Positions 1 through 64,000 of a stretch of DNA of 64,000 nt are shown piece by piece. The notes beneath the pieces were generated by a model that saw nothing but the letters and a program-made list of their open reading frames with translations, was not told where the DNA came from and did not search any database. Position numbers and translations under genes: made by a program. The DNA comes from Candidatus Eiseniibacteriota bacterium. GTDB taxonomy: Bacteria > Eisenbacteria > RBG-16-71-46 > CAVPCR01. The stretch covers positions 512,001 to 576,000 of the forward strand of contig CAWGMA010000002.1 in NCBI GenBank assembly GCA_963823555.1. The letters are read 5' to 3'. Position 1 is the first letter of the stretch. The number at the start of each line of letters is the position of its first letter.

Positions 1-23
1 TCCCGTCTGAGGAGGCGAAGGCC

Positions 24-1358
24 ATGCGACTGCTTGCCGCCCGTTCTTTCCGCGGCGCTTCCGGCTCCTTCCGTGTCCCGCCGCCTCTCGCGCTCCTGGT
101 CATCCTCGCTCTCACTCTCCCGGTCGCAGCCGGGGCCGCCACCTACATCGTCAAGCCGGATGGAACGGGGGATCTTCCCACCATAGAAGCTGCTGTCGCC
201 GTCGCGTCACATGGGGATGTGATCGAGCTGACCGACGGCGTCTTCACCGGTGCCGGGAACCGCGACATCGACTACGCCGGGAAGGCGGTCACCATTCGTT
301 CACAGAGCGGCGATCCAGCAGCTTGCATCATCGATTGCGAGACTTCCCTCAATGCGCCGCATCGAGGATTTCTGTTTCAGAGCTCCGAGACGGCTGCCTC
401 CGTGCTCTCTGGAGTCACCATCACCAACGGTGGGAACGTCGACTGGTTCGATCCCCTTGGTTACGCGGGAGGGGCCATTTACTGCCAGGATGCGTCACCC
501 GCTATCGTCAACTGCTGGCTTATCGGCAACGGCGCCCACGCTGGGGGAGGTATCTACTCGTCCGGAGGATCACCCCAGATCGTGGACTGCAAGATCGAGA
601 GCAACTCGGCCACACACGCCCTCGGGGGCGGAGGCGGTGGCGGTATTCTGTGCGCGGGCGGGGCTCCCATCATCCGCAGTTGCACGGTCGTCCTGAACAG
701 CACGGGTGCCAACTTCGTCGGCCATGGCGCCGGGATCCATATCGATCACTCGGCGGCCGTCGTCGAGGACTGTGTTGTTGCCGGTAACTTCGGTGACGGC
801 AGCGGGGGAGGCATCGCCTGTTCATTCAGCGACCTGGAGGTCGTGATCTCCCGCTGCGTCGTGAGCGGAAACATGGCCTACTGGCAGGGTGGGGGCCTAT
901 CCGCCCGGGGCCCGGTGCGGATCGAGCACTCCACCCTCGCCGGGAATTTCTCTGCGGGTATCGACGGTGGCGGCGGCGTCGCCGTCCGTCAAGCCCATGT
1001 CGAGAACACGATCGTCTGGAACAACTGCACTCACGATGGCGTTGCGAATCAAATCTCCGTGTCCGATGCAGTCACGTTGGAGTGCAGCGCGGTCGATCCC
1101 AACGGCGTCGCCGGACCAGGGACCGTGACCTACATGGGTGACAATGTCTTCACGGACCCGCTGTTCTGCGCTCCTGCCCAGTGTTCCGATCAGGGTGGAA
1201 CCACGGAAGGCGACTATTCGATCGGCGAGAGCTCCCCGTGTGCCCCGGCCAATTCACCAGGAACTTGCGGCCTTATCGGAGCGTTGTCGGCGGGGTGTAC
1301 CAGTACGGTCGAGCACGCCACCTGGGGTGAAATCAAGGGGCGCTACAGGACCCGATAA
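24..1358 (+). CDS. Secreted right-handed parallel beta-helix repeat protein (Pmp-like GGAI/GGGI repeats) with C-terminal TWGxIKxxY tail
   Basis: GGAGG RBS just upstream; hydrophobic signal peptide ending ...VAAGA; repeated 'N.A..GGGI.C' units; DPLFC...CGLIGALSAGC cap followed by VEHATWGEIKGRYR. Confidence 0.85.
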   Translation: MRLLAARSFRGASGSFRVPPPLALLVILALTLPVAAGAATYIVKPDGTGDLPTIEAAVAVASHGDVIELTDGVFTGAGNRDIDYAGKAVTIRSQSGDPAACIIDCETSLNAPHRGFLFQSSETAASVLSGVTITNGGNVDWFDPLGYAGGAIYCQDASPAIVNCWLIGNGAHAGGGIYSSGGSPQIVDCKIESNSATHALGGGGGGGILCAGGAPIIRSCTVVLNSTGANFVGHGAGIHIDHSAAVVEDCVVAGNFGDGSGGGIACSFSDLEVVISRCVVSGNMAYWQGGGLSARGPVRIEHSTLAGNFSAGIDGGGGVAVRQAHVENTIVWNNCTHDGVANQISVSDAVTLECSAVDPNGVAGPGTVTYMGDNVFTDPLFCAPAQCSDQGGTTEGDYSIGESSPCAPANSPGTCGLIGALSAGCTSTVEHATWGEIKGRYRTR

Positions 1359-1415
1359 GGGCGCGGACTCGGCGCCCCCCGCCCCGATGTTCCAGTGGTG
1401 CCGAGGGCGCTACCA

Positions 1416-2189
1416 CTACAGCCGCAAGACGACCGATGCCACGGCGTAGTGCAGCCAGGCGAAGTTGTATACCTCCTCGACATCCGCTCCGCCCTCGACC
1501 GTCCGGTAGCCGGCGCGCACGCCCCAGCGGTCATCGATCTCGTAGCCGATCTTGACGGTGACGTCCTCGGCGCGACCGGGGCCGCCGGCGAGCGCATCGG
1601 CATCCACCAGGGCCAGCCATCGTTCCGTGAAGCGGTAGTGGCCAGCAATGTGGAGCAGCGGGACGAATCCCACATCGGTCTTCCGCGACGAGGTGTCCCC
1701 CTGCTCGAGCTTGATCTCGGCATCGCGGATCTTGGCTGTGAAGCCGATCCACCAGTCCCATTGCTCGCCGTCGTAGAACCGGTACCTGTAGGTGAGGCGC
1801 CACGAGTTGAACCGATACGTGGCATCGGTGGGGTCGCCGGCAGCGAAGGTGACGCCCTCGAACTGCACGGGCTCATCCAGGAGCCCAGTCCCTGTGATCG
1901 AGAGCGGCGCCGCGAGGGCGCGGAGTCCGTGCCGGCGGTTGATGTTCCAGGTCGCATAGAGCCTGGCCGCCGGTGCCGGGCCGCTGCCGATGACGTCAAC
2001 AAGAGAGAAGCGGGTTCCCTCCTCCGTGTTCGGGATCTGGACCTCATTCCGGCTCTGCCAGACCGGTCCACCTTCGAGCTCGAACTCGAAGCGGGGGGTG
2101 GGAGTCTCCGTCGGGTGTGCGGGTCGCGGCGATATCGCCAAGACGACCATGACGAGCAGGAGACTTCGGGGAATCGATGTGTTTCGCAT
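1416..2189 (-). CDS. Outer-membrane beta-barrel protein (hypothetical)
   Basis: Signal peptide (MRNTSIPRSLLLVMVVLA); alternating aromatic/hydrophobic beta-strands (WRLTYRYRF, VKIGYEI, WGVRAGYR); GAAAGGTGG RBS before ATG 2189. Confidence 0.7.
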   Translation of the reverse strand: MRNTSIPRSLLLVMVVLAISPRPAHPTETPTPRFEFELEGGPVWQSRNEVQIPNTEEGTRFSLVDVIGSGPAPAARLYATWNINRRHGLRALAAPLSITGTGLLDEPVQFEGVTFAAGDPTDATYRFNSWRLTYRYRFYDGEQWDWWIGFTAKIRDAEIKLEQGDTSSRKTDVGFVPLLHIAGHYRFTERWLALVDADALAGGPGRAEDVTVKIGYEIDDRWGVRAGYRTVEGGADVEEVYNFAWLHYAVASVVLRL

Positions 2190-3600
2190 GCCGACCACCT
2201 TTCCGCGGCCTGATCAGGTTCGAAGGAGCGGGGGGGGGGGAACCAGGTGCGACCCGCATCCCGGCGATGGCGAGCGTGGGCGCGGCGATCGAGCCATCCC
2301 AGGCGAGGTCGTGGCCGAGTGCTGTGAGCTCGCGGAGCATGTCCGGTAGCCGGCCGGCGACCAGCACGCCGGCGACCGCCGGGCCGGGCATGCCGTCCAC
2401 GATGAGCTGCCCCGCCGCGCGCAGCACATAGCTCCCGCTCCGGAGATCGAGCGGTCGCTCGCGCGCAGCGCGCAGCAGCAGGAAACCCCGCGGGATGGTG
2501 GCCATGATCTCGGCCGGGGTGAGATGCCCGGGGGTCAGGATCAGGTTCCGCGGGCCGATCGCGGGCGGCGAGCGGAAGCTCGCGCGCACGGCGTTCCCGG
2601 TCGAGCGCGTGCCGAGCCGGGCGGCCGCCGTCGCGTCGGCGAGAAAACCGGCGAGCCGGCCGCCGACGAGCGGATGGTGATAGGCGCACGGCGTGCCCTC
2701 GTCATCGGCGGGCGCGCTACCGAGACCGCCGGGGAGCGTGCCGTCATCGATCACGTTCCAGAGGTCGTTGCCCACGCGTTCCCCCAGCCGGCCGGCGAGG
2801 AACGAGGTCTTCCTGGCGATGTTCGATCCGGAGAGGGCCTGGGCGAGCGCGGCGAGGAGGTCGGCTGCGATATCGGGGGGGAAGACGACGGTCATCGCGG
2901 CCCGCGCCGGCCCTTGTTTCTGCGGAAACATCCCGGCGTCGCGGAGCGCCATCGCCCGCGTGGCCAGAGCTGGTCCGAGCCCGGCTGTCGCCAGGTCGGC
3001 GAGGCGGCGGCTCGAGCGGCGGCCTGCCGCCCAGGCTTCGGCGTTGCCGGTCGCGGCCACGAGGCCGGCGATCCCGAGCTTTCCCGCCGTGTAGGCCACA
3101 CGCACGCCGCGCGTCGAGGCGAGATGGATCTCGCTCACGCGATCCTCGTAGCGGAAATCGGCGCGGGCGAGATCCGCCCCGGCCCGAGCGGATGCCGCCT
3201 CACCGCGCAGGAGATCCAGCTTCCAGGCGAGAGGAGTGCCGATGAGCGCGGCATCGAGGAGCGCAAGAGCCTCGACCGGAATCGTCATCGTCGCCGCGGG
3301 CAGCGTCCCGGCGGGAACAGCGGTTCCGCGCCGTGCGCGGGCCACGGCCCGCGCCGCTGCGCCGGCGATCGCCTTCGCGCTGCAGGGCGCGGTTGCGAGA
3401 AAGCCGAGGCGTCCTCCGACCAGAACGCGCAGGCCGAGGCCGGTCTCCACCTTCACCTCGGTTCCGGCCTCCTCGCCGGCGAGCTGGATCGTCGTGGTGC
3501 GCGTGTGCTCGACGTATGCCTCGGCGTCGCTGGCGCCGGCGGCCAGCGCGGCATCGATGGCGCCATCGGCCAGGGCCCGAAGATCGGGTTCAGTATGCAC
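2044..3600 (-). CDS. pmbA: TldD/PmbA family protein, PmbA/TldE (non-catalytic) type; true 3' end probably about 2214
   Basis: AEAYVE N-terminus, GLGLRV, SFLAGRLGERV, DDGTLPGGLGSAPADDEG, STGNA, APTL; no HExxxH motif; the ORF overruns the next gene after a G11 tract at 2230-2240. Confidence 0.8.
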   Translation of the reverse strand: MHTEPDLRALADGAIDAALAAGASDAEAYVEHTRTTTIQLAGEEAGTEVKVETGLGLRVLVGGRLGFLATAPCSAKAIAGAAARAVARARRGTAVPAGTLPAATMTIPVEALALLDAALIGTPLAWKLDLLRGEAASARAGADLARADFRYEDRVSEIHLASTRGVRVAYTAGKLGIAGLVAATGNAEAWAAGRRSSRRLADLATAGLGPALATRAMALRDAGMFPQKQGPARAAMTVVFPPDIAADLLAALAQALSGSNIARKTSFLAGRLGERVGNDLWNVIDDGTLPGGLGSAPADDEGTPCAYHHPLVGGRLAGFLADATAAARLGTRSTGNAVRASFRSPPAIGPRNLILTPGHLTPAEIMATIPRGFLLLRAARERPLDLRSGSYVLRAAGQLIVDGMPGPAVAGVLVAGRLPDMLRELTALGHDLAWDGSIAAPTLAIAGMRVAPGSPPPAPSNLIRPRKGGRHAKHIDSPKSPARHGRLGDIAATRTPDGDSHPPLRVRARRWTGLAEPE

Positions 3601-3819
3601 GGAGTCCTCTTACCTCACCTCGATGGACTGGTCAGCGCAGACCTTATCACGCCCGGGCCGGCCGCCGGTGCAGGCCTTGCCTCGGTCCCGGTAGCCGCGT
3701 ATCTTCTACCCGTCGGCCGAGGTCCTGACCCCAGGACTCGTCCCGCGGCCGGCCGCTGCGAGTCGACCCATGCCGCCCGCCTGCCGCCCGGCCGGCGATC
3801 CAACGCCAGGTGACCTGTC

Positions 3820-4893
3820 ATGGACAACGAAAAGCCGACGTCCCCCCCCTCACGCCCGCCCAGGGCGGTCGCTCTCCTCTCCGGCGGGCTCGACTCCACC
3901 CTCGCCGTGCGTATGCTCAGGGAACAGGGAGTCGAGGTCCATGCCGTCAACTTCAACACCGGCTTCTGCCTCACCGATCACGCGCGCAAGGTGCGGAAGC
4001 CGGAGGACATGAAGAAGCTCCGCAACGAGGCGCTCAGGGCCGGGGCGGACCTCGACGTCGAGGTCGAGATCATCGACATCTCGAAGGAGTACCTCGACAT
4101 CCTGACCAACCCCAAGCACGGCTACGGCTCGGCCGCCAATCCCTGTATCGACTGCCGCATCTTCATGCTCAAGAAGGCGCGCGAGCGGATGGAGGAGATC
4201 GGCGCCGATTTCGTCGCCACCGGGGAGGTGCTCGGGCAGCGGCCGATGAGCCAGATGCGTCCGGTCATGAACCTGATCGAGCGTGAATCGGGGCTCAAGG
4301 GGAAGCTCCTGCGCCCCCTCTCGGCCCAGCATCTGCCGCCGACCGAGCCCGAGCAGCAGGGCCTCGTCGACCGCGCAGAGCTCGGTGCCCTCCGCGGGCG
4401 CACGCGCGCCGGCCAGATGGAGCTCGCCGCCAAGTTCGGTATCGACGACTTCCCGCAGCCCGCCGGCGGCTGCTGCTTCCTGACCGACCAGAACTATGCG
4501 AAGAAGTTCCGCGACTTCATGGCGCACTGGGATGGCGCGCGCGAGCTCAAGCTCGAGGACTTCCTGATTCTCAAGGTCGGGCGTCACTTCCGGCTGTCGC
4601 CACGCGTGCGCGCCATCGTCGGGCGCATGGAAGGCGAGAACAAGTTCCTCTCGTACTTCGCTGCCGGACACTGGCTCCTGACGACCCCCGATCTCCCGGG
4701 ACCCACGACCTGGGTCGACGGCGATCCCGACGAGGCCGAGTTCGCCAAGCTCGCCGCGATCACCGCGCGCTACTCCGATTGTCCGGACGGGGTGGCGACG
4801 CGCATCCTCGCCGAGCGTGATGCAGAGACCCGCGAGTTCACTGCGGAAGGCGGCATGAGTCTCCGCGAGCTCGACCGCTACCGCATCCAGTGA
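3820..4893 (+). CDS. PP-loop tRNA thiolation-like enzyme (MnmA/ThiI-related) with C-terminal DUF814/NFACT-R-like domain
   Basis: LLSGGLDS PP-loop, NPCIDCRIFM, ATGEVLGQRPMSQ, LLRPLSA, PAGGCCFLTD, GRHFRL, VGR..EN; directly followed by tusA. Confidence 0.8.
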   Translation: MDNEKPTSPPSRPPRAVALLSGGLDSTLAVRMLREQGVEVHAVNFNTGFCLTDHARKVRKPEDMKKLRNEALRAGADLDVEVEIIDISKEYLDILTNPKHGYGSAANPCIDCRIFMLKKARERMEEIGADFVATGEVLGQRPMSQMRPVMNLIERESGLKGKLLRPLSAQHLPPTEPEQQGLVDRAELGALRGRTRAGQMELAAKFGIDDFPQPAGGCCFLTDQNYAKKFRDFMAHWDGARELKLEDFLILKVGRHFRLSPRVRAIVGRMEGENKFLSYFAAGHWLLTTPDLPGPTTWVDGDPDEAEFAKLAAITARYSDCPDGVATRILAERDAETREFTAEGGMSLRELDRYRIQ

Positions 4894-4913
4894 GGCCGGA
4901 GCCTCGTTCCGAC

Positions 4914-5165
4914 ATGAACGATCCAGCAACCATCCATCCCGATCGCACGATCGACACCAACGGGTTCTTCTGTCCGGTGCCCATCATCAAGACCGCCAAC
5001 GCGGTGAAGGAGATGGCGGTCGGTGAGGTGCTGCTGGTCATTGCCGACGACCGCGGCGTGCTCGTCGATATGCCGGCCTGGTGCAAGATGATGAAGCACG
5101 AGCTCCTCGCCATGGTCGAGGAGGGGGATCTGATCCGGGCCTGGGTCCGGAAGGTTCATGCGTAG
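4914..5165 (+). CDS. tusA: Sulfurtransferase TusA family sulfur carrier
   Basis: IDTNGFFCPVPIIKT (D..G..CPxP), GEVLLVIADD, DMPAWC; about 83 aa; alternative GTG start at 4890. Confidence 0.9.
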   Translation: MNDPATIHPDRTIDTNGFFCPVPIIKTANAVKEMAVGEVLLVIADDRGVLVDMPAWCKMMKHELLAMVEEGDLIRAWVRKVHA

Positions 5166-5216
5166 CGGGGAAGACGTCCTGTCGCGAGGATCGGGACGAC
5201 AAGCCTGCCGGCGAGG

Positions 5217-5387
5217 TCAGACCTGCTGCATCGCCGTCGAGACGATATCCCACAGGCGGCCGATGATCGGGCTGATCGCCATCAGGGCGATGAGAGCGGC
5301 GATCGAGATCAAGGCGGCGATGAGACCGTATTCCATCATATCGGCGCCTTCATCGTTGGCGATCAATCGGCGAAGGTGTGTGAGCAT
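5217..5387 (-). CDS. flp: Flp/Fap type IVb pilin (56 aa)
   Basis: MLTHLRRLIANDEG|ADMMEYGLIAALISIAALIAL: prepilin G-xxxx-EY motif plus hydrophobic helix; AGGTGG upstream of ATG 5387. Confidence 0.9.
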   Translation of the reverse strand: MLTHLRRLIANDEGADMMEYGLIAALISIAALIALMAISPIIGRLWDIVSTAMQQV

Positions 5388-5469
5388 GATCCACCTGCGG
5401 GTTGCGTTCGTTTCTTGAGTCCGGGACCAACCCTCGATCCGGAGCTGTGGCGCGAACCCTAGCTCCTCT

Positions 5470-5485
5470 TGCAAGGGAGGGGCCA
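5470..5485 (-). promoter_or_regulatory. Putative sigma54 (-24/-12) promoter for flp
   Basis: Minus strand reads TGGC-CCCTCCC-TTGCA, the exact TGGC-N7-TTGC spacing, about 83 nt upstream of the flp start. Confidence 0.65.
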
Positions 5486-5728
5486 GACCGTTGCGCTGCG
5501 ACAGCAGAACGCATTGTGATCCCGGCCGGTGCTTTGAATCGCATATTGCATGAGTCCTTGGTGGATTCTGCAAGCGGGCCGCTCCGATTGCATGTTCTGC
5601 ATCAGGTCGGAGCGCCTGTTCCACGATGAAGACCGGCGGGCCGGGAGCTGGATCACGAACGCCGGGAATCTGGCCGATAGCCCCGGGAGACAGCCATTTC
5701 CGGCCGTCCATCCACCACGGCGCTGCCC

Positions 5729-7330
5729 TTGAATTCGCTTGCCGACAAACAGGTTGCCGGGCCCCCGCGAGCGAGCGGCGGCCGTTCCATCCCGCGCCCA
5801 GAGAGGGTCAGCCGTCGCTTTGCCCAGGTCGGCCGGCGGCAACGCGTTCTCCTCGCCGTCACGCTCTCCGGCCTGGTGTCCCTCGCCATCGCCTATGCGT
5901 TCACCGCACCGCGTCTGGCGGCCACACCGATCGTCTCCGTTCACGCCGTCTTGCTGGCCGCGGCGGCTCTCATCGGCATCACGCTGGTCTTCTCCGCCTA
6001 CGTCCTCGCCAAGCATGGAGAGCTCGAGACCCTGCGCCGCCTCGAGGAGAGCGAGCGCGCCGAGCGTGACGCCCTTCGCGTGCGCCTGGCGGAGATCGCG
6101 GCGCTTTTCGATGCGGCCATTCTCTTGAGTCTGCATCCCGATGTCGGGCGCATGCTGAAGCTCGTGTGCACGCGCGTCGTCGCCGCCCTCGATGCCGACC
6201 TGGCTTCGGTGTTCCTGGCCGATGGCGACGGACCGCTCGAGCTCCGGGCGGCGCACGGCCGCGAGCAGCATGTGGTGACCGGTGCCGAGCTGCGGGCCGG
6301 CTCGGGGCCGCTGGGGGAGGTGGCGCTCATCGGGAAGCCGCTCCACATCGCCGGGGCGGATCTGGCCACCGGGGTGCGCGGCGAGCGAGCCCTCTCCGAT
6401 CTGCCCGTGGTCGCTGCCTTCCCGGTGCGCAGCGGACCGCGCATCGCGGGGGTGCTCGTGGTCGGCGGCGGCCGGGTGCTCGCCGAGGAGACGACGCTCA
6501 CGGCCCTCGGGCTCTTCGCCGACAGCCTGGGCGCGGCGCTGGCCCGTGTCGAGCGCGAGCGGCGCGCCGACGGGCGGAACCTGACCCTCGAACGAGCCAA
6601 TCGCGAGCTCGTCGAGCACCATCGCCAGTCCGAGATCTTCCTCGCCACCGCCACTCACGAGCTACGCACACCGCTCTCCGGCATCGTCTCCTACTCGGAA
6701 GTCCTCGCCGACTACTACGACACGATCGCCGACGACGAGCGACGCTGGCTGGCGTCGGCGCTCAATCACCAGTGCAAGGCGCTGATGGGACTCGTCGACG
6801 AGCTCTTCGATTTCGCCCGTCTGCAGAGCGGTCGGCTGACGCTCGATGCCGAGCTGGTGCGGGTGCACGAGATCGTGGCCTCGGCCTGCGATGTGGTCCA
6901 GCCCGCGGCCCGGGAGCTCGGGATCACGATCGAGCGCCAGCTCGCCGACCTCGGCCCGGTGATGCTCGACCCGACCAAGATCCGGCAGTGCGTCCTCAAC
7001 CTGCTCTCCAATGCCATCAAGTTCACCGAGCCGAGGAGCACCGTCACCGTCCGTCTGAGCGCCGCCGCGCAGGGCATCGAGGTCGCGGTCACCGACACCG
7101 GTCCCGGGATCCCGGAGCACGAGGTCGAGCGCATCTTCGAGATCTTCCACTCCGGACCGGCGCGCCGCGGGACGAAGAGCCTCGGGCTCGGGCTCTATCT
7201 CGTGAAGAGCATCATCGAGCTCCACGGCGGGACGGTGGCGGTGAAGAGCCAGCCCGGGATGGGCTCGACCTTCGCCTTCACGCTGCCCTGGGCTCCGCCC
7301 GCCCACCAGGAGGCCCCCGCGGCGGCATAG
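5729..7330 (+). CDS. Membrane sensor histidine kinase (2 TM + GAF + HisKA + HATPase_c)
   Basis: H-box ATHELRTPL, N-box NLLSNAIKF, G1 DTGPGI, G2 LGLGL, GSTFAFTLP; two N-terminal hydrophobic helices; start uncertain (TTG). Confidence 0.9.
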   Translation: MNSLADKQVAGPPRASGGRSIPRPERVSRRFAQVGRRQRVLLAVTLSGLVSLAIAYAFTAPRLAATPIVSVHAVLLAAAALIGITLVFSAYVLAKHGELETLRRLEESERAERDALRVRLAEIAALFDAAILLSLHPDVGRMLKLVCTRVVAALDADLASVFLADGDGPLELRAAHGREQHVVTGAELRAGSGPLGEVALIGKPLHIAGADLATGVRGERALSDLPVVAAFPVRSGPRIAGVLVVGGGRVLAEETTLTALGLFADSLGAALARVERERRADGRNLTLERANRELVEHHRQSEIFLATATHELRTPLSGIVSYSEVLADYYDTIADDERRWLASALNHQCKALMGLVDELFDFARLQSGRLTLDAELVRVHEIVASACDVVQPAARELGITIERQLADLGPVMLDPTKIRQCVLNLLSNAIKFTEPRSTVTVRLSAAAQGIEVAVTDTGPGIPEHEVERIFEIFHSGPARRGTKSLGLGLYLVKSIIELHGGTVAVKSQPGMGSTFAFTLPWAPPAHQEAPAAA

Positions 7331-7375
7331 GACAGCGGTCCTGCGCAGCGGACGCGCTCGACGGTCCGCATCCGG

Positions 7376-8011
7376 CTAGAACAGCTTGCCGGTGAGGATC
7401 GTCACGTAGTCCTTGAGGAAGATGACGCGCTGGACGAGGAGAGCGACACGGCCCATCACCGTGAGACCGAACCCGGCGCCGAAGCCGACCATCAGCGTGT
7501 AGATGCCGACCCGCGACGCGGTGCCGAGAAGTCCGGTGTGGTGCTTGGAGAAGAAGAAGTAGGAGAGCGAGCAGACGAGACCGACCAGGGCGAGGAAGAA
7601 GTTGAGCCCGCCGAGCGACGCCGTCACCGGGCGGATGGTGCCCTCGACCTGCAGGAAGACTCCGGTCTTGAAGGCCAGCGGGATGAAAACACCGGTCGAG
7701 ATCCCGATGTAGAAAGCGAGCGCGTACCGGGAGAGCCAGCCCTGGCGCGGCGAGAGACGGAACCACATGAGCACGCCGAGGGCCACCGGGATCAGATAAT
7801 GCCACTGGTGATGCTGGGCGATGGGCACCCACACCTTGTCCCAGAAGCTGGTCCAGAAGAGCAGCATCGTCCAGTAGCCGGTGGTGATGCCGACCCATAG
7901 CCGCTCCACGAACTTGTAGATCGGGTTGTCGCCGATCAGGAACGAGAAGATGGCGAGCGTGACGAAGGCGGCCAGCGTCTGCCAGGCGAGAACGTCCCAG
8001 GTCGGTTCCAT
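7376..8011 (-). CDS. Uncharacterised integral membrane protein (about 6 TM), 4th gene of membrane operon
   Basis: Almost entirely hydrophobic helices; FSFLIGDNPIYKFVE, LSYFFFS, GFGAGFGLTVMGR; 4-nt gap to upstream gene. Confidence 0.8.
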   Translation of the reverse strand: MEPTWDVLAWQTLAAFVTLAIFSFLIGDNPIYKFVERLWVGITTGYWTMLLFWTSFWDKVWVPIAQHHQWHYLIPVALGVLMWFRLSPRQGWLSRYALAFYIGISTGVFIPLAFKTGVFLQVEGTIRPVTASLGGLNFFLALVGLVCSLSYFFFSKHHTGLLGTASRVGIYTLMVGFGAGFGLTVMGRVALLVQRVIFLKDYVTILTGKLF

Positions 8012-8015
8012 ATTC

Positions 8016-8876
8016 CTACCTCGCCCCCATGGCGCGCTTGCGCGCCCGCCGCTGCGCCACGTAGGCGATGTTGGTGAGCACCATGAACACGATGATCACG
8101 AGGTGGGTCGTCATCTGGTAGGGCATCCCGCGCGAGCCCTGGCCACGGTGTCCGGTGAGCATCTCGTACTCGGCGGCACCCTTCATGCCCGGGATGAGCC
8201 CGAAGATCTGCCCGGACTGGAGATAGGGGTAGTAATCGGAGGCCATGACGCCCGTCACCCCGAGGGCGACGGGGACCCCGTACTTGGCGTTGCCATAGGT
8301 GATCCACATGTCGGCGACGTTGCCGCCGGCGAGCGAGACCACCCCCTTCACGTTCCGGTAGTTGTGGATGTCCTCCATCATGGGGATCGAGTCGACCGGC
8401 GTGCCGTAGTAGTCGGTGGGGAACGGCACGCGGAAGTCGGTGCCCATGGCGAGGATGGTGATCGCCGGGTAGGGCTTGTAGCCGAGGAAGGCGTAGTCGA
8501 TGTTGCGCTCTTTGCCCTCGTCCGTGGCCACGCGCACGATCAGCTCCTCGGCCATCGCCGGTCCGAACTGCGAGAGCGCCGTGATGACCACGCGCGCCCC
8601 CCGCTGGAAGGCCTGGCGGAGGATGGCCTCCGCCATCGGGTGGAGCTCGGCGAGCGTCGAGGGGTCGTAGTCGATGGCGAGGAAGAGGTTGTCTCCCGGC
8701 TCGAGCGCCTCCACGAACTCGTAGACGTCCCGGACCTCGCTCGAGATGCCGGTCGGAACGCTGAAGCGCAGCACCGCCGGGAGGAGAACGGCGACCCCCA
8801 GGATGAAGTAGATCCAGCGGCGATCCACCACCAGCATCTTGTCGTACCAGCGAGAAGTCTCGGGGCGCGCTTCCAT
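8016..8876 (-). CDS. Uncharacterised membrane-anchored protein (TM - soluble alpha/beta domain - TM), 3rd gene of operon
   Basis: DRRWIY + TM, AIDYDPSTLAELHPM, YYPYLQSGQIFGLIPGMKGAAEYE, C-terminal TM; GGAG RBS. Confidence 0.8.
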   Translation of the reverse strand: MEARPETSRWYDKMLVVDRRWIYFILGVAVLLPAVLRFSVPTGISSEVRDVYEFVEALEPGDNLFLAIDYDPSTLAELHPMAEAILRQAFQRGARVVITALSQFGPAMAEELIVRVATDEGKERNIDYAFLGYKPYPAITILAMGTDFRVPFPTDYYGTPVDSIPMMEDIHNYRNVKGVVSLAGGNVADMWITYGNAKYGVPVALGVTGVMASDYYPYLQSGQIFGLIPGMKGAAEYEMLTGHRGQGSRGMPYQMTTHLVIIVFMVLTNIAYVAQRRARKRAMGAR

Positions 8877-8897
8877 CGGGTTCTACTCCTCCACCAC

Positions 8898-9521
8898 CTA
8901 GTCCCGGCCCATGTAGGAGCTCTCGATGCCGAGCAGGATCTTCATGCTGTAGCTGATGGCGCCCAGAGCGACACCGATGATGATGGCGCGTTTAGCGGCC
9001 ATGTTGGGTACGGCGAGGATCCAGCGCACCACTTCCGAGTTCCAGGTCGAGAGCGGCTCCGGCAGCGGGATCAGCCGCAGCATGACCACGAAGGCGGTCA
9101 ACAACAAGATCGCGGCGAGCACGGTGCGCACGCGGAATGCCCGGTAGGCGGCGCTCGCGATGTAGAAGGCGAGCATCGAGAACAGGGTGGCCTGCGCCGG
9201 GACCAGGACCCACTGGAAGAGGTTCATGAAGAGCGTGCCCGACTCGAAGCTCTCGCGCCGGAGCCCGGTCACGACCATGACCAGGAAACCGATGATGGTG
9301 GTCGCCGAGTAGAACCGCTCCTTGCGATCGTGCTGCGCCTTGTTCCAGGTGTTGCGGAGGAGCGAGAAGATGCCGATCGGGAGGGCCAGGATACCGATCA
9401 CGATCACGAAATCGTTGGCGTAGGTGAACAGGAACTCCGAGAACGGGTGCGGCACGAAGTACTGGATCACCATGATCAGGCCGGCGACGAAGACGAGGAA
9501 CAGCGGAATCTGCCTCTTCAT
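8898..9521 (-). CDS. Uncharacterised integral membrane protein (5-6 TM), 2nd gene of operon
   Basis: Hydrophobic helices; ATLFSMLAFYIASAAYRAFR, WILAVPNMAAKRAIIIGVALG, KILLGIESSY. Confidence 0.8.
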   Translation of the reverse strand: MKRQIPLFLVFVAGLIMVIQYFVPHPFSEFLFTYANDFVIVIGILALPIGIFSLLRNTWNKAQHDRKERFYSATTIIGFLVMVVTGLRRESFESGTLFMNLFQWVLVPAQATLFSMLAFYIASAAYRAFRVRTVLAAILLLTAFVVMLRLIPLPEPLSTWNSEVVRWILAVPNMAAKRAIIIGVALGAISYSMKILLGIESSYMGRD

Positions 9522-9562
9522 CGCTCATGCATCCTGGTTGAGCCCATTGTTGCTCCGAGTCG

Positions 9563-10837
9563 TCATACGGCGTGCACGAGGCGCGCGATGATGTTGGAGC
9601 CGAAGAACGTGTAGGCGGCGACCCCGACCACGAGCAGGGTGAGGATCACGATCTTGGCCAGGTCCTGCGCCTTGAGCGGTCCCATGAGCACCGGTTCCTG
9701 CGACAGGTAGGCCGAGGCCGCGTACAGCTCCTCGCCGATCAGCGTGTAGTCGGTGGCGGCGACGAAGAACGGAATCTGCGCCAGCTGGTCGGTGCCCGAG
9801 ATCTGGATCGAGCCGGTGATGCTCCCCGCCTCGGCCAGGAGCAGGCTCTCGGCGTGGAAGACCCCCATGTAGAAGTTGGTCGCCGTCCGTTCGCGGAGCA
9901 TGAGCCCGTTCACCGCCGCCACGTACGGGAACTGCATGGCCGAGATGTAGAAGATGTTCTCCGGGCGGTAGACGTCGGGACGTCCCGCCTGGAGATAGGC
10001 CTCGCGCACGGTCTCCTGCGCCATGGCCATCATGACCGGATCGTTCACCGGCACCAGGATCGGCGTCTGGTACTCGGCGGTGCGCCGGGCGACGCGGGCG
10101 AGGATGGTGTAACCGGCGATGGTGGCGATGTCGCCCGCGGTGCCGGTGCCGAGCACGAAGAGGATCGGACGGCCCATCTCGGTGGCGCGGCCGATCGCCT
10201 CGTCGACGGCCGAGATGCCCGCGATCGGGCGGATGAAGAGCTGGCGCCCCTTGCGGGCGGACTCGATGAAGCCGACGGTGGCGATGGCGAAGAGCACGAC
10301 CGCAATCAGGACGTTCAGTTTCCCGGTGTGGAACCAGTTGCCGGCGGCGATGCCCGTGACCGGAGCGGTGAAGGGGGAGACGCCGCCGTCGGCGGCCCGC
10401 CCGCGAATCCGGAACGCGCGCGGCTCGCCCACGGGCACGAACGTGGGATTGGGTTGGCCCTCGAGCGAGGCTTCTTCCGATTCGTGGTTGTAGGTGGTGG
10501 TTCCGCGCGGCGCGTTGCCGACGAGCACCCACGCCTCGTCCGGCGCGTCGGGCGCCGGCGCCATCCACACCTCGTAGGTGAGGAGCTCCGCGTCGTCGGG
10601 GGAGAGCGTCCAGCGAAGGGCGATGCCGTGTCCGTTGTCGTTGGGGGCGTCGCGGGCGGTGAGGGAATTCGGCGGGCTGAAGGCGATCGGCGGGGGTGGA
10701 TCGGTGATGTCCGCCGCGGCCGGATCGGGTTCGACGGCCTGGTCCTGTGCGAAGAGTCCCGCCGGCGCCGGGAGCAAGAGCCCGATCCCGACCGCCAGCG
10801 CTACGCCGAGAACGGCGAGTGTTCGGAGCGTGGGCAC
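9563..10837 (-). CDS. Secreted/membrane protein: FN3-like domain + DUF6754-like domain, 1st gene of operon
   Basis: GGAGGAG RBS, GTG start, signal peptide; LTARDAPNDNGHGIALRWTLSPDD (FN3-like); TM; IRPIAGISAVDEAIGRATEMGRP, AESLLLAE, QIPFFVAATDYTLIGEELYAASAYL; C-terminal TM. Confidence 0.8.
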   Translation of the reverse strand: MPTLRTLAVLGVALAVGIGLLLPAPAGLFAQDQAVEPDPAAADITDPPPPIAFSPPNSLTARDAPNDNGHGIALRWTLSPDDAELLTYEVWMAPAPDAPDEAWVLVGNAPRGTTTYNHESEEASLEGQPNPTFVPVGEPRAFRIRGRAADGGVSPFTAPVTGIAAGNWFHTGKLNVLIAVVLFAIATVGFIESARKGRQLFIRPIAGISAVDEAIGRATEMGRPILFVLGTGTAGDIATIAGYTILARVARRTAEYQTPILVPVNDPVMMAMAQETVREAYLQAGRPDVYRPENIFYISAMQFPYVAAVNGLMLRERTATNFYMGVFHAESLLLAEAGSITGSIQISGTDQLAQIPFFVAATDYTLIGEELYAASAYLSQEPVLMGPLKAQDLAKIVILTLLVVGVAAYTFFGSNIIARLVHAV

Positions 10838-11096
10838 CCTCTCGTCTCCTCCTCCGATCCCTCACCCCTGGTTTGGCAGACCCGCGGTCGCTCGACCGGC
10901 GTCGGCTGGTCCCGCGGGTGCCCCCCCGGCGCCCGGTCGTGCGGACCCGAACGCTCCAGACCCGGAATTGTGCACGATCCCCGCGCCAGCGCAAGGGGGA
11001 AACCGCCGGCAAGAACGCCGCGCCCCGCATGCTAGACTCACTCGCAATCCGTTCCCTTCCTTCCATCTCAGCACGGCTCAGCACCGGGCGAGGTCG

Positions 11097-14000
11097 ATGC
11101 GCCGAACGAAAGCAGGATCCCAGAGCCAGATCGCCCTCGACCTGCCGGCGCGCCCTTCGATCCCGGCCGCATCCCGTCCGCTCGAGACCGTGCTCGACGC
11201 CGCCGCGCTCCGGGCGTGGCTCGTGGCCTGGCTCGCGGAACTCCCCGGAACGCTCCTCCGCCGGGCCACCGTGCTCGTGCCCGGCGCGGATCTCGCGCAC
11301 TCGCTCCGCTGCCACATCGGGGTCGAGCGCGGCCGGCCCGGGCTCCTCCTCGGGGTGTCGATCACCCGCCCCGAGGTGCTGGCGGCCGACATCCTCGCCC
11401 GCGCGGACCGTCCCGTTCGGGGCGGTCTCGAGTCCATTCGCTGGCTCGAGCTGCGCGACCTCTTCGCTCACGGGGCGCTCGCGGGGCGCCTTCGCTACTT
11501 CCTCGCCCCCGAGCTCAGCGCCGGGCAGGGATACGTCGATGCCTTTGCCTGGACCATCGGCGAGCTCGAGTCGGCCGGTCTCGATCCCCCGGATCTCGAA
11601 CGCGCGGCGGAGGGCTTGCGCTCGGGCGGCCGGCCGCTCGATGCCGATCGTCTTTCTGATGTCGCCGCCGTCTGGCAGGCCCTGTCCGCCGGTGGCGGTG
11701 GCGATCGCCGGCTCTCGCGATCGCTCCTCCTGCGCGAGGCAGCTCGGGTTCTCATGGCCCGTCCGGAGCTCGGGCGCCCCGCGGGCCCCACGGCGGCGCT
11801 CCTCCTCGCGCCTCCATCGACCGCGCTCCGCCGCTTCCTCGTGGCCCTCCCCGCCGTTCGCCTCGTCCATGTCGATGCGCGCCCGCGGCGCCCGCGCGGC
11901 GAGCGGCGGCTCGGGGACTGCGTGCCGGCACCGCCGCCGGAGCATCGCATCGAGCCGCCGGCCGGCGAGCTGGCCGCGCTCGGGAGCCGGCTCTTCATCG
12001 TCGGCGGCGACGGTGTCGGCGGCGACGGTGTCGGCAGCGATGGTGTCGGCGGCGACGGTGTCGGCAGCGATGGTGGAGCGCCCGCCCGGCAACCCTCGCC
12101 CCAGGACACGGCCGATCCCGATCATCGGGTCGAGCGCGCGCTCTTCGCCGGTGTCGCCGAGGAGGTGGACGCGGCGGCGTCCTGGGTGCTCGCGGAGATC
12201 GCGCGCGGCACGCCTGTCGGGTCGATTGCCGTGCTCGTTCCCGACATCGATGCCTATGCGCCGCTTCTCCGCGACCGGCTCACGCGTCTCGTCCTTCCCG
12301 CCGGCGCGACCCCGCCCGCGGTGCGCATCCCCGAGGGTCTCCCGGTCGCGTTGACACCGGCCGGCCTGCGTCTGAAGGCGCTCCTCGCCGCTCTCGAGAC
12401 GCATCTCGAGGTCGAGTCGACGCTCCCTGTTCTGGCCTGGCTCCGATCGACGGCGGCATCAGCGGATGATGGCGATGATGCGCAACAAACTGCGAGTCGC
12501 GCGCCTTCCCCGTCGGTCCTGGCGGAGCTCGTCCACGGCTCCGGGATCGTGGGGGGCCGCGAGGCGAGCGGCGACGAGTGGGCGCGGCGGCTGCGCCAGC
12601 GACGCGCGTCGGCCGCGGCGGATCTCGCTGCCGGGCGCACCGGGGCGGATCGCGAGGTCGAGCTCCTCGACCGTCTCCTGCCGGCGGTGGCGGCACTCGA
12701 AGCCCTCACCGCTCCGGCGCGGAGCCAGTCGGCGCTCCCCGTCCTCTGGCGCGCCGTGCGCGACTTTGCGGTCGAGTGGCTGCGCCTCCCGCCCGATCCG
12801 CCGAACCTGGCCGCCATCCTCGACGGGGAGCTGGCGCCGATTCTCGAGCACCCCGTGGCCGGGACCCTGAGCGGAGTCGCCGCGCTCCGCTACCTCGCTT
12901 CGAGGCTCCACGCGCTCCGCTTTCCGCTCGGGACCACCGGCGCGCCGGCGGTGTTCGTCGCCACGCCGGCGCGCGCGGCGGGGCTCATGTTCCCGGCGGT
13001 GCGTGTCCTCGGCATCACCGAGGGTGTGGTGCCGCGCTCGCCGCAGGACGATCCCATTCTCCCCGACGCCCTGCGCGTGGATCTGGAGCGGCGCGGGCGC
13101 GAGAGCGGGGCCGATGACGTCATCGTCCCGCGCCTCGAGGATCGCGTCCTCGATGACCTGCACGCCTTCGATCGCGTGGTGCGCGCGGCCACCGGTCGCC
13201 TGTCCCTGAGCGCCCCGCGGCAGTGGGTCGACCGGAGCGAGCGCGAGGTCTCGGGTGTCATGCTCGAGGTCGAGATCGCGCTCGATCGCGAGCATCGGGT
13301 GCCGACGCTCGCCGGCATCCGCGCCGCGCTCCTCGATCGCGCCGCGGCGGCCCGGGACGCCGAGCGGTCGGGTGCCGCCGCCGCCGTCTTCCCGCCTGCC
13401 GCCTTCGCCGCGGTCCATGCACTCCTCTCTGCGCCGTCGCCGGGAGCGACACCCTCCGTTCGCTTGCCGGCCGGGTGGATCGGTGCCCCGGGTGGAGCGA
13501 CGGATCTCATGCGCCTGCTCGCGCTCGACGCCGCGTTGTCGTCCGGCGATTCCCTCGGACCCGCTGACGGCCTGCTCGGCGATCTCTTGCCCGCGGCCTT
13601 GCTGCCGGGTCTCACGGCGGAGCGATCGATCTCGCCCACCGGGCTCGGGCGCCTGCTCACCTGCCCGTACTGGTTCCTCGAGGAGCGCATCCTCGGGCGG
13701 CGCGAGCGACCGCGACGCCCGAGCATGGACATGATCGATCCGCTCGCGTTCGGCACGCTGCTGCATTCGATCGCCGAGATCTTCTTCACCGAGCATGGCG
13801 CCGCCTTCTGCCGCAAGGAAGGTGTCCTCGAGGAGTGGCGCCGGCGCGTGCGACGCCTGGCCGAGCGCGAGTTCACCCGCTTCCTCGACCGCTACCCGCT
13901 GCGCGGCCGGGATGCCATCGCTCGCGAGCAGGAGCGCGTGCTCGATACCGCGGAGAAGTTCGTGGGTCACGAGTGGGGGCTCGCCGGTCGCGAGTACCGG

Positions 14001-14564
14001 GCCGCCGAGCTCGTCTTCGGAGTCGACGCTCCCGTGGCCATCGAGCGCCCGGCGGGGCCGCTCTACGTCACCGGCAAGATCGATCGCGTCGATCGCCTCG
14101 ACACGGGCGGGCTCGAGGTGCGCGACCTGAAGACCGGGCGCGCGCGGGATCGCGGGGAATACGATCTCGACCCCGCCATCGATCTCCAGATCGGTGTCTA
14201 CGCCCTGGCACTCGAGGCCGCCGGGGCATCGGCCGGCGAGAAGGTCCACGCCGCGGCCTATGTCTATCCCGCCGACATGCCGCGCGACCCCGAGCGCCGC
14301 TTCGAGGGCGAGGAGCTGGCGCGGCTCCGTGGCAACACCCATGCCTGGCTCGACATGGCGCGCGGTCTCCTCGCCGCCGGCGCCTTCCTGCGCACGCCGC
14401 TGGCCGATGACTGCAAGTTCTGCCCGTATCAGCCCTCTTGCGGCGATCGCGCGCGCGACCGGGCGGCGGCGAAGCTCGCCCGGGCCGGAGCCGGGGTACC
14501 GGCGGCGCTCGTCGCGTTTCGCGACTTCAAGGGCGCCGCGGTCGAGGAGGAGGCGGCGGAATGA
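11097..14564 (+). CDS. addB: AddB-like subunit: degenerate helicase scaffold + C-terminal PD-(D/E)XK nuclease with 4Fe-4S staple
   Basis: ISPTGLGRLLTCPY, FGTLLHSIAE, TGKIDRVD, VRDLKTG, LQIGVY, CKFCPYQPSC (1+3 Cys); ATGA overlap with the addA-like gene; ATG 11097 preferred over the ORF-track start 10578, which overlaps the divergent gene. Confidence 0.8.
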   Translation: MRRTKAGSQSQIALDLPARPSIPAASRPLETVLDAAALRAWLVAWLAELPGTLLRRATVLVPGADLAHSLRCHIGVERGRPGLLLGVSITRPEVLAADILARADRPVRGGLESIRWLELRDLFAHGALAGRLRYFLAPELSAGQGYVDAFAWTIGELESAGLDPPDLERAAEGLRSGGRPLDADRLSDVAAVWQALSAGGGGDRRLSRSLLLREAARVLMARPELGRPAGPTAALLLAPPSTALRRFLVALPAVRLVHVDARPRRPRGERRLGDCVPAPPPEHRIEPPAGELAALGSRLFIVGGDGVGGDGVGSDGVGGDGVGSDGGAPARQPSPQDTADPDHRVERALFAGVAEEVDAAASWVLAEIARGTPVGSIAVLVPDIDAYAPLLRDRLTRLVLPAGATPPAVRIPEGLPVALTPAGLRLKALLAALETHLEVESTLPVLAWLRSTAASADDGDDAQQTASRAPSPSVLAELVHGSGIVGGREASGDEWARRLRQRRASAAADLAAGRTGADREVELLDRLLPAVAALEALTAPARSQSALPVLWRAVRDFAVEWLRLPPDPPNLAAILDGELAPILEHPVAGTLSGVAALRYLASRLHALRFPLGTTGAPAVFVATPARAAGLMFPAVRVLGITEGVVPRSPQDDPILPDALRVDLERRGRESGADDVIVPRLEDRVLDDLHAFDRVVRAATGRLSLSAPRQWVDRSEREVSGVMLEVEIALDREHRVPTLAGIRAALLDRAAAARDAERSGAAAAVFPPAAFAAVHALLSAPSPGATPSVRLPAGWIGAPGGATDLMRLLALDAALSSGDSLGPADGLLGDLLPAALLPGLTAERSISPTGLGRLLTCPYWFLEERILGRRERPRRPSMDMIDPLAFGTLLHSIAEIFFTEHGAAFCRKEGVLEEWRRRVRRLAEREFTRFLDRYPLRGRDAIAREQERVLDTAEKFVGHEWGLAGREYRAAELVFGVDAPVAIERPAGPLYVTGKIDRVDRLDTGGLEVRDLKTGRARDRGEYDLDPAIDLQIGVYALALEAAGASAGEKVHAAAYVYPADMPRDPERRFEGEELARLRGNTHAWLDMARGLLAAGAFLRTPLADDCKFCPYQPSCGDRARDRAAAKLARAGAGVPAALVAFRDFKGAAVEEEAAE
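12000..12074 (+). repeat. In-frame tandem repeat, 5 x 15 bp (GTCGGCRGCGAYGGT), encoding (VG[G/S]DG)5
   Basis: Units: gtcggcggcgacggt x2, gtcggcagcgatggt, gtcggcggcgacggt, gtcggcagcgatggt. Confidence 0.95.
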
Positions 14565-17557
14565 GCGCGCGCCACACCTCCCCGGGGCCCATTCCTCCGC
14601 CCCTCGTCGACGAGGATGCGCGCGGGGCGATCCGCACCGAGCGCGAACAGAACCTCCTCGTCATCGCCGGTGCCGGCACCGGCAAGACGACGAGCATCAT
14701 CGATCGCGTGATGGCCTTCATCGTGCCACCAAAGGCCGATCTCGCCCCGGTCCCCATCGACCGGCTCGCCGTCATCACCTTCACCCGGCGCGCCGCCGGC
14801 GAGCTTCGCTTCCGCATCCGCGAGCGCATCCTCTCCGATCTCGATCAGGCGCTCCGCGCCCGCGATCAGGAGCGATCCGATCTCCTGCGCGCGGCCCTCA
14901 CCGCTCTCGACGCGGCCGCCATCGGCACCATTCACGGCTTCGCCGACAGCCTCCTCCGTCTGCGGCCGATCGAGGCCCGGCTGAGCCCGGCCTACGTGCT
15001 CGCCGAGGACAACGAGAGCCTGATGCGCGAGACCTTCCGCCGGCTGCGGGTGCTCGTCGAGACCGGGGAGCTCGCGGACGAGCTCGAGCCCGCGCTGAGC
15101 GGGGCCACCGGGCGGTCGCGCCTCACTCCCGAGCTCGTCTCGGAGGCGGAACAGACGATCCGCGCGGCGACCCGCAGCGGGCTCACGATCGAGCGCAGGG
15201 AGAACGCCTACGGGACCGAGGTGCCGTCGCTCGAGGGCGTGATCATGCGCATGATCGAGAAGCGGGATATCGAGTTCACCCCGCCGGCGGTGCCCGATCC
15301 GGGGCTCGAGGCGATGAAGGCTGCGATCAGCACGCTTGCGGAACTCAAGGGGAGAATCGTCGGCTCATCGCGCGGCGCCCGTCACGTGCGCCACATGATC
15401 ACTCAGCTCGAAACGCTATGCGATACGGACGATCCGGAAGCGGCGTTTGCCTTGCTCAGGGAGGCGATCGACGGAATCACCCGCAAGCGGCTGCAGAAGG
15501 GCCGCGATTTCGACGGGGCGGGTCAGGTTGGATGGCGGGTCCTCAAGGCATTTCGGGGAGAGAGCCCGGGCAAGGGCTCGATCGTCCCCGAGGACCTGCC
15601 CGAGCGCTTGCTCGGCCCCTATCGCTGGCTTGCGGCGCGCATCGTGCGGCTCGCGCCGGTGGCCGAGGCGCTCTACGACCAGGTCAAGGCCGAGCATGAG
15701 AGCGTCGACTTCGTCGACATCCTGATCAAGCTCCGGAACCTGCTCCGCGACAACCCGGAGGTGCGCCGGTTCTATCAGGATCGCTTCGCGCACATCTTCG
15801 TCGACGAGTTCCAGGACACCGATCCCCTGCAGTGCGAGATCCTGTTCTACCTGTGCGAGGACGGCGCCAGGGCCGGCACCTGGAGCGAGGTCGAGCTCCG
15901 GCCGGGTCGCCTGACCCTGGTCGGCGATCCCAAGCAGTCGATCTACCGCTTCCGGCGCGCCGACGTGGCGACCTACGCCGAGGCCGAATCCATGCTCCGC
16001 GCCCAGGGGGCGCGCGTGATCTCGCTCGTCACCAATTTCCGGAGCCGGCCCGAGCTCGTGCGCTACCTGAACGCGCGCCTCGCTGATGTCCTCGATCGCC
16101 CCGATCCCAAGATCAAGCGCTCAGCCGCAGCGACGGTGGGGGGGCTCGACGCGGAGAGCGGGCAGGCCTTCTATGGGCCGATCGAGCCCGCCCCGGGGAT
16201 TCCGCCGGGGCCGCCGCCGGTGCATGTCGTCCCCTATGCCGGCGCGGGCGGAGAGTCGCTCCATGCCGAAGGGGAGGGACGGCCGATCGAGTCCGAGGCG
16301 ATCGCCGCCTATGTCGACTGGCTTCTCGCTTCCGGCTTCCAGGTCCGGGATCCGGCCACCGGCGCCGAGCGAGCGGTGCGGGCCGGGGATATCGCCGTCC
16401 TCGCCGCCACGACGACGCACCTCGACCATCTCCTCGAGCGCTTCGATGCGCATGGTATCGAGTACTCGATCCGCGGCGGGAAGCTCCTCCTTTCGCATCC
16501 GCTCGTCCGCCGCTACCTCCTCGCGCTCCGTGCGATCGCCGATCCCGACGACGGCGTGGCCGCGGCGGCCCTCCACGCGCCGCCGTTCTTCGCGCTCGAT
16601 GCCGCCGATCTCGCGCTCGATCGGGCCGCCTTTCGGCTCGGGAAGGAGGCCCTGGGCGATGTGCCCGCGGCCGAGCTCGATGAGCGGCTGGCGCGCGTCC
16701 GGGCCGCCACCGATCTCGTGCGCGAGCTTCGCCGCGAGCGGCATGCGCGCCCGCCCGGTGCCACCGCCCGCGATCTGATCGAGCGCACCGGCCTCGGGCG
16801 CGCTGTTCTCGCCGGGGCCAACGGGCGGCAGATGCTCTCCGCCCTCTATCAGGTCGCCTTCGAGATCGAGCGGCGCGCGATCGCCGAAGGTCTCGATTTC
16901 GACACCGCGACGATCGCGCCGCGCGACTGGGCGGATCGCCCGGTCTACCTCGATCTGCCGGAACCCATGGGCGAAGAGGCGGTGCGCGTGACCACGATCC
17001 ATCAGGCCAAGGGGCTCGAGTACCCCGTCGTCATCATCTGGGATGGCTTCCAGGTGATGCACGACTGGTGGATCATCGAGCCATGGCTCATCGGTCGCGA
17101 TCGGCGCTCGTGGGCGCTCGGACTGCGCCCGGTGAAGGTGGCCGAGCCTGTGGGGTCCGATCTCGCCGAGCGCGAGCAGCGGCACCGGATCCACGAGAAG
17201 GCGCGTCTCTTCTACGTGGCGGCGACCCGGGCGCGCGATCTCCTCGTGCTCCCGCTGCCGTCGCCGCGCCGGAAGGACAACTACGCCACGGCGTGTCTGG
17301 CCGGTCGCGCCGATGATGAGGTGGCGCGCGAGCTCATCAGGTGGTTCGAACCCTATCGTCCGGACCAGGTGCCGGAGTGGGCGCGTGGGGGGGCGGCGCC
17401 GCGCCGGCCCTGCCGGCGCTCGTTGCCGATGAAGCGCTCGACCGCGAACTCGAGGCGACGAAGGCCGACTTCGCCGCATCGCTGGCCGCGGCCGCGACCC
17501 CGCGTCATGTGCCGCGGGCCGCGACCGAGCTCGCGCACGAGCGTGTGCGTGCCGTGA
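14561..17557 (+). CDS. addA: AddA-like UvrD/SF1 helicase, N-terminal part (frameshift near 17390)
   Basis: AGAGTGKT, ITFTRRAAGEL, GTIHGF, DEFQDT, VGDPKQSIYRFRRAD, TNFRS, TTIHQAKGLE, LFYVAATRARD. Confidence 0.9.
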   Translation: MSARHTSPGPIPPPLVDEDARGAIRTEREQNLLVIAGAGTGKTTSIIDRVMAFIVPPKADLAPVPIDRLAVITFTRRAAGELRFRIRERILSDLDQALRARDQERSDLLRAALTALDAAAIGTIHGFADSLLRLRPIEARLSPAYVLAEDNESLMRETFRRLRVLVETGELADELEPALSGATGRSRLTPELVSEAEQTIRAATRSGLTIERRENAYGTEVPSLEGVIMRMIEKRDIEFTPPAVPDPGLEAMKAAISTLAELKGRIVGSSRGARHVRHMITQLETLCDTDDPEAAFALLREAIDGITRKRLQKGRDFDGAGQVGWRVLKAFRGESPGKGSIVPEDLPERLLGPYRWLAARIVRLAPVAEALYDQVKAEHESVDFVDILIKLRNLLRDNPEVRRFYQDRFAHIFVDEFQDTDPLQCEILFYLCEDGARAGTWSEVELRPGRLTLVGDPKQSIYRFRRADVATYAEAESMLRAQGARVISLVTNFRSRPELVRYLNARLADVLDRPDPKIKRSAAATVGGLDAESGQAFYGPIEPAPGIPPGPPPVHVVPYAGAGGESLHAEGEGRPIESEAIAAYVDWLLASGFQVRDPATGAERAVRAGDIAVLAATTTHLDHLLERFDAHGIEYSIRGGKLLLSHPLVRRYLLALRAIADPDDGVAAAALHAPPFFALDAADLALDRAAFRLGKEALGDVPAAELDERLARVRAATDLVRELRRERHARPPGATARDLIERTGLGRAVLAGANGRQMLSALYQVAFEIERRAIAEGLDFDTATIAPRDWADRPVYLDLPEPMGEEAVRVTTIHQAKGLEYPVVIIWDGFQVMHDWWIIEPWLIGRDRRSWALGLRPVKVAEPVGSDLAEREQRHRIHEKARLFYVAATRARDLLVLPLPSPRRKDNYATACLAGRADDEVARELIRWFEPYRPDQVPEWARGGAAPRRPCRRSLPMKRSTANSRRRRPTSPHRWPRPRPRVMCRGPRPSSRTSVCVP

Positions 17558-18144
17558 TCCCGAGGGAACGCGGGGTCGATGTGGTCACGGCGGAGTCGGA
17601 ACCCGACGTCGATGAGCGCGCCGCCAAGGCCGAGCAGTCGCGCCATGGCCGCCACTTCGGCATTGCCGTGCACCGGGCCCTCGAGATCGTGCTCGGGGCC
17701 GGTGCGGACGTCGAGGAAGCGGTGGCGCAGGCGCTCGCGACGGTGAGCGTCGAGCTGCGAAGCGAGGAGCGAAAGATCCTGGCGCGGCTCGAGAGCGAAG
17801 CGCGGAGCGATGTCCGCCGCGCTCTCGCCGCGCTCGAGGCGGCCGGGCTCAGCGTTCTCGACCTTGCCACCGAGGTCGATCTGACGGCGCCCGCGGCCGA
17901 TACGACAACGCTCGTCCGCGGCGCCGTCGATCTCATCGCCGTGGGTGCGGACACGGTGCACGTGCTCGACTGGAAGACCGATCAACCGGTGGCCGGGGAC
18001 CTGGCGGCGGCCTATCCCGCCTACGCCGAGCAGCTACGCATCTACGGCGACATGATCCGCCTGAGCGGATGGCTCGGATCCCGCCGCCTGCGCGCGGGAC
18101 TCCTCCTCACGGCGACGGGCGAGATCCGCTGGCTCGAGGAGTGA
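17341..18144 (+). CDS. addA: C-terminal RecB-family nuclease domain of the AddA-like protein (other frame; joins upstream if G7 at 17387-17393 is G8)
   Basis: HFGIAVHRALE, LVRGAVDLI, VLDWKTD, YAEQLRIY. Confidence 0.8.
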   Translation: MVRTLSSGPGAGVGAWGGGAAPALPALVADEALDRELEATKADFAASLAAAATPRHVPRAATELAHERVRAVIPRERGVDVVTAESEPDVDERAAKAEQSRHGRHFGIAVHRALEIVLGAGADVEEAVAQALATVSVELRSEERKILARLESEARSDVRRALAALEAAGLSVLDLATEVDLTAPAADTTTLVRGAVDLIAVGADTVHVLDWKTDQPVAGDLAAAYPAYAEQLRIYGDMIRLSGWLGSRRLRAGLLLTATGEIRWLEE

Positions 18145-18215
18145 TGCTTCGACAGGGTCAGGAGCGTGCCGTGCAGAAGGTCGTCGCTGTTCCCTGAGGA
18201 GGTCATTGATCGAGC

Positions 18216-18692
18216 CTACTCGCGGCGTTCCTTCATCCACCAATCCCGGAATGCCCTGAGCCGGGGCAGGGACTCGCGGTCCTTCACCCGGCCGGTCGCT
18301 TCCTTGCTGCGGATGATGTCATCGATATGACAGACCGGGATCCCCTCGATCTCCAGCGCGCGGCCCGCCGCCTCGGCGAATGTCTCGATTCCATCGGGTG
18401 CGAAGACGAGATCGAGATCGAAGGGACCCTGGCGAAGCTGCACGAAGTCCTTCCCGCGCTCGATCTCCTCCCGATGCTCGGGTTCGAGGCGGAAACCGAG
18501 CTCGAGGAGGGCGGCCGCGATGCGGCGGCCGTTCTCCGGGCTCTTCTCCACGAAGAGATCGGCGTCCTGCGTCGTGTCCGGGTAGCCGAGAATGATCGCG
18601 CCCGACTTTCCTATGAATAGGAAACGGACGCGGTGCTTCTTGAACACCACGGCGATCTCGACGGCTTGACGGTACTCAAAGCGAGCGTCCAT
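18216..18692 (-). CDS. Minimal nucleotidyltransferase-fold protein (DUF6036/AbiEii-like)
   Basis: FIGKSGAIILGYPDTTQDADLFV (G...T.DxD), DLDLVFAPDG, IIRSKEATGRVKD; 158 aa from ATG 18692. Confidence 0.75.
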   Translation of the reverse strand: MDARFEYRQAVEIAVVFKKHRVRFLFIGKSGAIILGYPDTTQDADLFVEKSPENGRRIAAALLELGFRLEPEHREEIERGKDFVQLRQGPFDLDLVFAPDGIETFAEAAGRALEIEGIPVCHIDDIIRSKEATGRVKDRESLPRLRAFRDWWMKERRE

Positions 18693-18885
18693 AACCCAAC
18701 CAGGACGGAAGGCAGGTCTCGCACCACCTGCGGTAGTCCTCCATCGTGTCGAAGGAGCGATACCGGGCGTCGTCGAGAACCGGCTTGTAGGTGTGGATGA
18801 AGGCGTAGCGAAGCCGTTCTTCCAGGGTCCTCCGGGCGGCCGCCTGGAAGTCGGCGATCCACTCGTCACGCGTGCGGTCGTTCAT
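18676..18885 (-). CDS. Small hypothetical protein (69 aa), putative partner/antitoxin of the NTase
   Basis: MNDRTRDEWIADFQAAARRTLEERLRYAFIHTYKPVLDD...LPSWLGYG; overlaps the NTase start by 17 nt. Confidence 0.65.
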   Translation of the reverse strand: MNDRTRDEWIADFQAAARRTLEERLRYAFIHTYKPVLDDARYRSFDTMEDYRRWCETCLPSWLGYGRSL

Positions 18886-18934
18886 GGCAAGAATGGTAGC
18901 TTTGGAGCGAGAGTGAGGGCAAGGACTGAGGATC

Positions 18935-20602
18935 TCACCCGGGCGGCTCGCTTCCCCCGGCGGGATACGGGGGGAGCGTGGTAAGGCGCGAATCCTCCAC
19001 GGCGCCCCCCACCGTGAAGTGGTAGAGGCTCTGCAACCGGTCATCGGTGATGCCGCAGAGCTCGTGCACGAGGTCATCGAAGTAGCAGCCGATGCCGGTG
19101 CCCCGGATCCCCGCCGCCTCGGCCTCGAGATAGAGCACCTGCCCGATCATGCCCGTTTCCCAGAAGAGCCGGCGGTAGAACGGCGCGCCGAAGCGCTCGA
19201 GGCTCGTCCGCATCTCGGCGAGCATCCCGAGGCTTGCGGCGCCATCGGCCGCGATCGCCTGCTGGCAGGAGATCTCGGCGGCGATGCCTCGGAGGTCGCC
19301 GCTCGCGAGGAGGAAGAAGGGGAGATCGGGCGAGGAGCCGGGCGCCGGCTCCCAGGCGAGATCGCGGCGCAAAGAGTCGCGCAAGAACGCAATCTTCCGT
19401 GGGTCGCGCGCGAGGAGATAGAGTCCGGGATCGAGGCCGTCGACCCGGTGGACGAAGAGCGCGAGATGGACCCGAGGCCTCCAGGGGAGCGCATCCCAGG
19501 GGATGGCCGCATTCCTGGCGCCCGGCATCAGGCGCGCCAGCATCCGATAGAAGGTGGCAACGGGGATCCGGGTCTCCGCGTCCATGGCGACCGCGCTCCG
19601 CCGGCCGAGGATCACCTCGGCTGCGGTCTTGCCGCTCGTCAGGGGAGCCGCGGCAGGACCGGCGCCGCCCGCCAGTTCTTCATCCCATTCGTGAATATCC
19701 ACGACGAGCGAGCCATGGGCGGCAGCGGTCACTTGATCGATGACCGGCCAGTCGTGCGCGTGCTCCGCGCTGAGCCGGTTCGCCTGCCCACTCCAGACGC
19801 CGCTCGCCGCGGCGGCTCGCGCCGCATCCACTGGAAGCGGGACCGCCTCGGCTGCTCCCGGCCCCGGCGTGACCTCGATCAGGCAATCGGGCTCCTCGCG
19901 CTCGGCGCCGCCCGGGAAGTCGCCCTCGCGATCGAGACCGAGGAGGGCCCCTGTCGCCTCGTCATCCGCCGCGACGAGGCGCGCGCTCCAGCCGAGGGCG
20001 GCGGCCGCCAGGCGGAGCGCGGCGATCGCGTGCCCGCAGTCGTGCTGGCAGTAGCGATAGGCGCGCTCCCCGTATTTCCAGGCCTCGCGCCAGTGGATGG
20101 AGGAGAGCCCGGCAAGGAAGCACGGCTCGGGCCGGCCCGCCGCAAGCGCCGCGAACGACCCGGCCGGGATCGCGGCGCGCTCTTCGAGCGCGTGCTCGCG
20201 CGGCGTGTAATGGTAGACGCCGGGGGTGCTCCCCAGTCCCTCGATCGCGGGCAAGACGGCATAGCCCTCGGTCGGATGCAGGTTCCCGCTCGAGGGATTG
20301 GCGCGGAGCGCCCAGCGCGTGCCGCGGAACTCCTTCCAGGCGGTGAGGGAGAGCGAGAGACGGAAGAAGAGCGAGAGCGAGGCGATGTCAAGGGGAGCCG
20401 CTCTCACCCCGGCATCGCGCGCGTGGAGAGTCTCATAGGGGAGCGCCGGCAACGGGACGTTCAGCGGCAGCGCCATGAGCGGCGCGCCGCGATAGCGGCG
20501 AAAAGGATCGGGCTGGGTGGCCCAGTCGAGCATCCCCGGTCCAGCCGCGAAGCGATGGCGGTGATGCTTGGTGCGCTCGTGATAGCTCGAGACCATATCC
20601 AT
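18935..20602 (-). CDS. SagB/ThcOx-family FMN-dependent dehydrogenase (double nitroreductase fold)
   Basis: YHERTKH, LDWATQPDPFRRY, LRANPSSGNLHPTEGY, WREAWKYGERAYRYCQHDCGHA, RRSA, GQVLYLEAEAAG.RGTGIGCYFDD. Confidence 0.9.
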   Translation of the reverse strand: MDMVSSYHERTKHHRHRFAAGPGMLDWATQPDPFRRYRGAPLMALPLNVPLPALPYETLHARDAGVRAAPLDIASLSLFFRLSLSLTAWKEFRGTRWALRANPSSGNLHPTEGYAVLPAIEGLGSTPGVYHYTPREHALEERAAIPAGSFAALAAGRPEPCFLAGLSSIHWREAWKYGERAYRYCQHDCGHAIAALRLAAAALGWSARLVAADDEATGALLGLDREGDFPGGAEREEPDCLIEVTPGPGAAEAVPLPVDAARAAAASGVWSGQANRLSAEHAHDWPVIDQVTAAAHGSLVVDIHEWDEELAGGAGPAAAPLTSGKTAAEVILGRRSAVAMDAETRIPVATFYRMLARLMPGARNAAIPWDALPWRPRVHLALFVHRVDGLDPGLYLLARDPRKIAFLRDSLRRDLAWEPAPGSSPDLPFFLLASGDLRGIAAEISCQQAIAADGAASLGMLAEMRTSLERFGAPFYRRLFWETGMIGQVLYLEAEAAGIRGTGIGCYFDDLVHELCGITDDRLQSLYHFTVGGAVEDSRLTTLPPYPAGGSEPPG

Positions 20603-22494
20603 CAGGGACGCTGGGGCGGGAAGATCATGAGGCCCGACCTGCCGTCGGCGATGGCGACGAGGCCCCCGCCGACCGCCACCCCGGTGGCGTTTCCCGGCGT
20701 GTCGGCCCCGCCCATGAGCCGCGGCCGGCGCGGATCGCGGATGTCGATCACCTGGAAACCGGACTCCTCTCCGGCCACGTAGGCCGTGCCGCCGGCGACG
20801 AACACATCGCGCGCCCCGCTGGGCGTGGTGATGCTCGCCACGAGCTCGGGTGCGGCGGGGTTCGTGATGTCGATGATATGGACGTCCGCCCCCGGGCCAT
20901 CGGCCACATAGGCGAATCCACCGGCGGCGGCCACGGCGACGGCGCGGCCGTCGGTGTCGATGCCGCCGCTGAGATGCGGCGCCGCCGGATTCGCGATGTC
21001 GATGATCGTGAGGCCATGATCCCCGTCGGCGACGAGCGCATGATGGCCGCTCAAGGCCACGTCCCAGGCATCGCCCGGGGTGTCGATGCGGGCGATCATC
21101 CGCGGCCGCTCGGGATCGACGATCGAGATGATCTCGAGCCCGGCCTGGAAGTCGGCGACGTAGGCCAGATCCCCGGCCGCGGCCACCTCCCAGGCGCCGT
21201 AGGGCGTGTCGATCGTGCCCGCGAGGCGCGCCGCCGCGGGTTGCGACAGATCGACGATGGCGAGCCCGGCCGCATGGGCCGCCACCAACGCATGCGCGCC
21301 CGCGATCGCGACCCCGTACGCCAGATCCGGAGTGAGCACGGTGCGCACCAGGCGCGGAGCGGTCGGGTCGCCGAGGTCGATGACGCCGAGCCCGCCCTCG
21401 TTCCCCGCCACCGCCGCGATCACCGGCCCGCCGCTCTCCAGCTCCGCGATCGCCACCCCGCGCGCGCGGCCGTTCACGTCGAGCGCCGCCACCGGCACCA
21501 CGGCCGCCGGATTGGTGACGTCGATCACCTGCAAGCCCGCCGTGTTGTCGGCGATGTAGGCGAAGCCGTCCTCGATCGCGATGCCGAACGCGAAATCGGC
21601 GAGCGGCACGCGACCGAGGAGCTTCGGCTGCCGTGGGACGCCGACATCGGCGACCACGAGCCCATCACCGCCGAAGTAGGCATGTCCGCCGGCGACCGCC
21701 ACCGCGAACGCCTCCCCGGGAGCCGCGATCTCGGTCTCGATGCGTGGCGCCGCCGGATCGGTGATGTCGACGACGACGAGTCCGCCCTGGAAGCCATCGG
21801 CCACGAACGCGTGCGTGCCATCGACGGCGACCCCGGCTGAGTTCCCCGGCGTGTCGAGCCGCGCCACCGTGATCGGATACGTCGGATCGGTGACGTCGAT
21901 CACATGGAGGCCGAGGCGATGATCGGCCACGTAGGCATGAGTGCCATCGATGGCGACGTCCCGTGCGTCGCGCGTCAGGGCCTGCCCGACGAGGGACGGC
22001 CGCGTCGGATCCGTGACGTCGATGACCTGGAGCCCGAGCGTTCCGTCGGCGACGAAGACGTGCGTTCCGGCCACTGCCACCGCATGGGGCGTGCCCAGAT
22101 CCTCGACGCTGCCGATGATGGGAAGTTCCCCGGGAGCGGACAGGTCGAAGACGAGAAGGCCGCAGTCGGCTCCGACCACGAAGGCATGGGTCGCGGTCGC
22201 CGCTACATCGCGCGCTCCGCCGGGAATGCGGCTCCGGGCGATGATGCGGGGCGAAGAGGGATCGGCCACATCGACTGCGACGAGTCCGAAATCGCCATCC
22301 GTGACGTAGGCCTGGCCGCCGGAGAGCGCGACCGCGGTCGCGTACTCGGGCGTATCGATGCGGGCGAGCCAGTGTAGGTAGTGGCCATAGTCGATGGGGT
22401 CGAGCGGGCGAGCCATCGCCGGCCCGTTCGACAAGGTCAGGACACCGATCAGGGCGCCTACGATGCATCCACGGGGCATAGGGAAAAGTCTCAT
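20602..22494 (-). CDS. Secreted LVIVD-repeat beta-propeller protein
   Basis: Signal peptide; about 14 repeats of roughly 42 aa, 'A..VAV.G.HAYVAD...GL.VIDV.DP..P'; 1-nt overlap with downstream gene. Confidence 0.9.
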   Translation of the reverse strand: MRLFPMPRGCIVGALIGVLTLSNGPAMARPLDPIDYGHYLHWLARIDTPEYATAVALSGGQAYVTDGDFGLVAVDVADPSSPRIIARSRIPGGARDVAATATHAFVVGADCGLLVFDLSAPGELPIIGSVEDLGTPHAVAVAGTHVFVADGTLGLQVIDVTDPTRPSLVGQALTRDARDVAIDGTHAYVADHRLGLHVIDVTDPTYPITVARLDTPGNSAGVAVDGTHAFVADGFQGGLVVVDITDPAAPRIETEIAAPGEAFAVAVAGGHAYFGGDGLVVADVGVPRQPKLLGRVPLADFAFGIAIEDGFAYIADNTAGLQVIDVTNPAAVVPVAALDVNGRARGVAIAELESGGPVIAAVAGNEGGLGVIDLGDPTAPRLVRTVLTPDLAYGVAIAGAHALVAAHAAGLAIVDLSQPAAARLAGTIDTPYGAWEVAAAGDLAYVADFQAGLEIISIVDPERPRMIARIDTPGDAWDVALSGHHALVADGDHGLTIIDIANPAAPHLSGGIDTDGRAVAVAAAGGFAYVADGPGADVHIIDITNPAAPELVASITTPSGARDVFVAGGTAYVAGEESGFQVIDIRDPRRPRLMGGADTPGNATGVAVGGGLVAIADGRSGLMIFPPQRP

Positions 22495-22841
22495 TTGGTC
22501 CCAGTCTAGGTGTGATCCGGGTCTTGAGTCCAGTCAAGGTCCAGGCGAGAGCCGGACGGCAGATCAGCGACCCGACCTGCCATTGTGCCCCACCGCCACC
22601 ACCCTGGTCGGTCAGATCGTCCTGGAATCGACACCGGCATACCGCCCACTCCCTGGTCCATTCGATAGCCCCGCGCCCGACAACGAATTAGTGATCGCTC
22701 CCGGCAGGCTCCGCGGCACCGTTGATGCATCACTCAGAGGGTTGTCCGCTGCGCCATTTGACGCAGCCCGGCCTCCGGGCCGGTGCCAGCGTGGCTGCCG
22801 GTTCCGCGGTCGATCGATCGGCCGGCACCGTGGTCGAAACG

Positions 22842-23267
22842 ATGCACGAACTCCTCTTTGCCCAGACGCTCCTCGATCTGGTCTGCTGTGAAGCGGCGGC
22901 TCACCGCGGCGAGCGCGTTAGCTCGATCAGGCTGCGCGTGGGCGAGCTCTCGGGAGTGGAGCCGCGGGCTCTGGTCGCCGCCTTCGAGGCGCGCAAGGCA
23001 GGGACCGCCTGTGCCGATTCCGAGCTCGTGATCGAGACCATTGCCGCGACCTGGATCTGTGCCGAGTGCGGGAGTGAGCAGCCGACCGACACCGCGGGTC
23101 ATTGCGTGCTGGGATTCTGCGGTGATTGCGGGTGCGATCGAATCGTTCTCATCACTGGCATCGAGATCGATTTCGCCGGCGTGGACTACGTGGCCGCAGG
23201 TGGACCGCGCCTAACCGCTCCCCCCTGGCGCCGCGAGATCGGCATCGAACGCCGCGCCTCGGGGTGA
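22842..23267 (+). CDS. hypA: Hydrogenase/urease maturation nickel metallochaperone HypA
   Basis: MHE N-terminus, LRVGELSGVEP, two CxxC motifs (CAEC, CGDC), G.E tail. Confidence 0.85.
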   Translation: MHELLFAQTLLDLVCCEAAAHRGERVSSIRLRVGELSGVEPRALVAAFEARKAGTACADSELVIETIAATWICAECGSEQPTDTAGHCVLGFCGDCGCDRIVLITGIEIDFAGVDYVAAGGPRLTAPPWRREIGIERRASG

Positions 23268-24104
23268 CCACCCGAGCATGCGGCGCGCTCTCTCGCTCGT
23301 GACCCGCTGATCGAGCACCAGCGCATCGGCGTACGGACCGAGCACCTCCCGCGCCGCCGCGAGCGGCCAGCTCTCGACCTTGCCTCCGGCGCCTCCGGCG
23401 CGGCTGGCTACCTCGGCGATCACGCGCACCGGGACCGATGGCCCGTGAGCCGCGAGGAAGAGCGAGCCGGCGGGGGCGCGGTCGAGGGCGAGGGTATAGA
23501 GCTCGGCCAGGTCCTCGAGTTGCACGAGCGGCCAGTGGTTCCGCCCGTCGCCCACGAAGCGAACCCGTCCTTCGCGCCGTGCCTCGGCCACCATCGCGGC
23601 GATCATGCCCCCGTTGAGTCCGTAGACGATGGCGGGCCGGATCACGGTCGAGCACACGCCGCCCTGCGCCGAGGCCAGGACCTCCCGTTCCACGGCCGGC
23701 CGCCAGGTCACGAGCGGGGTCGGTTGCAGCGGACTCCCCTCATCGGCCACCCGATCTCCCGTGCTGCCCAGGACCCAGACTCCGCTCGTATAGATGAAGG
23801 GCTTGCCGCTCCCGGCAAGGCCATCGAGGATGGCGGTCACCGCCGCCGCGTCAGCGGCCGGGGTCTCGGCGCTGTTCAGGTTCGCCGCGTGCACCGCCGC
23901 GTCGGCGGTGTGCGCCGCATCGGCCAGGAGGTCGGTGTCGCGGAGATCGCCACGGAGCTCGGTGAAGCCGCGTGCCGCCGCCTTGCGGGCCGCCTCGGCG
24001 GAACGCACGAGCCCGATGATCTCGTGTCCGGCCGCGGCCAGCGCCGAGCCGACCGCGCCGCCGATGTATCCGGTAGCGCCCGTGAGCAGGATTCTCACCT
24101 TCAC
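23211..24104 (-). CDS. NAD-dependent epimerase/dehydratase (atypical SDR)
   Basis: LTGATGYIG, GDLRD, IYTSGVWVLG, VIRPAIVYG, RARRMLGWSP. Confidence 0.9.
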   Translation of the reverse strand: MKVRILLTGATGYIGGAVGSALAAAGHEIIGLVRSAEAARKAAARGFTELRGDLRDTDLLADAAHTADAAVHAANLNSAETPAADAAAVTAILDGLAGSGKPFIYTSGVWVLGSTGDRVADEGSPLQPTPLVTWRPAVEREVLASAQGGVCSTVIRPAIVYGLNGGMIAAMVAEARREGRVRFVGDGRNHWPLVQLEDLAELYTLALDRAPAGSLFLAAHGPSVPVRVIAEVASRAGGAGGKVESWPLAAAREVLGPYADALVLDQRVTSERARRMLGWSPRGAAFDADLAAPGGSG

Positions 24105-24110
24105 CTCGTC

Positions 24111-27100
24111 TCAACGAATGAGCACCATCCGCCGCACCTCGCTGGCGGCGCCCGCATCCAGACGGTAGAAGTAGACACCCGAGGCCACCGCGCGGCCCCG
24201 GTCATCGGTGCCGTCCCAGATGGCGGTGTGCGGTCCGGCGGATTCCGAGTCGCTGTGCACGAGAGCGCGCACGCGCCGGCCCATTGTGTCATAGATATCG
24301 ATGCGGACACCACCCGGTGCCGGCAGCGTGTAGCGGATCAGGGTCCGTGGGTTGAACGGATTGGGAATGTTCTGTCCCAGCTCGAACCCGGGCGCCGGTG
24401 CCGCGCCCTGATCTCCGACCCCCACGACGCCCTCGAGCGCGCAGCGCAGCACGCGCCCGAACCCCGGCACGCCGTTGAAGGCGGTCCCGGCCACGATGCA
24501 CGCGCTGGTGGCGGCGAGGGCGTGGACCGCCTCGGCCGCATCGATGGCGCCGCCGTACGCCTCCCAGTCGCCGAATCCGGCGGGGCCGGGCGTCATGCGA
24601 TAGACCCGCGTCGCGCTGCCGCCGCGATCGACCTCGACGCCGGCATAGACCTTCCCCCATCGATCGCGCGCCAGGCTCTCGACGGCGCGCACATCCGGGT
24701 CCGGGAACTCGGTGGTCTTCGTCCACACCGTGCCGAGCGGCTCGGTGACGTAGACGAAGCCCGCATCGCTCTCCTCGACGGCCGCATAGAGCCACTCCGG
24801 GGTCGGGAGCAGCGCGTACACCGATCTCACATCGGGTTCGAGCCCGGACATCGGCAGCCACTCGATGCCGTTATCGGAGCGCAGGATCGAGCCGGCCTGC
24901 CCCTCGTCGAAGCTCACTCCGGCGAAGACGAGGCCCGAGCCCCCGCGGGCGAGAGAGTGCGGGTACATGTCCTCGCCGAGCTCGCCCCAGGGCTGCCAGC
25001 TCGAGCCGGAATCCATCGTGCGCAGGATGAAGCCGCCCAGATTCGCTTCGGGCCGGCCGTAGGCTGCGGCCAGCCACTCGCCGGGGCCGACCGCCACGAG
25101 CGCGGTGACGATTCCCTCGGGGATCGTGAAGACGATCTCCCAGGTTTCGCCCTGATCACCCGAGCGGTAGATGACTCCCGGCCGGGAATCGCCGAGATCC
25201 GCCCAGCCGGCGGCCAGGAGCGCCTGCGGTTCCGCCTGGCCGATCGCCGTGATGGCGCGGCAGCCGGTGAGGGTCCCGAGTGACTCCCAGCTTGCTCCGG
25301 AATCGGTGGAGCGCATGACCTGACCGCGCGTGGTGATGGTGTCGATATGCGTCATGACCGCGGCCAGGATCGACCCCGGCGCGGGCTCGATCACGTGATT
25401 GACGGTGATGGCGGCATCCATCGCCGCGGTCTCGGCCCAGGTCGGCGGTTGATCGATGAGCGGCGCTGCGGGTGGTGGGGCGGAATCGGCGCGATCGCGC
25501 CCGGCGGCGATGGCGCTCCTCCAGCCGGCGGGTCGCACGGTCGGGCCGGTCGCCAGGGGCTTGTCCATCGCCCCGGCGAGATACTCCGGCACATCGAGGC
25601 TCAACGAGGGATCGCCGTAGTAGTTGAAGACCCGGATCCCGCGATCGAGGCCATGCATCGCGGCGTGATGGAGCATGGCGTCGTAGAAGGCCTGGCCGAC
25701 CTGCATGTGGTCGTCGAGCAGGTCATCGTAGAAGTAGTAGCTCAGGGACTGGCCCCCGCCGTCCGTGGGCGATGCCCACCGTTCCTTGTATTCGGAGCCT
25801 GCTGTCGAGCCGATCACCGCCGGCGCTCCGTAGCGGAGGTAGTTCTTCAGCATGGTGCCCGAGCGTGGAGTCCGGATCAGGTAGCGGGAGCGGAGCGGCG
25901 AGGCATCGGCGAGCGAGTCGGGCCCGAAGATGGGCGCGGTCGAGCAGCCGTTCAGGAACACCACCGCCGACACCGGGTGAGCGGGGATATCGCCGGCCCG
26001 GCTGAATTCCGTGTAGCCCACTTCCCCGAGCTTGTAGTCCGGTCGCTCGTTGGGGATGTGGTCGTCGATCCAGCGCTGACCGGACATGCCTCCAGGATGC
26101 CCGTGCGCGACACAGCTCACGAGAGCCTGGCGCTCGAGGGTGCAGCGCGAGCGGTAGGATTCGGTGCTGAGGGGCGCCGTGCAGGGGTGGATCGAGGGTG
26201 CGAGGCCACCCTTCTCGTAGAGCGTCTCGACGCTCCAGGGACCGAGAAAGTCCTGCCGCAAGAGCTCGCCCAGGTCGCCCCCGTCGGTCTGCATGTCCAT
26301 GAGCCCATGGGCCAGGAGGGCCTTTCGCCTCCACGGCCCCGAGCTCGATTCGAAGCTGGTGATGTTGAAGCAGATGGTCTGGACGACCGCCTCGTCGTTG
26401 AAGGGGATGCGGCCGACGAGGAGATCGGGCACCGGGTCGAACCCGTCCTCCAGGAACTCCCCCCAGCGGCCGTCGTCATCCTGGTCCCAGTCCGCCACGT
26501 CGAGCTTGGCGTAGTAATAGTCGGTCCCGTAGCCGAGAAGACCGCCGGGATTCCCGTCGGGGTAGAGCCGGCGCATGGGGAGCTCGTCCACGTCGCCGAT
26601 CAGGAGCACATGGCTGATCTCCTGGTAGTGATCCGCGAGGTAGTTCCAGATCTTCTCGGCGTCATCGGCGCCGGGATACGTGCCATAGATCCACTCGAGC
26701 ACCACCTGATAGGCGTCGTAGCCGATCAGGCTCTTCCAGTTGAGGAGCACCAGCACTTCCTCGGCGAGATCGATGGAGGCGATCACGGCGAAGTCGCCGA
26801 GCGGATAGGCGGCATCGAAGTAGATGCGCCAGTAGCCCGACACGCGGAAGTCGCTCCAGGCCACACAGGGCTCGACCGGCTTCCAGGGGTTGGCGGCGAT
26901 CGCCGGCCGCTGACCGGGGACGGCGGCCCGGTCCTCGTTGATGATCTCGGCGTCGGCCCATGCCTGCGGCGCGGCGCAGTCCGCCCAGGTGTAGACGATG
27001 TTGAAGTCGCGCCAGAAGGCGGCGTGAATGCGCCCGAACGACTCGCTCACGGTCAAATCGACGAGGTCTTCGGCGGCAGCCGTGTAGGGCATGAGCGCGT

Positions 27101-28181
27101 AGCTCCAGCTCGCGCCGGCGTTCGTGCTCGCATAGCATTCGATGTCCGTGTTCTGCGCTGAGCGCAGGCGCGTGTAGGCGACAGCGACGGCATCGTCGCC
27201 GTTGGTGGCCGCCACGCGCGGGTGGTACTCGTCAGCGGCGGATCCACCGATCAGGAGCTCGCTGTCCCAGTTCGATCCCAGGTCGTTGCTGCGGCGCACG
27301 TGGACATCGCGATCCCCCGGAGCGTAGAGGCGCGTGAAGGTGACGTAGAGGTTGTCGCCGCCATAGTCGATGTCGGGGCGATCGAGCTCCGCGATGTCCT
27401 GGGCGAGCGTGGCCGGTGCCGTCCAGCCGTCGCCGAAATTCACGGTCCGGCTGAAGCGCAGATCGCTGGCATCCGGCTGATCGACGAGCCGGGCCCGGAC
27501 ATACGTGACGTAGGCGTACCAGTAGTCGTATTCCGGGTTGTCCACACAGATCTGCGGGTTGGCAACGCCGAGCGGATTGGCTTCGATCAGGACGGCCGCG
27601 GAGCCGCCGCCGTCGAGATCCTCCCAGTAGGCATGGATCGCCGAGCTATTGGTGCCGCGGCCGTACTCGTACACGATGAGGAGGCGATCGTGCACCCCCT
27701 CGCCGATGGCGATCGCCGGTCGGGTCGGATCCTGAGCGGTGACGAGACTGAACTCGTAGGTCCACATGAACCCGCCGTCGGGTGATTTGTAGATGTCGAG
27801 GTAGTTGCTCGTCTGCTCCTCCACCACGACGTAGAGCGTGCCGTCGCTCTGGATGGCCATGGCGGGTGATGCGGACGCGCGGCTGGGATCCGAGACCAGC
27901 ACGTCGGCACGCCAGCCGCCGCCGCGCTGGAGGAGCTCGGTGCGTACGACCCGCTCGACCTGGGAGGCGGGGAGGGCGGTTCCGGCGCTCTCATTCATGA
28001 GACCCGGATCGATGGCGACGGCGGCGGCCACGTCGCCCGCCCTCTTGGCGGCGCGGAGTCGCTCGATGTGAGCGCTCCCGGTCGGGCCGTGGCCGGCACT
28101 CGCCCGTGGAGCGAGGGGAGCGAGGAGAGCGAGGAGAGCGAGGATGCACCCGACCACAAAACAGGTCCGCGACAAAGCCAT
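24111..28181 (-). CDS. Large secreted multidomain protease: BNR/sialidase-like propeller + peptidase C25 (gingipain-like) + second propeller + FlgD-Ig/T9SS-like CTD
   Basis: GGAGG RBS, signal peptide; S.D.G..W BNR motifs; LLIGD, TDYYY, DLLVGRIP, AHGHPG (His), NGCST (Cys), YYGDPSL; CTD QNIPNPFNPRT...IYDTMGRRVR...WDGTDDRG..VASGVYFYRL. Confidence 0.85.
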   Translation of the reverse strand: MALSRTCFVVGCILALLALLAPLAPRASAGHGPTGSAHIERLRAAKRAGDVAAAVAIDPGLMNESAGTALPASQVERVVRTELLQRGGGWRADVLVSDPSRASASPAMAIQSDGTLYVVVEEQTSNYLDIYKSPDGGFMWTYEFSLVTAQDPTRPAIAIGEGVHDRLLIVYEYGRGTNSSAIHAYWEDLDGGGSAAVLIEANPLGVANPQICVDNPEYDYWYAYVTYVRARLVDQPDASDLRFSRTVNFGDGWTAPATLAQDIAELDRPDIDYGGDNLYVTFTRLYAPGDRDVHVRRSNDLGSNWDSELLIGGSAADEYHPRVAATNGDDAVAVAYTRLRSAQNTDIECYASTNAGASWSYALMPYTAAAEDLVDLTVSESFGRIHAAFWRDFNIVYTWADCAAPQAWADAEIINEDRAAVPGQRPAIAANPWKPVEPCVAWSDFRVSGYWRIYFDAAYPLGDFAVIASIDLAEEVLVLLNWKSLIGYDAYQVVLEWIYGTYPGADDAEKIWNYLADHYQEISHVLLIGDVDELPMRRLYPDGNPGGLLGYGTDYYYAKLDVADWDQDDDGRWGEFLEDGFDPVPDLLVGRIPFNDEAVVQTICFNITSFESSSGPWRRKALLAHGLMDMQTDGGDLGELLRQDFLGPWSVETLYEKGGLAPSIHPCTAPLSTESYRSRCTLERQALVSCVAHGHPGGMSGQRWIDDHIPNERPDYKLGEVGYTEFSRAGDIPAHPVSAVVFLNGCSTAPIFGPDSLADASPLRSRYLIRTPRSGTMLKNYLRYGAPAVIGSTAGSEYKERWASPTDGGGQSLSYYFYDDLLDDHMQVGQAFYDAMLHHAAMHGLDRGIRVFNYYGDPSLSLDVPEYLAGAMDKPLATGPTVRPAGWRSAIAAGRDRADSAPPPAAPLIDQPPTWAETAAMDAAITVNHVIEPAPGSILAAVMTHIDTITTRGQVMRSTDSGASWESLGTLTGCRAITAIGQAEPQALLAAGWADLGDSRPGVIYRSGDQGETWEIVFTIPEGIVTALVAVGPGEWLAAAYGRPEANLGGFILRTMDSGSSWQPWGELGEDMYPHSLARGGSGLVFAGVSFDEGQAGSILRSDNGIEWLPMSGLEPDVRSVYALLPTPEWLYAAVEESDAGFVYVTEPLGTVWTKTTEFPDPDVRAVESLARDRWGKVYAGVEVDRGGSATRVYRMTPGPAGFGDWEAYGGAIDAAEAVHALAATSACIVAGTAFNGVPGFGRVLRCALEGVVGVGDQGAAPAPGFELGQNIPNPFNPRTLIRYTLPAPGGVRIDIYDTMGRRVRALVHSDSESAGPHTAIWDGTDDRGRAVASGVYFYRLDAGAASEVRRMVLIR

Positions 28182-28429
28182 GGCAGCCTCCTGCGGCAGC
28201 CGTTGGGGACGGATGCTCGACATCAAGTACAACAGCATCTTGTTGACGCGTCAATTGAATCGAGCCGAATGGCAGATGCACAAATCTAAAATCCTCATTG
28301 CAGGATGCGCGTCTCTCCTCGTATCGTCTGTCCGGTTCTGGCCGCTGGGCAGGCAAGGCTCGGTGCCTCTTGGCGTGGCCGCGCCGGAAGTCTAGGCTCT
28401 TCGGGTAGCTTGGTGGAGGAGGCTCGACC

Positions 28430-29782
28430 TTGCACATTGTCATCGTCGGCGGCGGGCTCGTGGGTTCCACGCTCTCTTCGCGGTTGTCCCGTGATGGGCA
28501 CGATGTCGTGCTCATCGAGGAGAACACGCGCCGGGCTCGTGAGCTCTCCGAGTCGCTCGACACCCGCGTCATCGAGGGCAGCGGGGCCACCGCCGAGAGG
28601 CTGCGCCAGGCCGATGCGAAGAAGGCCGGTCTCGTCGTCGCCACCACCGACCACGACGAAGTGAATCTCGTGGTCGGGTTGCTCGCGGCCAGCCTCTTCG
28701 AGGTCCCGACCATCGTCATCCGCATCCGCGAGAGCGAGAACGAGGAGGCCTTCGCCGCGCTTGCGCGCCAGCATCCCGGGCGGCGCCTGATCTGCGTCAA
28801 CCCCGGGGCCGCCGCCGTCGACCGCATCTGCGCCCTCCTCGAGGTGCCCGGGGCGCTCGACGTCGTCTCATTCCTCGACGGGGAAGTGTTCGTGGCCGGC
28901 TTCCGCATCAGCCCCGACTCGGACTTCGCCGGCTTTCCCGTCTCGCACATGCATCTGCTCTTCGCCAACACCCCGACCCTCGTCGTCGCCATCCAGCGCC
29001 GCGACGAGTGGATCATCCCGCATGGGGCCGAGCAGATGCTCGCCGGTGATGTCGCCTATTTCGTGATCGCGCGCAATCAGCTCGACAACGTGCTGACGCT
29101 CGTCGGCGCGCCGCGCGAGGCCCGCCACCGGGTGATGATCGCCGGCGCCTCGCCGGTGGGGATCCAGCTCGCGAAGCGGCTCGAGTCGCGAGAGATGCAG
29201 GTCATCCTCGTCGAGGAGAGCGCCGAGCTGGCTCGGGAAGCCGCCGACGTGCTCGGTGACACGCTCGTCGTTCACGGCGCCGTGACCGACCAGGCCATCC
29301 TCGAGGAAGAGGAGATCGAGCGCATCTCCACGTTCGTCGCCGTGACCGCCGATCACGAGACCAATCTCGTGGCCGGGCTCCTCGCCAAGCAGTTCGGCGC
29401 GCATCGGGCGTTCGCGCTCGTCGACAATCCGGCCCTCGCTCATCTCGTCGCCGAGATCGGCATCGACGCCATCATCAGCCCGCGTCTCCTGGCGGTGAGC
29501 CTCGCCATGCAGCACATCCGCGGCGGTCGCGTGCGCTCGGTGGCCGCGCTCCTGGAGGAGGAGATCGAGGTCGTCGAGGCCGAGGTCGCCGCCGGGGCGC
29601 GGCTCACGGCGCGGAATCTGGCCCAGCTCGACCTGCCGCGCGGCCTCCTCGTCGCGGCTCTGCGTCGTGGCGGGCGCATCCTGGTCCCGCGTGGTGGCGA
29701 CCGCGTGGAAGCCGGCGATGAGGTGCTCCTGATCGCCGATGTCGATCGCGTGCCGAAGATCGCATCCTTTCTCACCGCCTGA
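28430..29782 (+). CDS. trkA: Trk system potassium uptake regulatory subunit
   Basis: Two RCK_N/RCK_C pairs; IVIVGGGLVG, ATTDHDEVN, VTADHETN, IDAIISPR; GGAGGAGG RBS before TTG. Confidence 0.93.
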   Translation: MHIVIVGGGLVGSTLSSRLSRDGHDVVLIEENTRRARELSESLDTRVIEGSGATAERLRQADAKKAGLVVATTDHDEVNLVVGLLAASLFEVPTIVIRIRESENEEAFAALARQHPGRRLICVNPGAAAVDRICALLEVPGALDVVSFLDGEVFVAGFRISPDSDFAGFPVSHMHLLFANTPTLVVAIQRRDEWIIPHGAEQMLAGDVAYFVIARNQLDNVLTLVGAPREARHRVMIAGASPVGIQLAKRLESREMQVILVEESAELAREAADVLGDTLVVHGAVTDQAILEEEEIERISTFVAVTADHETNLVAGLLAKQFGAHRAFALVDNPALAHLVAEIGIDAIISPRLLAVSLAMQHIRGGRVRSVAALLEEEIEVVEAEVAAGARLTARNLAQLDLPRGLLVAALRRGGRILVPRGGDRVEAGDEVLLIADVDRVPKIASFLTA

Positions 29783-29799
29783 CGGGGGAAGACCGCGGC

Positions 29800-31236
29800 G
29801 TGAATCTACGGCTCGACCTGCGAATCCTCGGCTGGCTCCTCGTCCTCCTCGGCATCTTCCAGCTGGTGCCCGCGGTGGCGGCGGTCATCTACCGGGAGTC
29901 CGTTCTGCCCTACCTCGCGAGTGCTTTGACCTCGGGGATCTCGGGGGCGGTCCTCGTCGTCGCCGTGCGCGCCCCCTCGACCACGCTCCGGCCGCGCGAC
30001 GGGTTCGTGGTCGTCGCCAGTGCCTGGTTCATCGCCTCGCTCTTCGGCGCCATTCCCTACACCGCCACCGGGGTGCTCGGTCCGGTGGATGCCATCTTCG
30101 AATCGGTGTCGGGGTTCACCACCACCGGCTCGACCGTGATGACCCGGATCGAGGGCAGTCCGCACGCGCTCCTCCTCTGGCGCTCCTTCACCCAGTGGCT
30201 CGGCGGGATGGGGATCATCCTCTTCACGATCGCCATCATGCCGATTCTCGGCATCGGTGGCATGCAGCTCTTCAAGGCCGAGGTGCCGGGACCGGTCGCC
30301 GACAAGCTGACTCCGCGTCTGGCCGAGACCGCGCGCCACCTGTGGATGGTCTATGTCGGGTTCACCACCGCCGAGTGCCTCGCGCTCCGTGTCGCCGGCA
30401 TGAGCTGGTTCGACGCGCTCTGCCATTCCTTCACCACGCTCGCCACCGGTGGGTTCTCGCCGCGCGACGCCTCGGTGGGGGCCTATGCCTCGCCCGCGAT
30501 CGAGTGGATCGTGAGCCTCTTCATGCTGATCGCCGCCATCAACTTCGTGCTCCACTACCGGCTGTTGCAGGGCCGTTGGCGCGATGTGCTCCGCGATGCC
30601 GAGCTCCGCTATTTCCTGCTCGTGATCGCAGTAGCTTGCGTCATCCTCCTCGTCGTGGTGCCGTGGGGCGGAATCGGGGCGGAACCGGCGCTCCGCACCG
30701 TCGTCTTCCAGGTGATCTCGATCGTGACGACCACGGGGTACGGCACGGCCGATTTCGAGTACTGGCCGAGCCTCGCCCAGCTCGTCCTCCTGCAGCTCAT
30801 GATCCTGGGCGGCATGGCGGGATCGACCGGGGGCGGCATCAAGAGCTTGAGGGCGCTCCTCGGGATCCGGGCTCTCATCTCGGTGGTGGGTCGGCTCCTC
30901 CATCCGCACGCCGTCGTCCCCATCAAGTACGCGGGGCGCGCCGTGCCGGCCGGGGTGCTGGCCGGAGTCTGGGCCTTCCTCACCGCCTACTTCGCGATCG
31001 CGCTGGTGGCGGCCGCCGTCACCGCCGCCGCCGGCTACGACCTCGTCACCGCCTTCTCGGCGTCGCTCACCGCGCTCAGCAACGTGGGTCCGGGGCTCGG
31101 GGAGATCGGCCCCGCCGAGAACTTCGCTCATTTCCCGCCGGCGGTGAAGCTCGTGCTCGCCCTCGCCATGCTCGCCGGCCGGCTCGAGATCTTCACCCTC
31201 CTCGTGCTCGTGCTGCCGGCGTTCTGGCGGCGCTAG
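29800..31236 (+). CDS. trkH: Trk system potassium uptake membrane protein
   Basis: FESVSGFTTTGST, QWLGGMGII, ATGGFS, TTTGYG, GSTGGGIK, NVGPGLG, MLAGRLEI. Confidence 0.95.
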   Translation: MNLRLDLRILGWLLVLLGIFQLVPAVAAVIYRESVLPYLASALTSGISGAVLVVAVRAPSTTLRPRDGFVVVASAWFIASLFGAIPYTATGVLGPVDAIFESVSGFTTTGSTVMTRIEGSPHALLLWRSFTQWLGGMGIILFTIAIMPILGIGGMQLFKAEVPGPVADKLTPRLAETARHLWMVYVGFTTAECLALRVAGMSWFDALCHSFTTLATGGFSPRDASVGAYASPAIEWIVSLFMLIAAINFVLHYRLLQGRWRDVLRDAELRYFLLVIAVACVILLVVVPWGGIGAEPALRTVVFQVISIVTTTGYGTADFEYWPSLAQLVLLQLMILGGMAGSTGGGIKSLRALLGIRALISVVGRLLHPHAVVPIKYAGRAVPAGVLAGVWAFLTAYFAIALVAAAVTAAAGYDLVTAFSASLTALSNVGPGLGEIGPAENFAHFPPAVKLVLALAMLAGRLEIFTLLVLVLPAFWRR

Positions 31237-32324
31237 CGCCGGTTCTGCCTGAAGGCGCGCGCCGTGAGCACGGCGAGCGTGATCGCGGTCAGGGGCAGGA
31301 CGAAGAGGAGCATCGCCGACGAGAAGATGGGAAGCGCATCGTGGCGCGCTGTGGCGAGGACGAGGTAGAGGACATAGGCGCCGTAGTAGCCGAGAAAGAC
31401 GATGCCCTCCCAGCGCGCGATCGTGTAGCCGGTGTAGAAGATGGGGAGGCTGGCCACCGAGGCCGCCACCAGCGCCGGGATGTCGAAGGCGATGAGCGAG
31501 GGGGCCACGGTGAGCCCGCCGGGGGAGAAGAGGCTCGCCAGGCCGAGGATGGCGAGCACGTTGTAGATCGAGCTCCCGATCACGTTCCCGATCGCGATGT
31601 CGCGCTCGCCGCGCACGGTCGCGAGGATCGAGGTCGCCGCTTCCGGGAGCGAGGTGCCGGCGGCGACGATGGTGAGACCGATCACGACCTCGCTCACGCC
31701 GATCGCGCGCGCCACCGAGACTGCGCCGGCGACGAGCCAGTCCGCCCCGAGGACGAGGAGCGCGAGACCGGCGAGGACGAAGAAGATCTGGCGCGCGATC
31801 GCGCCCGCGCCCTCGGGCCTGAGCTTCGCGGCGGCGAACTCCTGCGCGTACTCGTCCTGGATCGCCGCCTTTTCCCGCCGGCCCTGCCGCACCACCCACA
31901 CCGTGTAGGCGACGAGGCCGAGGGTCATGATCGAACCCTCGATGAGGCCGAGCTTGCCGTTGGCGGTGAGCGGGATCAGGGCCAGCGCGCAGGCGATCAT
32001 GATCGGCACGTCCTGGCGCACCACCTGCGCCGAGACCGTGAGCGGGGCCAGGATCGCGCTCAGGCCGAGCACGAAGAGCAGGTTCATGATGTTGCTGCCG
32101 ACGACGTTGGCGACGGCGATGTCGGCGCTGCCCTTCATCGCGGCACTCAGGCTCACCGCGAGCTCCGGCGCGCTCGTGCCGTAGGCGACGACGGTGAGCC
32201 CCACCGTGAGGGGCGAGATGCCCACGGCCGCGGCGAGGCGCGATGCCCCGCGCACGAGGGACTCGGCGCCGACGATGAGGAGGACGATGCCCCCGGCGAG
32301 CTGCGCGATCACGAACAGGTCCAT
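31233..32324 (-). CDS. Calcium/sodium antiporter, CaCA family (YrbG-like)
   Basis: Alpha repeats GLTVVAYGTSAPE...NVVGSNI and GLTIVAAGTSLPE...GNVIGSSI. Confidence 0.93.
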   Translation of the reverse strand: MDLFVIAQLAGGIVLLIVGAESLVRGASRLAAAVGISPLTVGLTVVAYGTSAPELAVSLSAAMKGSADIAVANVVGSNIMNLLFVLGLSAILAPLTVSAQVVRQDVPIMIACALALIPLTANGKLGLIEGSIMTLGLVAYTVWVVRQGRREKAAIQDEYAQEFAAAKLRPEGAGAIARQIFFVLAGLALLVLGADWLVAGAVSVARAIGVSEVVIGLTIVAAGTSLPEAATSILATVRGERDIAIGNVIGSSIYNVLAILGLASLFSPGGLTVAPSLIAFDIPALVAASVASLPIFYTGYTIARWEGIVFLGYYGAYVLYLVLATARHDALPIFSSAMLLFVLPLTAITLAVLTARAFRQNRR

Positions 32325-32421
32325 GGTCGACTCCGGTCTGGTCGCTGGAGGGGGGGCGCGCATTGTAACGCGAAGCCGTCCCGCGTGCTAAGATGCCCCG
32401 CGGTCCCGCCGCCGGCGGGAG

Positions 32422-33738
32422 ATGACCATCCCCACAGTGACGCGAGCCGTGACCAGGCCCAAGAAGATCATCGCCATCGGGGCCGGAGTGCTGCTTCTCG
32501 GCGCCCTCCTTGCCGCCAACATTCTCCGCAATCGCGAGCCCGAGCATGCGGTCGAGATGGAGCAGGTGGAGCGCCGGCCGCTGCGTGCGGTCGTGAGCGG
32601 CTCCGGCTGGATCGACCCCAGGCGCAAGGTCGAGGTGAGCGCGGCCACCCCGGGCAAGGTGGTCGAGCTCGCGGTCGACGAGGGCGACACCGTCAAGGCC
32701 GGCCAGCTCCTCCTCCGCATCGATCCCACGCCCTTCGAGAGCCAGGTCGATCAGCTGCGGGCGGCCATCGCCGCCGCAGGCGCCGAGCGCGAGGGCGCGG
32801 AAGCAACACTCGCCGAGACCACGGCCGAGCGGGAGCGCATCGAGGCCCTGGCCGCACGCGATCTGGCCTCGGCGACCGAGCTCGACCAGATCCGGCGCCG
32901 GGAGGAACGCGCGATCGCCGCCCTCGCCGCCGCCAGGGCCCGGCTCGCCCAGCAGGAGGCGCTCCTCCGTCAGGCGCGCTACGAGCTCGGCCAGGTCACG
33001 ATCGCGGCGGAGATGGCAGGCGTCATCACGCGTCTCAACATCGAGGAAGGGGAGACCGTGGTCACGGGGACCATGAACAACCCGGGCACCGTGCTCCTCA
33101 CCATCTCCGACCTCGCCACCATGGAGGCGCGGATCGACGTCGACGAGACCGATGTCGTCAACGTGAAGATCGGCCAGCCGGCGGAGGTCACGGTCGACGC
33201 CTTTCCCGATTCCATCCTCCATGGCGCCGTGACCGAGATCGGGAGCTCGGCCAAGCGCGGCCTGGGCGGGGTCGGCGAGACCTCCGCCGACTTCGAGGTC
33301 GTGGTGCGCCTCGCCGACACGCTGCCCGGTCTTCGCCCCGGTCTCTCCGCCACGGCGGACATCGTCACCGCCGTCCGCGACTCGGCGCTCTCGGTCTCGA
33401 TCGGCGCCCTCGTCTATCGCGATCCCGAGCTCGAATCGCGTCACGCCGAGAATCCCGGACGCCGCGGGCGCACACCCGCGACCGAGCGTGCGGCGGCGGA
33501 CACGGTCGATGCTTCGGGGCGCCGGGTGCGGCGGGAGACCTACGGGCTCCTCGTCGTCGAGAAGGATCGCGCCCGCTTCGTGCCGGTCACGATCGGCATC
33601 ACCGGCGAGCGGCACTTCGAGCTCACCGGAGGCATCGAGGCCGGCGCCGAGGTCGTCTCCGGGCCCTTCAAGGTGCTGCGCGAGCTCCACTCGGGCGATC
33701 GCGTGAAGCGGGCCAAGGGCGGCAAGACGGAGTCGTAG
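32422..33738 (+). CDS. Efflux periplasmic adaptor (MacA/HlyD-like membrane fusion protein)
   Basis: N-terminal TM, lipoyl-like half GKVVELAVDEGDTVKAGQLL, coiled hairpin, GTMNNPGT, VDETDV, LRPGLSA. Confidence 0.9.
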   Translation: MTIPTVTRAVTRPKKIIAIGAGVLLLGALLAANILRNREPEHAVEMEQVERRPLRAVVSGSGWIDPRRKVEVSAATPGKVVELAVDEGDTVKAGQLLLRIDPTPFESQVDQLRAAIAAAGAEREGAEATLAETTAERERIEALAARDLASATELDQIRRREERAIAALAAARARLAQQEALLRQARYELGQVTIAAEMAGVITRLNIEEGETVVTGTMNNPGTVLLTISDLATMEARIDVDETDVVNVKIGQPAEVTVDAFPDSILHGAVTEIGSSAKRGLGGVGETSADFEVVVRLADTLPGLRPGLSATADIVTAVRDSALSVSIGALVYRDPELESRHAENPGRRGRTPATERAAADTVDASGRRVRRETYGLLVVEKDRARFVPVTIGITGERHFELTGGIEAGAEVVSGPFKVLRELHSGDRVKRAKGGKTES

Positions 33739-33784
33739 GGCGGGCGCGAGGCCGCCGCTGCGCCCGATCCCGAGAGGTTTGGCG

Positions 33785-35010
33785 ATGCAGCTTGGCGAGA
33801 GCATCAAGATCGCGCTCGGTTCGCTTCGCGCCAACAAGGTGCGCACCTTCCTCACGCTCCTCGGCAACATCGTCGGCGTGGTCTCGGTGGTCGCCGTGGT
33901 CTCGATCATCGACGGCATGAACCGCTACGTCAGGGAGGAGATCGCCGACGAGGGGTCGAACGTCATCACCCTCGCGCAGCGTAACGAGCTCCAGGCGCTC
34001 AGCAACTTCGAGAAGTTCCTCGAGTCCTTGCGGAATCCGGATATCACGCTCGCCGATCGCGACGACATCAGCGAGCGGCTGGGGACCGAGCATGCGGTGG
34101 GGGCCCGGGTGGGGGCGAGAGCACCGGTGGCCTATCGCGGGCGGTCGATCGCCACGGTGCCGGTCGAGGGCTGGACGGTCGAGGTGGGCGTGATCCGGAG
34201 CCTCGAGCTCATGCAGGGGCGCTCGTTCACGCCGCTCGAGATCGACACCCGGCAGGCGGTGGCGGTCATCGGGTTCGATCTCGTCGAGAAGCTCTTCCGC
34301 GACGAGCCGCCCATCGACCGCACGATCCGGATCGGGAGGATGCACTTCCGCGTGATCGGAGCGCTTGCCGAGAAGCCGTCGGTCGCCGGCTCGAACCCCA
34401 ATCTCCGGGTGCTGATCCCGATCGGCGTGTTCCACCAGCTCTACGGGCCGCGCTTCACCTCGGTGACGGTGCCGATCCGGGTGGCCCGGGTGGAGGACAA
34501 CCCGGCGGTGATCGAGGAAGTCACCGCCGCCATGCGCATCCGGCACCGCCTGCGGCCCGATGAGCCCGATGACTTCGCCATCATCACCTCGGCCGCGCTG
34601 CTCGACCTGTGGGCCGCCATCTCGCGCTCGATCTTCACGGCGCTCATCTTCCTGGTCTCGCTCTCGCTCGTCATCGGCGGCATCGTGATCATGAACATCA
34701 TGCTGGTCTCGGTGAACGAGCGCACCCGCGAGATCGGCGTCCGGATGGCGATCGGGGCCCGGCGCGGCGACATCCTGCGGCAGTTCCTCGTCGAATCGGT
34801 GACCCTGTCGGCGACCGGCGGCGTCATCGGGGTCGCCGCCGGCTTCCTCGCCGCGGCCCTGATCGCGCGCTTCTCGCCCCTGCCCTATGCCATCAAGCCC
34901 TGGTCGATCGCCGTCAGCCTGGGGGCGACCGCCGCCGTCGGCATCTTCTTCGGACTCTATCCGGCCAGCCGCGCGGCGCGGCTCGATCCGGTGGATGCGC
35001 TCCGCCATGA

Positions 35011-35014
<4 letters not shown>
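33785..35014 (+). CDS. ABC transporter permease, MacB/FtsX family
   Basis: SLRANKVRTFLTLLG, periplasmic domain, GGIVIMNIMLVSVNERTREIGVRMAIGA, FGLYPASRAARLDPVDALR. Confidence 0.93.
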
Positions 35015-36291
<1,277 letters not shown>

Positions 36292-36322
36292 CGGCACGCG
36301 GCTCTCGCCGCTCGCCCCGCCA

Positions 36323-37570
36323 TCAGCGCCGCGAGTGCCGCATCTCGACCGCCATCGCCTTGATCTCGGTCAGGTCCCGCTGCATCTCGCTCCAGCCGTA
36401 CCACAGCGCGTAGTCCGGATTGGCGTGGAAGGTGCCCTGGAACGCCCGCATGCGGTGCTCGAGGAACATGACGAAGAGCTGCTGCTCGATCGGCGTCGGC
36501 GCGTCGTGGAAGGTGAGCAGATCGGGGAACGCTGCGGCGTAGGCCGCGGGCTTCTCGAGGAGGCCGTCCTCGTAGAGCCCGGCCACCTCACGGATCGCCT
36601 CCGCCATCAGGTGATCGGCCTCGCGGATCATCTCGTCGCCCTTCTCGAGCTCGCCGCGCGCGAAGTTCTCCGAGTGGCACTGGCTGCAGGCCGCGATCAT
36701 CTTGTCGCGCTCGTCCTGCCACGCCTCCTCGGTGAGCCGGGCGACATCGGCGGCCTTCACCACCTCGAGCCGCGCGGTCGGGTTGCCGTCCGGATCGAGG
36801 ACACCGAGCGCCTGGAGGATGGTGGCGCGGTCCGCCGCCCATTGCCTCGTCCTCGGGCAGCGGCAGGCGCACGGCGAGGAACCCCCACGCCGTGCGCACC
36901 TCGTGATTGCCGTCCTGCATGTGGCAGGTCTGGCAGGTGGGGGCGGCAGTCGTCTCGGGCAGGGTGCCGTTCTGCTTCAGGAGAGTGGCGGACGCCGTGC
37001 TTCGACGCCGAGTACATCTCCCACTGCGGGTGATCGAAGCCCATGTGGCAGGTCTGGCAGGCCTGGGGCTGCGCGCGCTTCGTCGACCGAGAAGGTGTGC
37101 CGCGTGTGGCAGGCGTCGCACGAGGCGATGCCGAACATCGAGCCGCCTGGCGCGCATGTCCTCGATCTCGACCTCGGTCTTGAGGCCGATCTTGTGGCAG
37201 CCGCCGCAGCCCTTCATGCCCTGCGGTCAGCGCCATCGGCTGCCAGTGGGTGGTCGGCATGGCCTTCATCGCCGCCCAGGCCAGCGCGTGCTTGCCGCGC
37301 TTGAACTGCTGGACCTGCGTCGTCGTGACAGGCGGCACAGGTCTCGGGAGTGGGAATCTGGACCTTGGCCACGTCCTCGGCCGACATGTGCCCGTCGCCG
37401 TGACAGGCGTCGCAGCCGACGTCGCCCTGGCTGTGCTTGCTCTGCTTCCAGTCGGAGACGATGTTCGGCGTGATCTTGGCGTGACAGTCGACGCAGTCCG
37501 CGGCCCGTGAGGTGGCAACGAGCAGGAGCGTCATCGCGGTGAGCGCGAGAGCGAGAAGACCGGTCCTCAT
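36323..37570 (-). pseudogene. Octaheme cytochrome c of the hydroxylamine oxidoreductase (HAO) family, split by about 6 frameshifts (probably sequencing errors)
   Basis: Across three frames: signal peptide, CVDCH, CDACH, CAACH, CGGCH, CDACHTRHTFS, CQTCHMGFDHPQWEMYSASKHG, CQTCH, CSQCH, then FHANPDYALWYGW; GGAGGGG RBS. Confidence 0.8.
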
Positions 37571-37736
37571 GACCATCCCCTCCACCGCCTCGAACCCTGG
37601 CACGGCGCCGGCCCGCGTCGGAGGCGGAGCGCGGGTGCGCCCTCGATTTCGAGCGCTCGTGCGGGTATGAGGAGCCCCGCTACCCGCTCATGATAGGGGG
37701 GCCGGGGTCCCCTGGCAATGGCCGGGGTGGTGCCGC

Positions 37737-38591
37737 CTAGAGCGGCGGGTGGCCGAGGGCGGGGATGATGATCTCGCGGGCGCGCGCGAGCGCCGCGCGA
37801 TTGACGGGCACCGCGTGGCCGGCGGTGTCGAGGGCAGCGATCAGCTTCTCGGTCGAGATGTTCCCCGAGGCGCCGGGTGCGTAGGGGCAGCCGCCGATGC
37901 CACCGGTCGACGAATCGAAGATGGTGATGCCCCGGGCGAGGGCGGCAAGCATGTTGGGGACCGCGTGGCCGAAGGTGTCGTGGAAGTGCATGGCCAGGCT
38001 CTCGGCCGGCACGCGAGGGAGAATGAGGTCGAGGAGTGCGGTCACCTCCTCCGGCGTCGCCTTGCCGATCGTGTCCCCGATCGACACCTCCTCGACGCCG
38101 AGGTCGAAGAGCCGGTCGATGACCTCGATCGTGTGCTCGGGGTCGGTCTTCCCCTCGTACGGGCACCAGAACGCGGTCGACACGTAGCCGCGGGCCGGGA
38201 GGCGCGCATCGAGCGCGCGCCGCATCACCGGGACGAAGCGTGCGATGGACTCGTCGATCGTGGCGTTGATGTTCTTCCGGTTGAAGGTCTCGGTGGCGGC
38301 GGTGAAGAGGGCGATACGGTCGACCTGGGTCGAAAGGGCGCGGTCGAGCCCTCTCTCGTTGGGGACGAGGGCCGAGTAGACGATCCCCGGGCGACGGGTG
38401 ATGCCGGCGAAGACCGCCTCGGCATCCGCGAGCTGCGGCACCCAGCGCGGCGAGACGAAGGCGCTCGCCTCGATCTCGCCGAGCCCCGACGCGGACAGGG
38501 CGTCGATGTAGGCGATCTTCACCGCGGTCGGGATGAGCGCCGCCTCGTTCTGCAGCCCGTCGCGCGGGCCGACCTCGACGATCCGGATCAT
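37737..38591 (-). CDS. hmgL: Hydroxymethylglutaryl-CoA lyase
   Basis: EVGPRDGLQNE, SAFVSPRWVPQLAD, SIGDTIG, HFHDTFG, GGCPYAPGASGN. Confidence 0.93.
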   Translation of the reverse strand: MIRIVEVGPRDGLQNEAALIPTAVKIAYIDALSASGLGEIEASAFVSPRWVPQLADAEAVFAGITRRPGIVYSALVPNERGLDRALSTQVDRIALFTAATETFNRKNINATIDESIARFVPVMRRALDARLPARGYVSTAFWCPYEGKTDPEHTIEVIDRLFDLGVEEVSIGDTIGKATPEEVTALLDLILPRVPAESLAMHFHDTFGHAVPNMLAALARGITIFDSSTGGIGGCPYAPGASGNISTEKLIAALDTAGHAVPVNRAALARAREIIIPALGHPPL

Positions 38592-39010
38592 CCCGCTCTG
38601 GATGCGGTCTCGGGTATCGCAGGTTCCGCGTTCGCCGCCGCTGCGGGCGGTTCGAAGAGGGTGACGAGGGTCTTCCCGAGGTCGACGAGCTCGCCCTCCT
38701 GGCAGTGAATGGCCTCGACTCGACCGGCGCGGGGCGCGGTCAGGCGATACTCCATCTTCATCGCCTCGAGGACGACGAGCACGGCGCCGGACTCGACCTC
38801 CTCGCCGGCGGCGACGCGCACCTGGATCACCTTGCCGGTCATGGGGGCGCGGATCTCATCGTGCACGGCCTCACTGCGCGAGCTCGCGCGGCGCTCCTCG
38901 GCGGCGATGAAGGTCGTGCGTCCCTCCCAGGAGATCCAGACCCCCTCGCGCGTGCGCGCCACCGCGGCGCGCTGGCGCCGGCCGTCGATATCGAGCGTGG
39001 TCCAGCTCAT
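38588..39010 (-). CDS. Biotin carboxyl carrier protein (C-terminal part of an acyl-CoA carboxylase alpha subunit)
   Basis: APMTGKV...LEAMKME biotinylation motif; ATGA overlaps with both neighbours. Confidence 0.9.
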   Translation of the reverse strand: MSWTTLDIDGRRQRAAVARTREGVWISWEGRTTFIAAEERRASSRSEAVHDEIRAPMTGKVIQVRVAAGEEVESGAVLVVLEAMKMEYRLTAPRAGRVEAIHCQEGELVDLGKTLVTLFEPPAAAANAEPAIPETASRAG

Positions 39011-40515
39011 GATGCACCTCCGCTCGCATCGGCGTCGGCCGTCGCCATGCGGAAGGCGCCGAGGCGGCGCCACGGCGAATAGCGATCACCGAGCCCATCG
39101 GTTCCGGTCGAGTCGCTGGCGGCACCGCCGTCGCTCGCCGCGAGCGTGCGCATGGCCTCGCGCGCGGCGGCCGTGACCTCCTCGGGCACCTCGGGGGCGG
39201 GCCAGCTCCGTTTCTCGATCGTCGTCGTGAAGGTCTCGCCCTGGATGAAGAAGTCCGAGGTCAGGATGTCGAGAAGGAAGGACTGGTTGGTGGCGAGCCC
39301 GAGGAGCACGGTCTCGCGAAGCGCCGTCACCATGCGGAGGCGGGCCGCCTCCCGATCCTCGCCCCAGGTGATGAGCTTGGCGATGATGGGATCGTAGAAC
39401 GGGAGGATGTCCTGCCCCTCGCGGATCCCGGTGTCGATGCGGACGTGCGGGCGGAGCGGCCACTCGAGCATCAAGATTTTCCCGGTCGCAGGCAAGAATT
39501 CGCGGTAGGGGTCCTCGGCGTAGAGCCGCGCCTCGATGGCGTGGCCACGCGGCGCGGGCGGCTCGGGGAGTGCGCCGCCGCGGGCGACCTCGACCTGGGC
39601 ACGCACGAGATCGACGCCGGTGCGGAGCTCGGTCACCGGGTGCTCCACCTGGAGCCGGGTGTTGACCTCGAGGAAGTAGTAGTCCTCGTCGGGGCCGACC
39701 AGGAACTCGACCGTGCCCGCGCTCTCGTACTGGACGGCGCGGGCGAGGGCCACCGCCGAGTCGCAGAGCGCGCGCCGGGTCCGCTCGCTGATGGCGGTCG
39801 AGGGCGATTCTTCGATGATCTTCTGGTAGCGGCGCTGGAGGCTGCACTCGCGTTCCCCGAGGGCGATCGCGTCGTTGCCGTCGCCGAGGATCTGCACCTC
39901 GACGTGGCGCGCCGGGTGAACGTAGCGCTCGACGAGGAGCCGGTCGTCGGCGAAGGCGGCGAGCGATTCGCGCTTGGCGCCGGCGAAGGCCTCGGCGAGC
40001 TCGCCCTCGCTCTGGACGAGCCGCATGCCCTTGCCGCCGCCGCCGCCGGCGGCCTTCAAGAGGATCGGATACCCGACGCGCTCGGCGGCGTGGCGGGCGT
40101 CATCGAGCGAGTCGCACTCCTTGGCTCCGGGGATCACGGGGACGCCCGCGGCCTCGGCCGTCGTGCGCGCGGCGCGCTTCTCGCCGAGGGCGAGCATCGA
40201 TTCGGCCGAGGGTCCGATGAATCGGATCCTGGCCTCGCGGCAGGCGCGGGCGAAGGCCGCGTTCTGGGAGAGGAAACCGTATCCGGGATGGATCGCCGTG
40301 GCGCCGGTCGTGCGCGCCGCGTCGAGGATCAGGTCGGGCTTCAGGTAGCTGTCGGTGGCGCCGAGAGCCACCGCTTCACCGGCGAGCCAGACATGCGGGG
40401 AGTCGCGATCGACGTCGGTATAGACCGCCACCGACGGGATTCCCATCTCGTTCAAGGTGTGGAGGATACGGCAGGCGATCTCGCCCCGGTTGGCCACGAG
40501 GACTTTCATAGACAT
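39007..40515 (-). CDS. Biotin carboxylase (acyl-CoA carboxylase alpha subunit, probably methylcrotonyl-CoA carboxylase)
   Basis: KVLVANRGEIA, HPGYGFLSQN, GGGGKGMR, ERECSLQRRYQK, EVNTRLQVEHPVTE, YDPIIAKL; clustered with HMG-CoA lyase. Confidence 0.92.
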   Translation of the reverse strand: MSMKVLVANRGEIACRILHTLNEMGIPSVAVYTDVDRDSPHVWLAGEAVALGATDSYLKPDLILDAARTTGATAIHPGYGFLSQNAAFARACREARIRFIGPSAESMLALGEKRAARTTAEAAGVPVIPGAKECDSLDDARHAAERVGYPILLKAAGGGGGKGMRLVQSEGELAEAFAGAKRESLAAFADDRLLVERYVHPARHVEVQILGDGNDAIALGERECSLQRRYQKIIEESPSTAISERTRRALCDSAVALARAVQYESAGTVEFLVGPDEDYYFLEVNTRLQVEHPVTELRTGVDLVRAQVEVARGGALPEPPAPRGHAIEARLYAEDPYREFLPATGKILMLEWPLRPHVRIDTGIREGQDILPFYDPIIAKLITWGEDREAARLRMVTALRETVLLGLATNQSFLLDILTSDFFIQGETFTTTIEKRSWPAPEVPEEVTAAAREAMRTLAASDGGAASDSTGTDGLGDRYSPWRRLGAFRMATADADASGGAS

Positions 40516-40624
40516 ATGAAGGTACGCGGGCCGGCGGGGGATGGCAACTTGGGAATGGTGGACTGCTCGGGGCAGCGGCGGGATGTCCCTCCGCTGCCCG
40601 AATGTTTCCGCTGGAACGGGAACC

Positions 40625-42775
40625 TCACTCGAGGAGGACGATCCGCAGGCTCTCCACCTGATCCCCGACGTGGAGCCGGCCGAAGTAGATCCCGGAGGGC
40701 AGTCGCTGGCCGCCGTCGTTCCTTCCATCCCAGCGCACCGCATGGACGCCCGGCTGCCGCGATTCGTTCAGGAGACGGCGAACGAGACGACCGTCGGCGC
40801 CGTAGATGTCGAACTTGACGAGAGCTTGATTGCCGGTCGTATCGAGGTCGTAACGGATCTCGGCCGACTCGCGGAACGGGTTCGGAACGCTGGGGCCGAG
40901 GAAGTGGCTCCGAGCCGCATCGACAGATTGTGGGTTGCTGGCAAGTGGAGCGCAGCCGATGGGAAGCGCCCCGACGAGGCCGCAGCCGGGGGCATTCGCG
41001 CATGACGAACCCTCGGCGAGGTGAAAGTTGACGTTGTCGGGATCGCAGAAGAGCGGCGCGTAGGAGAAGTTGCCGTTCACGCCGTTCTGCCCGGCGGCGC
41101 AGTCGATCCAGTCGCCGCCCAGGTTGCCGAAGATGTCCGAGCAGGAAAGCGTCAGGCTGCTCGTCGAATCACAGAGGACCGACCCGCCCGCGGTGCTGTA
41201 GGAGACGATGCATCGATCGAGCGCCGTGGTCGCCTCGGAGGTGCTCGCCACTCCGCCCCCGCCGAGGGTGGCCGCGTTGCCGTAGAAGGTGCAGGACTCG
41301 ATCGTCGGGTTCGATCGGATGTAGCTGGCGATTCCCCCTCCGGTCTCCTGGCTCGTGTTGTGGGCGAAGATGCTGAGCGTGATCGTGGCCCACGAACGAT
41401 AGCAGGAGAGGCCGCCACCAGGACCTGCGGTCGTGTTCCCCTCGAACAGGCAGTTGCGGACGGTCGGATCCCGGAAGCTCACGTTCATGCCGCCGCCGTT
41501 CGAGGTGGCGTGATTGCCGCGGAAGGTGCAGCCCTCGACCAGTCCTCCCGAGTCGCCGAAGGAGAGCCCCCCGCCCCGCATTCCCGAGTTGTTCTCGAAG
41601 ATCGAGCTCGTCACCTCGATGGGAGAGCTGCCGATGTGGGACCCGCCCCCCGGCCCGCCGGCGGTGTTGGCGGTGAACGTGCAGCCGTCGACAGTACCGA
41701 CGCAATTGTTGGCGTTCAGGCCACCGCCGCCGCCATTGGTGGCATCACAGTCCGTGAAGGAGCATCCGACCAGGGCCAAACCCGAGAGGTTGAAGTTGAT
41801 CCCGCCTCCCTGGGTAGCGGAGTTTCCCGTGAAGGTGCAGTTCTCCAAGTATGTGTTCGATTCGAAGAGTTCAGCACCGCCTCCTCCAGCGTATGACGAT
41901 TGATTGCTCTCGAACAAGCAATTGGTGATATCACCGGAAGACAGCGACCAGTGTATCCCTCCTCCCGCCGTGTCGGCCTGGCACGCTCGGAAGGTGCAGT
42001 CCTCGAGTGCAGGCACTGAACGGGCGAAGAGGGCGCCACCTCCTGTCGACAATGCCGAATTGGCCTCGAATGCACATCGGGTTAACACTGGATATCCATC
42101 TGCGAACACGGCTCCACCACCACGCAAGGCGGAGTTTCGTTCGAAGACACAGTCGGTCAAGACAGGATTTGACTGTGAGCTGTGGATCCCGCCGCCCGCT
42201 TCAAGGGCATGGTTGTCCGTGAACACGCAGCCAACGAGGATGGGATTCGACGCGTGAGCACTGAAGCCGGCCCCTGCCACGAGGGACTCGTTTTCCTCGA
42301 ACCGGCAGTTGATCAACGTGGGCCCATATTGGCAGAAGCCACAATGCGCCGCTGTCCCGTCGCCGACCGGATCGGTCGAGACATTCCTCCAGAACCTGCA
42401 GTTTTCGACAGTCACCTCAGAGTAGAGGATGTCCAGTGCGTTCCTGGCCGCACCGGTGATCGTGAGTCCCTTGATCAGGCTAGGCTGATCAAGGGACAGG
42501 CACCAGATCCCATTGAAATTGCCGGCGACATCGATCGTGACGCAGTCGGCCTCACCGGTCTCGCTGCGTAGCTCGATCCCCGGTTCCATTCGGATCGAGT
42601 GCTCGTAGTAGGTGCCGCACGCGACAACGACGACATCTCCGGGCAAGGCGGCGTCGATGCCGGTCTGGATCGTCGGATACTGGCTGGGGACGTGGATCGT
42701 CGTGGCCCCGGCAGGAAGCGAAGAGAGAGCTAGCGCCAAGACAGCAAGCGACGAGATGAGCGCCGGTCGGTCCAT
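40625..42775 (-). CDS. Secreted parallel beta-helix repeat protein with FlgD-Ig/T9SS-like CTD
   Basis: AAGGAGG RBS; signal peptide; TIHVPSQYPTIQ; more than 12 'C.F..N.A..GGG' repeats; CGLVGALPIGC; PNPF...IYGADGRLVR...WDGRNDGG..LPSGIYF. Confidence 0.88.
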   Translation of the reverse strand: MDRPALISSLAVLALALSSLPAGATTIHVPSQYPTIQTGIDAALPGDVVVVACGTYYEHSIRMEPGIELRSETGEADCVTIDVAGNFNGIWCLSLDQPSLIKGLTITGAARNALDILYSEVTVENCRFWRNVSTDPVGDGTAAHCGFCQYGPTLINCRFEENESLVAGAGFSAHASNPILVGCVFTDNHALEAGGGIHSSQSNPVLTDCVFERNSALRGGGAVFADGYPVLTRCAFEANSALSTGGGALFARSVPALEDCTFRACQADTAGGGIHWSLSSGDITNCLFESNQSSYAGGGGAELFESNTYLENCTFTGNSATQGGGINFNLSGLALVGCSFTDCDATNGGGGGLNANNCVGTVDGCTFTANTAGGPGGGSHIGSSPIEVTSSIFENNSGMRGGGLSFGDSGGLVEGCTFRGNHATSNGGGMNVSFRDPTVRNCLFEGNTTAGPGGGLSCYRSWATITLSIFAHNTSQETGGGIASYIRSNPTIESCTFYGNAATLGGGGVASTSEATTALDRCIVSYSTAGGSVLCDSTSSLTLSCSDIFGNLGGDWIDCAAGQNGVNGNFSYAPLFCDPDNVNFHLAEGSSCANAPGCGLVGALPIGCAPLASNPQSVDAARSHFLGPSVPNPFRESAEIRYDLDTTGNQALVKFDIYGADGRLVRRLLNESRQPGVHAVRWDGRNDGGQRLPSGIYFGRLHVGDQVESLRIVLLE

Positions 42776-42930
42776 GTGTCCTCCTTGGGACCAGGTGGGA
42801 ATCCGGCCTCGTCGTCGGGCGGCGGGATGGGGTGCGGCGCTCGGCAAGCGAGGGAACTGCTAGCCAATCGGTGATGATCATACGCCACTCCCCGCCGCCT
42901 CCGCAAACGAGAGCGGTGGGGCGGTCGTGG

Positions 42931-43566
42931 TCAATACTGGCTCTTGATGCGGCCCCAGGTGACGGGGGTGACCGGGGCGAGCGGATAGCAGGCATCGTGA
43001 CCGCCGGGACCGACGCAGGCCCGCCCGCGGCTCGATGGCGGAATGGGCGTGACCTCGAAGGTCGGGGAGAGCACGTGCGTACCGTTGGGAAAGGCGGATT
43101 CGATGATCTCGATGCATCCCTGATCGACGGCGTAGAACGTCATCCGGCCGAAGGCCACGAGCGCGCCCCCGGTGACGACCTGGTCGAAGGGAAGCGTGAG
43201 CGAACCACGAACTGGCCCCCACGGCGGTCCTGGTGGCAACTCGTAGAGGGATGTCAAGCAATCCCACAGCCCGAAGCCGAAGGCCCAGGAGTCCGGCACC
43301 TCGAAGGCGCACTGGACGCCCCAGACCGAGTCGTAGTTCCGGAGGAGCACGAGCACGCAGGCGGTCTGCATCCCGGAGAGATCCGTGACCGGGAGCGTCG
43401 ACTCGCAGTCCACCCCGTCGAGATCCGCCTGGTTGCAGGGAGCGAGAACGAGGTCGACCGCGTGGAAGAGGATCGTCGTGTTCTCGTTCGCGGCGAGGGC
43501 CGGGCTCGCGATGAAGAGCGCAGCGAGAGCCACCGAGAGCGCGGCGCTGTGGGAGGTTCGGGTCAT
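42931..43566 (-). CDS. Secreted Cys-rich hypothetical protein with C-terminal TWGxIKxxY tail
   Basis: GGGAG RBS; signal peptide ...ASPALA; ends APVTPVTWGRIKSQY. Confidence 0.8.
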   Translation of the reverse strand: MTRTSHSAALSVALAALFIASPALAANENTTILFHAVDLVLAPCNQADLDGVDCESTLPVTDLSGMQTACVLVLLRNYDSVWGVQCAFEVPDSWAFGFGLWDCLTSLYELPPGPPWGPVRGSLTLPFDQVVTGGALVAFGRMTFYAVDQGCIEIIESAFPNGTHVLSPTFEVTPIPPSSRGRACVGPGGHDACYPLAPVTPVTWGRIKSQY

Positions 43567-43706
43567 GGTGCTTCTCCCGGCGCCGTCGGGCGCCGAATAG
43601 AGCTTACACCCCGGGGCGCCTCGGGCAAGAGCGCTCTCCGGATGGTTTCCGCTGAAACGCGGCTTGCAGGAGCCAGCGCCCCTGGGAGAAGCGCCATGGG
43701 CCCGGG

Positions 43707-43730
43707 TCCGCTATCATATCCGCTATCATA
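43707..43730. repeat. 12-bp perfect tandem duplication TCCGCTATCATA x2 in a divergent intergenic region
   Basis: tccgctatcata tccgctatcata, about 50 nt upstream of the 43781 ORF. Confidence 0.9.
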
Positions 43731-43780
43731 TTCGTTGAGTGTGTGCCTTCGCTGCATGAGATCACAGGTGGGTTGACGGG

Positions 43781-44017
43781 ATGCGAATCGAGATCCTCGG
43801 CGAGATCACAGAGATGGAGACGATAGCGATAGGGCGGCGGATCCGCGAGCTGCCTCGTCTCCGGAGGGTGTACGGTCCGGGGCGCTGGCGCAAGCGGAGA
43901 GGGATTGCTCGAGTCCGGGTTGATGGTGGCCCTGCGTTCGTGGCGGAGGTACACTGGTATGAAGCCTTCGGCATCGGGCGGAAGGAGCTCAAGATCAAAC
44001 GAATTGTGGATCGATGA
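43781..44017 (+). CDS. Small basic conserved hypothetical protein (AExHWYE family), putative toxin
   Basis: 78 aa; GRWRKRRG, AEVHWYEAFGIGRKELKIK; ATGA overlap with next gene. Confidence 0.75.
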   Translation: MRIEILGEITEMETIAIGRRIRELPRLRRVYGPGRWRKRRGIARVRVDGGPAFVAEVHWYEAFGIGRKELKIKRIVDR

Positions 44018-44253
44018 ATATGGCACGACGAGACCAGAAAGCGCACTACGTGGTCTGCCTCTCAAACAGAGGGTTCCGAGCTTCTCTTGTCAGTCGGAGG
44101 ATATACCGCAGTCTGTCCGACCCGGAGGCGGCGAAGCGAAACCTGGTTCGGGTCATCGATGAATCCGGCGAGGATTACCTCTATCCCAGCAGGATGTTCG
44201 TGGCCATCGATGTCCCGGTTGCCGTCGAGAAGAGCTTCCGTAAGGCGAGCTGA
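44014..44253 (+). CDS. Small conserved hypothetical protein (IDESGEDYLYP family), putative antitoxin/immunity
   Basis: 79 aa; YVVCLSN, RVIDESGEDYLYP. Confidence 0.75.
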   Translation: MNMARRDQKAHYVVCLSNRGFRASLVSRRIYRSLSDPEAAKRNLVRVIDESGEDYLYPSRMFVAIDVPVAVEKSFRKAS

Positions 44254-44273
44254 TCTTGGAGCAAGGAGTGTGC

Positions 44274-44756
44274 ATGACCGGCCGGCATCTGCCTGAGTCC
44301 ACGCGGGCCCGAGGTTGGGCCCTTGCCCTCATCGTGGCCACTGGCCTCCTGGCCCTCCTCCCGTCCGTCGCCGCCCGGGCCGCCACGATCCACGTCCCCG
44401 CCGATCGGCCCTCGATCCAGCTCGCGATCGACGCCGCGGTGGCCGGCGACACCGTCCTCGTCGCCCCCGGGACCTATTACGGAGCCGAGAATCAGAACAT
44501 CGACTTCCGCGGGCGCGACATCGTCCTGCGCTCCGAGGCGGGACCCGAGGCGACGATCATCGACTGCGAGAACATCGATCGCGCCTTCTACCTGCGCGCG
44601 GGGGAGACCAACTCGGCGGTCATCGACGGCTTCTCCGTTCTCCGCGGCATGGCCACCTACCTCGACCCCTACGGTGTCGTGGGTGGCGCCGTGGTCTGCG
44701 CCAGCTCCTCACCCACGATCCGTAACATGATCCTGGGGGTTTGCGGCGCGGGGTGA
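44274..44756 (+). CDS. Secreted beta-helix protein, N-terminal part (interrupted by in-frame TGA at 44754-44756)
   Basis: AAGGAG RBS; signal peptide; TIHVPADRPSIQ...GDTVLVAPGTY...GPEATIIDC; same frame continues after the TGA. Confidence 0.75.
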   Translation: MTGRHLPESTRARGWALALIVATGLLALLPSVAARAATIHVPADRPSIQLAIDAAVAGDTVLVAPGTYYGAENQNIDFRGRDIVLRSEAGPEATIIDCENIDRAFYLRAGETNSAVIDGFSVLRGMATYLDPYGVVGGAVVCASSSPTIRNMILGVCGAG

Positions 44757-46202
44757 GCGGGGGCCTGGGATGGCGGTGCCATCGCCCTCTACAACTCGAG
44801 CGCCAGGCTCATCGACTGCCAGATCTCCGGAAATGCCGCGGAGGAGAAGGGCGGCGGCCTCTACTGCGAGGGCGGTGCCGTCGAGCTCGCCGGCTGCCGC
44901 TTTGTCGAGAACGTGGCGGGCGGCAATGTGGGATGGGGCGGGGCTGTCTATGCCGAGTCCTGCGATCTCACCATCACCGACTGCACCTTCGCCGGGAACC
45001 AGGTCGAGAGCTGGAGCTGTGATGGATGCAGCTACGCGGGCGGCGGCGCCATCTACGCCGAGCTCGGGACGGCGAGCCTCACTCGCTGCCTCTTCCTCGA
45101 CAACGCCGCCGTATCCGAGAACATCGGGAGCGGGAACTTCGCCGAGGGGGGTGCTGCCCTGCTCCGGGTCGGCGGCCTCACCCTCACCGAGTGCGTCTTC
45201 CGCGGCAACGAGGCGCGGAGCACCTCCGATCCCCAGCTCTCGGCCTGGGGCAACGAGGCCTACGGCGGCGCCCTGGCCTGCCGCTCCGCCGTTCTCGACA
45301 ACTGCGTCTTCGAGAACAACGGCGTCCTCTGCGATGGCAACCCCGACGGCAACATCGGCGCCGGGGGCGCGCTCCATGCCGCCGATGCGATCGTGACCGG
45401 ATGCCTCTTCATCGATAACGCCGTGGTCGGCGGCGGCAGCCGGCCGGATGGCGCCGTCCGGTCCCTCCGCGCCGAGGATCGCGCCGAGGGCGGCGGCGCC
45501 GCGGTCGCGGGTGGCTCGCGCTTCACGCGCTCGACCTTCAGCCGCAACTCGGCTGCCACGGGGGGCGCTGCGATCCACCTCCGCGACGGCGGCGTGGTGC
45601 TGATCGACAACACGATCGTCGCCTTCTCGCAGACGCCCGCCGCCATCCTCTGCAGCGGGGGCACCCGGCCCGAGCTCACGTGCTCCGATGTCTTCGGCAA
45701 CGCCGGCGGCGACTGGGTGGGCTGCATCGCCGACCAGGCCGGCTCGAGCGGCAACCTGGCCGCCGATCCGCTCTTCTGCCAGCCCGCGATCGGCAACTAC
45801 ACGCTCGACGCCGCCTCTCCCTGCGCCGAGGACAACGCGCCCGCGTCATGCGGTCTCATCGGGGCGCTTGGAGTGGGTTGCGGTGTCGTCGCCGTGCCGG
45901 CCGGGGACTCGCCCGCGGCACCTCGACTCGTGCGCGTCTACCCCAATCCTCTCGATGGCGACGCGGTCCTCGAATGGCGTTCCGATGCAGGCGGCGCGCA
46001 GCACGCGCGGCTCTACGATCTCGCCGGCCGCGTCATCCTGGCCCGGGATCTCGGATCGCGCGCGGCGGGGACGCATCGCCTGGCGTGGAGCGATCTCACT
46101 CGCGGCGTCTCGCTGCCTGCCGGCGTCTACTTCCTCGCGATCGATCCGCCCGGTGGCAGCACCAGCCGCGAGCAGGCGCTGCGCGTGATCGTGACCAGGT
46201 AA
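44757..46202 (+). CDS. Secreted beta-helix protein, C-terminal part with CTD
   Basis: Frame open from 44757 (DGGAIALYNSSARLIDCQISGN...); GGAI repeats; ADPLFC, CGLIGALGVGC, VYPNP...LYDLAGR...LPAGVYFL. Confidence 0.8.
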   Translation, partial: AGAWDGGAIALYNSSARLIDCQISGNAAEEKGGGLYCEGGAVELAGCRFVENVAGGNVGWGGAVYAESCDLTITDCTFAGNQVESWSCDGCSYAGGGAIYAELGTASLTRCLFLDNAAVSENIGSGNFAEGGAALLRVGGLTLTECVFRGNEARSTSDPQLSAWGNEAYGGALACRSAVLDNCVFENNGVLCDGNPDGNIGAGGALHAADAIVTGCLFIDNAVVGGGSRPDGAVRSLRAEDRAEGGGAAVAGGSRFTRSTFSRNSAATGGAAIHLRDGGVVLIDNTIVAFSQTPAAILCSGGTRPELTCSDVFGNAGGDWVGCIADQAGSSGNLAADPLFCQPAIGNYTLDAASPCAEDNAPASCGLIGALGVGCGVVAVPAGDSPAAPRLVRVYPNPLDGDAVLEWRSDAGGAQHARLYDLAGRVILARDLGSRAAGTHRLAWSDLTRGVSLPAGVYFLAIDPPGGSTSREQALRVIVTR

Positions 46203-46215
46203 CGGGAAGGACGCC

Positions 46216-47172
46216 GTGCCCGAGCTCAGCGATCTTCACGTCGTCGTCGGAGCGGGACCGCTAGGTCTCGGCGTTGCGCGCGAGCTGGCTGCGCGCCGGG
46301 TGCGAGTACGTATCGTGAGCCGGAACGGCCGGGCTGTGGTACCGGACGGTGTCGAGATCGGGGCCGCCGATATGACCGATCCCACCGCTGCTCGCACCGC
46401 GTGCTCCGGTGCGACTGTCGTCTACAACTGCACGAATGTCGCTTACAACGAATGGCCGGAGAAGCTGCCGCCCCTGTGGAGCGGGATCACCGAGGGGGCG
46501 GCGGCCAACGGCGCACGCCTCGTCTGCGGCGACAACCTCTATGCGTATGGCCCCGTGGCCGGCGTCCTTCACGAGGCGTTGCCGCCGGCCGCCACCGGAC
46601 GCAAGGGACGGACCCGCGCTCGCCTCGCCGCCGAGGTCATGGCGGCGCATGCCGCCGGACGCGTCCGCGTGACGATCGGGCGTGCACCGGACTTCTACGG
46701 GCCCTGGGTCCGCATCTCCGCCCTGGGCGAACAGGTCTTCACCGCCGCTCTCGCCAGGAAACCGGTCCCGGTCCTCGGGGATCCCGATCTCCCGCATACC
46801 TACATCTACATCCACGACTTTGCCCGCGCGCTCGTCATGCTCGGCGAGAGCGAGCATGCGTACGGAGAGGTGTGGCACGTTCCCAGCGCGCCCACCATCA
46901 CCACGCGGGACCTGGTGGCGCTCGTGGGTGAGGAGCTCGGGCGGAAGCTCTCGCTCCGAGCCGCGCCGGCCTGGATGATCTCGGCGCTCGGGCTCGTCAA
47001 CCCGGTGATGCGCGAGCTCAGGGAGACGGCCTATCAGTTCACCGCCCCCTTCGTCGTCGATCACTCGCGGTTCGAGCGCATCTTCGGGGCCACGGTGACG
47101 CCGCACCGCGAGGCGATCCGGCATACGCTCGAGTGGTACCGGGGGCCGGGGCCCGATCCCCGAGCCCGGTAA
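46216..47172 (+). CDS. NAD-dependent epimerase/dehydratase family protein
   Basis: HVVVGAGPLG, DNLYAYG, KGRTRA, GRAPDFYGP, YGEVWHVP; GAAGGA RBS and GTG start. Confidence 0.88.
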   Translation: MPELSDLHVVVGAGPLGLGVARELAARRVRVRIVSRNGRAVVPDGVEIGAADMTDPTAARTACSGATVVYNCTNVAYNEWPEKLPPLWSGITEGAAANGARLVCGDNLYAYGPVAGVLHEALPPAATGRKGRTRARLAAEVMAAHAAGRVRVTIGRAPDFYGPWVRISALGEQVFTAALARKPVPVLGDPDLPHTYIYIHDFARALVMLGESEHAYGEVWHVPSAPTITTRDLVALVGEELGRKLSLRAAPAWMISALGLVNPVMRELRETAYQFTAPFVVDHSRFERIFGATVTPHREAIRHTLEWYRGPGPDPRAR

Positions 47173-47362
47173 GGGCTTAATATCGAGGCTCCCCGTCCCG
47201 ATAACTCATGCTGCGGGCCCGGGCTCGGCGGTGGTAGGCTCTTCGCGTTCGGCTTCCCTTGCCCCGCCACCCGCGGTTGTCCCGGCTCCTGCCGGGACCG
47301 TATCCCCCCGTGCCGCCGAACCTTGCGGCGCCCAGGTGCCGGGGCTCAAGAACCAGATCACG

Positions 47363-49189
47363 ATGAAACGGACCACCATCCTCGGCATCTCCGCCTTCTA
47401 TCACGACAGCGCCGCTTGCCTCCTGGCCGACGGCGAGATCGTCGCCGCCGCGCAGGAGGAGCGCTTCACCCGCAAGAAGGGTGACGCCGCGTTCCCCGAG
47501 CGGGCGGTCGAGTACTGTCTCAAGGAAGCCGGGATCCGCGCCTCCGATCTCACCCTTGTCGGCTTCTACGACAAGCCGCTCCTCAAGTTCGAGCGCATCC
47601 TCGAGACCTACGTCGGGGTTGCGCCCCGTGGCTTCTCCTCGTTCCTGCAGGCCGGTCCGCTATGGATCAAGGACAAGCTCTACATGGACCGGCAGATCCG
47701 CGAGGCGCTCGGGTACGAGGGTGACATCCTCTATGCCGAGCATCACGAATCGCATGCCGCGAGCGCGTTCTTCCCGTCTCCGTTCACCGAGGCCGCCATC
47801 CTCACCATGGATGGCGTCGGCGAGTGGGCGACGGCCTCGATCGGAGTGGGCCGCGATCGCGACATCGTGCTCCAGAGGGAGCTCCACTGGCCGGACTCGC
47901 TCGGTCTCCTGTACTCGGCCTTCACCTATTACACCGGATTCAAGGTCAATTCCGGCGAGTACAAGGTGATGGGGCTGGCGCCCTACGGGGAGCCGAAGTA
48001 CGTCGATACCATTCTCAGCGAGCTCATCGATCTGCACGAGGATGGGTCCTTCGTCCTGAACCAGAAGTACTTCAACTACCTGACCGGGCTCACCATGACC
48101 AATGGCGCCTTCGACGAGCTGTTCGGCGGGCCGCCGCGAGTGCCGGAGACGAAGCTCACCCAGCGGGAGATGGATCTCGCGCGCTCGGTCCAGGTCGTGT
48201 GCGAGGAGATCGTGATGCGGATGGCGCGCACCGCGCATCGCGAGACCGGGCTCGACAACCTGTGCATGGCGGGCGGGGTCGCCCTCAACTGTGTGGCCAA
48301 CGGCCGGCTTCTCCGCGAGGGACCGTTCAAGAGCATCTGGATCCAGCCGGCGGCGGGCGACGCGGGGGGCGCGCTCGGGATCGCCACCCTGATCTGGCAC
48401 CGTCACTGCGAGAAGCCGCGGGCGGTGACCCCGGGCCGCGACGGGATGAAGGGGGCCTATCTGGGGCCAGGGTTCGCCGACGCGGAGATCGAGAGCTTCC
48501 TGAAGACGGCGGGTGCTGCCTACACGCGCCTCGATCGTGAGACCCTGATCCAGCGCGCGGCAGCGCTCCTCGCCGAGGAGAAGATCATCGGCTGGTTCAA
48601 CGGGCGAATGGAGTTCGGTCCCCGGGCGCTCGGCTCGCGCAGCATCCTCGGCGACCCGCGAAGCCCGCGCATGCAGGCGCAGATGAACTTGAAGATCAAG
48701 TTCCGCGAGGGATTCCGCCCCTTCGCGCCGAGCGTGCTCCGCGAGCGTGTCGCCGACTACTTCGAGCTCGACGTCGATTCGCCCTACATGCTCCTTGTCG
48801 CCCCCGTGAAGAAGGAGCGCCAGATCCCGATGACCGACGCGCAGCACCGGCTCTGGGGCATCGACAAGCTGAACGTGCCGCGCTCCGACATCCCGGCGAT
48901 CACGCACGTCGACTACTCGGCGCGCGTCCAGACCGTGAGCCGCGACACCAATCCCGACTACTACGATCTCATCAAGGAGTTCGAGCGGCTCACGGGCTGT
49001 GGGCTCGTGGTGAACACGTCCTTCAACGTGCGCGGCGAGCCGATCGTCTGCACGCCGCTTGATGCGTATCGCTGCTTCATGCGGACCCACATCGACCATC
49101 TGGTCCTGGGGCCGTTCCTCCTCGACAAGAGCGAGCAGCCGGAGTGGAAGGAGACCGAGGATTGGAAGCACGAATTCGTGCTCGACTGA
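47363..49189 (+). CDS. O-carbamoyltransferase, CmcH/NodU (SxtI-like) family
   Basis: ILGISAFYHDSAA, QEERFTRKK, EHHESHAASAF, DGVGE, GEYKVMGLAPYG, GGVALNC, QPAAGDAG, EFGPRALG, FREGFRPFAP, NTSFNVRGEPIV. Confidence 0.95.
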   Translation: MKRTTILGISAFYHDSAACLLADGEIVAAAQEERFTRKKGDAAFPERAVEYCLKEAGIRASDLTLVGFYDKPLLKFERILETYVGVAPRGFSSFLQAGPLWIKDKLYMDRQIREALGYEGDILYAEHHESHAASAFFPSPFTEAAILTMDGVGEWATASIGVGRDRDIVLQRELHWPDSLGLLYSAFTYYTGFKVNSGEYKVMGLAPYGEPKYVDTILSELIDLHEDGSFVLNQKYFNYLTGLTMTNGAFDELFGGPPRVPETKLTQREMDLARSVQVVCEEIVMRMARTAHRETGLDNLCMAGGVALNCVANGRLLREGPFKSIWIQPAAGDAGGALGIATLIWHRHCEKPRAVTPGRDGMKGAYLGPGFADAEIESFLKTAGAAYTRLDRETLIQRAAALLAEEKIIGWFNGRMEFGPRALGSRSILGDPRSPRMQAQMNLKIKFREGFRPFAPSVLRERVADYFELDVDSPYMLLVAPVKKERQIPMTDAQHRLWGIDKLNVPRSDIPAITHVDYSARVQTVSRDTNPDYYDLIKEFERLTGCGLVVNTSFNVRGEPIVCTPLDAYRCFMRTHIDHLVLGPFLLDKSEQPEWKETEDWKHEFVLD

Positions 49190-49560
49190 CCCCCCGCGAG
49201 GGCCGTCGCTTCGGACTCACCGTCGGCGCGGCCTTCTGCGTGCTCGGCGCCCTCTCCTGGTGGCGGGGTCACGACCTGGCGCCGCAGATCTTCGCCGGGA
49301 TCGGGATCCTGCTCGCCCTCGCCGGCCTCGTCGCCCCCACCCGGCTCGGCCCGGTCCAGGCGGGGTGGATGGGGATGGCCAGGGCCATCTCCAAGGTCAC
49401 GACGCCCATCTTCATGGGCCTGGTATACTTCCTCGTGTTCGCGCCGGTCGGCCTCCTGGCCCGGGCGATTGGTCGCAACCCGCTCCAGCGCCCCGGACAG
49501 AAGGGGGTCTGGATCCCCCGCGATCCCTCCCGACACAGCGACCTGCACCGTCAGTTCTGA
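49162..49560 (+). CDS. SxtJ-family membrane protein
   Basis: RRFGLTVG, two TM helices, WMGMA...LVYFLVFAPVGLL, ends RQF; follows the carbamoyltransferase; start uncertain (TTG 49162 or GTG 49144). Confidence 0.8.
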   Translation: MEARIRARLTPREGRRFGLTVGAAFCVLGALSWWRGHDLAPQIFAGIGILLALAGLVAPTRLGPVQAGWMGMARAISKVTTPIFMGLVYFLVFAPVGLLARAIGRNPLQRPGQKGVWIPRDPSRHSDLHRQF

Positions 49561-49589
49561 GAACTCAGGAGTTCCGAGGACCGATCACA

Positions 49590-49748
49590 ATGGCCAAGAA
49601 CAGCGTCTTCAGTGAGTTGTGGGCCTTCATGCGCGTGCGCAAGAAGTGGTGGCTGATGCCCATCATCGTCATGATGTTCCTCTTCGGCTCGCTGCTCATC
49701 TTCGCCCAGGGATCCGCCCTGGCGCCGTTCATCTACACGCTGTTCTGA
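49590..49748 (+). CDS. DUF5989/SxtK-like small membrane protein (52 aa)
   Basis: ELWAFMRVRKKWWLMP...ALAPFIYTLF; GAGGA RBS. Confidence 0.88.
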   Translation: MAKNSVFSELWAFMRVRKKWWLMPIIVMMFLFGSLLIFAQGSALAPFIYTLF

Positions 49749-49793
49749 TCCGGGGCCGGCCTGGAAGCCGGCCTGTGCGAGGAGTGCCTGGGC

Positions 49794-50870
49794 ATGCCCC
49801 GTGCCGGGTCGCCGCTCCTCTTGGGTCTCGTCTTGCTGGCAGGCTCCGTCCTGTTCTTCTGCCTGTCCGCGGAGATGGCCTGTCGCGCCTTCTTCCCGGA
49901 TCACCGGCTCCGATATGTGACGGATCCGGAGCTCATGTTCGTGCTCGAGCCCAACCAGCAGGATGCCGACGTTGGGTGTCAGGTTCGGTCGATCCCCTAC
50001 GCCGGGTCGCACGTCCGCATCAACGAGCTCGGGCTTCGCGGTCCCGGTGTCGCCTCGCTGTCATCGCGACACGTGTTGTTCCTCGGTGATTCGTTCACCT
50101 TTGGATCCCTGATCGAGGAGGAGAGGACGTTCGTCGGGCGGGTGAGCGGATGTCTTCCTGAGGATATTTCCGCCATCAACGGCGGCCAGCCCGGTTTCGG
50201 CATCTACCAGATCGCCGGGTTCGGACGCCGGCTCGTGCCTTCCCTGCGCCCGGAAGTCGTCGTGCTGGTGATCTGGGAGGGTCTCCTGCAGCGCCAGCCG
50301 CTGCCCGCGGCCGAGCGGGCACATGTCCTGGCGAAGAGCGAGAAGTTGAAGCGCCTGAAGGCGACCTCGGTGCTGGGCATGCATCTCTATCGCGCCTGGG
50401 AGCGCGCGTCATGGCGTCTTGGGGTACGCGCCACCACCGTGACGCTCACCCAGAGCACCGAGCCTGTGCCTTCGGCGGATGGCTCGTTCAGTGCACTGTT
50501 CGCCGGCGACGGCAGGCGAATCGAGATGCTCGCCGGCGCGGTGGCCGATTCGGGCGGTCGGATGATGATCGTCCTGTGGCCGGAGTCCGAGTTCACCGGA
50601 CGGGACCGTCCTCCGACTTCGAGCGAGGTGGACGCCTGGCTCCGGGAGCTGGCTGAGCGGCTCGGCCTCGCCTACGTGAATCTGGGTCCGGCGCTCAGTG
50701 CCTATCCTCCCGGTCACCTCATCATCTCCGGGGACGGGCATCCCACGGCGCTAGCTCACTGCCTCGCGGCCGAGGTCATGCTCGACGAGCTCGGTCGGCT
50801 CGGCTGGTACGAGATTGCGGCGCTGGATTGCCAAAGCACGGTGATCGGCTCAGCGGAGCAGCACGAGTGA
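49794..50870 (+). CDS. SGNH/GDSL hydrolase-like membrane-anchored protein
   Basis: N-terminal TM, INELGLRG, FLGDSFTFG (block I), INGGQPG, DGHPT (block V). Confidence 0.85.
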   Translation: MPRAGSPLLLGLVLLAGSVLFFCLSAEMACRAFFPDHRLRYVTDPELMFVLEPNQQDADVGCQVRSIPYAGSHVRINELGLRGPGVASLSSRHVLFLGDSFTFGSLIEEERTFVGRVSGCLPEDISAINGGQPGFGIYQIAGFGRRLVPSLRPEVVVLVIWEGLLQRQPLPAAERAHVLAKSEKLKRLKATSVLGMHLYRAWERASWRLGVRATTVTLTQSTEPVPSADGSFSALFAGDGRRIEMLAGAVADSGGRMMIVLWPESEFTGRDRPPTSSEVDAWLRELAERLGLAYVNLGPALSAYPPGHLIISGDGHPTALAHCLAAEVMLDELGRLGWYEIAALDCQSTVIGSAEQHE

Positions 50871-50989
50871 GCGCGCCATGTCGACACGGACGACTTCCGG
50901 TTGACGCGCAACAGGAGCCATGACACCCTCGGTCGTGATTTCAGATTTCCATTGATCGCAACCACGCGTCATGCGAGAGGAGTACTTCA

Positions 50990-51514
50990 ATGCTGAACAA
51001 GCAGGCTTTGAACGGCATGTGGGATCTGATGCGGCAAAGGCACGGCATCACGTTGCGACTCATCGAGTCCCTGCCGGAAGCCAAGCTTCACGCTTATCCG
51101 ATACCTGGCATGCGGACGCCGGCCGAGCTCATCGTGCACATGTACAACGTCCTCATCGACGAGATCCCTCAAGGCATCGTCAATGGCGCGGTCAAGGCCG
51201 ACGAGTCCGCCGAGAAGTCGATGGCCGCGGGTCTCAAGACCAAGGCGGATGTGATGAAGTTCGTCGAGAAGAGCTGGAACTCGGGGAGCAAGGCCGTGGC
51301 GGCGATCACCGACCAGCACCTGTCGGCGACGGTCGCGACTCCCTGGAACATGTCGCTTCCCGGCTGGATGATGATGGGGATCAGTCACGACGAGTACCTG
51401 CACCATCGTGGTCAGCTCTACTGCTTCGCGCGCGTGTTCGGTGTCGAGCCGCCGATGATCTGGGACTTCGAGCATAACGCCGAGGCATTCCGGCCCAAGC
51501 AGGCGATGGCGTAG
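50990..51514 (+). CDS. DinB/YfiT-like metal-binding protein
   Basis: GAGGAG RBS; MRTPAELIVH, HDEYLHHRGQLYCFAR..G.EPP. Confidence 0.88.
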   Translation: MLNKQALNGMWDLMRQRHGITLRLIESLPEAKLHAYPIPGMRTPAELIVHMYNVLIDEIPQGIVNGAVKADESAEKSMAAGLKTKADVMKFVEKSWNSGSKAVAAITDQHLSATVATPWNMSLPGWMMMGISHDEYLHHRGQLYCFARVFGVEPPMIWDFEHNAEAFRPKQAMA

Positions 51515-51938
51515 CCGGCGCATCCGTTTGCCCGCCCTGGAATCGCGGTCGAACGGTGTGGCTGCCCGCTCCCTGCTTGTGAGCGGATTCCAGTTCATTT
51601 CATCGCGGCGTTGTGCTATGTTCCCGCGGTCCGCAGCGAAGCTCACCGCTTCCGCGGGCGACCGTCCCGGCCCGGAGGGCCGATGCCGCACCCTTCCACA
51701 CGGATGACTGGAGTTGCTGGTTGCCCCACGGCAATTCCTGCGGGCGCGCACCCAGCGCCGGATTTCGCCTTCTCTCATCGTGTGAAGATTCAACGCGTTG
51801 CACGAGGACAAGCCTCCTTCATCCACGCAACCCTGCAATGGATGTTGCAGCAATGTGTATGTGAGATTGGGAGAAAGCAATCGGTCGCCTTCCCTCCGGG
51901 CACGAGGGAACCCGGGGCATCGCAGGGAGAACACTCTC

Positions 51939-54335
51939 ATGAGACGGCTAGGTCGCATCTTACCGTCCGTTCTCGTTCTTGTCTCGTTCATGATCTTGTG
52001 GCTGCCGAGCCCGTCGCTGGCCTCGGTGTGCTCTCGCACCTACACGACTGATGCGGATTTCGACGAGGGGATCCTCGTCAACGTCAATCACGATCCGCCC
52101 AACAACGATCAGCTCCAGCTCAATGCGTTTCCCGAACCATTCCCCTTCATCTGGATCGCCAATTCGGCCCGCGGGACCGTGTGCCGCGTGGATACCGAAA
52201 CGGGCGCGATTCTGGGCGAGTACAGGTCGGCTCCCGAGGGTCGCGGTCTCAACCCCTCCCGGACCACGGTCGATTTCTTCGGGAACGTGTGGACCGGGAA
52301 CCGTGACGAGTCGGGAGGCGGCCAGGGGTCCGTGGTCAAGATCGGTCTCGTGATCGGCGGGACCCGCGGCATCAAGAACCCGGACGGGACCTTCACGCCG
52401 GACCCGAACGGCGAGTACCTGGCTCCGCCCTTCCTCTACAGCACGGCCGTCGATCGCGATAGCGACGGCTACATCAAGACATCCCGGGGGCTGGGCCACA
52501 TCCTGTCCTGGCCGGACATCACGGACGGTGTCGGTGGCCCGGTCGGGATCGTCGAGGATGCGGATGACGAGTGCATCCTCATCTTCCAGCGCACCACGGG
52601 GCCCAACGTGCGCCATGTCTCGGTGGACGGCAATAACGACGTATGGGTCGGTGGCTACCCGTTCACGCCCACGTTCTTCGATCAGCTGGACGGCGACACG
52701 GGTGCCATCCTCTCCACCTTCCCCTCGCCTGATTGCGGCGGCTACGGCGGGCTGATCGACGGCAACAACGTGCTGTGGTCGGCCACGATCAGTCAGAACG
52801 CGCTCCTCCGGCGCGATCTGACCACCTCGGTTTCGACCTGCATCCCGGTCAGTCAGTCGTATGGCCTCGGGATCGATACCAACGGGTACATCTGGAACGC
52901 GATGTGGAGCAACAACTCGATCGTCAAGATCGCTCCGGATGGCACGATCCAGCCTGGCTTCCCCAGGCCAACCGGCGGATCGAGCTCCCGCGGTGTGGCG
53001 GTGACGCCGGTCGACAACCATGTCTGGGTCGCCAACAGCGGTAGCAACACCGTGACGCGTCTCGACAACGGTGGCAATCTCCTGAACACCATCAACGTCG
53101 GGTTGCAGCCTACCGGGGTCGCCGTGGACGCCGACGGCAAGGTCTGGGTCACCAACCTCGATTCCAACAACGCCATGAGGATCGATCCTTCCGGTGGAGG
53201 TGGCCTGGGAGCGGTGGACCTCACCGTCGATCTCGGACCGGGAGCCGGCCCCTACAACTACAGCGACATGACCGGCGGCGTCCTCGTCGGGGTGGTGCTG
53301 TCGGGGTTGTGGGATGTCGTCTTCGACAGCGGAACCCCTGGCGAGGAGTGGGGGATCGCATCGTGGGCGAGCCTGGAGCCCCTGGGCACGGGCATCACCG
53401 TCGAGGTGCGGGCCGCCGATACCATTGCCGGTCTGCCCAGTCAGCCCTGGGTCTCGGTGATGAACGGCGTTCCGTTCGCCGGTGTCATGGGTCGCTACAT
53501 CGAGATCAGAACCGTGCTCAGCCATGAGCCCGGAATCCAGGACAGCCCGATCCTCTACGATCTCACCATCCAGTGCGCCAACCGGCCGCCGGACTGCACG
53601 ACGGCGATGGCGACTCCGGACGAGCTCTGGCCGCCACGGCACAAGTTCGTGAATGTCGAGATCGTGGGGGTCACCGATCCCGACGGGGACCCAGTGACCA
53701 TCGTGATCGACGATGTCACCCAGGACGAGCCGCTCGACGGTCAAGGTGACGGGAGCTTCTGCCCCGATGCGCGGATGATGGGTGATCAGCTCCAGATCCG
53801 CGCCGAGCGGATGGGACCCTCGTACCTCATGGTGCCCGGTGGATTGGGCGACGACGTGGCAGAGCAGTCCGTCGGTGGCCCCGGCAACGGCCGCGTCTAC
53901 GTGATCCACTTCACGGCATCGGATGATCGAGGTGGCTCCTGCACGGGCACGGCCACGGTCTGCGTGCCGCACGACATGAGACCCGGCCACGTGTGCATCG
54001 ACGACGGCCAGATCGTGAGCTCGTTCGGTCCGTGCGATCCTTCCATCCTGCCACCAGGCGAGGGCGTCGGGAAGGAGATCACCTCGGTCGAGATGGGCCG
54101 GCCCGAGGTCACGCGTGAGCTCGCGGTGATCAGCTACACACTGCCGAGCGGTGGTGCGGTCAACCTGGCCGTGTACGACGTGGCCGGTCGCCATGTCGCC
54201 ACGCTCGAGAACGCGTTCCGCGAGCGCGGCGGGCACAGCGTCACCTGGAACATGGGTGCCGTGGCGCGCGGCGTCTACTACGCCCGGATCCAGGCCAACG
54301 GCGTGACGCTGACCCGGCCGATCGTCGTGAGATAG
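51939..54335 (+). CDS. Secreted NHL/Vgb-like beta-propeller protein + Ig-like 'LWPP.HK' domain + T9SS-like CTD
   Basis: AGGGAG RBS, signal peptide; NPSRTTVD, GVAV....VWVAN repeats, PYNYSDMTG; LWPPRHK...RAER...GNGRVY; VYDVAGRHVATL...GVYYARI. Confidence 0.85.
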   Translation: MRRLGRILPSVLVLVSFMILWLPSPSLASVCSRTYTTDADFDEGILVNVNHDPPNNDQLQLNAFPEPFPFIWIANSARGTVCRVDTETGAILGEYRSAPEGRGLNPSRTTVDFFGNVWTGNRDESGGGQGSVVKIGLVIGGTRGIKNPDGTFTPDPNGEYLAPPFLYSTAVDRDSDGYIKTSRGLGHILSWPDITDGVGGPVGIVEDADDECILIFQRTTGPNVRHVSVDGNNDVWVGGYPFTPTFFDQLDGDTGAILSTFPSPDCGGYGGLIDGNNVLWSATISQNALLRRDLTTSVSTCIPVSQSYGLGIDTNGYIWNAMWSNNSIVKIAPDGTIQPGFPRPTGGSSSRGVAVTPVDNHVWVANSGSNTVTRLDNGGNLLNTINVGLQPTGVAVDADGKVWVTNLDSNNAMRIDPSGGGGLGAVDLTVDLGPGAGPYNYSDMTGGVLVGVVLSGLWDVVFDSGTPGEEWGIASWASLEPLGTGITVEVRAADTIAGLPSQPWVSVMNGVPFAGVMGRYIEIRTVLSHEPGIQDSPILYDLTIQCANRPPDCTTAMATPDELWPPRHKFVNVEIVGVTDPDGDPVTIVIDDVTQDEPLDGQGDGSFCPDARMMGDQLQIRAERMGPSYLMVPGGLGDDVAEQSVGGPGNGRVYVIHFTASDDRGGSCTGTATVCVPHDMRPGHVCIDDGQIVSSFGPCDPSILPPGEGVGKEITSVEMGRPEVTRELAVISYTLPSGGAVNLAVYDVAGRHVATLENAFRERGGHSVTWNMGAVARGVYYARIQANGVTLTRPIVVR

Positions 54336-54363
54336 GAAAGACCTGGTCCCGGAGGGGAGCCGT

Positions 54364-54404
54364 GGAGCCTGCCCTGCCGAGGTGGGGCAGGCTCCGCTTC
54401 TTCT
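54364..54404. terminator. Stem-loop, probable intrinsic terminator between convergent genes
   Basis: GGAGCCTGCCC (54364-54374) pairs with GGGCAGGCTCC (54385-54395), followed by GCTTCTTCT. Confidence 0.65.
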
Positions 54405-54462
54405 GGGAGGAGAGCGATCCCGTGGGGAAGCTCGTCACGGCAAGTTCAGGCCGTCACTGTTC

Positions 54463-55716
54463 CTATTTCATCAGTAGTACCCGAACCGACCCCTCAGCCG
54501 TGAAGGGCGCGAGCCTGAGGAAGTAGACGCCGGAGGCGAGTTCGGTTCCCGCCGTGAGATCACTCCAGGCAATTTGCTGTCCGCCGGGGCCTGGGCTCAT
54601 GAGTTCGCGTTCGAGGACGAGCCTGCCCGCGAGGTTGTAGAGCTGCGCCATGCGCGGACCCGCACCCGTGTCATCCCAGGAAACGAACCCCTGCCCGGAG
54701 AGCGGATTGGGAAGGACGCGAACCACGGGACGTGCCGCGGGGGCATCCGCCTCCGCAACGGCAGTCGCCCCACATCCCACCGGCAGGGCGCCGATGAGGC
54801 CGCATTCTCCCGGGGCATGCTCTGGCGCGCAGGGCGAGTTGGCATCGATGGTGTAGTTGTGGTCGGCCGGCAGGCAGAAGAGCGGGTCGGCCGAGAAGTT
54901 GCCGTTGACTCCGGACTGGCCGGCAAGGCATCCCACCCAGTCGCCGCCCGTGTTGCCGAAGACGTCGCAGCAGGAGAGAACGGGGAAGGCGCCGCCGGCA
55001 CATTCGACGACGCTTGCGAGCATCGAGAAGGCGATGATCGTGTTGTCAAAGGTGATCGTGCCGGGGTCGCGCATGTGAACCGCGGCTCCCGATGTCTGTG
55101 CCGAGTTGCCACTGAAGGTGCACCCGATGAAGTGCGACCCGGAGGTAACGGCGCCGCCGCCGCCGACAGGCCTCCTCCACGCGTGCGGCGCGCGCGGTCG
55201 AAATGCCCGGGATCCCGGTCTCGGCCCCGAGACCGAGTTCTTGACGAAGAGGCAATCGACGGCGAACGCGACCTCGGAGTAGAGCCCGCCTCCTGCTGCT
55301 GTATTACCTTCTGGATTACCCAGACTCTCCGCTGAGTTGCCCTCGAACCGGCATTCGTTGATGAGGGCGGATTCGCAGTAGAGCCCTCCGCCGTAGGCAT
55401 CATTGCCCCAGTAGGAGTCCGGCCCCGAGATGCTCCTGGCCTCGTTGTTGCTGAAGAGACAGGAATTGAGCAAGGCGCTGTCTCCCAGTGCGGCTCCGCC
55501 CCCGCGTGATACGTTGTAAGAGTTGTCGTTGCTGGCCAGCGCGAGATTGCCGACGAAGTCGCAGCGAGTCAGCCGTACGGTCCCAGATGCGTACAAGCCA
55601 CCCCCGTCGGCCAGCGAGAACTGGTCATCGCCGTAACTCTGAACTCTGTTGTTGCGAATGACGCAGTCAGTCATTGCGAGGGAACCGCTTGACGCACACG
55701 CCGCCACCGACTCCAA
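54463..55716 (-). CDS. Beta-helix protein, C-terminal part with CTD (frameshift near 55695 from upstream part)
   Basis: GGGLY repeats, SADPLFC, CGLIGALPVGC, LPNP...LYNLAGRLV...LASGVYFL; close paralog of 44274-46202. Confidence 0.8.
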   Translation of the reverse strand: MESVAACASSGSLAMTDCVIRNNRVQSYGDDQFSLADGGGLYASGTVRLTRCDFVGNLALASNDNSYNVSRGGGAALGDSALLNSCLFSNNEARSISGPDSYWGNDAYGGGLYCESALINECRFEGNSAESLGNPEGNTAAGGGLYSEVAFAVDCLFVKNSVSGPRPGSRAFRPRAPHAWRRPVGGGGAVTSGSHFIGCTFSGNSAQTSGAAVHMRDPGTITFDNTIIAFSMLASVVECAGGAFPVLSCCDVFGNTGGDWVGCLAGQSGVNGNFSADPLFCLPADHNYTIDANSPCAPEHAPGECGLIGALPVGCGATAVAEADAPAARPVVRVLPNPLSGQGFVSWDDTGAGPRMAQLYNLAGRLVLERELMSPGPGGQQIAWSDLTAGTELASGVYFLRLAPFTAEGSVRVLLMK

Positions 55717-56860
55717 AGTCTATCCACCCGGAGAGGTTGTCCTCGATCAAGCACCCGGTGATCTCCGCAGTGCTGTCGATGATGATGATGCCGCCGCCGT
55801 TGTGCTCGGCACGATTTCCGCTGACCACGCAGTCCACGATTCGGGGCGTCCCGCCCTCGAGCGCGATCGCTCCGCCACCGAAGGCGGTGTTCTCCGTCAA
55901 GATGCACTTCTGTATGGTCGGCGATGCACCCATGCAGGAGATCGCGCCGCCTTCATTGAGAGGCCACTCGAAGCCCTGACCGCCTCTCATCGTGAAGCCA
56001 TCGATGATTGCGGCGTTGGTCTCTCCCGAATGCAGGTAGATGGCACGACCATCTCCCTGGCAGTCGATGATTGTTGCCTCGGGTCCGCTCTCCGATAGGA
56101 GGACTATGTTCCGGCCGTAGAAGTCGAGGTTCTTGTTGCCGGTACCCGCATAGGTGCCAGGTGCTACGAGGACCGTATCACCGCTCCCGGCGATGTTGAT
56201 GCCCAGCTGCAGGGTCGGTTGCTCTGAGGGAACGCGGACGGTGATGCCGCGGCGCTTCAGGCCAAGGCTGAAATCTCCGCCAGCCGCGGCCGCGACGAAG
56301 TCGGCATTTGGATCGGGCACGTTGCACTGGCCGCTGTAGTTGCTGCCCCAGGCGACGATGCGACCATCGGACTTGAGGCCGAGGCTGTGACCCTCGCCGG
56401 CGGCTATCGCAACGAATCCGGCGTTCGGTGATGGGGGATCGCATGAACCGGAGAAACAGCCGCCCCAGCCGATGATGCTACCGTCAGCCTTCAAACCCAG
56501 GCCGTGGTAGTAGCCTGCGGCAATCGCAACGAAACCTCCATTCGGTGTGGGGACCTCCATCTGATTGTAATCGTTGTTCCCCCAGGCGATGATCCGCCCA
56601 TCCGTCTTGAGGCCGAGGCTGAATGACTCGCAAGCAGCAACGGCGACGAAATCGGTGTTTGGCGAGGGAATGTCCCGCTGCCCCCAGATGTTGTCTCCCC
56701 AGGCGACGATCTGGCCATCGGACTTGAGACCGAGGCAGTGCTTCTCCCCGGCGGCGATGGCGATGAAGTCGGCGTTGGGCGGGGGAATGTCGCAGACCCC
56801 GAAGCTACAGGACCCCCAGACGACGACCGTGCCGTGGAGGCCCGCCAGAGGCAAGAACAA
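55667..56860 (-). CDS. RCC1-like repeats (5 x 39 aa) + beta-helix N-terminal part; 5' end unclear
   Basis: Repeats 'IVAWG.N..GQ..VP.PN..FVAIAAG..HSLGLKSDG', then VRVPSEQPTLQ...GDTVLVAPGTY...GPEATIIDC; no signal peptide or clear start. Confidence 0.75.
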   Translation of the reverse strand: MFLPLAGLHGTVVVWGSCSFGVCDIPPPNADFIAIAAGEKHCLGLKSDGQIVAWGDNIWGQRDIPSPNTDFVAVAACESFSLGLKTDGRIIAWGNNDYNQMEVPTPNGGFVAIAAGYYHGLGLKADGSIIGWGGCFSGSCDPPSPNAGFVAIAAGEGHSLGLKSDGRIVAWGSNYSGQCNVPDPNADFVAAAAGGDFSLGLKRRGITVRVPSEQPTLQLGINIAGSGDTVLVAPGTYAGTGNKNLDFYGRNIVLLSESGPEATIIDCQGDGRAIYLHSGETNAAIIDGFTMRGGQGFEWPLNEGGAISCMGASPTIQKCILTENTAFGGGAIALEGGTPRIVDCVVSGNRAEHNGGGIIIIDSTAEITGCLIEDNLSGWIDFGVGGGVCVKRFPRND

Positions 56861-58835
56861 CTGCCATCGTCGAGAGCCCTGCCTCCTTGTCGAAGAGGGC
56901 CTGCACCTTCTCGTAGTCCGCCACCTCCCACCGCGCCCCGTTGACACGGAACACGTGATCGGCATGGACCTTGCCACCATCCTCGGTGAACCGCGCCTCG
57001 ACGCTGCCCACGTCATTCGCGAAGCTCATGTCAGCAGGCAAAGCCTCGACGGTCATGCCATCGGGGATGGCGATGCTCACCCGCTCCGTCACCAGGTACG
57101 GGTAGTTGAAGACGATCGGACTCTGCCGGCGCGCGTTCGCGAAGGGGCTCGGGTCCTTGCGAATCACCCCGAACGGCGGGGCCACCACCCGCCCCGGCAG
57201 CACCTGTTCGGCAAGCGGCGCCTCGAGGTCGCCGTCAATCCGGAGCGGGCCATGCGAACTGGCCAGGCCGAGCACCCCGACCGAATCGATCTCGGCCGCG
57301 GGCACGCCCTCCTCGAGCGCCTGCTCGAGCTCATCCAGCTTCCGTTCCACCGTCAACTCGTGACAGGCAAGCCGAACATCCCTGGCAGCGTGGCCGGTCC
57401 GCGTCTCGGAGACGACTCCCGTGGCCTTCGATCGCTCGAGATCCAGCGCCAGGGCCACCGTCCGCGTCGTCGAGTTGGAGTCCGGCGGGGAGTAGGGCAC
57501 CGCGACCAGCTCGTAGGCCGAATCGTTGCCCTTTTCCCTGCGGACCACGAAGGCCGTGGCTCCCTCGTTCAGCCAGTGGACGTCGCCAGGCTCCAGGTAG
57601 GCATCGCCGGGGGACATGAAGCGATAGGCGCCGTCGGCCTGCCTCCAGGCGACGAGCGAACGATCGAACTGCCAGAACTTGGCGGCCGGCACGAATGATC
57701 CCTCGTCGCGATCGACGACGTAGGCGATGCTCGCGTCATTGCCAAGCTTTCGCATCATGGCCAGATAGAGCGTGTTGATGTCTCCCTGAGAGCCGCACTT
57801 CGCCTTGATGATGTCGTCGACCGTCTTCGAATCCCGACAGCTCCGGCTCCGTCGCGCGTACGACGTGTTCCGCACGTTCTCCTGGACCCAGCAATAGCCC
57901 TCGCAGGCGATGGCGTCATCCGAGTCCGCCTTCTTGAAGTTCCCGCAGGTCCGGTTCACCTCTGCCGTGGCGCGCATCTGCTTCTTGATCTCATCCTCGA
58001 CAACCTTCGCCGTCCCGTTCCAGAACTCCTCCGCAGCACCTCCGCGGAGGTAGTAGAAGCGCACCTGTGGCAGCCGTGCCGCATCCGGAAGAGCATAGGG
58101 CTCCTCCATGTAGGCGGGAACGTCGTGCGCCTGGAACCGGTACTCGGTCTGCTGGACGCGGTCGGGATAGGCGAAGGGAGTGACGATGGTGTTCGAGTTG
58201 ACCATCATGTAGGTGGCCGTGATCTTCCAGCTGGCCATGACATCCAGGGCCTCCTGCTCGAGCTCGGCCCCACGGTAGTAGCGCCAGCGGTACTCGCCGT
58301 TCAGGAGCGGCATCTCCTTCCGCACGATCCAGCGCCGGTTGCTGTCCGGCAGGCGGTACCGCATGTAGTACTCGATGATGCAGTTGTCGGTCACCCCGGG
58401 TATGGCGAAGGCAGTGGCCTTGATCTTGACGCCCTTGCCCTTCACCACCTCGGTGTCCCGGATCTCCGACTGCCCGAGATTCGTGCTGGACCCATCGGGT
58501 CGCACGGTCCGTGCTGCAACCGCCTCGACCGTCTGCTGCTTGTGGACGTAGGGCATGGTCACGTCAGCCCACTTTCGCCCGTCGGCGTTGTGGATCAGGA
58601 TCCGCCGGTACACGGTGAGATAGGTCCGGTCATGGACGAGGAGGCTGTCGTCGGCGACCACCCGCTCGAAGATCATCGTGGCCCCGACGTCCGAGCTGGG
58701 GGCATCCTCGGCGGCTCTCCAGTCGGCCTCGGTGATGGGGTCCCATGCGAACTGCTGGGCGTGGCTCGTGATCGCCGGGAGGGAGACGGCCAGCATCACG
58801 ATCGACATGAGCAGTCTTGGTCTCATCCTCGTCAC
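56805..58835 (-). CDS. Secreted DUF3857 + transglutaminase-like protein, catalytic Cys apparently absent
   Basis: Signal peptide; RRILIHNADG, ARTVRPDGS, IIEYY; KCGSQGDINTLYLAMMR and QFDRS replace GDCKD and QFNH; GTGA overlap with upstream paralog. Confidence 0.8.
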   Translation of the reverse strand: MTRMRPRLLMSIVMLAVSLPAITSHAQQFAWDPITEADWRAAEDAPSSDVGATMIFERVVADDSLLVHDRTYLTVYRRILIHNADGRKWADVTMPYVHKQQTVEAVAARTVRPDGSSTNLGQSEIRDTEVVKGKGVKIKATAFAIPGVTDNCIIEYYMRYRLPDSNRRWIVRKEMPLLNGEYRWRYYRGAELEQEALDVMASWKITATYMMVNSNTIVTPFAYPDRVQQTEYRFQAHDVPAYMEEPYALPDAARLPQVRFYYLRGGAAEEFWNGTAKVVEDEIKKQMRATAEVNRTCGNFKKADSDDAIACEGYCWVQENVRNTSYARRSRSCRDSKTVDDIIKAKCGSQGDINTLYLAMMRKLGNDASIAYVVDRDEGSFVPAAKFWQFDRSLVAWRQADGAYRFMSPGDAYLEPGDVHWLNEGATAFVVRREKGNDSAYELVAVPYSPPDSNSTTRTVALALDLERSKATGVVSETRTGHAARDVRLACHELTVERKLDELEQALEEGVPAAEIDSVGVLGLASSHGPLRIDGDLEAPLAEQVLPGRVVAPPFGVIRKDPSPFANARRQSPIVFNYPYLVTERVSIAIPDGMTVEALPADMSFANDVGSVEARFTEDGGKVHADHVFRVNGARWEVADYEKVQALFDKEAGLSTMAVVLASGGPPRHGRRLGVL

Positions 58836-60824
58836 TCCTTCACGACGACGGCCATGGCCTGCATGGCCCGGGCATCCTTGACGAAGCGCTGGACCTCCGC
58901 GTAGTGCTCGGGCTCGAGCAGAGCGCCGTTGCGCTCCATGAGCGCGACATAGCGGAGGCTGTTTCCGGACGATGTCACCTCGCAGTCGATGCGTCCCGCG
59001 GCACAGGAGCTATGAATGGGCGCCACGGGTTCGGCCGTCCAGTTCGACGGGAACTGCCACGTGATGTCGGTGAGGACCTGGACGGGAGAGCCGAGCCAGA
59101 TCGGATGCGTGCGTTCCGGAGCACTCAGGTCCGGCCATTCGACGCGACGGATGAAGTCCGGATTGAGGAGGATCATGGTCCCCGATCCGGAGGCGACCCT
59201 TGTGTGGACCTGGAAGGTGACCCAGGCCGAATCGCCGTCGACTGCCGAGCTGAAGTTCGAGATCCGGGCTCCGGGAGACACCCGCGACAGCACCTTCTGC
59301 CAGTTCTCCACCTGCTTGCTCTCGGTCGTCGAGCTCATGCGGTGGGCCGACGAAGCGGCCCAGTCGCCGTGGTCGCAGATCCGCACGCTGGCCTCGATGC
59401 TCCCGGCGGGATCGAGGCGAGCGAAGGCGCCATAGCATCGCCGGTTGTCTTCGGCCGAGGCATCCGGCAGCTCGATCAGCCCCGCTGACTGGCTGGCGGC
59501 AGGAAGCACGGCTGTGCTCTCGAGACCTGAGGGGATCCGGCCGGGGCGGGCCGTGGGGTCGGTCGGATCGAAGAAGACCCAGGCGTCGACGCTGCCGGGA
59601 GGGCTCTCCCCGGCCGCGGCGAGGCTCGCGGCCGGGACGCCGACGATGCAGTGATTGAACTGGAAGGGAGAGGGCAGACCGGGAAGGGCCGGACGCTGTC
59701 CGTTGGCGAGAACGGAGACCGAGGGGATGCCGGCGGCAAGGAGGAGCGCCCGCATGAGGGTCGCCTTGTCCTTGCAGTCGCCGTAGAGGTTGCGCTGGGT
59801 CAGGGCAGCGTCGCGCGGCTCCCAGCGGTTCTTCCCGATCTCGACCGCCACGTACCGGATCTGATCCCGCACATAGGTGCCGATCGTATCGAACTTCGCC
59901 TGCGGTGTTTCGAGTCCGGCGGTCAGCTCCCCGGCGAGGAGCGTGAGCCGCGCGTCGGGTGCTGCGTGCGGGTCGTGCAGCTCGGCGCACCACGAGGCCA
60001 CCGATTGCCAGTCGGGGAACCGGGTCTCGTCGTGCGAGGAGGGATCGTGCGCCGCGAGGTTGACCCGCCGGGCGAGGCGCCCCCAGGAGGGCATGAAAGG
60101 TTCCTCGGGGCGATAGGCGAGGTCGCGTGCCGTCCAGGTGTGGAGCCCATCCTGCTTCCGCGTGCTCGATGCCCTCCGTCATCCATTCCTCGGCGGCGAG
60201 TTGCCAGCCATCGGGGATGCGGACCGAGAGCTCGGCGAAGTGAACCGGATCCTGGACCTGGAAGGTGAAGGACTGGAACGCGCCGATCCATCCATCCTCG
60301 ACGACCTTGTACTCGAAGGCGGCCACGGCTCCCGGTCGAGGATCGGGGAGGCGGGCCTCGAGAAGACGGCTATCGGTGTAGTAGCTCCCGGCCTCGGGAG
60401 AGCCGATCTCGAGGATGTCGGACCGGGAGAGCTCGACCGTCTTGCCGCTCGGCAGGATGAGCCAGCCCTTCAGGTCCTCGACCTTGCAGAAGGGAGCGAT
60501 CTCCTCGCTGAGGGTCGCGTAATCCTCGCCGTCGACGGTGAGGATGCGGACGGCACGGCGCACATGGCTCTTGACCGCACCCTTTGCAGGGATCTCGATC
60601 TCCGTCGTGTCGTGGAGGATGAACCCGTCGGCCTTCGCGGGAGCTTCGATGGACTCTGTTTCCTGACAGACCTGCTCGAGCCAGTCGGGCGCGGGGGAGG
60701 CGGGGGAGACGAGGATGGTGGCGGTGGAGAGGAGCAGCGGCGGCGGCGGCGAGCGATGCGGGGAGTGGAGGAGAGGAGATACGGAAGCAGCAGGTCGCCA
60801 GTGGCGACCTGCCCTCAAGGGCAC
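58832..60824 (-). CDS. Secreted DUF3857 + transglutaminase-like protein with intact Cys-His-Asp triad; frameshift near 60160
   Basis: N-part in the 59010..60824 frame (APDWL, RRAVRILT, PGAVAAFEY); C-part in the 58832..60094 frame extended upstream (HTWTARDL..EEPFMP, IRYVAVEIG, YGDCKDK, QFNHCI, FFDPT). Confidence 0.8.
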
Positions 60825-61046
60825 CTTCCTGGTTCACGGCCGCGGCCCCCTTCTCCGGGACGGGAGGAGGATAGCAGCTGAGATGGCCACCGGGCTACTC
60901 CGAGGTGCTCGGGGGCGGGCGGCCCACCGCCCCCTCGCACCGTGATTGCCGGATCTCCCTGCGTCGTCCCAGCGCTGCTCGAGTGTCCAGCCACGGACGG
61001 ACTCGTGGCCTCACCTTGCAGAGCGATTGACAGGGGCAATGTGTGA

Positions 61047-63355
61047 TCAGGTTTCCGGGAGAGATATCGCTTCGAGCTCCACCAGTACCTGCCGCATGGG
61101 CGGTCGCTTCCCGGGATCGAAGCTCAGGCAGGCTTCGACGAGGTGCAGCACCGCAGGTGGAACATCGGGGGGAGCCCCTCCCATTCGGGAAGTCGCCTCA
61201 TATCCTCGAAAGTGCCATACGCGAGCCTCCCGGTAAGGCAGCGATAGAAGACAGCACCGAATCCCCATACATCGCCTTGCCAGTCGCTCGCGTCAGGCGC
61301 CTCGCGCAGGTCTCCAAGTGCACGCATGATCCGCTCCGGGGGCATGTAACCCGGAGTCCCGACGCAGTCCTGACTGAGGCTGATCCTCGGTCCGAGATCC
61401 GTACTTGGATCGAGCGCCTTGGCGAGGCCGAAGTCAATGAGGGTGGCCTTGAGACCCTCGTCCACGATCACATTGAGCGGCTTGACATCGCGATGCACGA
61501 CACCCTGGCGATGCGCGTACTCGAGAGCGCGCGCGACGTGCCGGGCAATGGTGCAAGCCGCCTTCACGTCCAGACCGGTGGGTAGCCCATCCAGTCGTTT
61601 CTCGAGCGTGATGCCAGGTACCAGCTGCATCACAAGGTAGGGGCGTTTGTCGTCGACATCCGTATGGAACAACTGGGCGATGTTCTCGTGGACGAGGTCC
61701 TTCAGAATCCTGGCCTCTCTGGTGAAGCGGGCACGGCTCTGCTTATCGTTCAGGCGCTCCTTCCCGAGGAACTTGATCACGACATGATCGCGGACGTTGC
61801 CGCTCCTCATCGGCCTGGCGAGCCATGCCTCGCCCATGCCGCCCTCGCCCAAGGGGTGCTTTCCGAGGAGTATGTAGTCTCCGACTCGAGTACCCCACCA
61901 CCTGACAGCCCAGGGCCAGGCAATATCAAGGACCATAAGAAGAAGAGCGACTGCCCCCGTGATCCACATCCAGGACGGGGCTGGCTGTGGCACGAAGTCA
62001 AAGAGGCCGACGATCGCCCCATCCTGGATGGCGATCCGATCGGGAACGCTGTTTTCTGCTCCGCTCCTGACCGCTTGACCATATCTGCGTTCCGGATCGT
62101 TATAGGGGCGCTCGCACCGAAGCCGCAGCTGGCCGTCGAATCCGCGAAGCGATCCCGACGTATCGACGAGGAGCAAGGGTTCGCGATCCTCGCCCACGCG
62201 CGCGGTTCCCACGAGGCCCACCCCCACCTCCGGTCCGCCGAGCGGCTGTCGGCGTCTTGGCGAGAGGTCCGGACCGAGGAGGAGCACCTCCGGCGGCTTG
62301 ACGACGGCCAGTACCCGCCCATCGCGCTCGTGCACACCAAGAGAGTCTGGGTTCAGGAGAGCGACGACAGCTTGTTCCCACCGAGCGCGGCCGATCTCTC
62401 TCCCTGTCTCGGGATCGAGAACGAGGATCGTGCCGGGAGATGCCCCGCTCTCCACACAAGCGAGCCCGGCCAGCACTTCCGGCCTGCCGTCTCCATCGAG
62501 ATCGCAGACGATGACCTCGGCTCCACAATAGACACCACCCACCTGGACGCGCCACAGCTCTTGTCCCGTCTGGTCGAATGCAAAGACCCAGCACTCGTCG
62601 TCCTTCGTGCCGGAGGCTTCAGGGCCGTTGTTCGGGGCATATGTGCCAACGACAATCTCATCCTCGCCGTCGCCATCCAGATCATAGAGCGCGATGCTCA
62701 TGGGTGCCGGGCCCATGAGCTGCGACCACATGCGGCGCCCGCTCGCGAGGTCGAACACGTCGAGGGACCGCGGAGCGGGCTCTCCGTCCACCTTGTAAAA
62801 CTCGGTGTGCACGTTGACGATGACACTCTGGCGCCCGTTGATGGTGAGACATGACATCGGAAGGTAGGCGCTGAACGTGCTCGTTGGACCGCCATCGCGA
62901 TGCGGCCAGCGAAGACGGCTCTCGGGCTCGAGGGTGGACCATCGCGTGGCCAGCCCTGGCGTGAACAGCATGCACTGACTAGAGTCGGTAAGGTTCGTCA
63001 GGTAGGGGACAGCGAGAAGATCATGGCTGGTTCCCTCGCACCGTGCCAGTAGGGGAGGACTGACTATCCAGTCCGGTGGCAATGTGCGATCGAACAGATT
63101 CCGATTGTCCTGGAACTGCGATGCGACGATGTGACGCGGTGTGATGATGACAAGGTCAGGGGAGTCGTTCGCGTCGATGTCGCCGACGAGAACCCGGCCG
63201 CCAGGGGGGATGTAGTGACTCGCAACTGGTGAGAAATCGTAGTTCACGAGCCGGGTTGCGCCTAGCCAGGCGACGGTGGCAAGAGCAAGAGCGCATGCTG
63301 TGAGGCGTACAACCCGTGCGGGACGGAAAGAGGACGACATGCCGCCTGCTCTCAT
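61047..63355 (-). CDS. Receptor-type Ser/Thr protein kinase: N-terminal FG-GAP/VCBS extracytoplasmic domain, TM, C-terminal Hanks kinase (frameshift at G6 61167-61172)
   Basis: GDIDANDSPDL, DLDGDGEDEI, DLDGDGRPEV; TM WMWITGAVALLLMVL; LGEGGMG, VIK, HRDVKPLN, DFGLA, GTPGYMPPE, DVWGFG; subdomain XI (CLSFDPGKRP) lies in the 61047..61268 frame. Confidence 0.88.
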
Positions 63356-63879
63356 TCATCGATGTTATCGCGAAGCCAGTCCAGTGCCTTTCTCATTTCC
63401 CGCTGTGCGCTCTCGCGCTGGAGGTGGACTACTGCCGCCGCGTCCTTGACTCTGTGGCCGTCGTAGTAGACCAAGTCAATCAGATACGCAGCGCGTGGGC
63501 CCCAGGGCTGCACGCGACCAAGTCGCTCGATGGCATCACGGAGATCCATTGGATCAGCGATCCCGGTGTCAGCGTGAAGCGAATCATCCAGCGGAACACG
63601 GTTCTTGTAGCCCGCCTTCTCCCTCACTCGACGGGACCGAGCCTTGTCGATAAGGATGCGACGCATCTTCCAGATGAGTCGGCGGCGCAGATGGTCGGAT
63701 TCCTCGACTACTGCCCAGGTTCCCTGAAGGAATCGGCGAAAAGTGCTGTTGACCAGATCTTCCGCCTGCAGGCTGGCTTTCGGGTCGCGTCGAAGCATCC
63801 AGGCTGCAATGTGGATCAGGGAGCGGTAGTGACGTTCCGCGAATCTGTCGATTGCGTGGCGCGGTTGGAGCGGTTCCAT
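63352..63879 (-). CDS. ECF sigma-70 factor (TIGR02999/Planctomycete-like, kinase-associated)
   Basis: YRSLIHIAAWML..SLQAEDLV, MRRILIDKARSR, DLRDAIERL, region-4 HTH ending ALDWLR; GAGGA RBS; ATGA overlap with the kinase. Confidence 0.85.
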   Translation of the reverse strand: MEPLQPRHAIDRFAERHYRSLIHIAAWMLRRDPKASLQAEDLVNSTFRRFLQGTWAVVEESDHLRRRLIWKMRRILIDKARSRRVREKAGYKNRVPLDDSLHADTGIADPMDLRDAIERLGRVQPWGPRAAYLIDLVYYDGHRVKDAAAVVHLQRESAQREMRKALDWLRDNIDE

Positions 63880-64000
63880 GACGGTTCATTCCTCAACGGG
63901 TGGAGCAGAGCCAACGCCGAGGTCACGACTGTCCAGCATCTTAAGGCACCACCCCGCGATTTCAAATCTCGTTGTCAGAGTGTCTTTACCCATTGTCGTG

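Follow-up and report, generated by a model that had tools for sequence, protein, structure and literature searches.

The left end of the stretch of DNA that was analysed (64,000 nucleotides from a Candidatus Eiseniibacteriota genome, called here the window) is occupied by a gene at 24..1358 (+) encoding a 444-residue beta-helix protein that carries a signal peptide, matches the Pfam Beta_helix family and ends in a TWG tail. The C-terminus of its product reads CGLIGALSAGC-TSTVEHATWGEIKGRYRTR-stop, and three parts can be told apart in it: the CGLIGALSAGC cap (1266..1298, +), which is common to 35 beta-helix paralogs in the genome; the linker half of the tail, TSTVEHA (1299..1319, +), which resembles the small-V-acidic linker preceding the C-terminal domains (CTDs) of type IX secretion system (T9SS) cargo and, judging from this sequence, is a candidate cleavage region; and the helix half, TWGEIKGRYRTR, which together with the stop codon spans 1320..1358 (+) and contains a motif that is helical in the models of two other tailed proteins. 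For comparison, three further beta-helix paralogs in the window bear the same cap and continue into a CTD, of the FlgD_ig type in the first: 40625..42847 (-), 44256..46202 (+), whose reading frame is broken by a TGA that ends at 44756, and 54463..55716 (-), a 3' half whose 5' half lies in another frame at 55667..57016. The original prediction had described these four CGL-capped paralogs, the one at 24 tailed and the other three running on into a PNP...G[VI]YF domain, and the sequence is as described. All three indeed have that domain, but its assignment as a FlgD-Ig/T9SS-like CTD is backed by a score above the FlgD_ig cut-off in the 40625 gene (35.5 bits versus 27), whereas the CTDs of the 44256 and 54463 genes fall under the TIGR04183 cut-off (22.1 and 18.2 versus 23). 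The in-frame TGA in 44256..46202 and the frame change at about 55.7 kb in 54463..57016 reflect either assembly error or pseudogenes; the public sequencing runs over 40500-57200 gave short, mixed contigs only.

The second tailed gene of the window lies at 42931..43566 (-) and encodes a signal-peptide protein of 211 residues with a predicted cohesin fold (model pLDDT 85; Z 11.3 and rmsd 2.7 over 122 aligned residues versus 2vo8). Its product ends in APVTPVTWGRIKSQY-stop, with the tail encoded at 42931..42978, so that an unrelated secreted protein does end in the same kind of tail, as had been claimed; in the model, this tail is a separate, low-confidence helix (pLDDT 46-57). The window also contains a divergent C25 peptidase with a CTD (24111..28238, -), one of the 21 C25 matches of the genome, and the finding is flanked by two paralogous clusters, each with four genes for uncharacterised membrane proteins, one upstream of the window (-4040..-997) and the other at 7376..10837 (-).

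The genome (G000: 4.62 Mb in 4 contigs, 92.5% complete; coordinates on its contig C1 are given below for genes outside the window) was searched with the motif [TS]WG.[IVL]K over its 73,655 stop-to-stop frames. There were 108 matches, 99 of them at most 9 residues from the stop and 107 at most 30, compared with 3 matches in reversed frames and between 1 and 11 for five permuted motifs, so the motif is common near C-termini, as had been expected; a position-matrix scan added one more strong variant of the tail and one weak one. A length of some 13 residues had been proposed, and the tail is indeed short and C-terminal but a little longer, its consensus running over about 17 residues ([TV]-[AP]-V-E-[PAS]-[SAT]-[TS]-W-G-x-[IV]-K-x-x-[YF]-R). 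Tailed genes, among the 3,517 called by our own codon-based caller, are small, with a median of 224 aa (93 called) against 629 aa for CTD genes (237 called), and 1 of the 108 tailed frames exceeds 600 aa, compared with 134 of 261 CTD frames from which 85 aa had been removed. By a permissive signal-peptide heuristic of our own, used in place of SignalP, 83 of 93 tailed genes, 197 of 237 CTD genes and 1030 of 2376 other genes were positive, in line with the anticipated enrichment of the tail on signal-peptide proteins; most of the tailed genes that were negative look like gene fragments.

With 148 CTDs of the same genome as seeds, a profile was made that matched 265 frames, 261 of them terminally; the 108 tailed frames gave no match, as would follow from the mutual exclusivity of the tail and the T9SS/FlgD CTD that had been proposed. 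Every one of the 35 CGL-capped frames ends in one or the other: 17 have the tail and 18 a CTD. When the tails were cut off and the passengers clustered (101 proteins, seven being too short and left out), 60 sequence clusters were obtained, which substantiates the recurrence of the tail on unrelated passengers; 37 of them have a CTD-bearing paralog, and in 6 the alignment with that paralog runs as far as the junction, so that tail and CTD have been exchanged at one place. Since the tail sits exactly where related proteins have their CTD, it is likely to be a miniature T9SS address label. The passengers that could be named contain CHRD, DVUA0089/PPC, DUF4397, lamin-tail or beta-helix domains, and most have no match at all (19 of 91 tailed database proteins match Pfam); CHRD and DVUA0089 are families that occur on PEP-CTERM proteins as well. 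Of the phylum's tailed genes, the best conserved one encodes the lamin-tail protein at C1:312559-313191; it is kept in 5 of 5 examined genomes of a family with 1-5 tails (L122, L123, L125, L126 and L132), and the five loci share no neighbours of this gene.

The tail itself is made of two halves, the linker [TV]-[AP]-V-E and then WGxIKxx[YF]. The linker half has a counterpart ahead of the CTDs: [AG][VI]x is present in 148 of 215 CTD linkers versus 53 and 61 in upstream windows, and a tail-linker matrix scores the CTD linkers at a mean of 3.18 versus -0.63 and 0.11 upstream (n=215), above all of 200 shuffles (mean 2.23, maximum 2.77), with a peak 17-22 residues ahead of PNP. For Prevotella intermedia, a passage of PMC11969387 gives a cleavage consensus of PT/GI with a small residue at +1, and according to a passage of PMC4804311, PorU cleaves without sequence specificity. 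Because the residue preceding V is Pro in 45 of the 108 tails and PorU is reportedly sequence-independent, this likeness argues weakly for cleavage. Two AlphaFold2 models show the WGxIKxx[YF] half as a helix, predicted to be basic and amphipathic, one face of which would carry W, I and Y/F. Over 9 residues its mean hydrophobic moment is 0.40; its net charge is +1 or more in 94 of 108 cases, and in 94 of 108 the W stands 8-11 residues from the protein end. No membrane segment was seen in the 108 tails, and only 2 of the 108 tailed proteins have a hydrophobic stretch of 19 residues at any place in their mature part.

These properties could suit a helix that binds the membrane or lipopolysaccharide directly, without a protein reader, given the hydrophobic moment and the net positive charge. 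However, W, G and K are fixed across several phyla, the sequence RRTWGSIKAMF of the Bacteroidota protein described below hardly varies while its domain is only 25-36% identical, and eight residues are short for a lone anchor. Lipid anchors seldom need such sequence specificity, and we consider direct lipid binding very improbable. Still harder to credit is a periplasmic quality-control or degradation tag for a C-terminal protease: the free, poorly ordered C-terminus of one model (pLDDT 46-57) would fit, but the tail swaps with an export domain, it also exists in internal copies, and no co-occurring protease was seen. As for known domains, the tails found no family match in Pfam, NCBIfam (73 tails) or the PDB sequences and no likeness to the CTD profile of the genome (hhalign probability 0.15%), and a piece of a CTD or a fragment of a known domain is rejected on these grounds. 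The motif is accordingly neither rare, nor scattered beyond the C-termini of what are mostly signal-peptide proteins, nor part of a described domain, any of which would have counted against the original prediction.

The genome encodes the core of a type IX system, with SprA at C1:1890241-1896771 (451 bits; cut-off 200), a canonical PorU-PorV pair at C1:701103-706555 (PorU 475 bits, cut-off 420; PorV family 191, cut-off 90) and at least six PorV-family barrels, besides the C25 matches mentioned above. GldM was not found in this genome, at its completeness of 92.5%, or in four others; the same model detects GldM in 37 of 151 Bacteroidota, and "motor-less" is used here as judged by GldM. As had been suggested, the tail was profiled across genomes for co-occurring transporter or peptidase families: in a mixed panel of 55 genomes, 2 of them Bacteroidia controls and 53 tail-bearing, 51 of the latter 53 proved to have both SprA and PorU. 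These were not found in two draft bins, both fragmented, G226 (6 tail matches, of which 5 were translated and are terminal) and G240 (1 match); misbinning may possibly account for these exceptions. In tail-bearing Bacteroidota, SprA was found in 5 of 5 and PorV, at an E-value of 1e-25, in 46 of 50, so that SprA, PorU (from the mixed panel) and canonical PorV are what is conserved in the tail-bearing genomes tested. All these co-occurrence counts rest on related genomes, and, because every tail-bearing lineage also has CTD cargo, the presence of SprA, PorV and PorU is explained without the tail. Elsewhere in the genome, an M6-like inactivated protease with a CTD (C1:176811-180811) adjoins a PorQ-like barrel and resembles NCBIfam NF052323, under the cut-off.

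The position of the tail, its recurrence on unrelated passengers, its exchange with the CTD at one junction and the co-occurrence with SprA, PorV and PorU are direct observations. The reading that we prefer, and to which we would give an even chance, is that the tail is a 17-residue C-terminal module that replaces the T9SS CTD and acts as a compact, helix-type export signal for a motor-less SprA-PorV-PorU machine. On this reading, the protein would first be exported by Sec through its N-terminal signal peptide; the core translocon or a PorV-family shuttle would then recognise the helix; passage through SprA would follow; and finally canonical PorU might cut the [TV]/[AP]-V-E linker, with subsequent anchoring or release. 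Confidence falls in that order. That the SprA-PorV-PorU core recognises the helix after Sec export seems to us modestly probable, while cutting of the linker by PorU is rather doubtful. We infer, in agreement with the original prediction, a C-terminal targeting or anchoring signal, supported by the exclusivity with CTDs and by the place of the tail at the C-termini of signal-peptide proteins.

A family of SnoaL/NTF2-fold lipoproteins (C1:1650359-1653512; P0156-P0195) bears on this reading in another way. The tail is present in 28 of its 40 homologs, where it is also found internally, after a duplicated domain, and as 2-4 tandem copies, which is odd for a single-use signal. An acidic stretch follows the lipid Cys in 22 tailed members, whereas 12 untailed ones start with C-I-F; such a stretch resembles the lipoprotein export signal of Bacteroidota. 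The model of one of these lipoproteins gives the tail high confidence (pLDDT 95) and shows V-E as a short strand; since 12 of 40 homologs do without the tail, the idea that it belongs invariably to the SnoaL lipoprotein fold was rejected. Because these copies are lipid-anchored and repeated, they speak for a binding ligand more than for a signal that is cleaved once. The tail could accordingly be an uncleaved docking ligand, whose helix would hold small modules on a periplasmic or surface scaffold or carrier in a dockerin-like manner, any export proceeding via a CTD-bearing partner. Besides the internal and tandem (x2, x4) copies on proteins that already have a lipid anchor, and the way in which tail, acidic stretch and C-I-F start are distributed over the family, the size limit on passengers and the frequent Pro before V would agree with docking. 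Yet tail and CTD stand in for each other one for one at the same junction, both in the 6 clusters and throughout the 35 capped paralogs (35 of 35), the W of the helix keeps its narrow distance from the protein end, and no scaffold candidate was found; on balance docking appears unlikely.

The tail might instead have its own branch, read by a second, PorU2-like sortase and/or an orphan PorV2-like barrel apart from the canonical PorV-PorU. Two genes made this worth weighing. One, at C1:349495-353712, is a second PorU with a dockerin-like gene and two tailed cohesin-like genes in its vicinity; the other, at C1:1490698-1491834, is a conserved PorV2-like barrel present in one copy, whose clade includes members from Latescibacterota, Coatesbacteria and Bacteroidota and is represented in 45 of 50 tail-bearing Bacteroidota. 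Orthologs of the second PorU are common in Eisenbacteria and their kin. Nevertheless, exactly one C25 peptidase, the canonical PorU adjoining PorV, is encoded in each of four Latescibacterota genomes that consist of a single chromosome and carry 32, 10, 25 and 17 tails, and the lack of a second PorU in these tail-rich genomes rules it out as a universal tail reader. PorV2 is likewise ruled out in that role, as it is absent from five tail-bearing Bacteroidota (one of them single-chromosome), whose 17 listed PorV-family genes belong to other clades, and as 29 of the 37 GldM-positive genomes, which have no tailed protein, do possess it. A dedicated PorU2/PorV2 branch is thus not tenable as a universal rule, and we regard such a branch as improbable altogether. 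A complex prediction for the PorV2-like barrel (29-row alignment) and the tail of the window gene (73-row alignment) scored 0.02 against a mark of 0.32, too low to bear on the question either way. A further candidate was a protein of about 1,100-1,150 aa with weak SprA likeness, encoded at C1:709866-713186 (L136:8866-12183) in a porU-porV-DUF5683-NHL-BamA-like cluster; it has no Pfam or PDB match and no solved relative, and was found in 62 of the 80 genomes searched, with several absences in common with PorV2. Its lack in three single-chromosome tail-rich genomes and five tail-bearing Bacteroidota, as well as its presence in 8 of 10 GldM-positive genomes, speaks against a dedicated pore. Two arrangements of genes were also observed: a 21-kb region of the genome (C1:332682-353712) that brings together the dockerin-like gene, tailed cohesin-like genes, two SurA-like isomerases and the second PorU, and a Coatesbacteria locus (L195, G245:C159) in which a PorU-like gene is directly followed by a PorV2-clade barrel, resembling the PorU2-PorV2 pairs of Bacteroidia.

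Beyond this genome, a DNA pattern that recovers 84 of its tails was applied to the phylum and matched 197 of 201 genomes, mostly with tens of copies and with 0-5 in one family, whereas the reversed pattern gave 0-2. The one near-complete genome without a match has a W-S variant, with 14 matches to a looser pattern (controls 4), of which 5 tails were translated and are all terminal. A stricter pattern found at least 121 loci over GTDB; among the matches listed, 113 are C-terminal tails, distributed over Latescibacterota, Eisenbacteria, Krumholzibacteriia, Coatesbacteria, Handelsmanbacteria and Gemmatimonadota, and the remaining ones listed include chance matches in Bacteroidia and Pseudoalteromonas. 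A similar tail may occur in Poribacteria. A tail profile search returned 719 clusters at 50% identity, and in the best 150 of the 719 the motif always lies within 12 residues of the end, the longest protein measuring 599 aa. In the full-text literature covered, which takes in few subscription journals, no published description of the tail motif, of the Rhodothermus marinus protein described below or of PorU2/PorV2 was found; the tail is a real, widespread and apparently undescribed C-terminal tag.

The 151 Bacteroidota had been searched with the tail pattern as a negative control, and 50 of them gave one recurring match, TWGS[IL]KA[ML]F or [TS]WGMIKE[ML]F (the 50 were classified by matched bases, and 22 of them confirmed by translation). 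It belongs to a protein of about 135 aa, made of a signal peptide, an FN3-like domain and the ending [ST]-x-V-R-R-TWGSIKAMF, in which RRTWGSIKAMF is nearly invariant and the FN3-like domain 25-36% identical. That domain is the module preceding the CTD in ordinary cargo, and therefore the tail again occupies the place of the CTD. Members with named sources come from Rhodothermus marinus (WP_012842694.1, D0MCX2), Rhodocaloribacter, Ignavibacteriales and Kapabacteria. Of the 82 genomes that have PorV or PorV2 but no GldM, 50 encode the tailed FN3 protein; none of the 37 with GldM does, nor any of the 32 with none of these. Among the 32 of 82 motor-less, PorV-bearing genomes without the strict pattern is one, G311, that carries a codon variant. 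The GldM-positive genomes probably form a single clade and, because the genomes are related, this distribution is perhaps one loss and not a statistic. A profile of the FN3 protein found no ortholog in the Eisenbacteria genome or its allies, and the neighbourhood of the Bacteroidota gene consists of housekeeping genes only.

Among known sorting systems, the T9SS type A CTD (TIGR04183, PF18962; here of the FlgD_ig type, PF13860) is like the tail in standing at the extreme C-terminus of signal-peptide proteins, on many unrelated passengers, at the same junction and behind a small-V/I linker, and the genome of the tail likewise has SprA, PorV and PorU. In contrast, that CTD folds, over 40-80 residues, into a beta-sandwich or a sheet of three strands, and the tail, of about 17 residues, is a predicted helix without a match to TIGR04183, PF18962 or PF13860 (73 tails), on small passengers only and in a genome in which GldM was not found. 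In the passages concerned, known T9SS signals are described as folded beta-structures of at least 40 residues, CTD binding burying about 1,850 square angstroms (PMC11969387, PMC10994853), and the short CTDs of Prevotella intermedia as having 40-55 aa (PMC11969387). Type B signals with their PorP/SprF shuttles, as set out in parts of PMC9143113 and PMC12618676, provide a precedent for a second class on one translocon, which is also what is proposed for the tail, and can stay uncleaved and barrel-bound; however, the tail matches no type B model (NCBIfam, Pfam; 73 tails), the tailed genes are scattered without a paired barrel gene, and both dedicated-partner candidates failed universality.

LPXTG, PEP-CTERM, GlyGly-CTERM and MYXO-CTERM share with the tail a short, C-terminal, many-to-one character and a basic end, and an analogy to PEP-CTERM and LPXTG had been drawn at the outset. 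It fails structurally, as these tripartite signals have a transmembrane segment between the motif and the basic cluster and the tail has none; the exosortase PF09721 was found in 1 of 5 tail-bearing genomes and not in G000. In the passages covered, a paper on tripartite signals (bioRxiv 10.1101/2023.06.07.544157) makes no mention of the motif. Dockerins, also short helical C-terminal modules on modular proteins, consist of a duplicated calcium-binding loop-helix repeat, while the tail is a single short helix without a dockerin match; and although the genome has a dockerin-like gene as well as passengers of cohesin fold, here the cohesin-fold proteins themselves bear the tail. The tail would work like a T9SS signal, yet it lies outside types A and B and is not tripartite.

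In its widest form, the reading of the tail as a type IX export signal would make it a third, helix-type class of T9SS signal, a linear peptide far shorter than known CTDs that would be read by a motor-less SprA-PorV core across several phyla. It would have been kept in Ignavibacteria, Kapabacteria and Rhodothermus on one FN3 protein, either a machine part or a standing client. In motor-bearing Bacteroidia it would have been lost, and in Eisenbacteria, Krumholzibacteriota, Latescibacterota and Coatesbacteria it would have spread to 10-100 small cargo proteins; this we put forward tentatively, as the less probable case. If true, each genome of these widespread uncultured phyla would gain about 100 so far hidden secreted proteins, mostly annotated as "hypothetical" at present, the type IX translocon would read a short linear helix and run without the GldLM motor, and the 17-residue tag would be a handy export handle. 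Rhodothermus marinus is cultured and genetic tools exist for it, and its copy (WP_012842694.1) makes a motif of uncultured bacteria testable at the bench. As a last observation, a tailed gene lies just upstream of pyrR/pyrB both in the Eisenbacteria genome (C1:377798-378346, cohesin-like) and in several Bacteroidota (the FN3 gene; L256-L258, L262 and L263), a shared position that is possibly due to chance.
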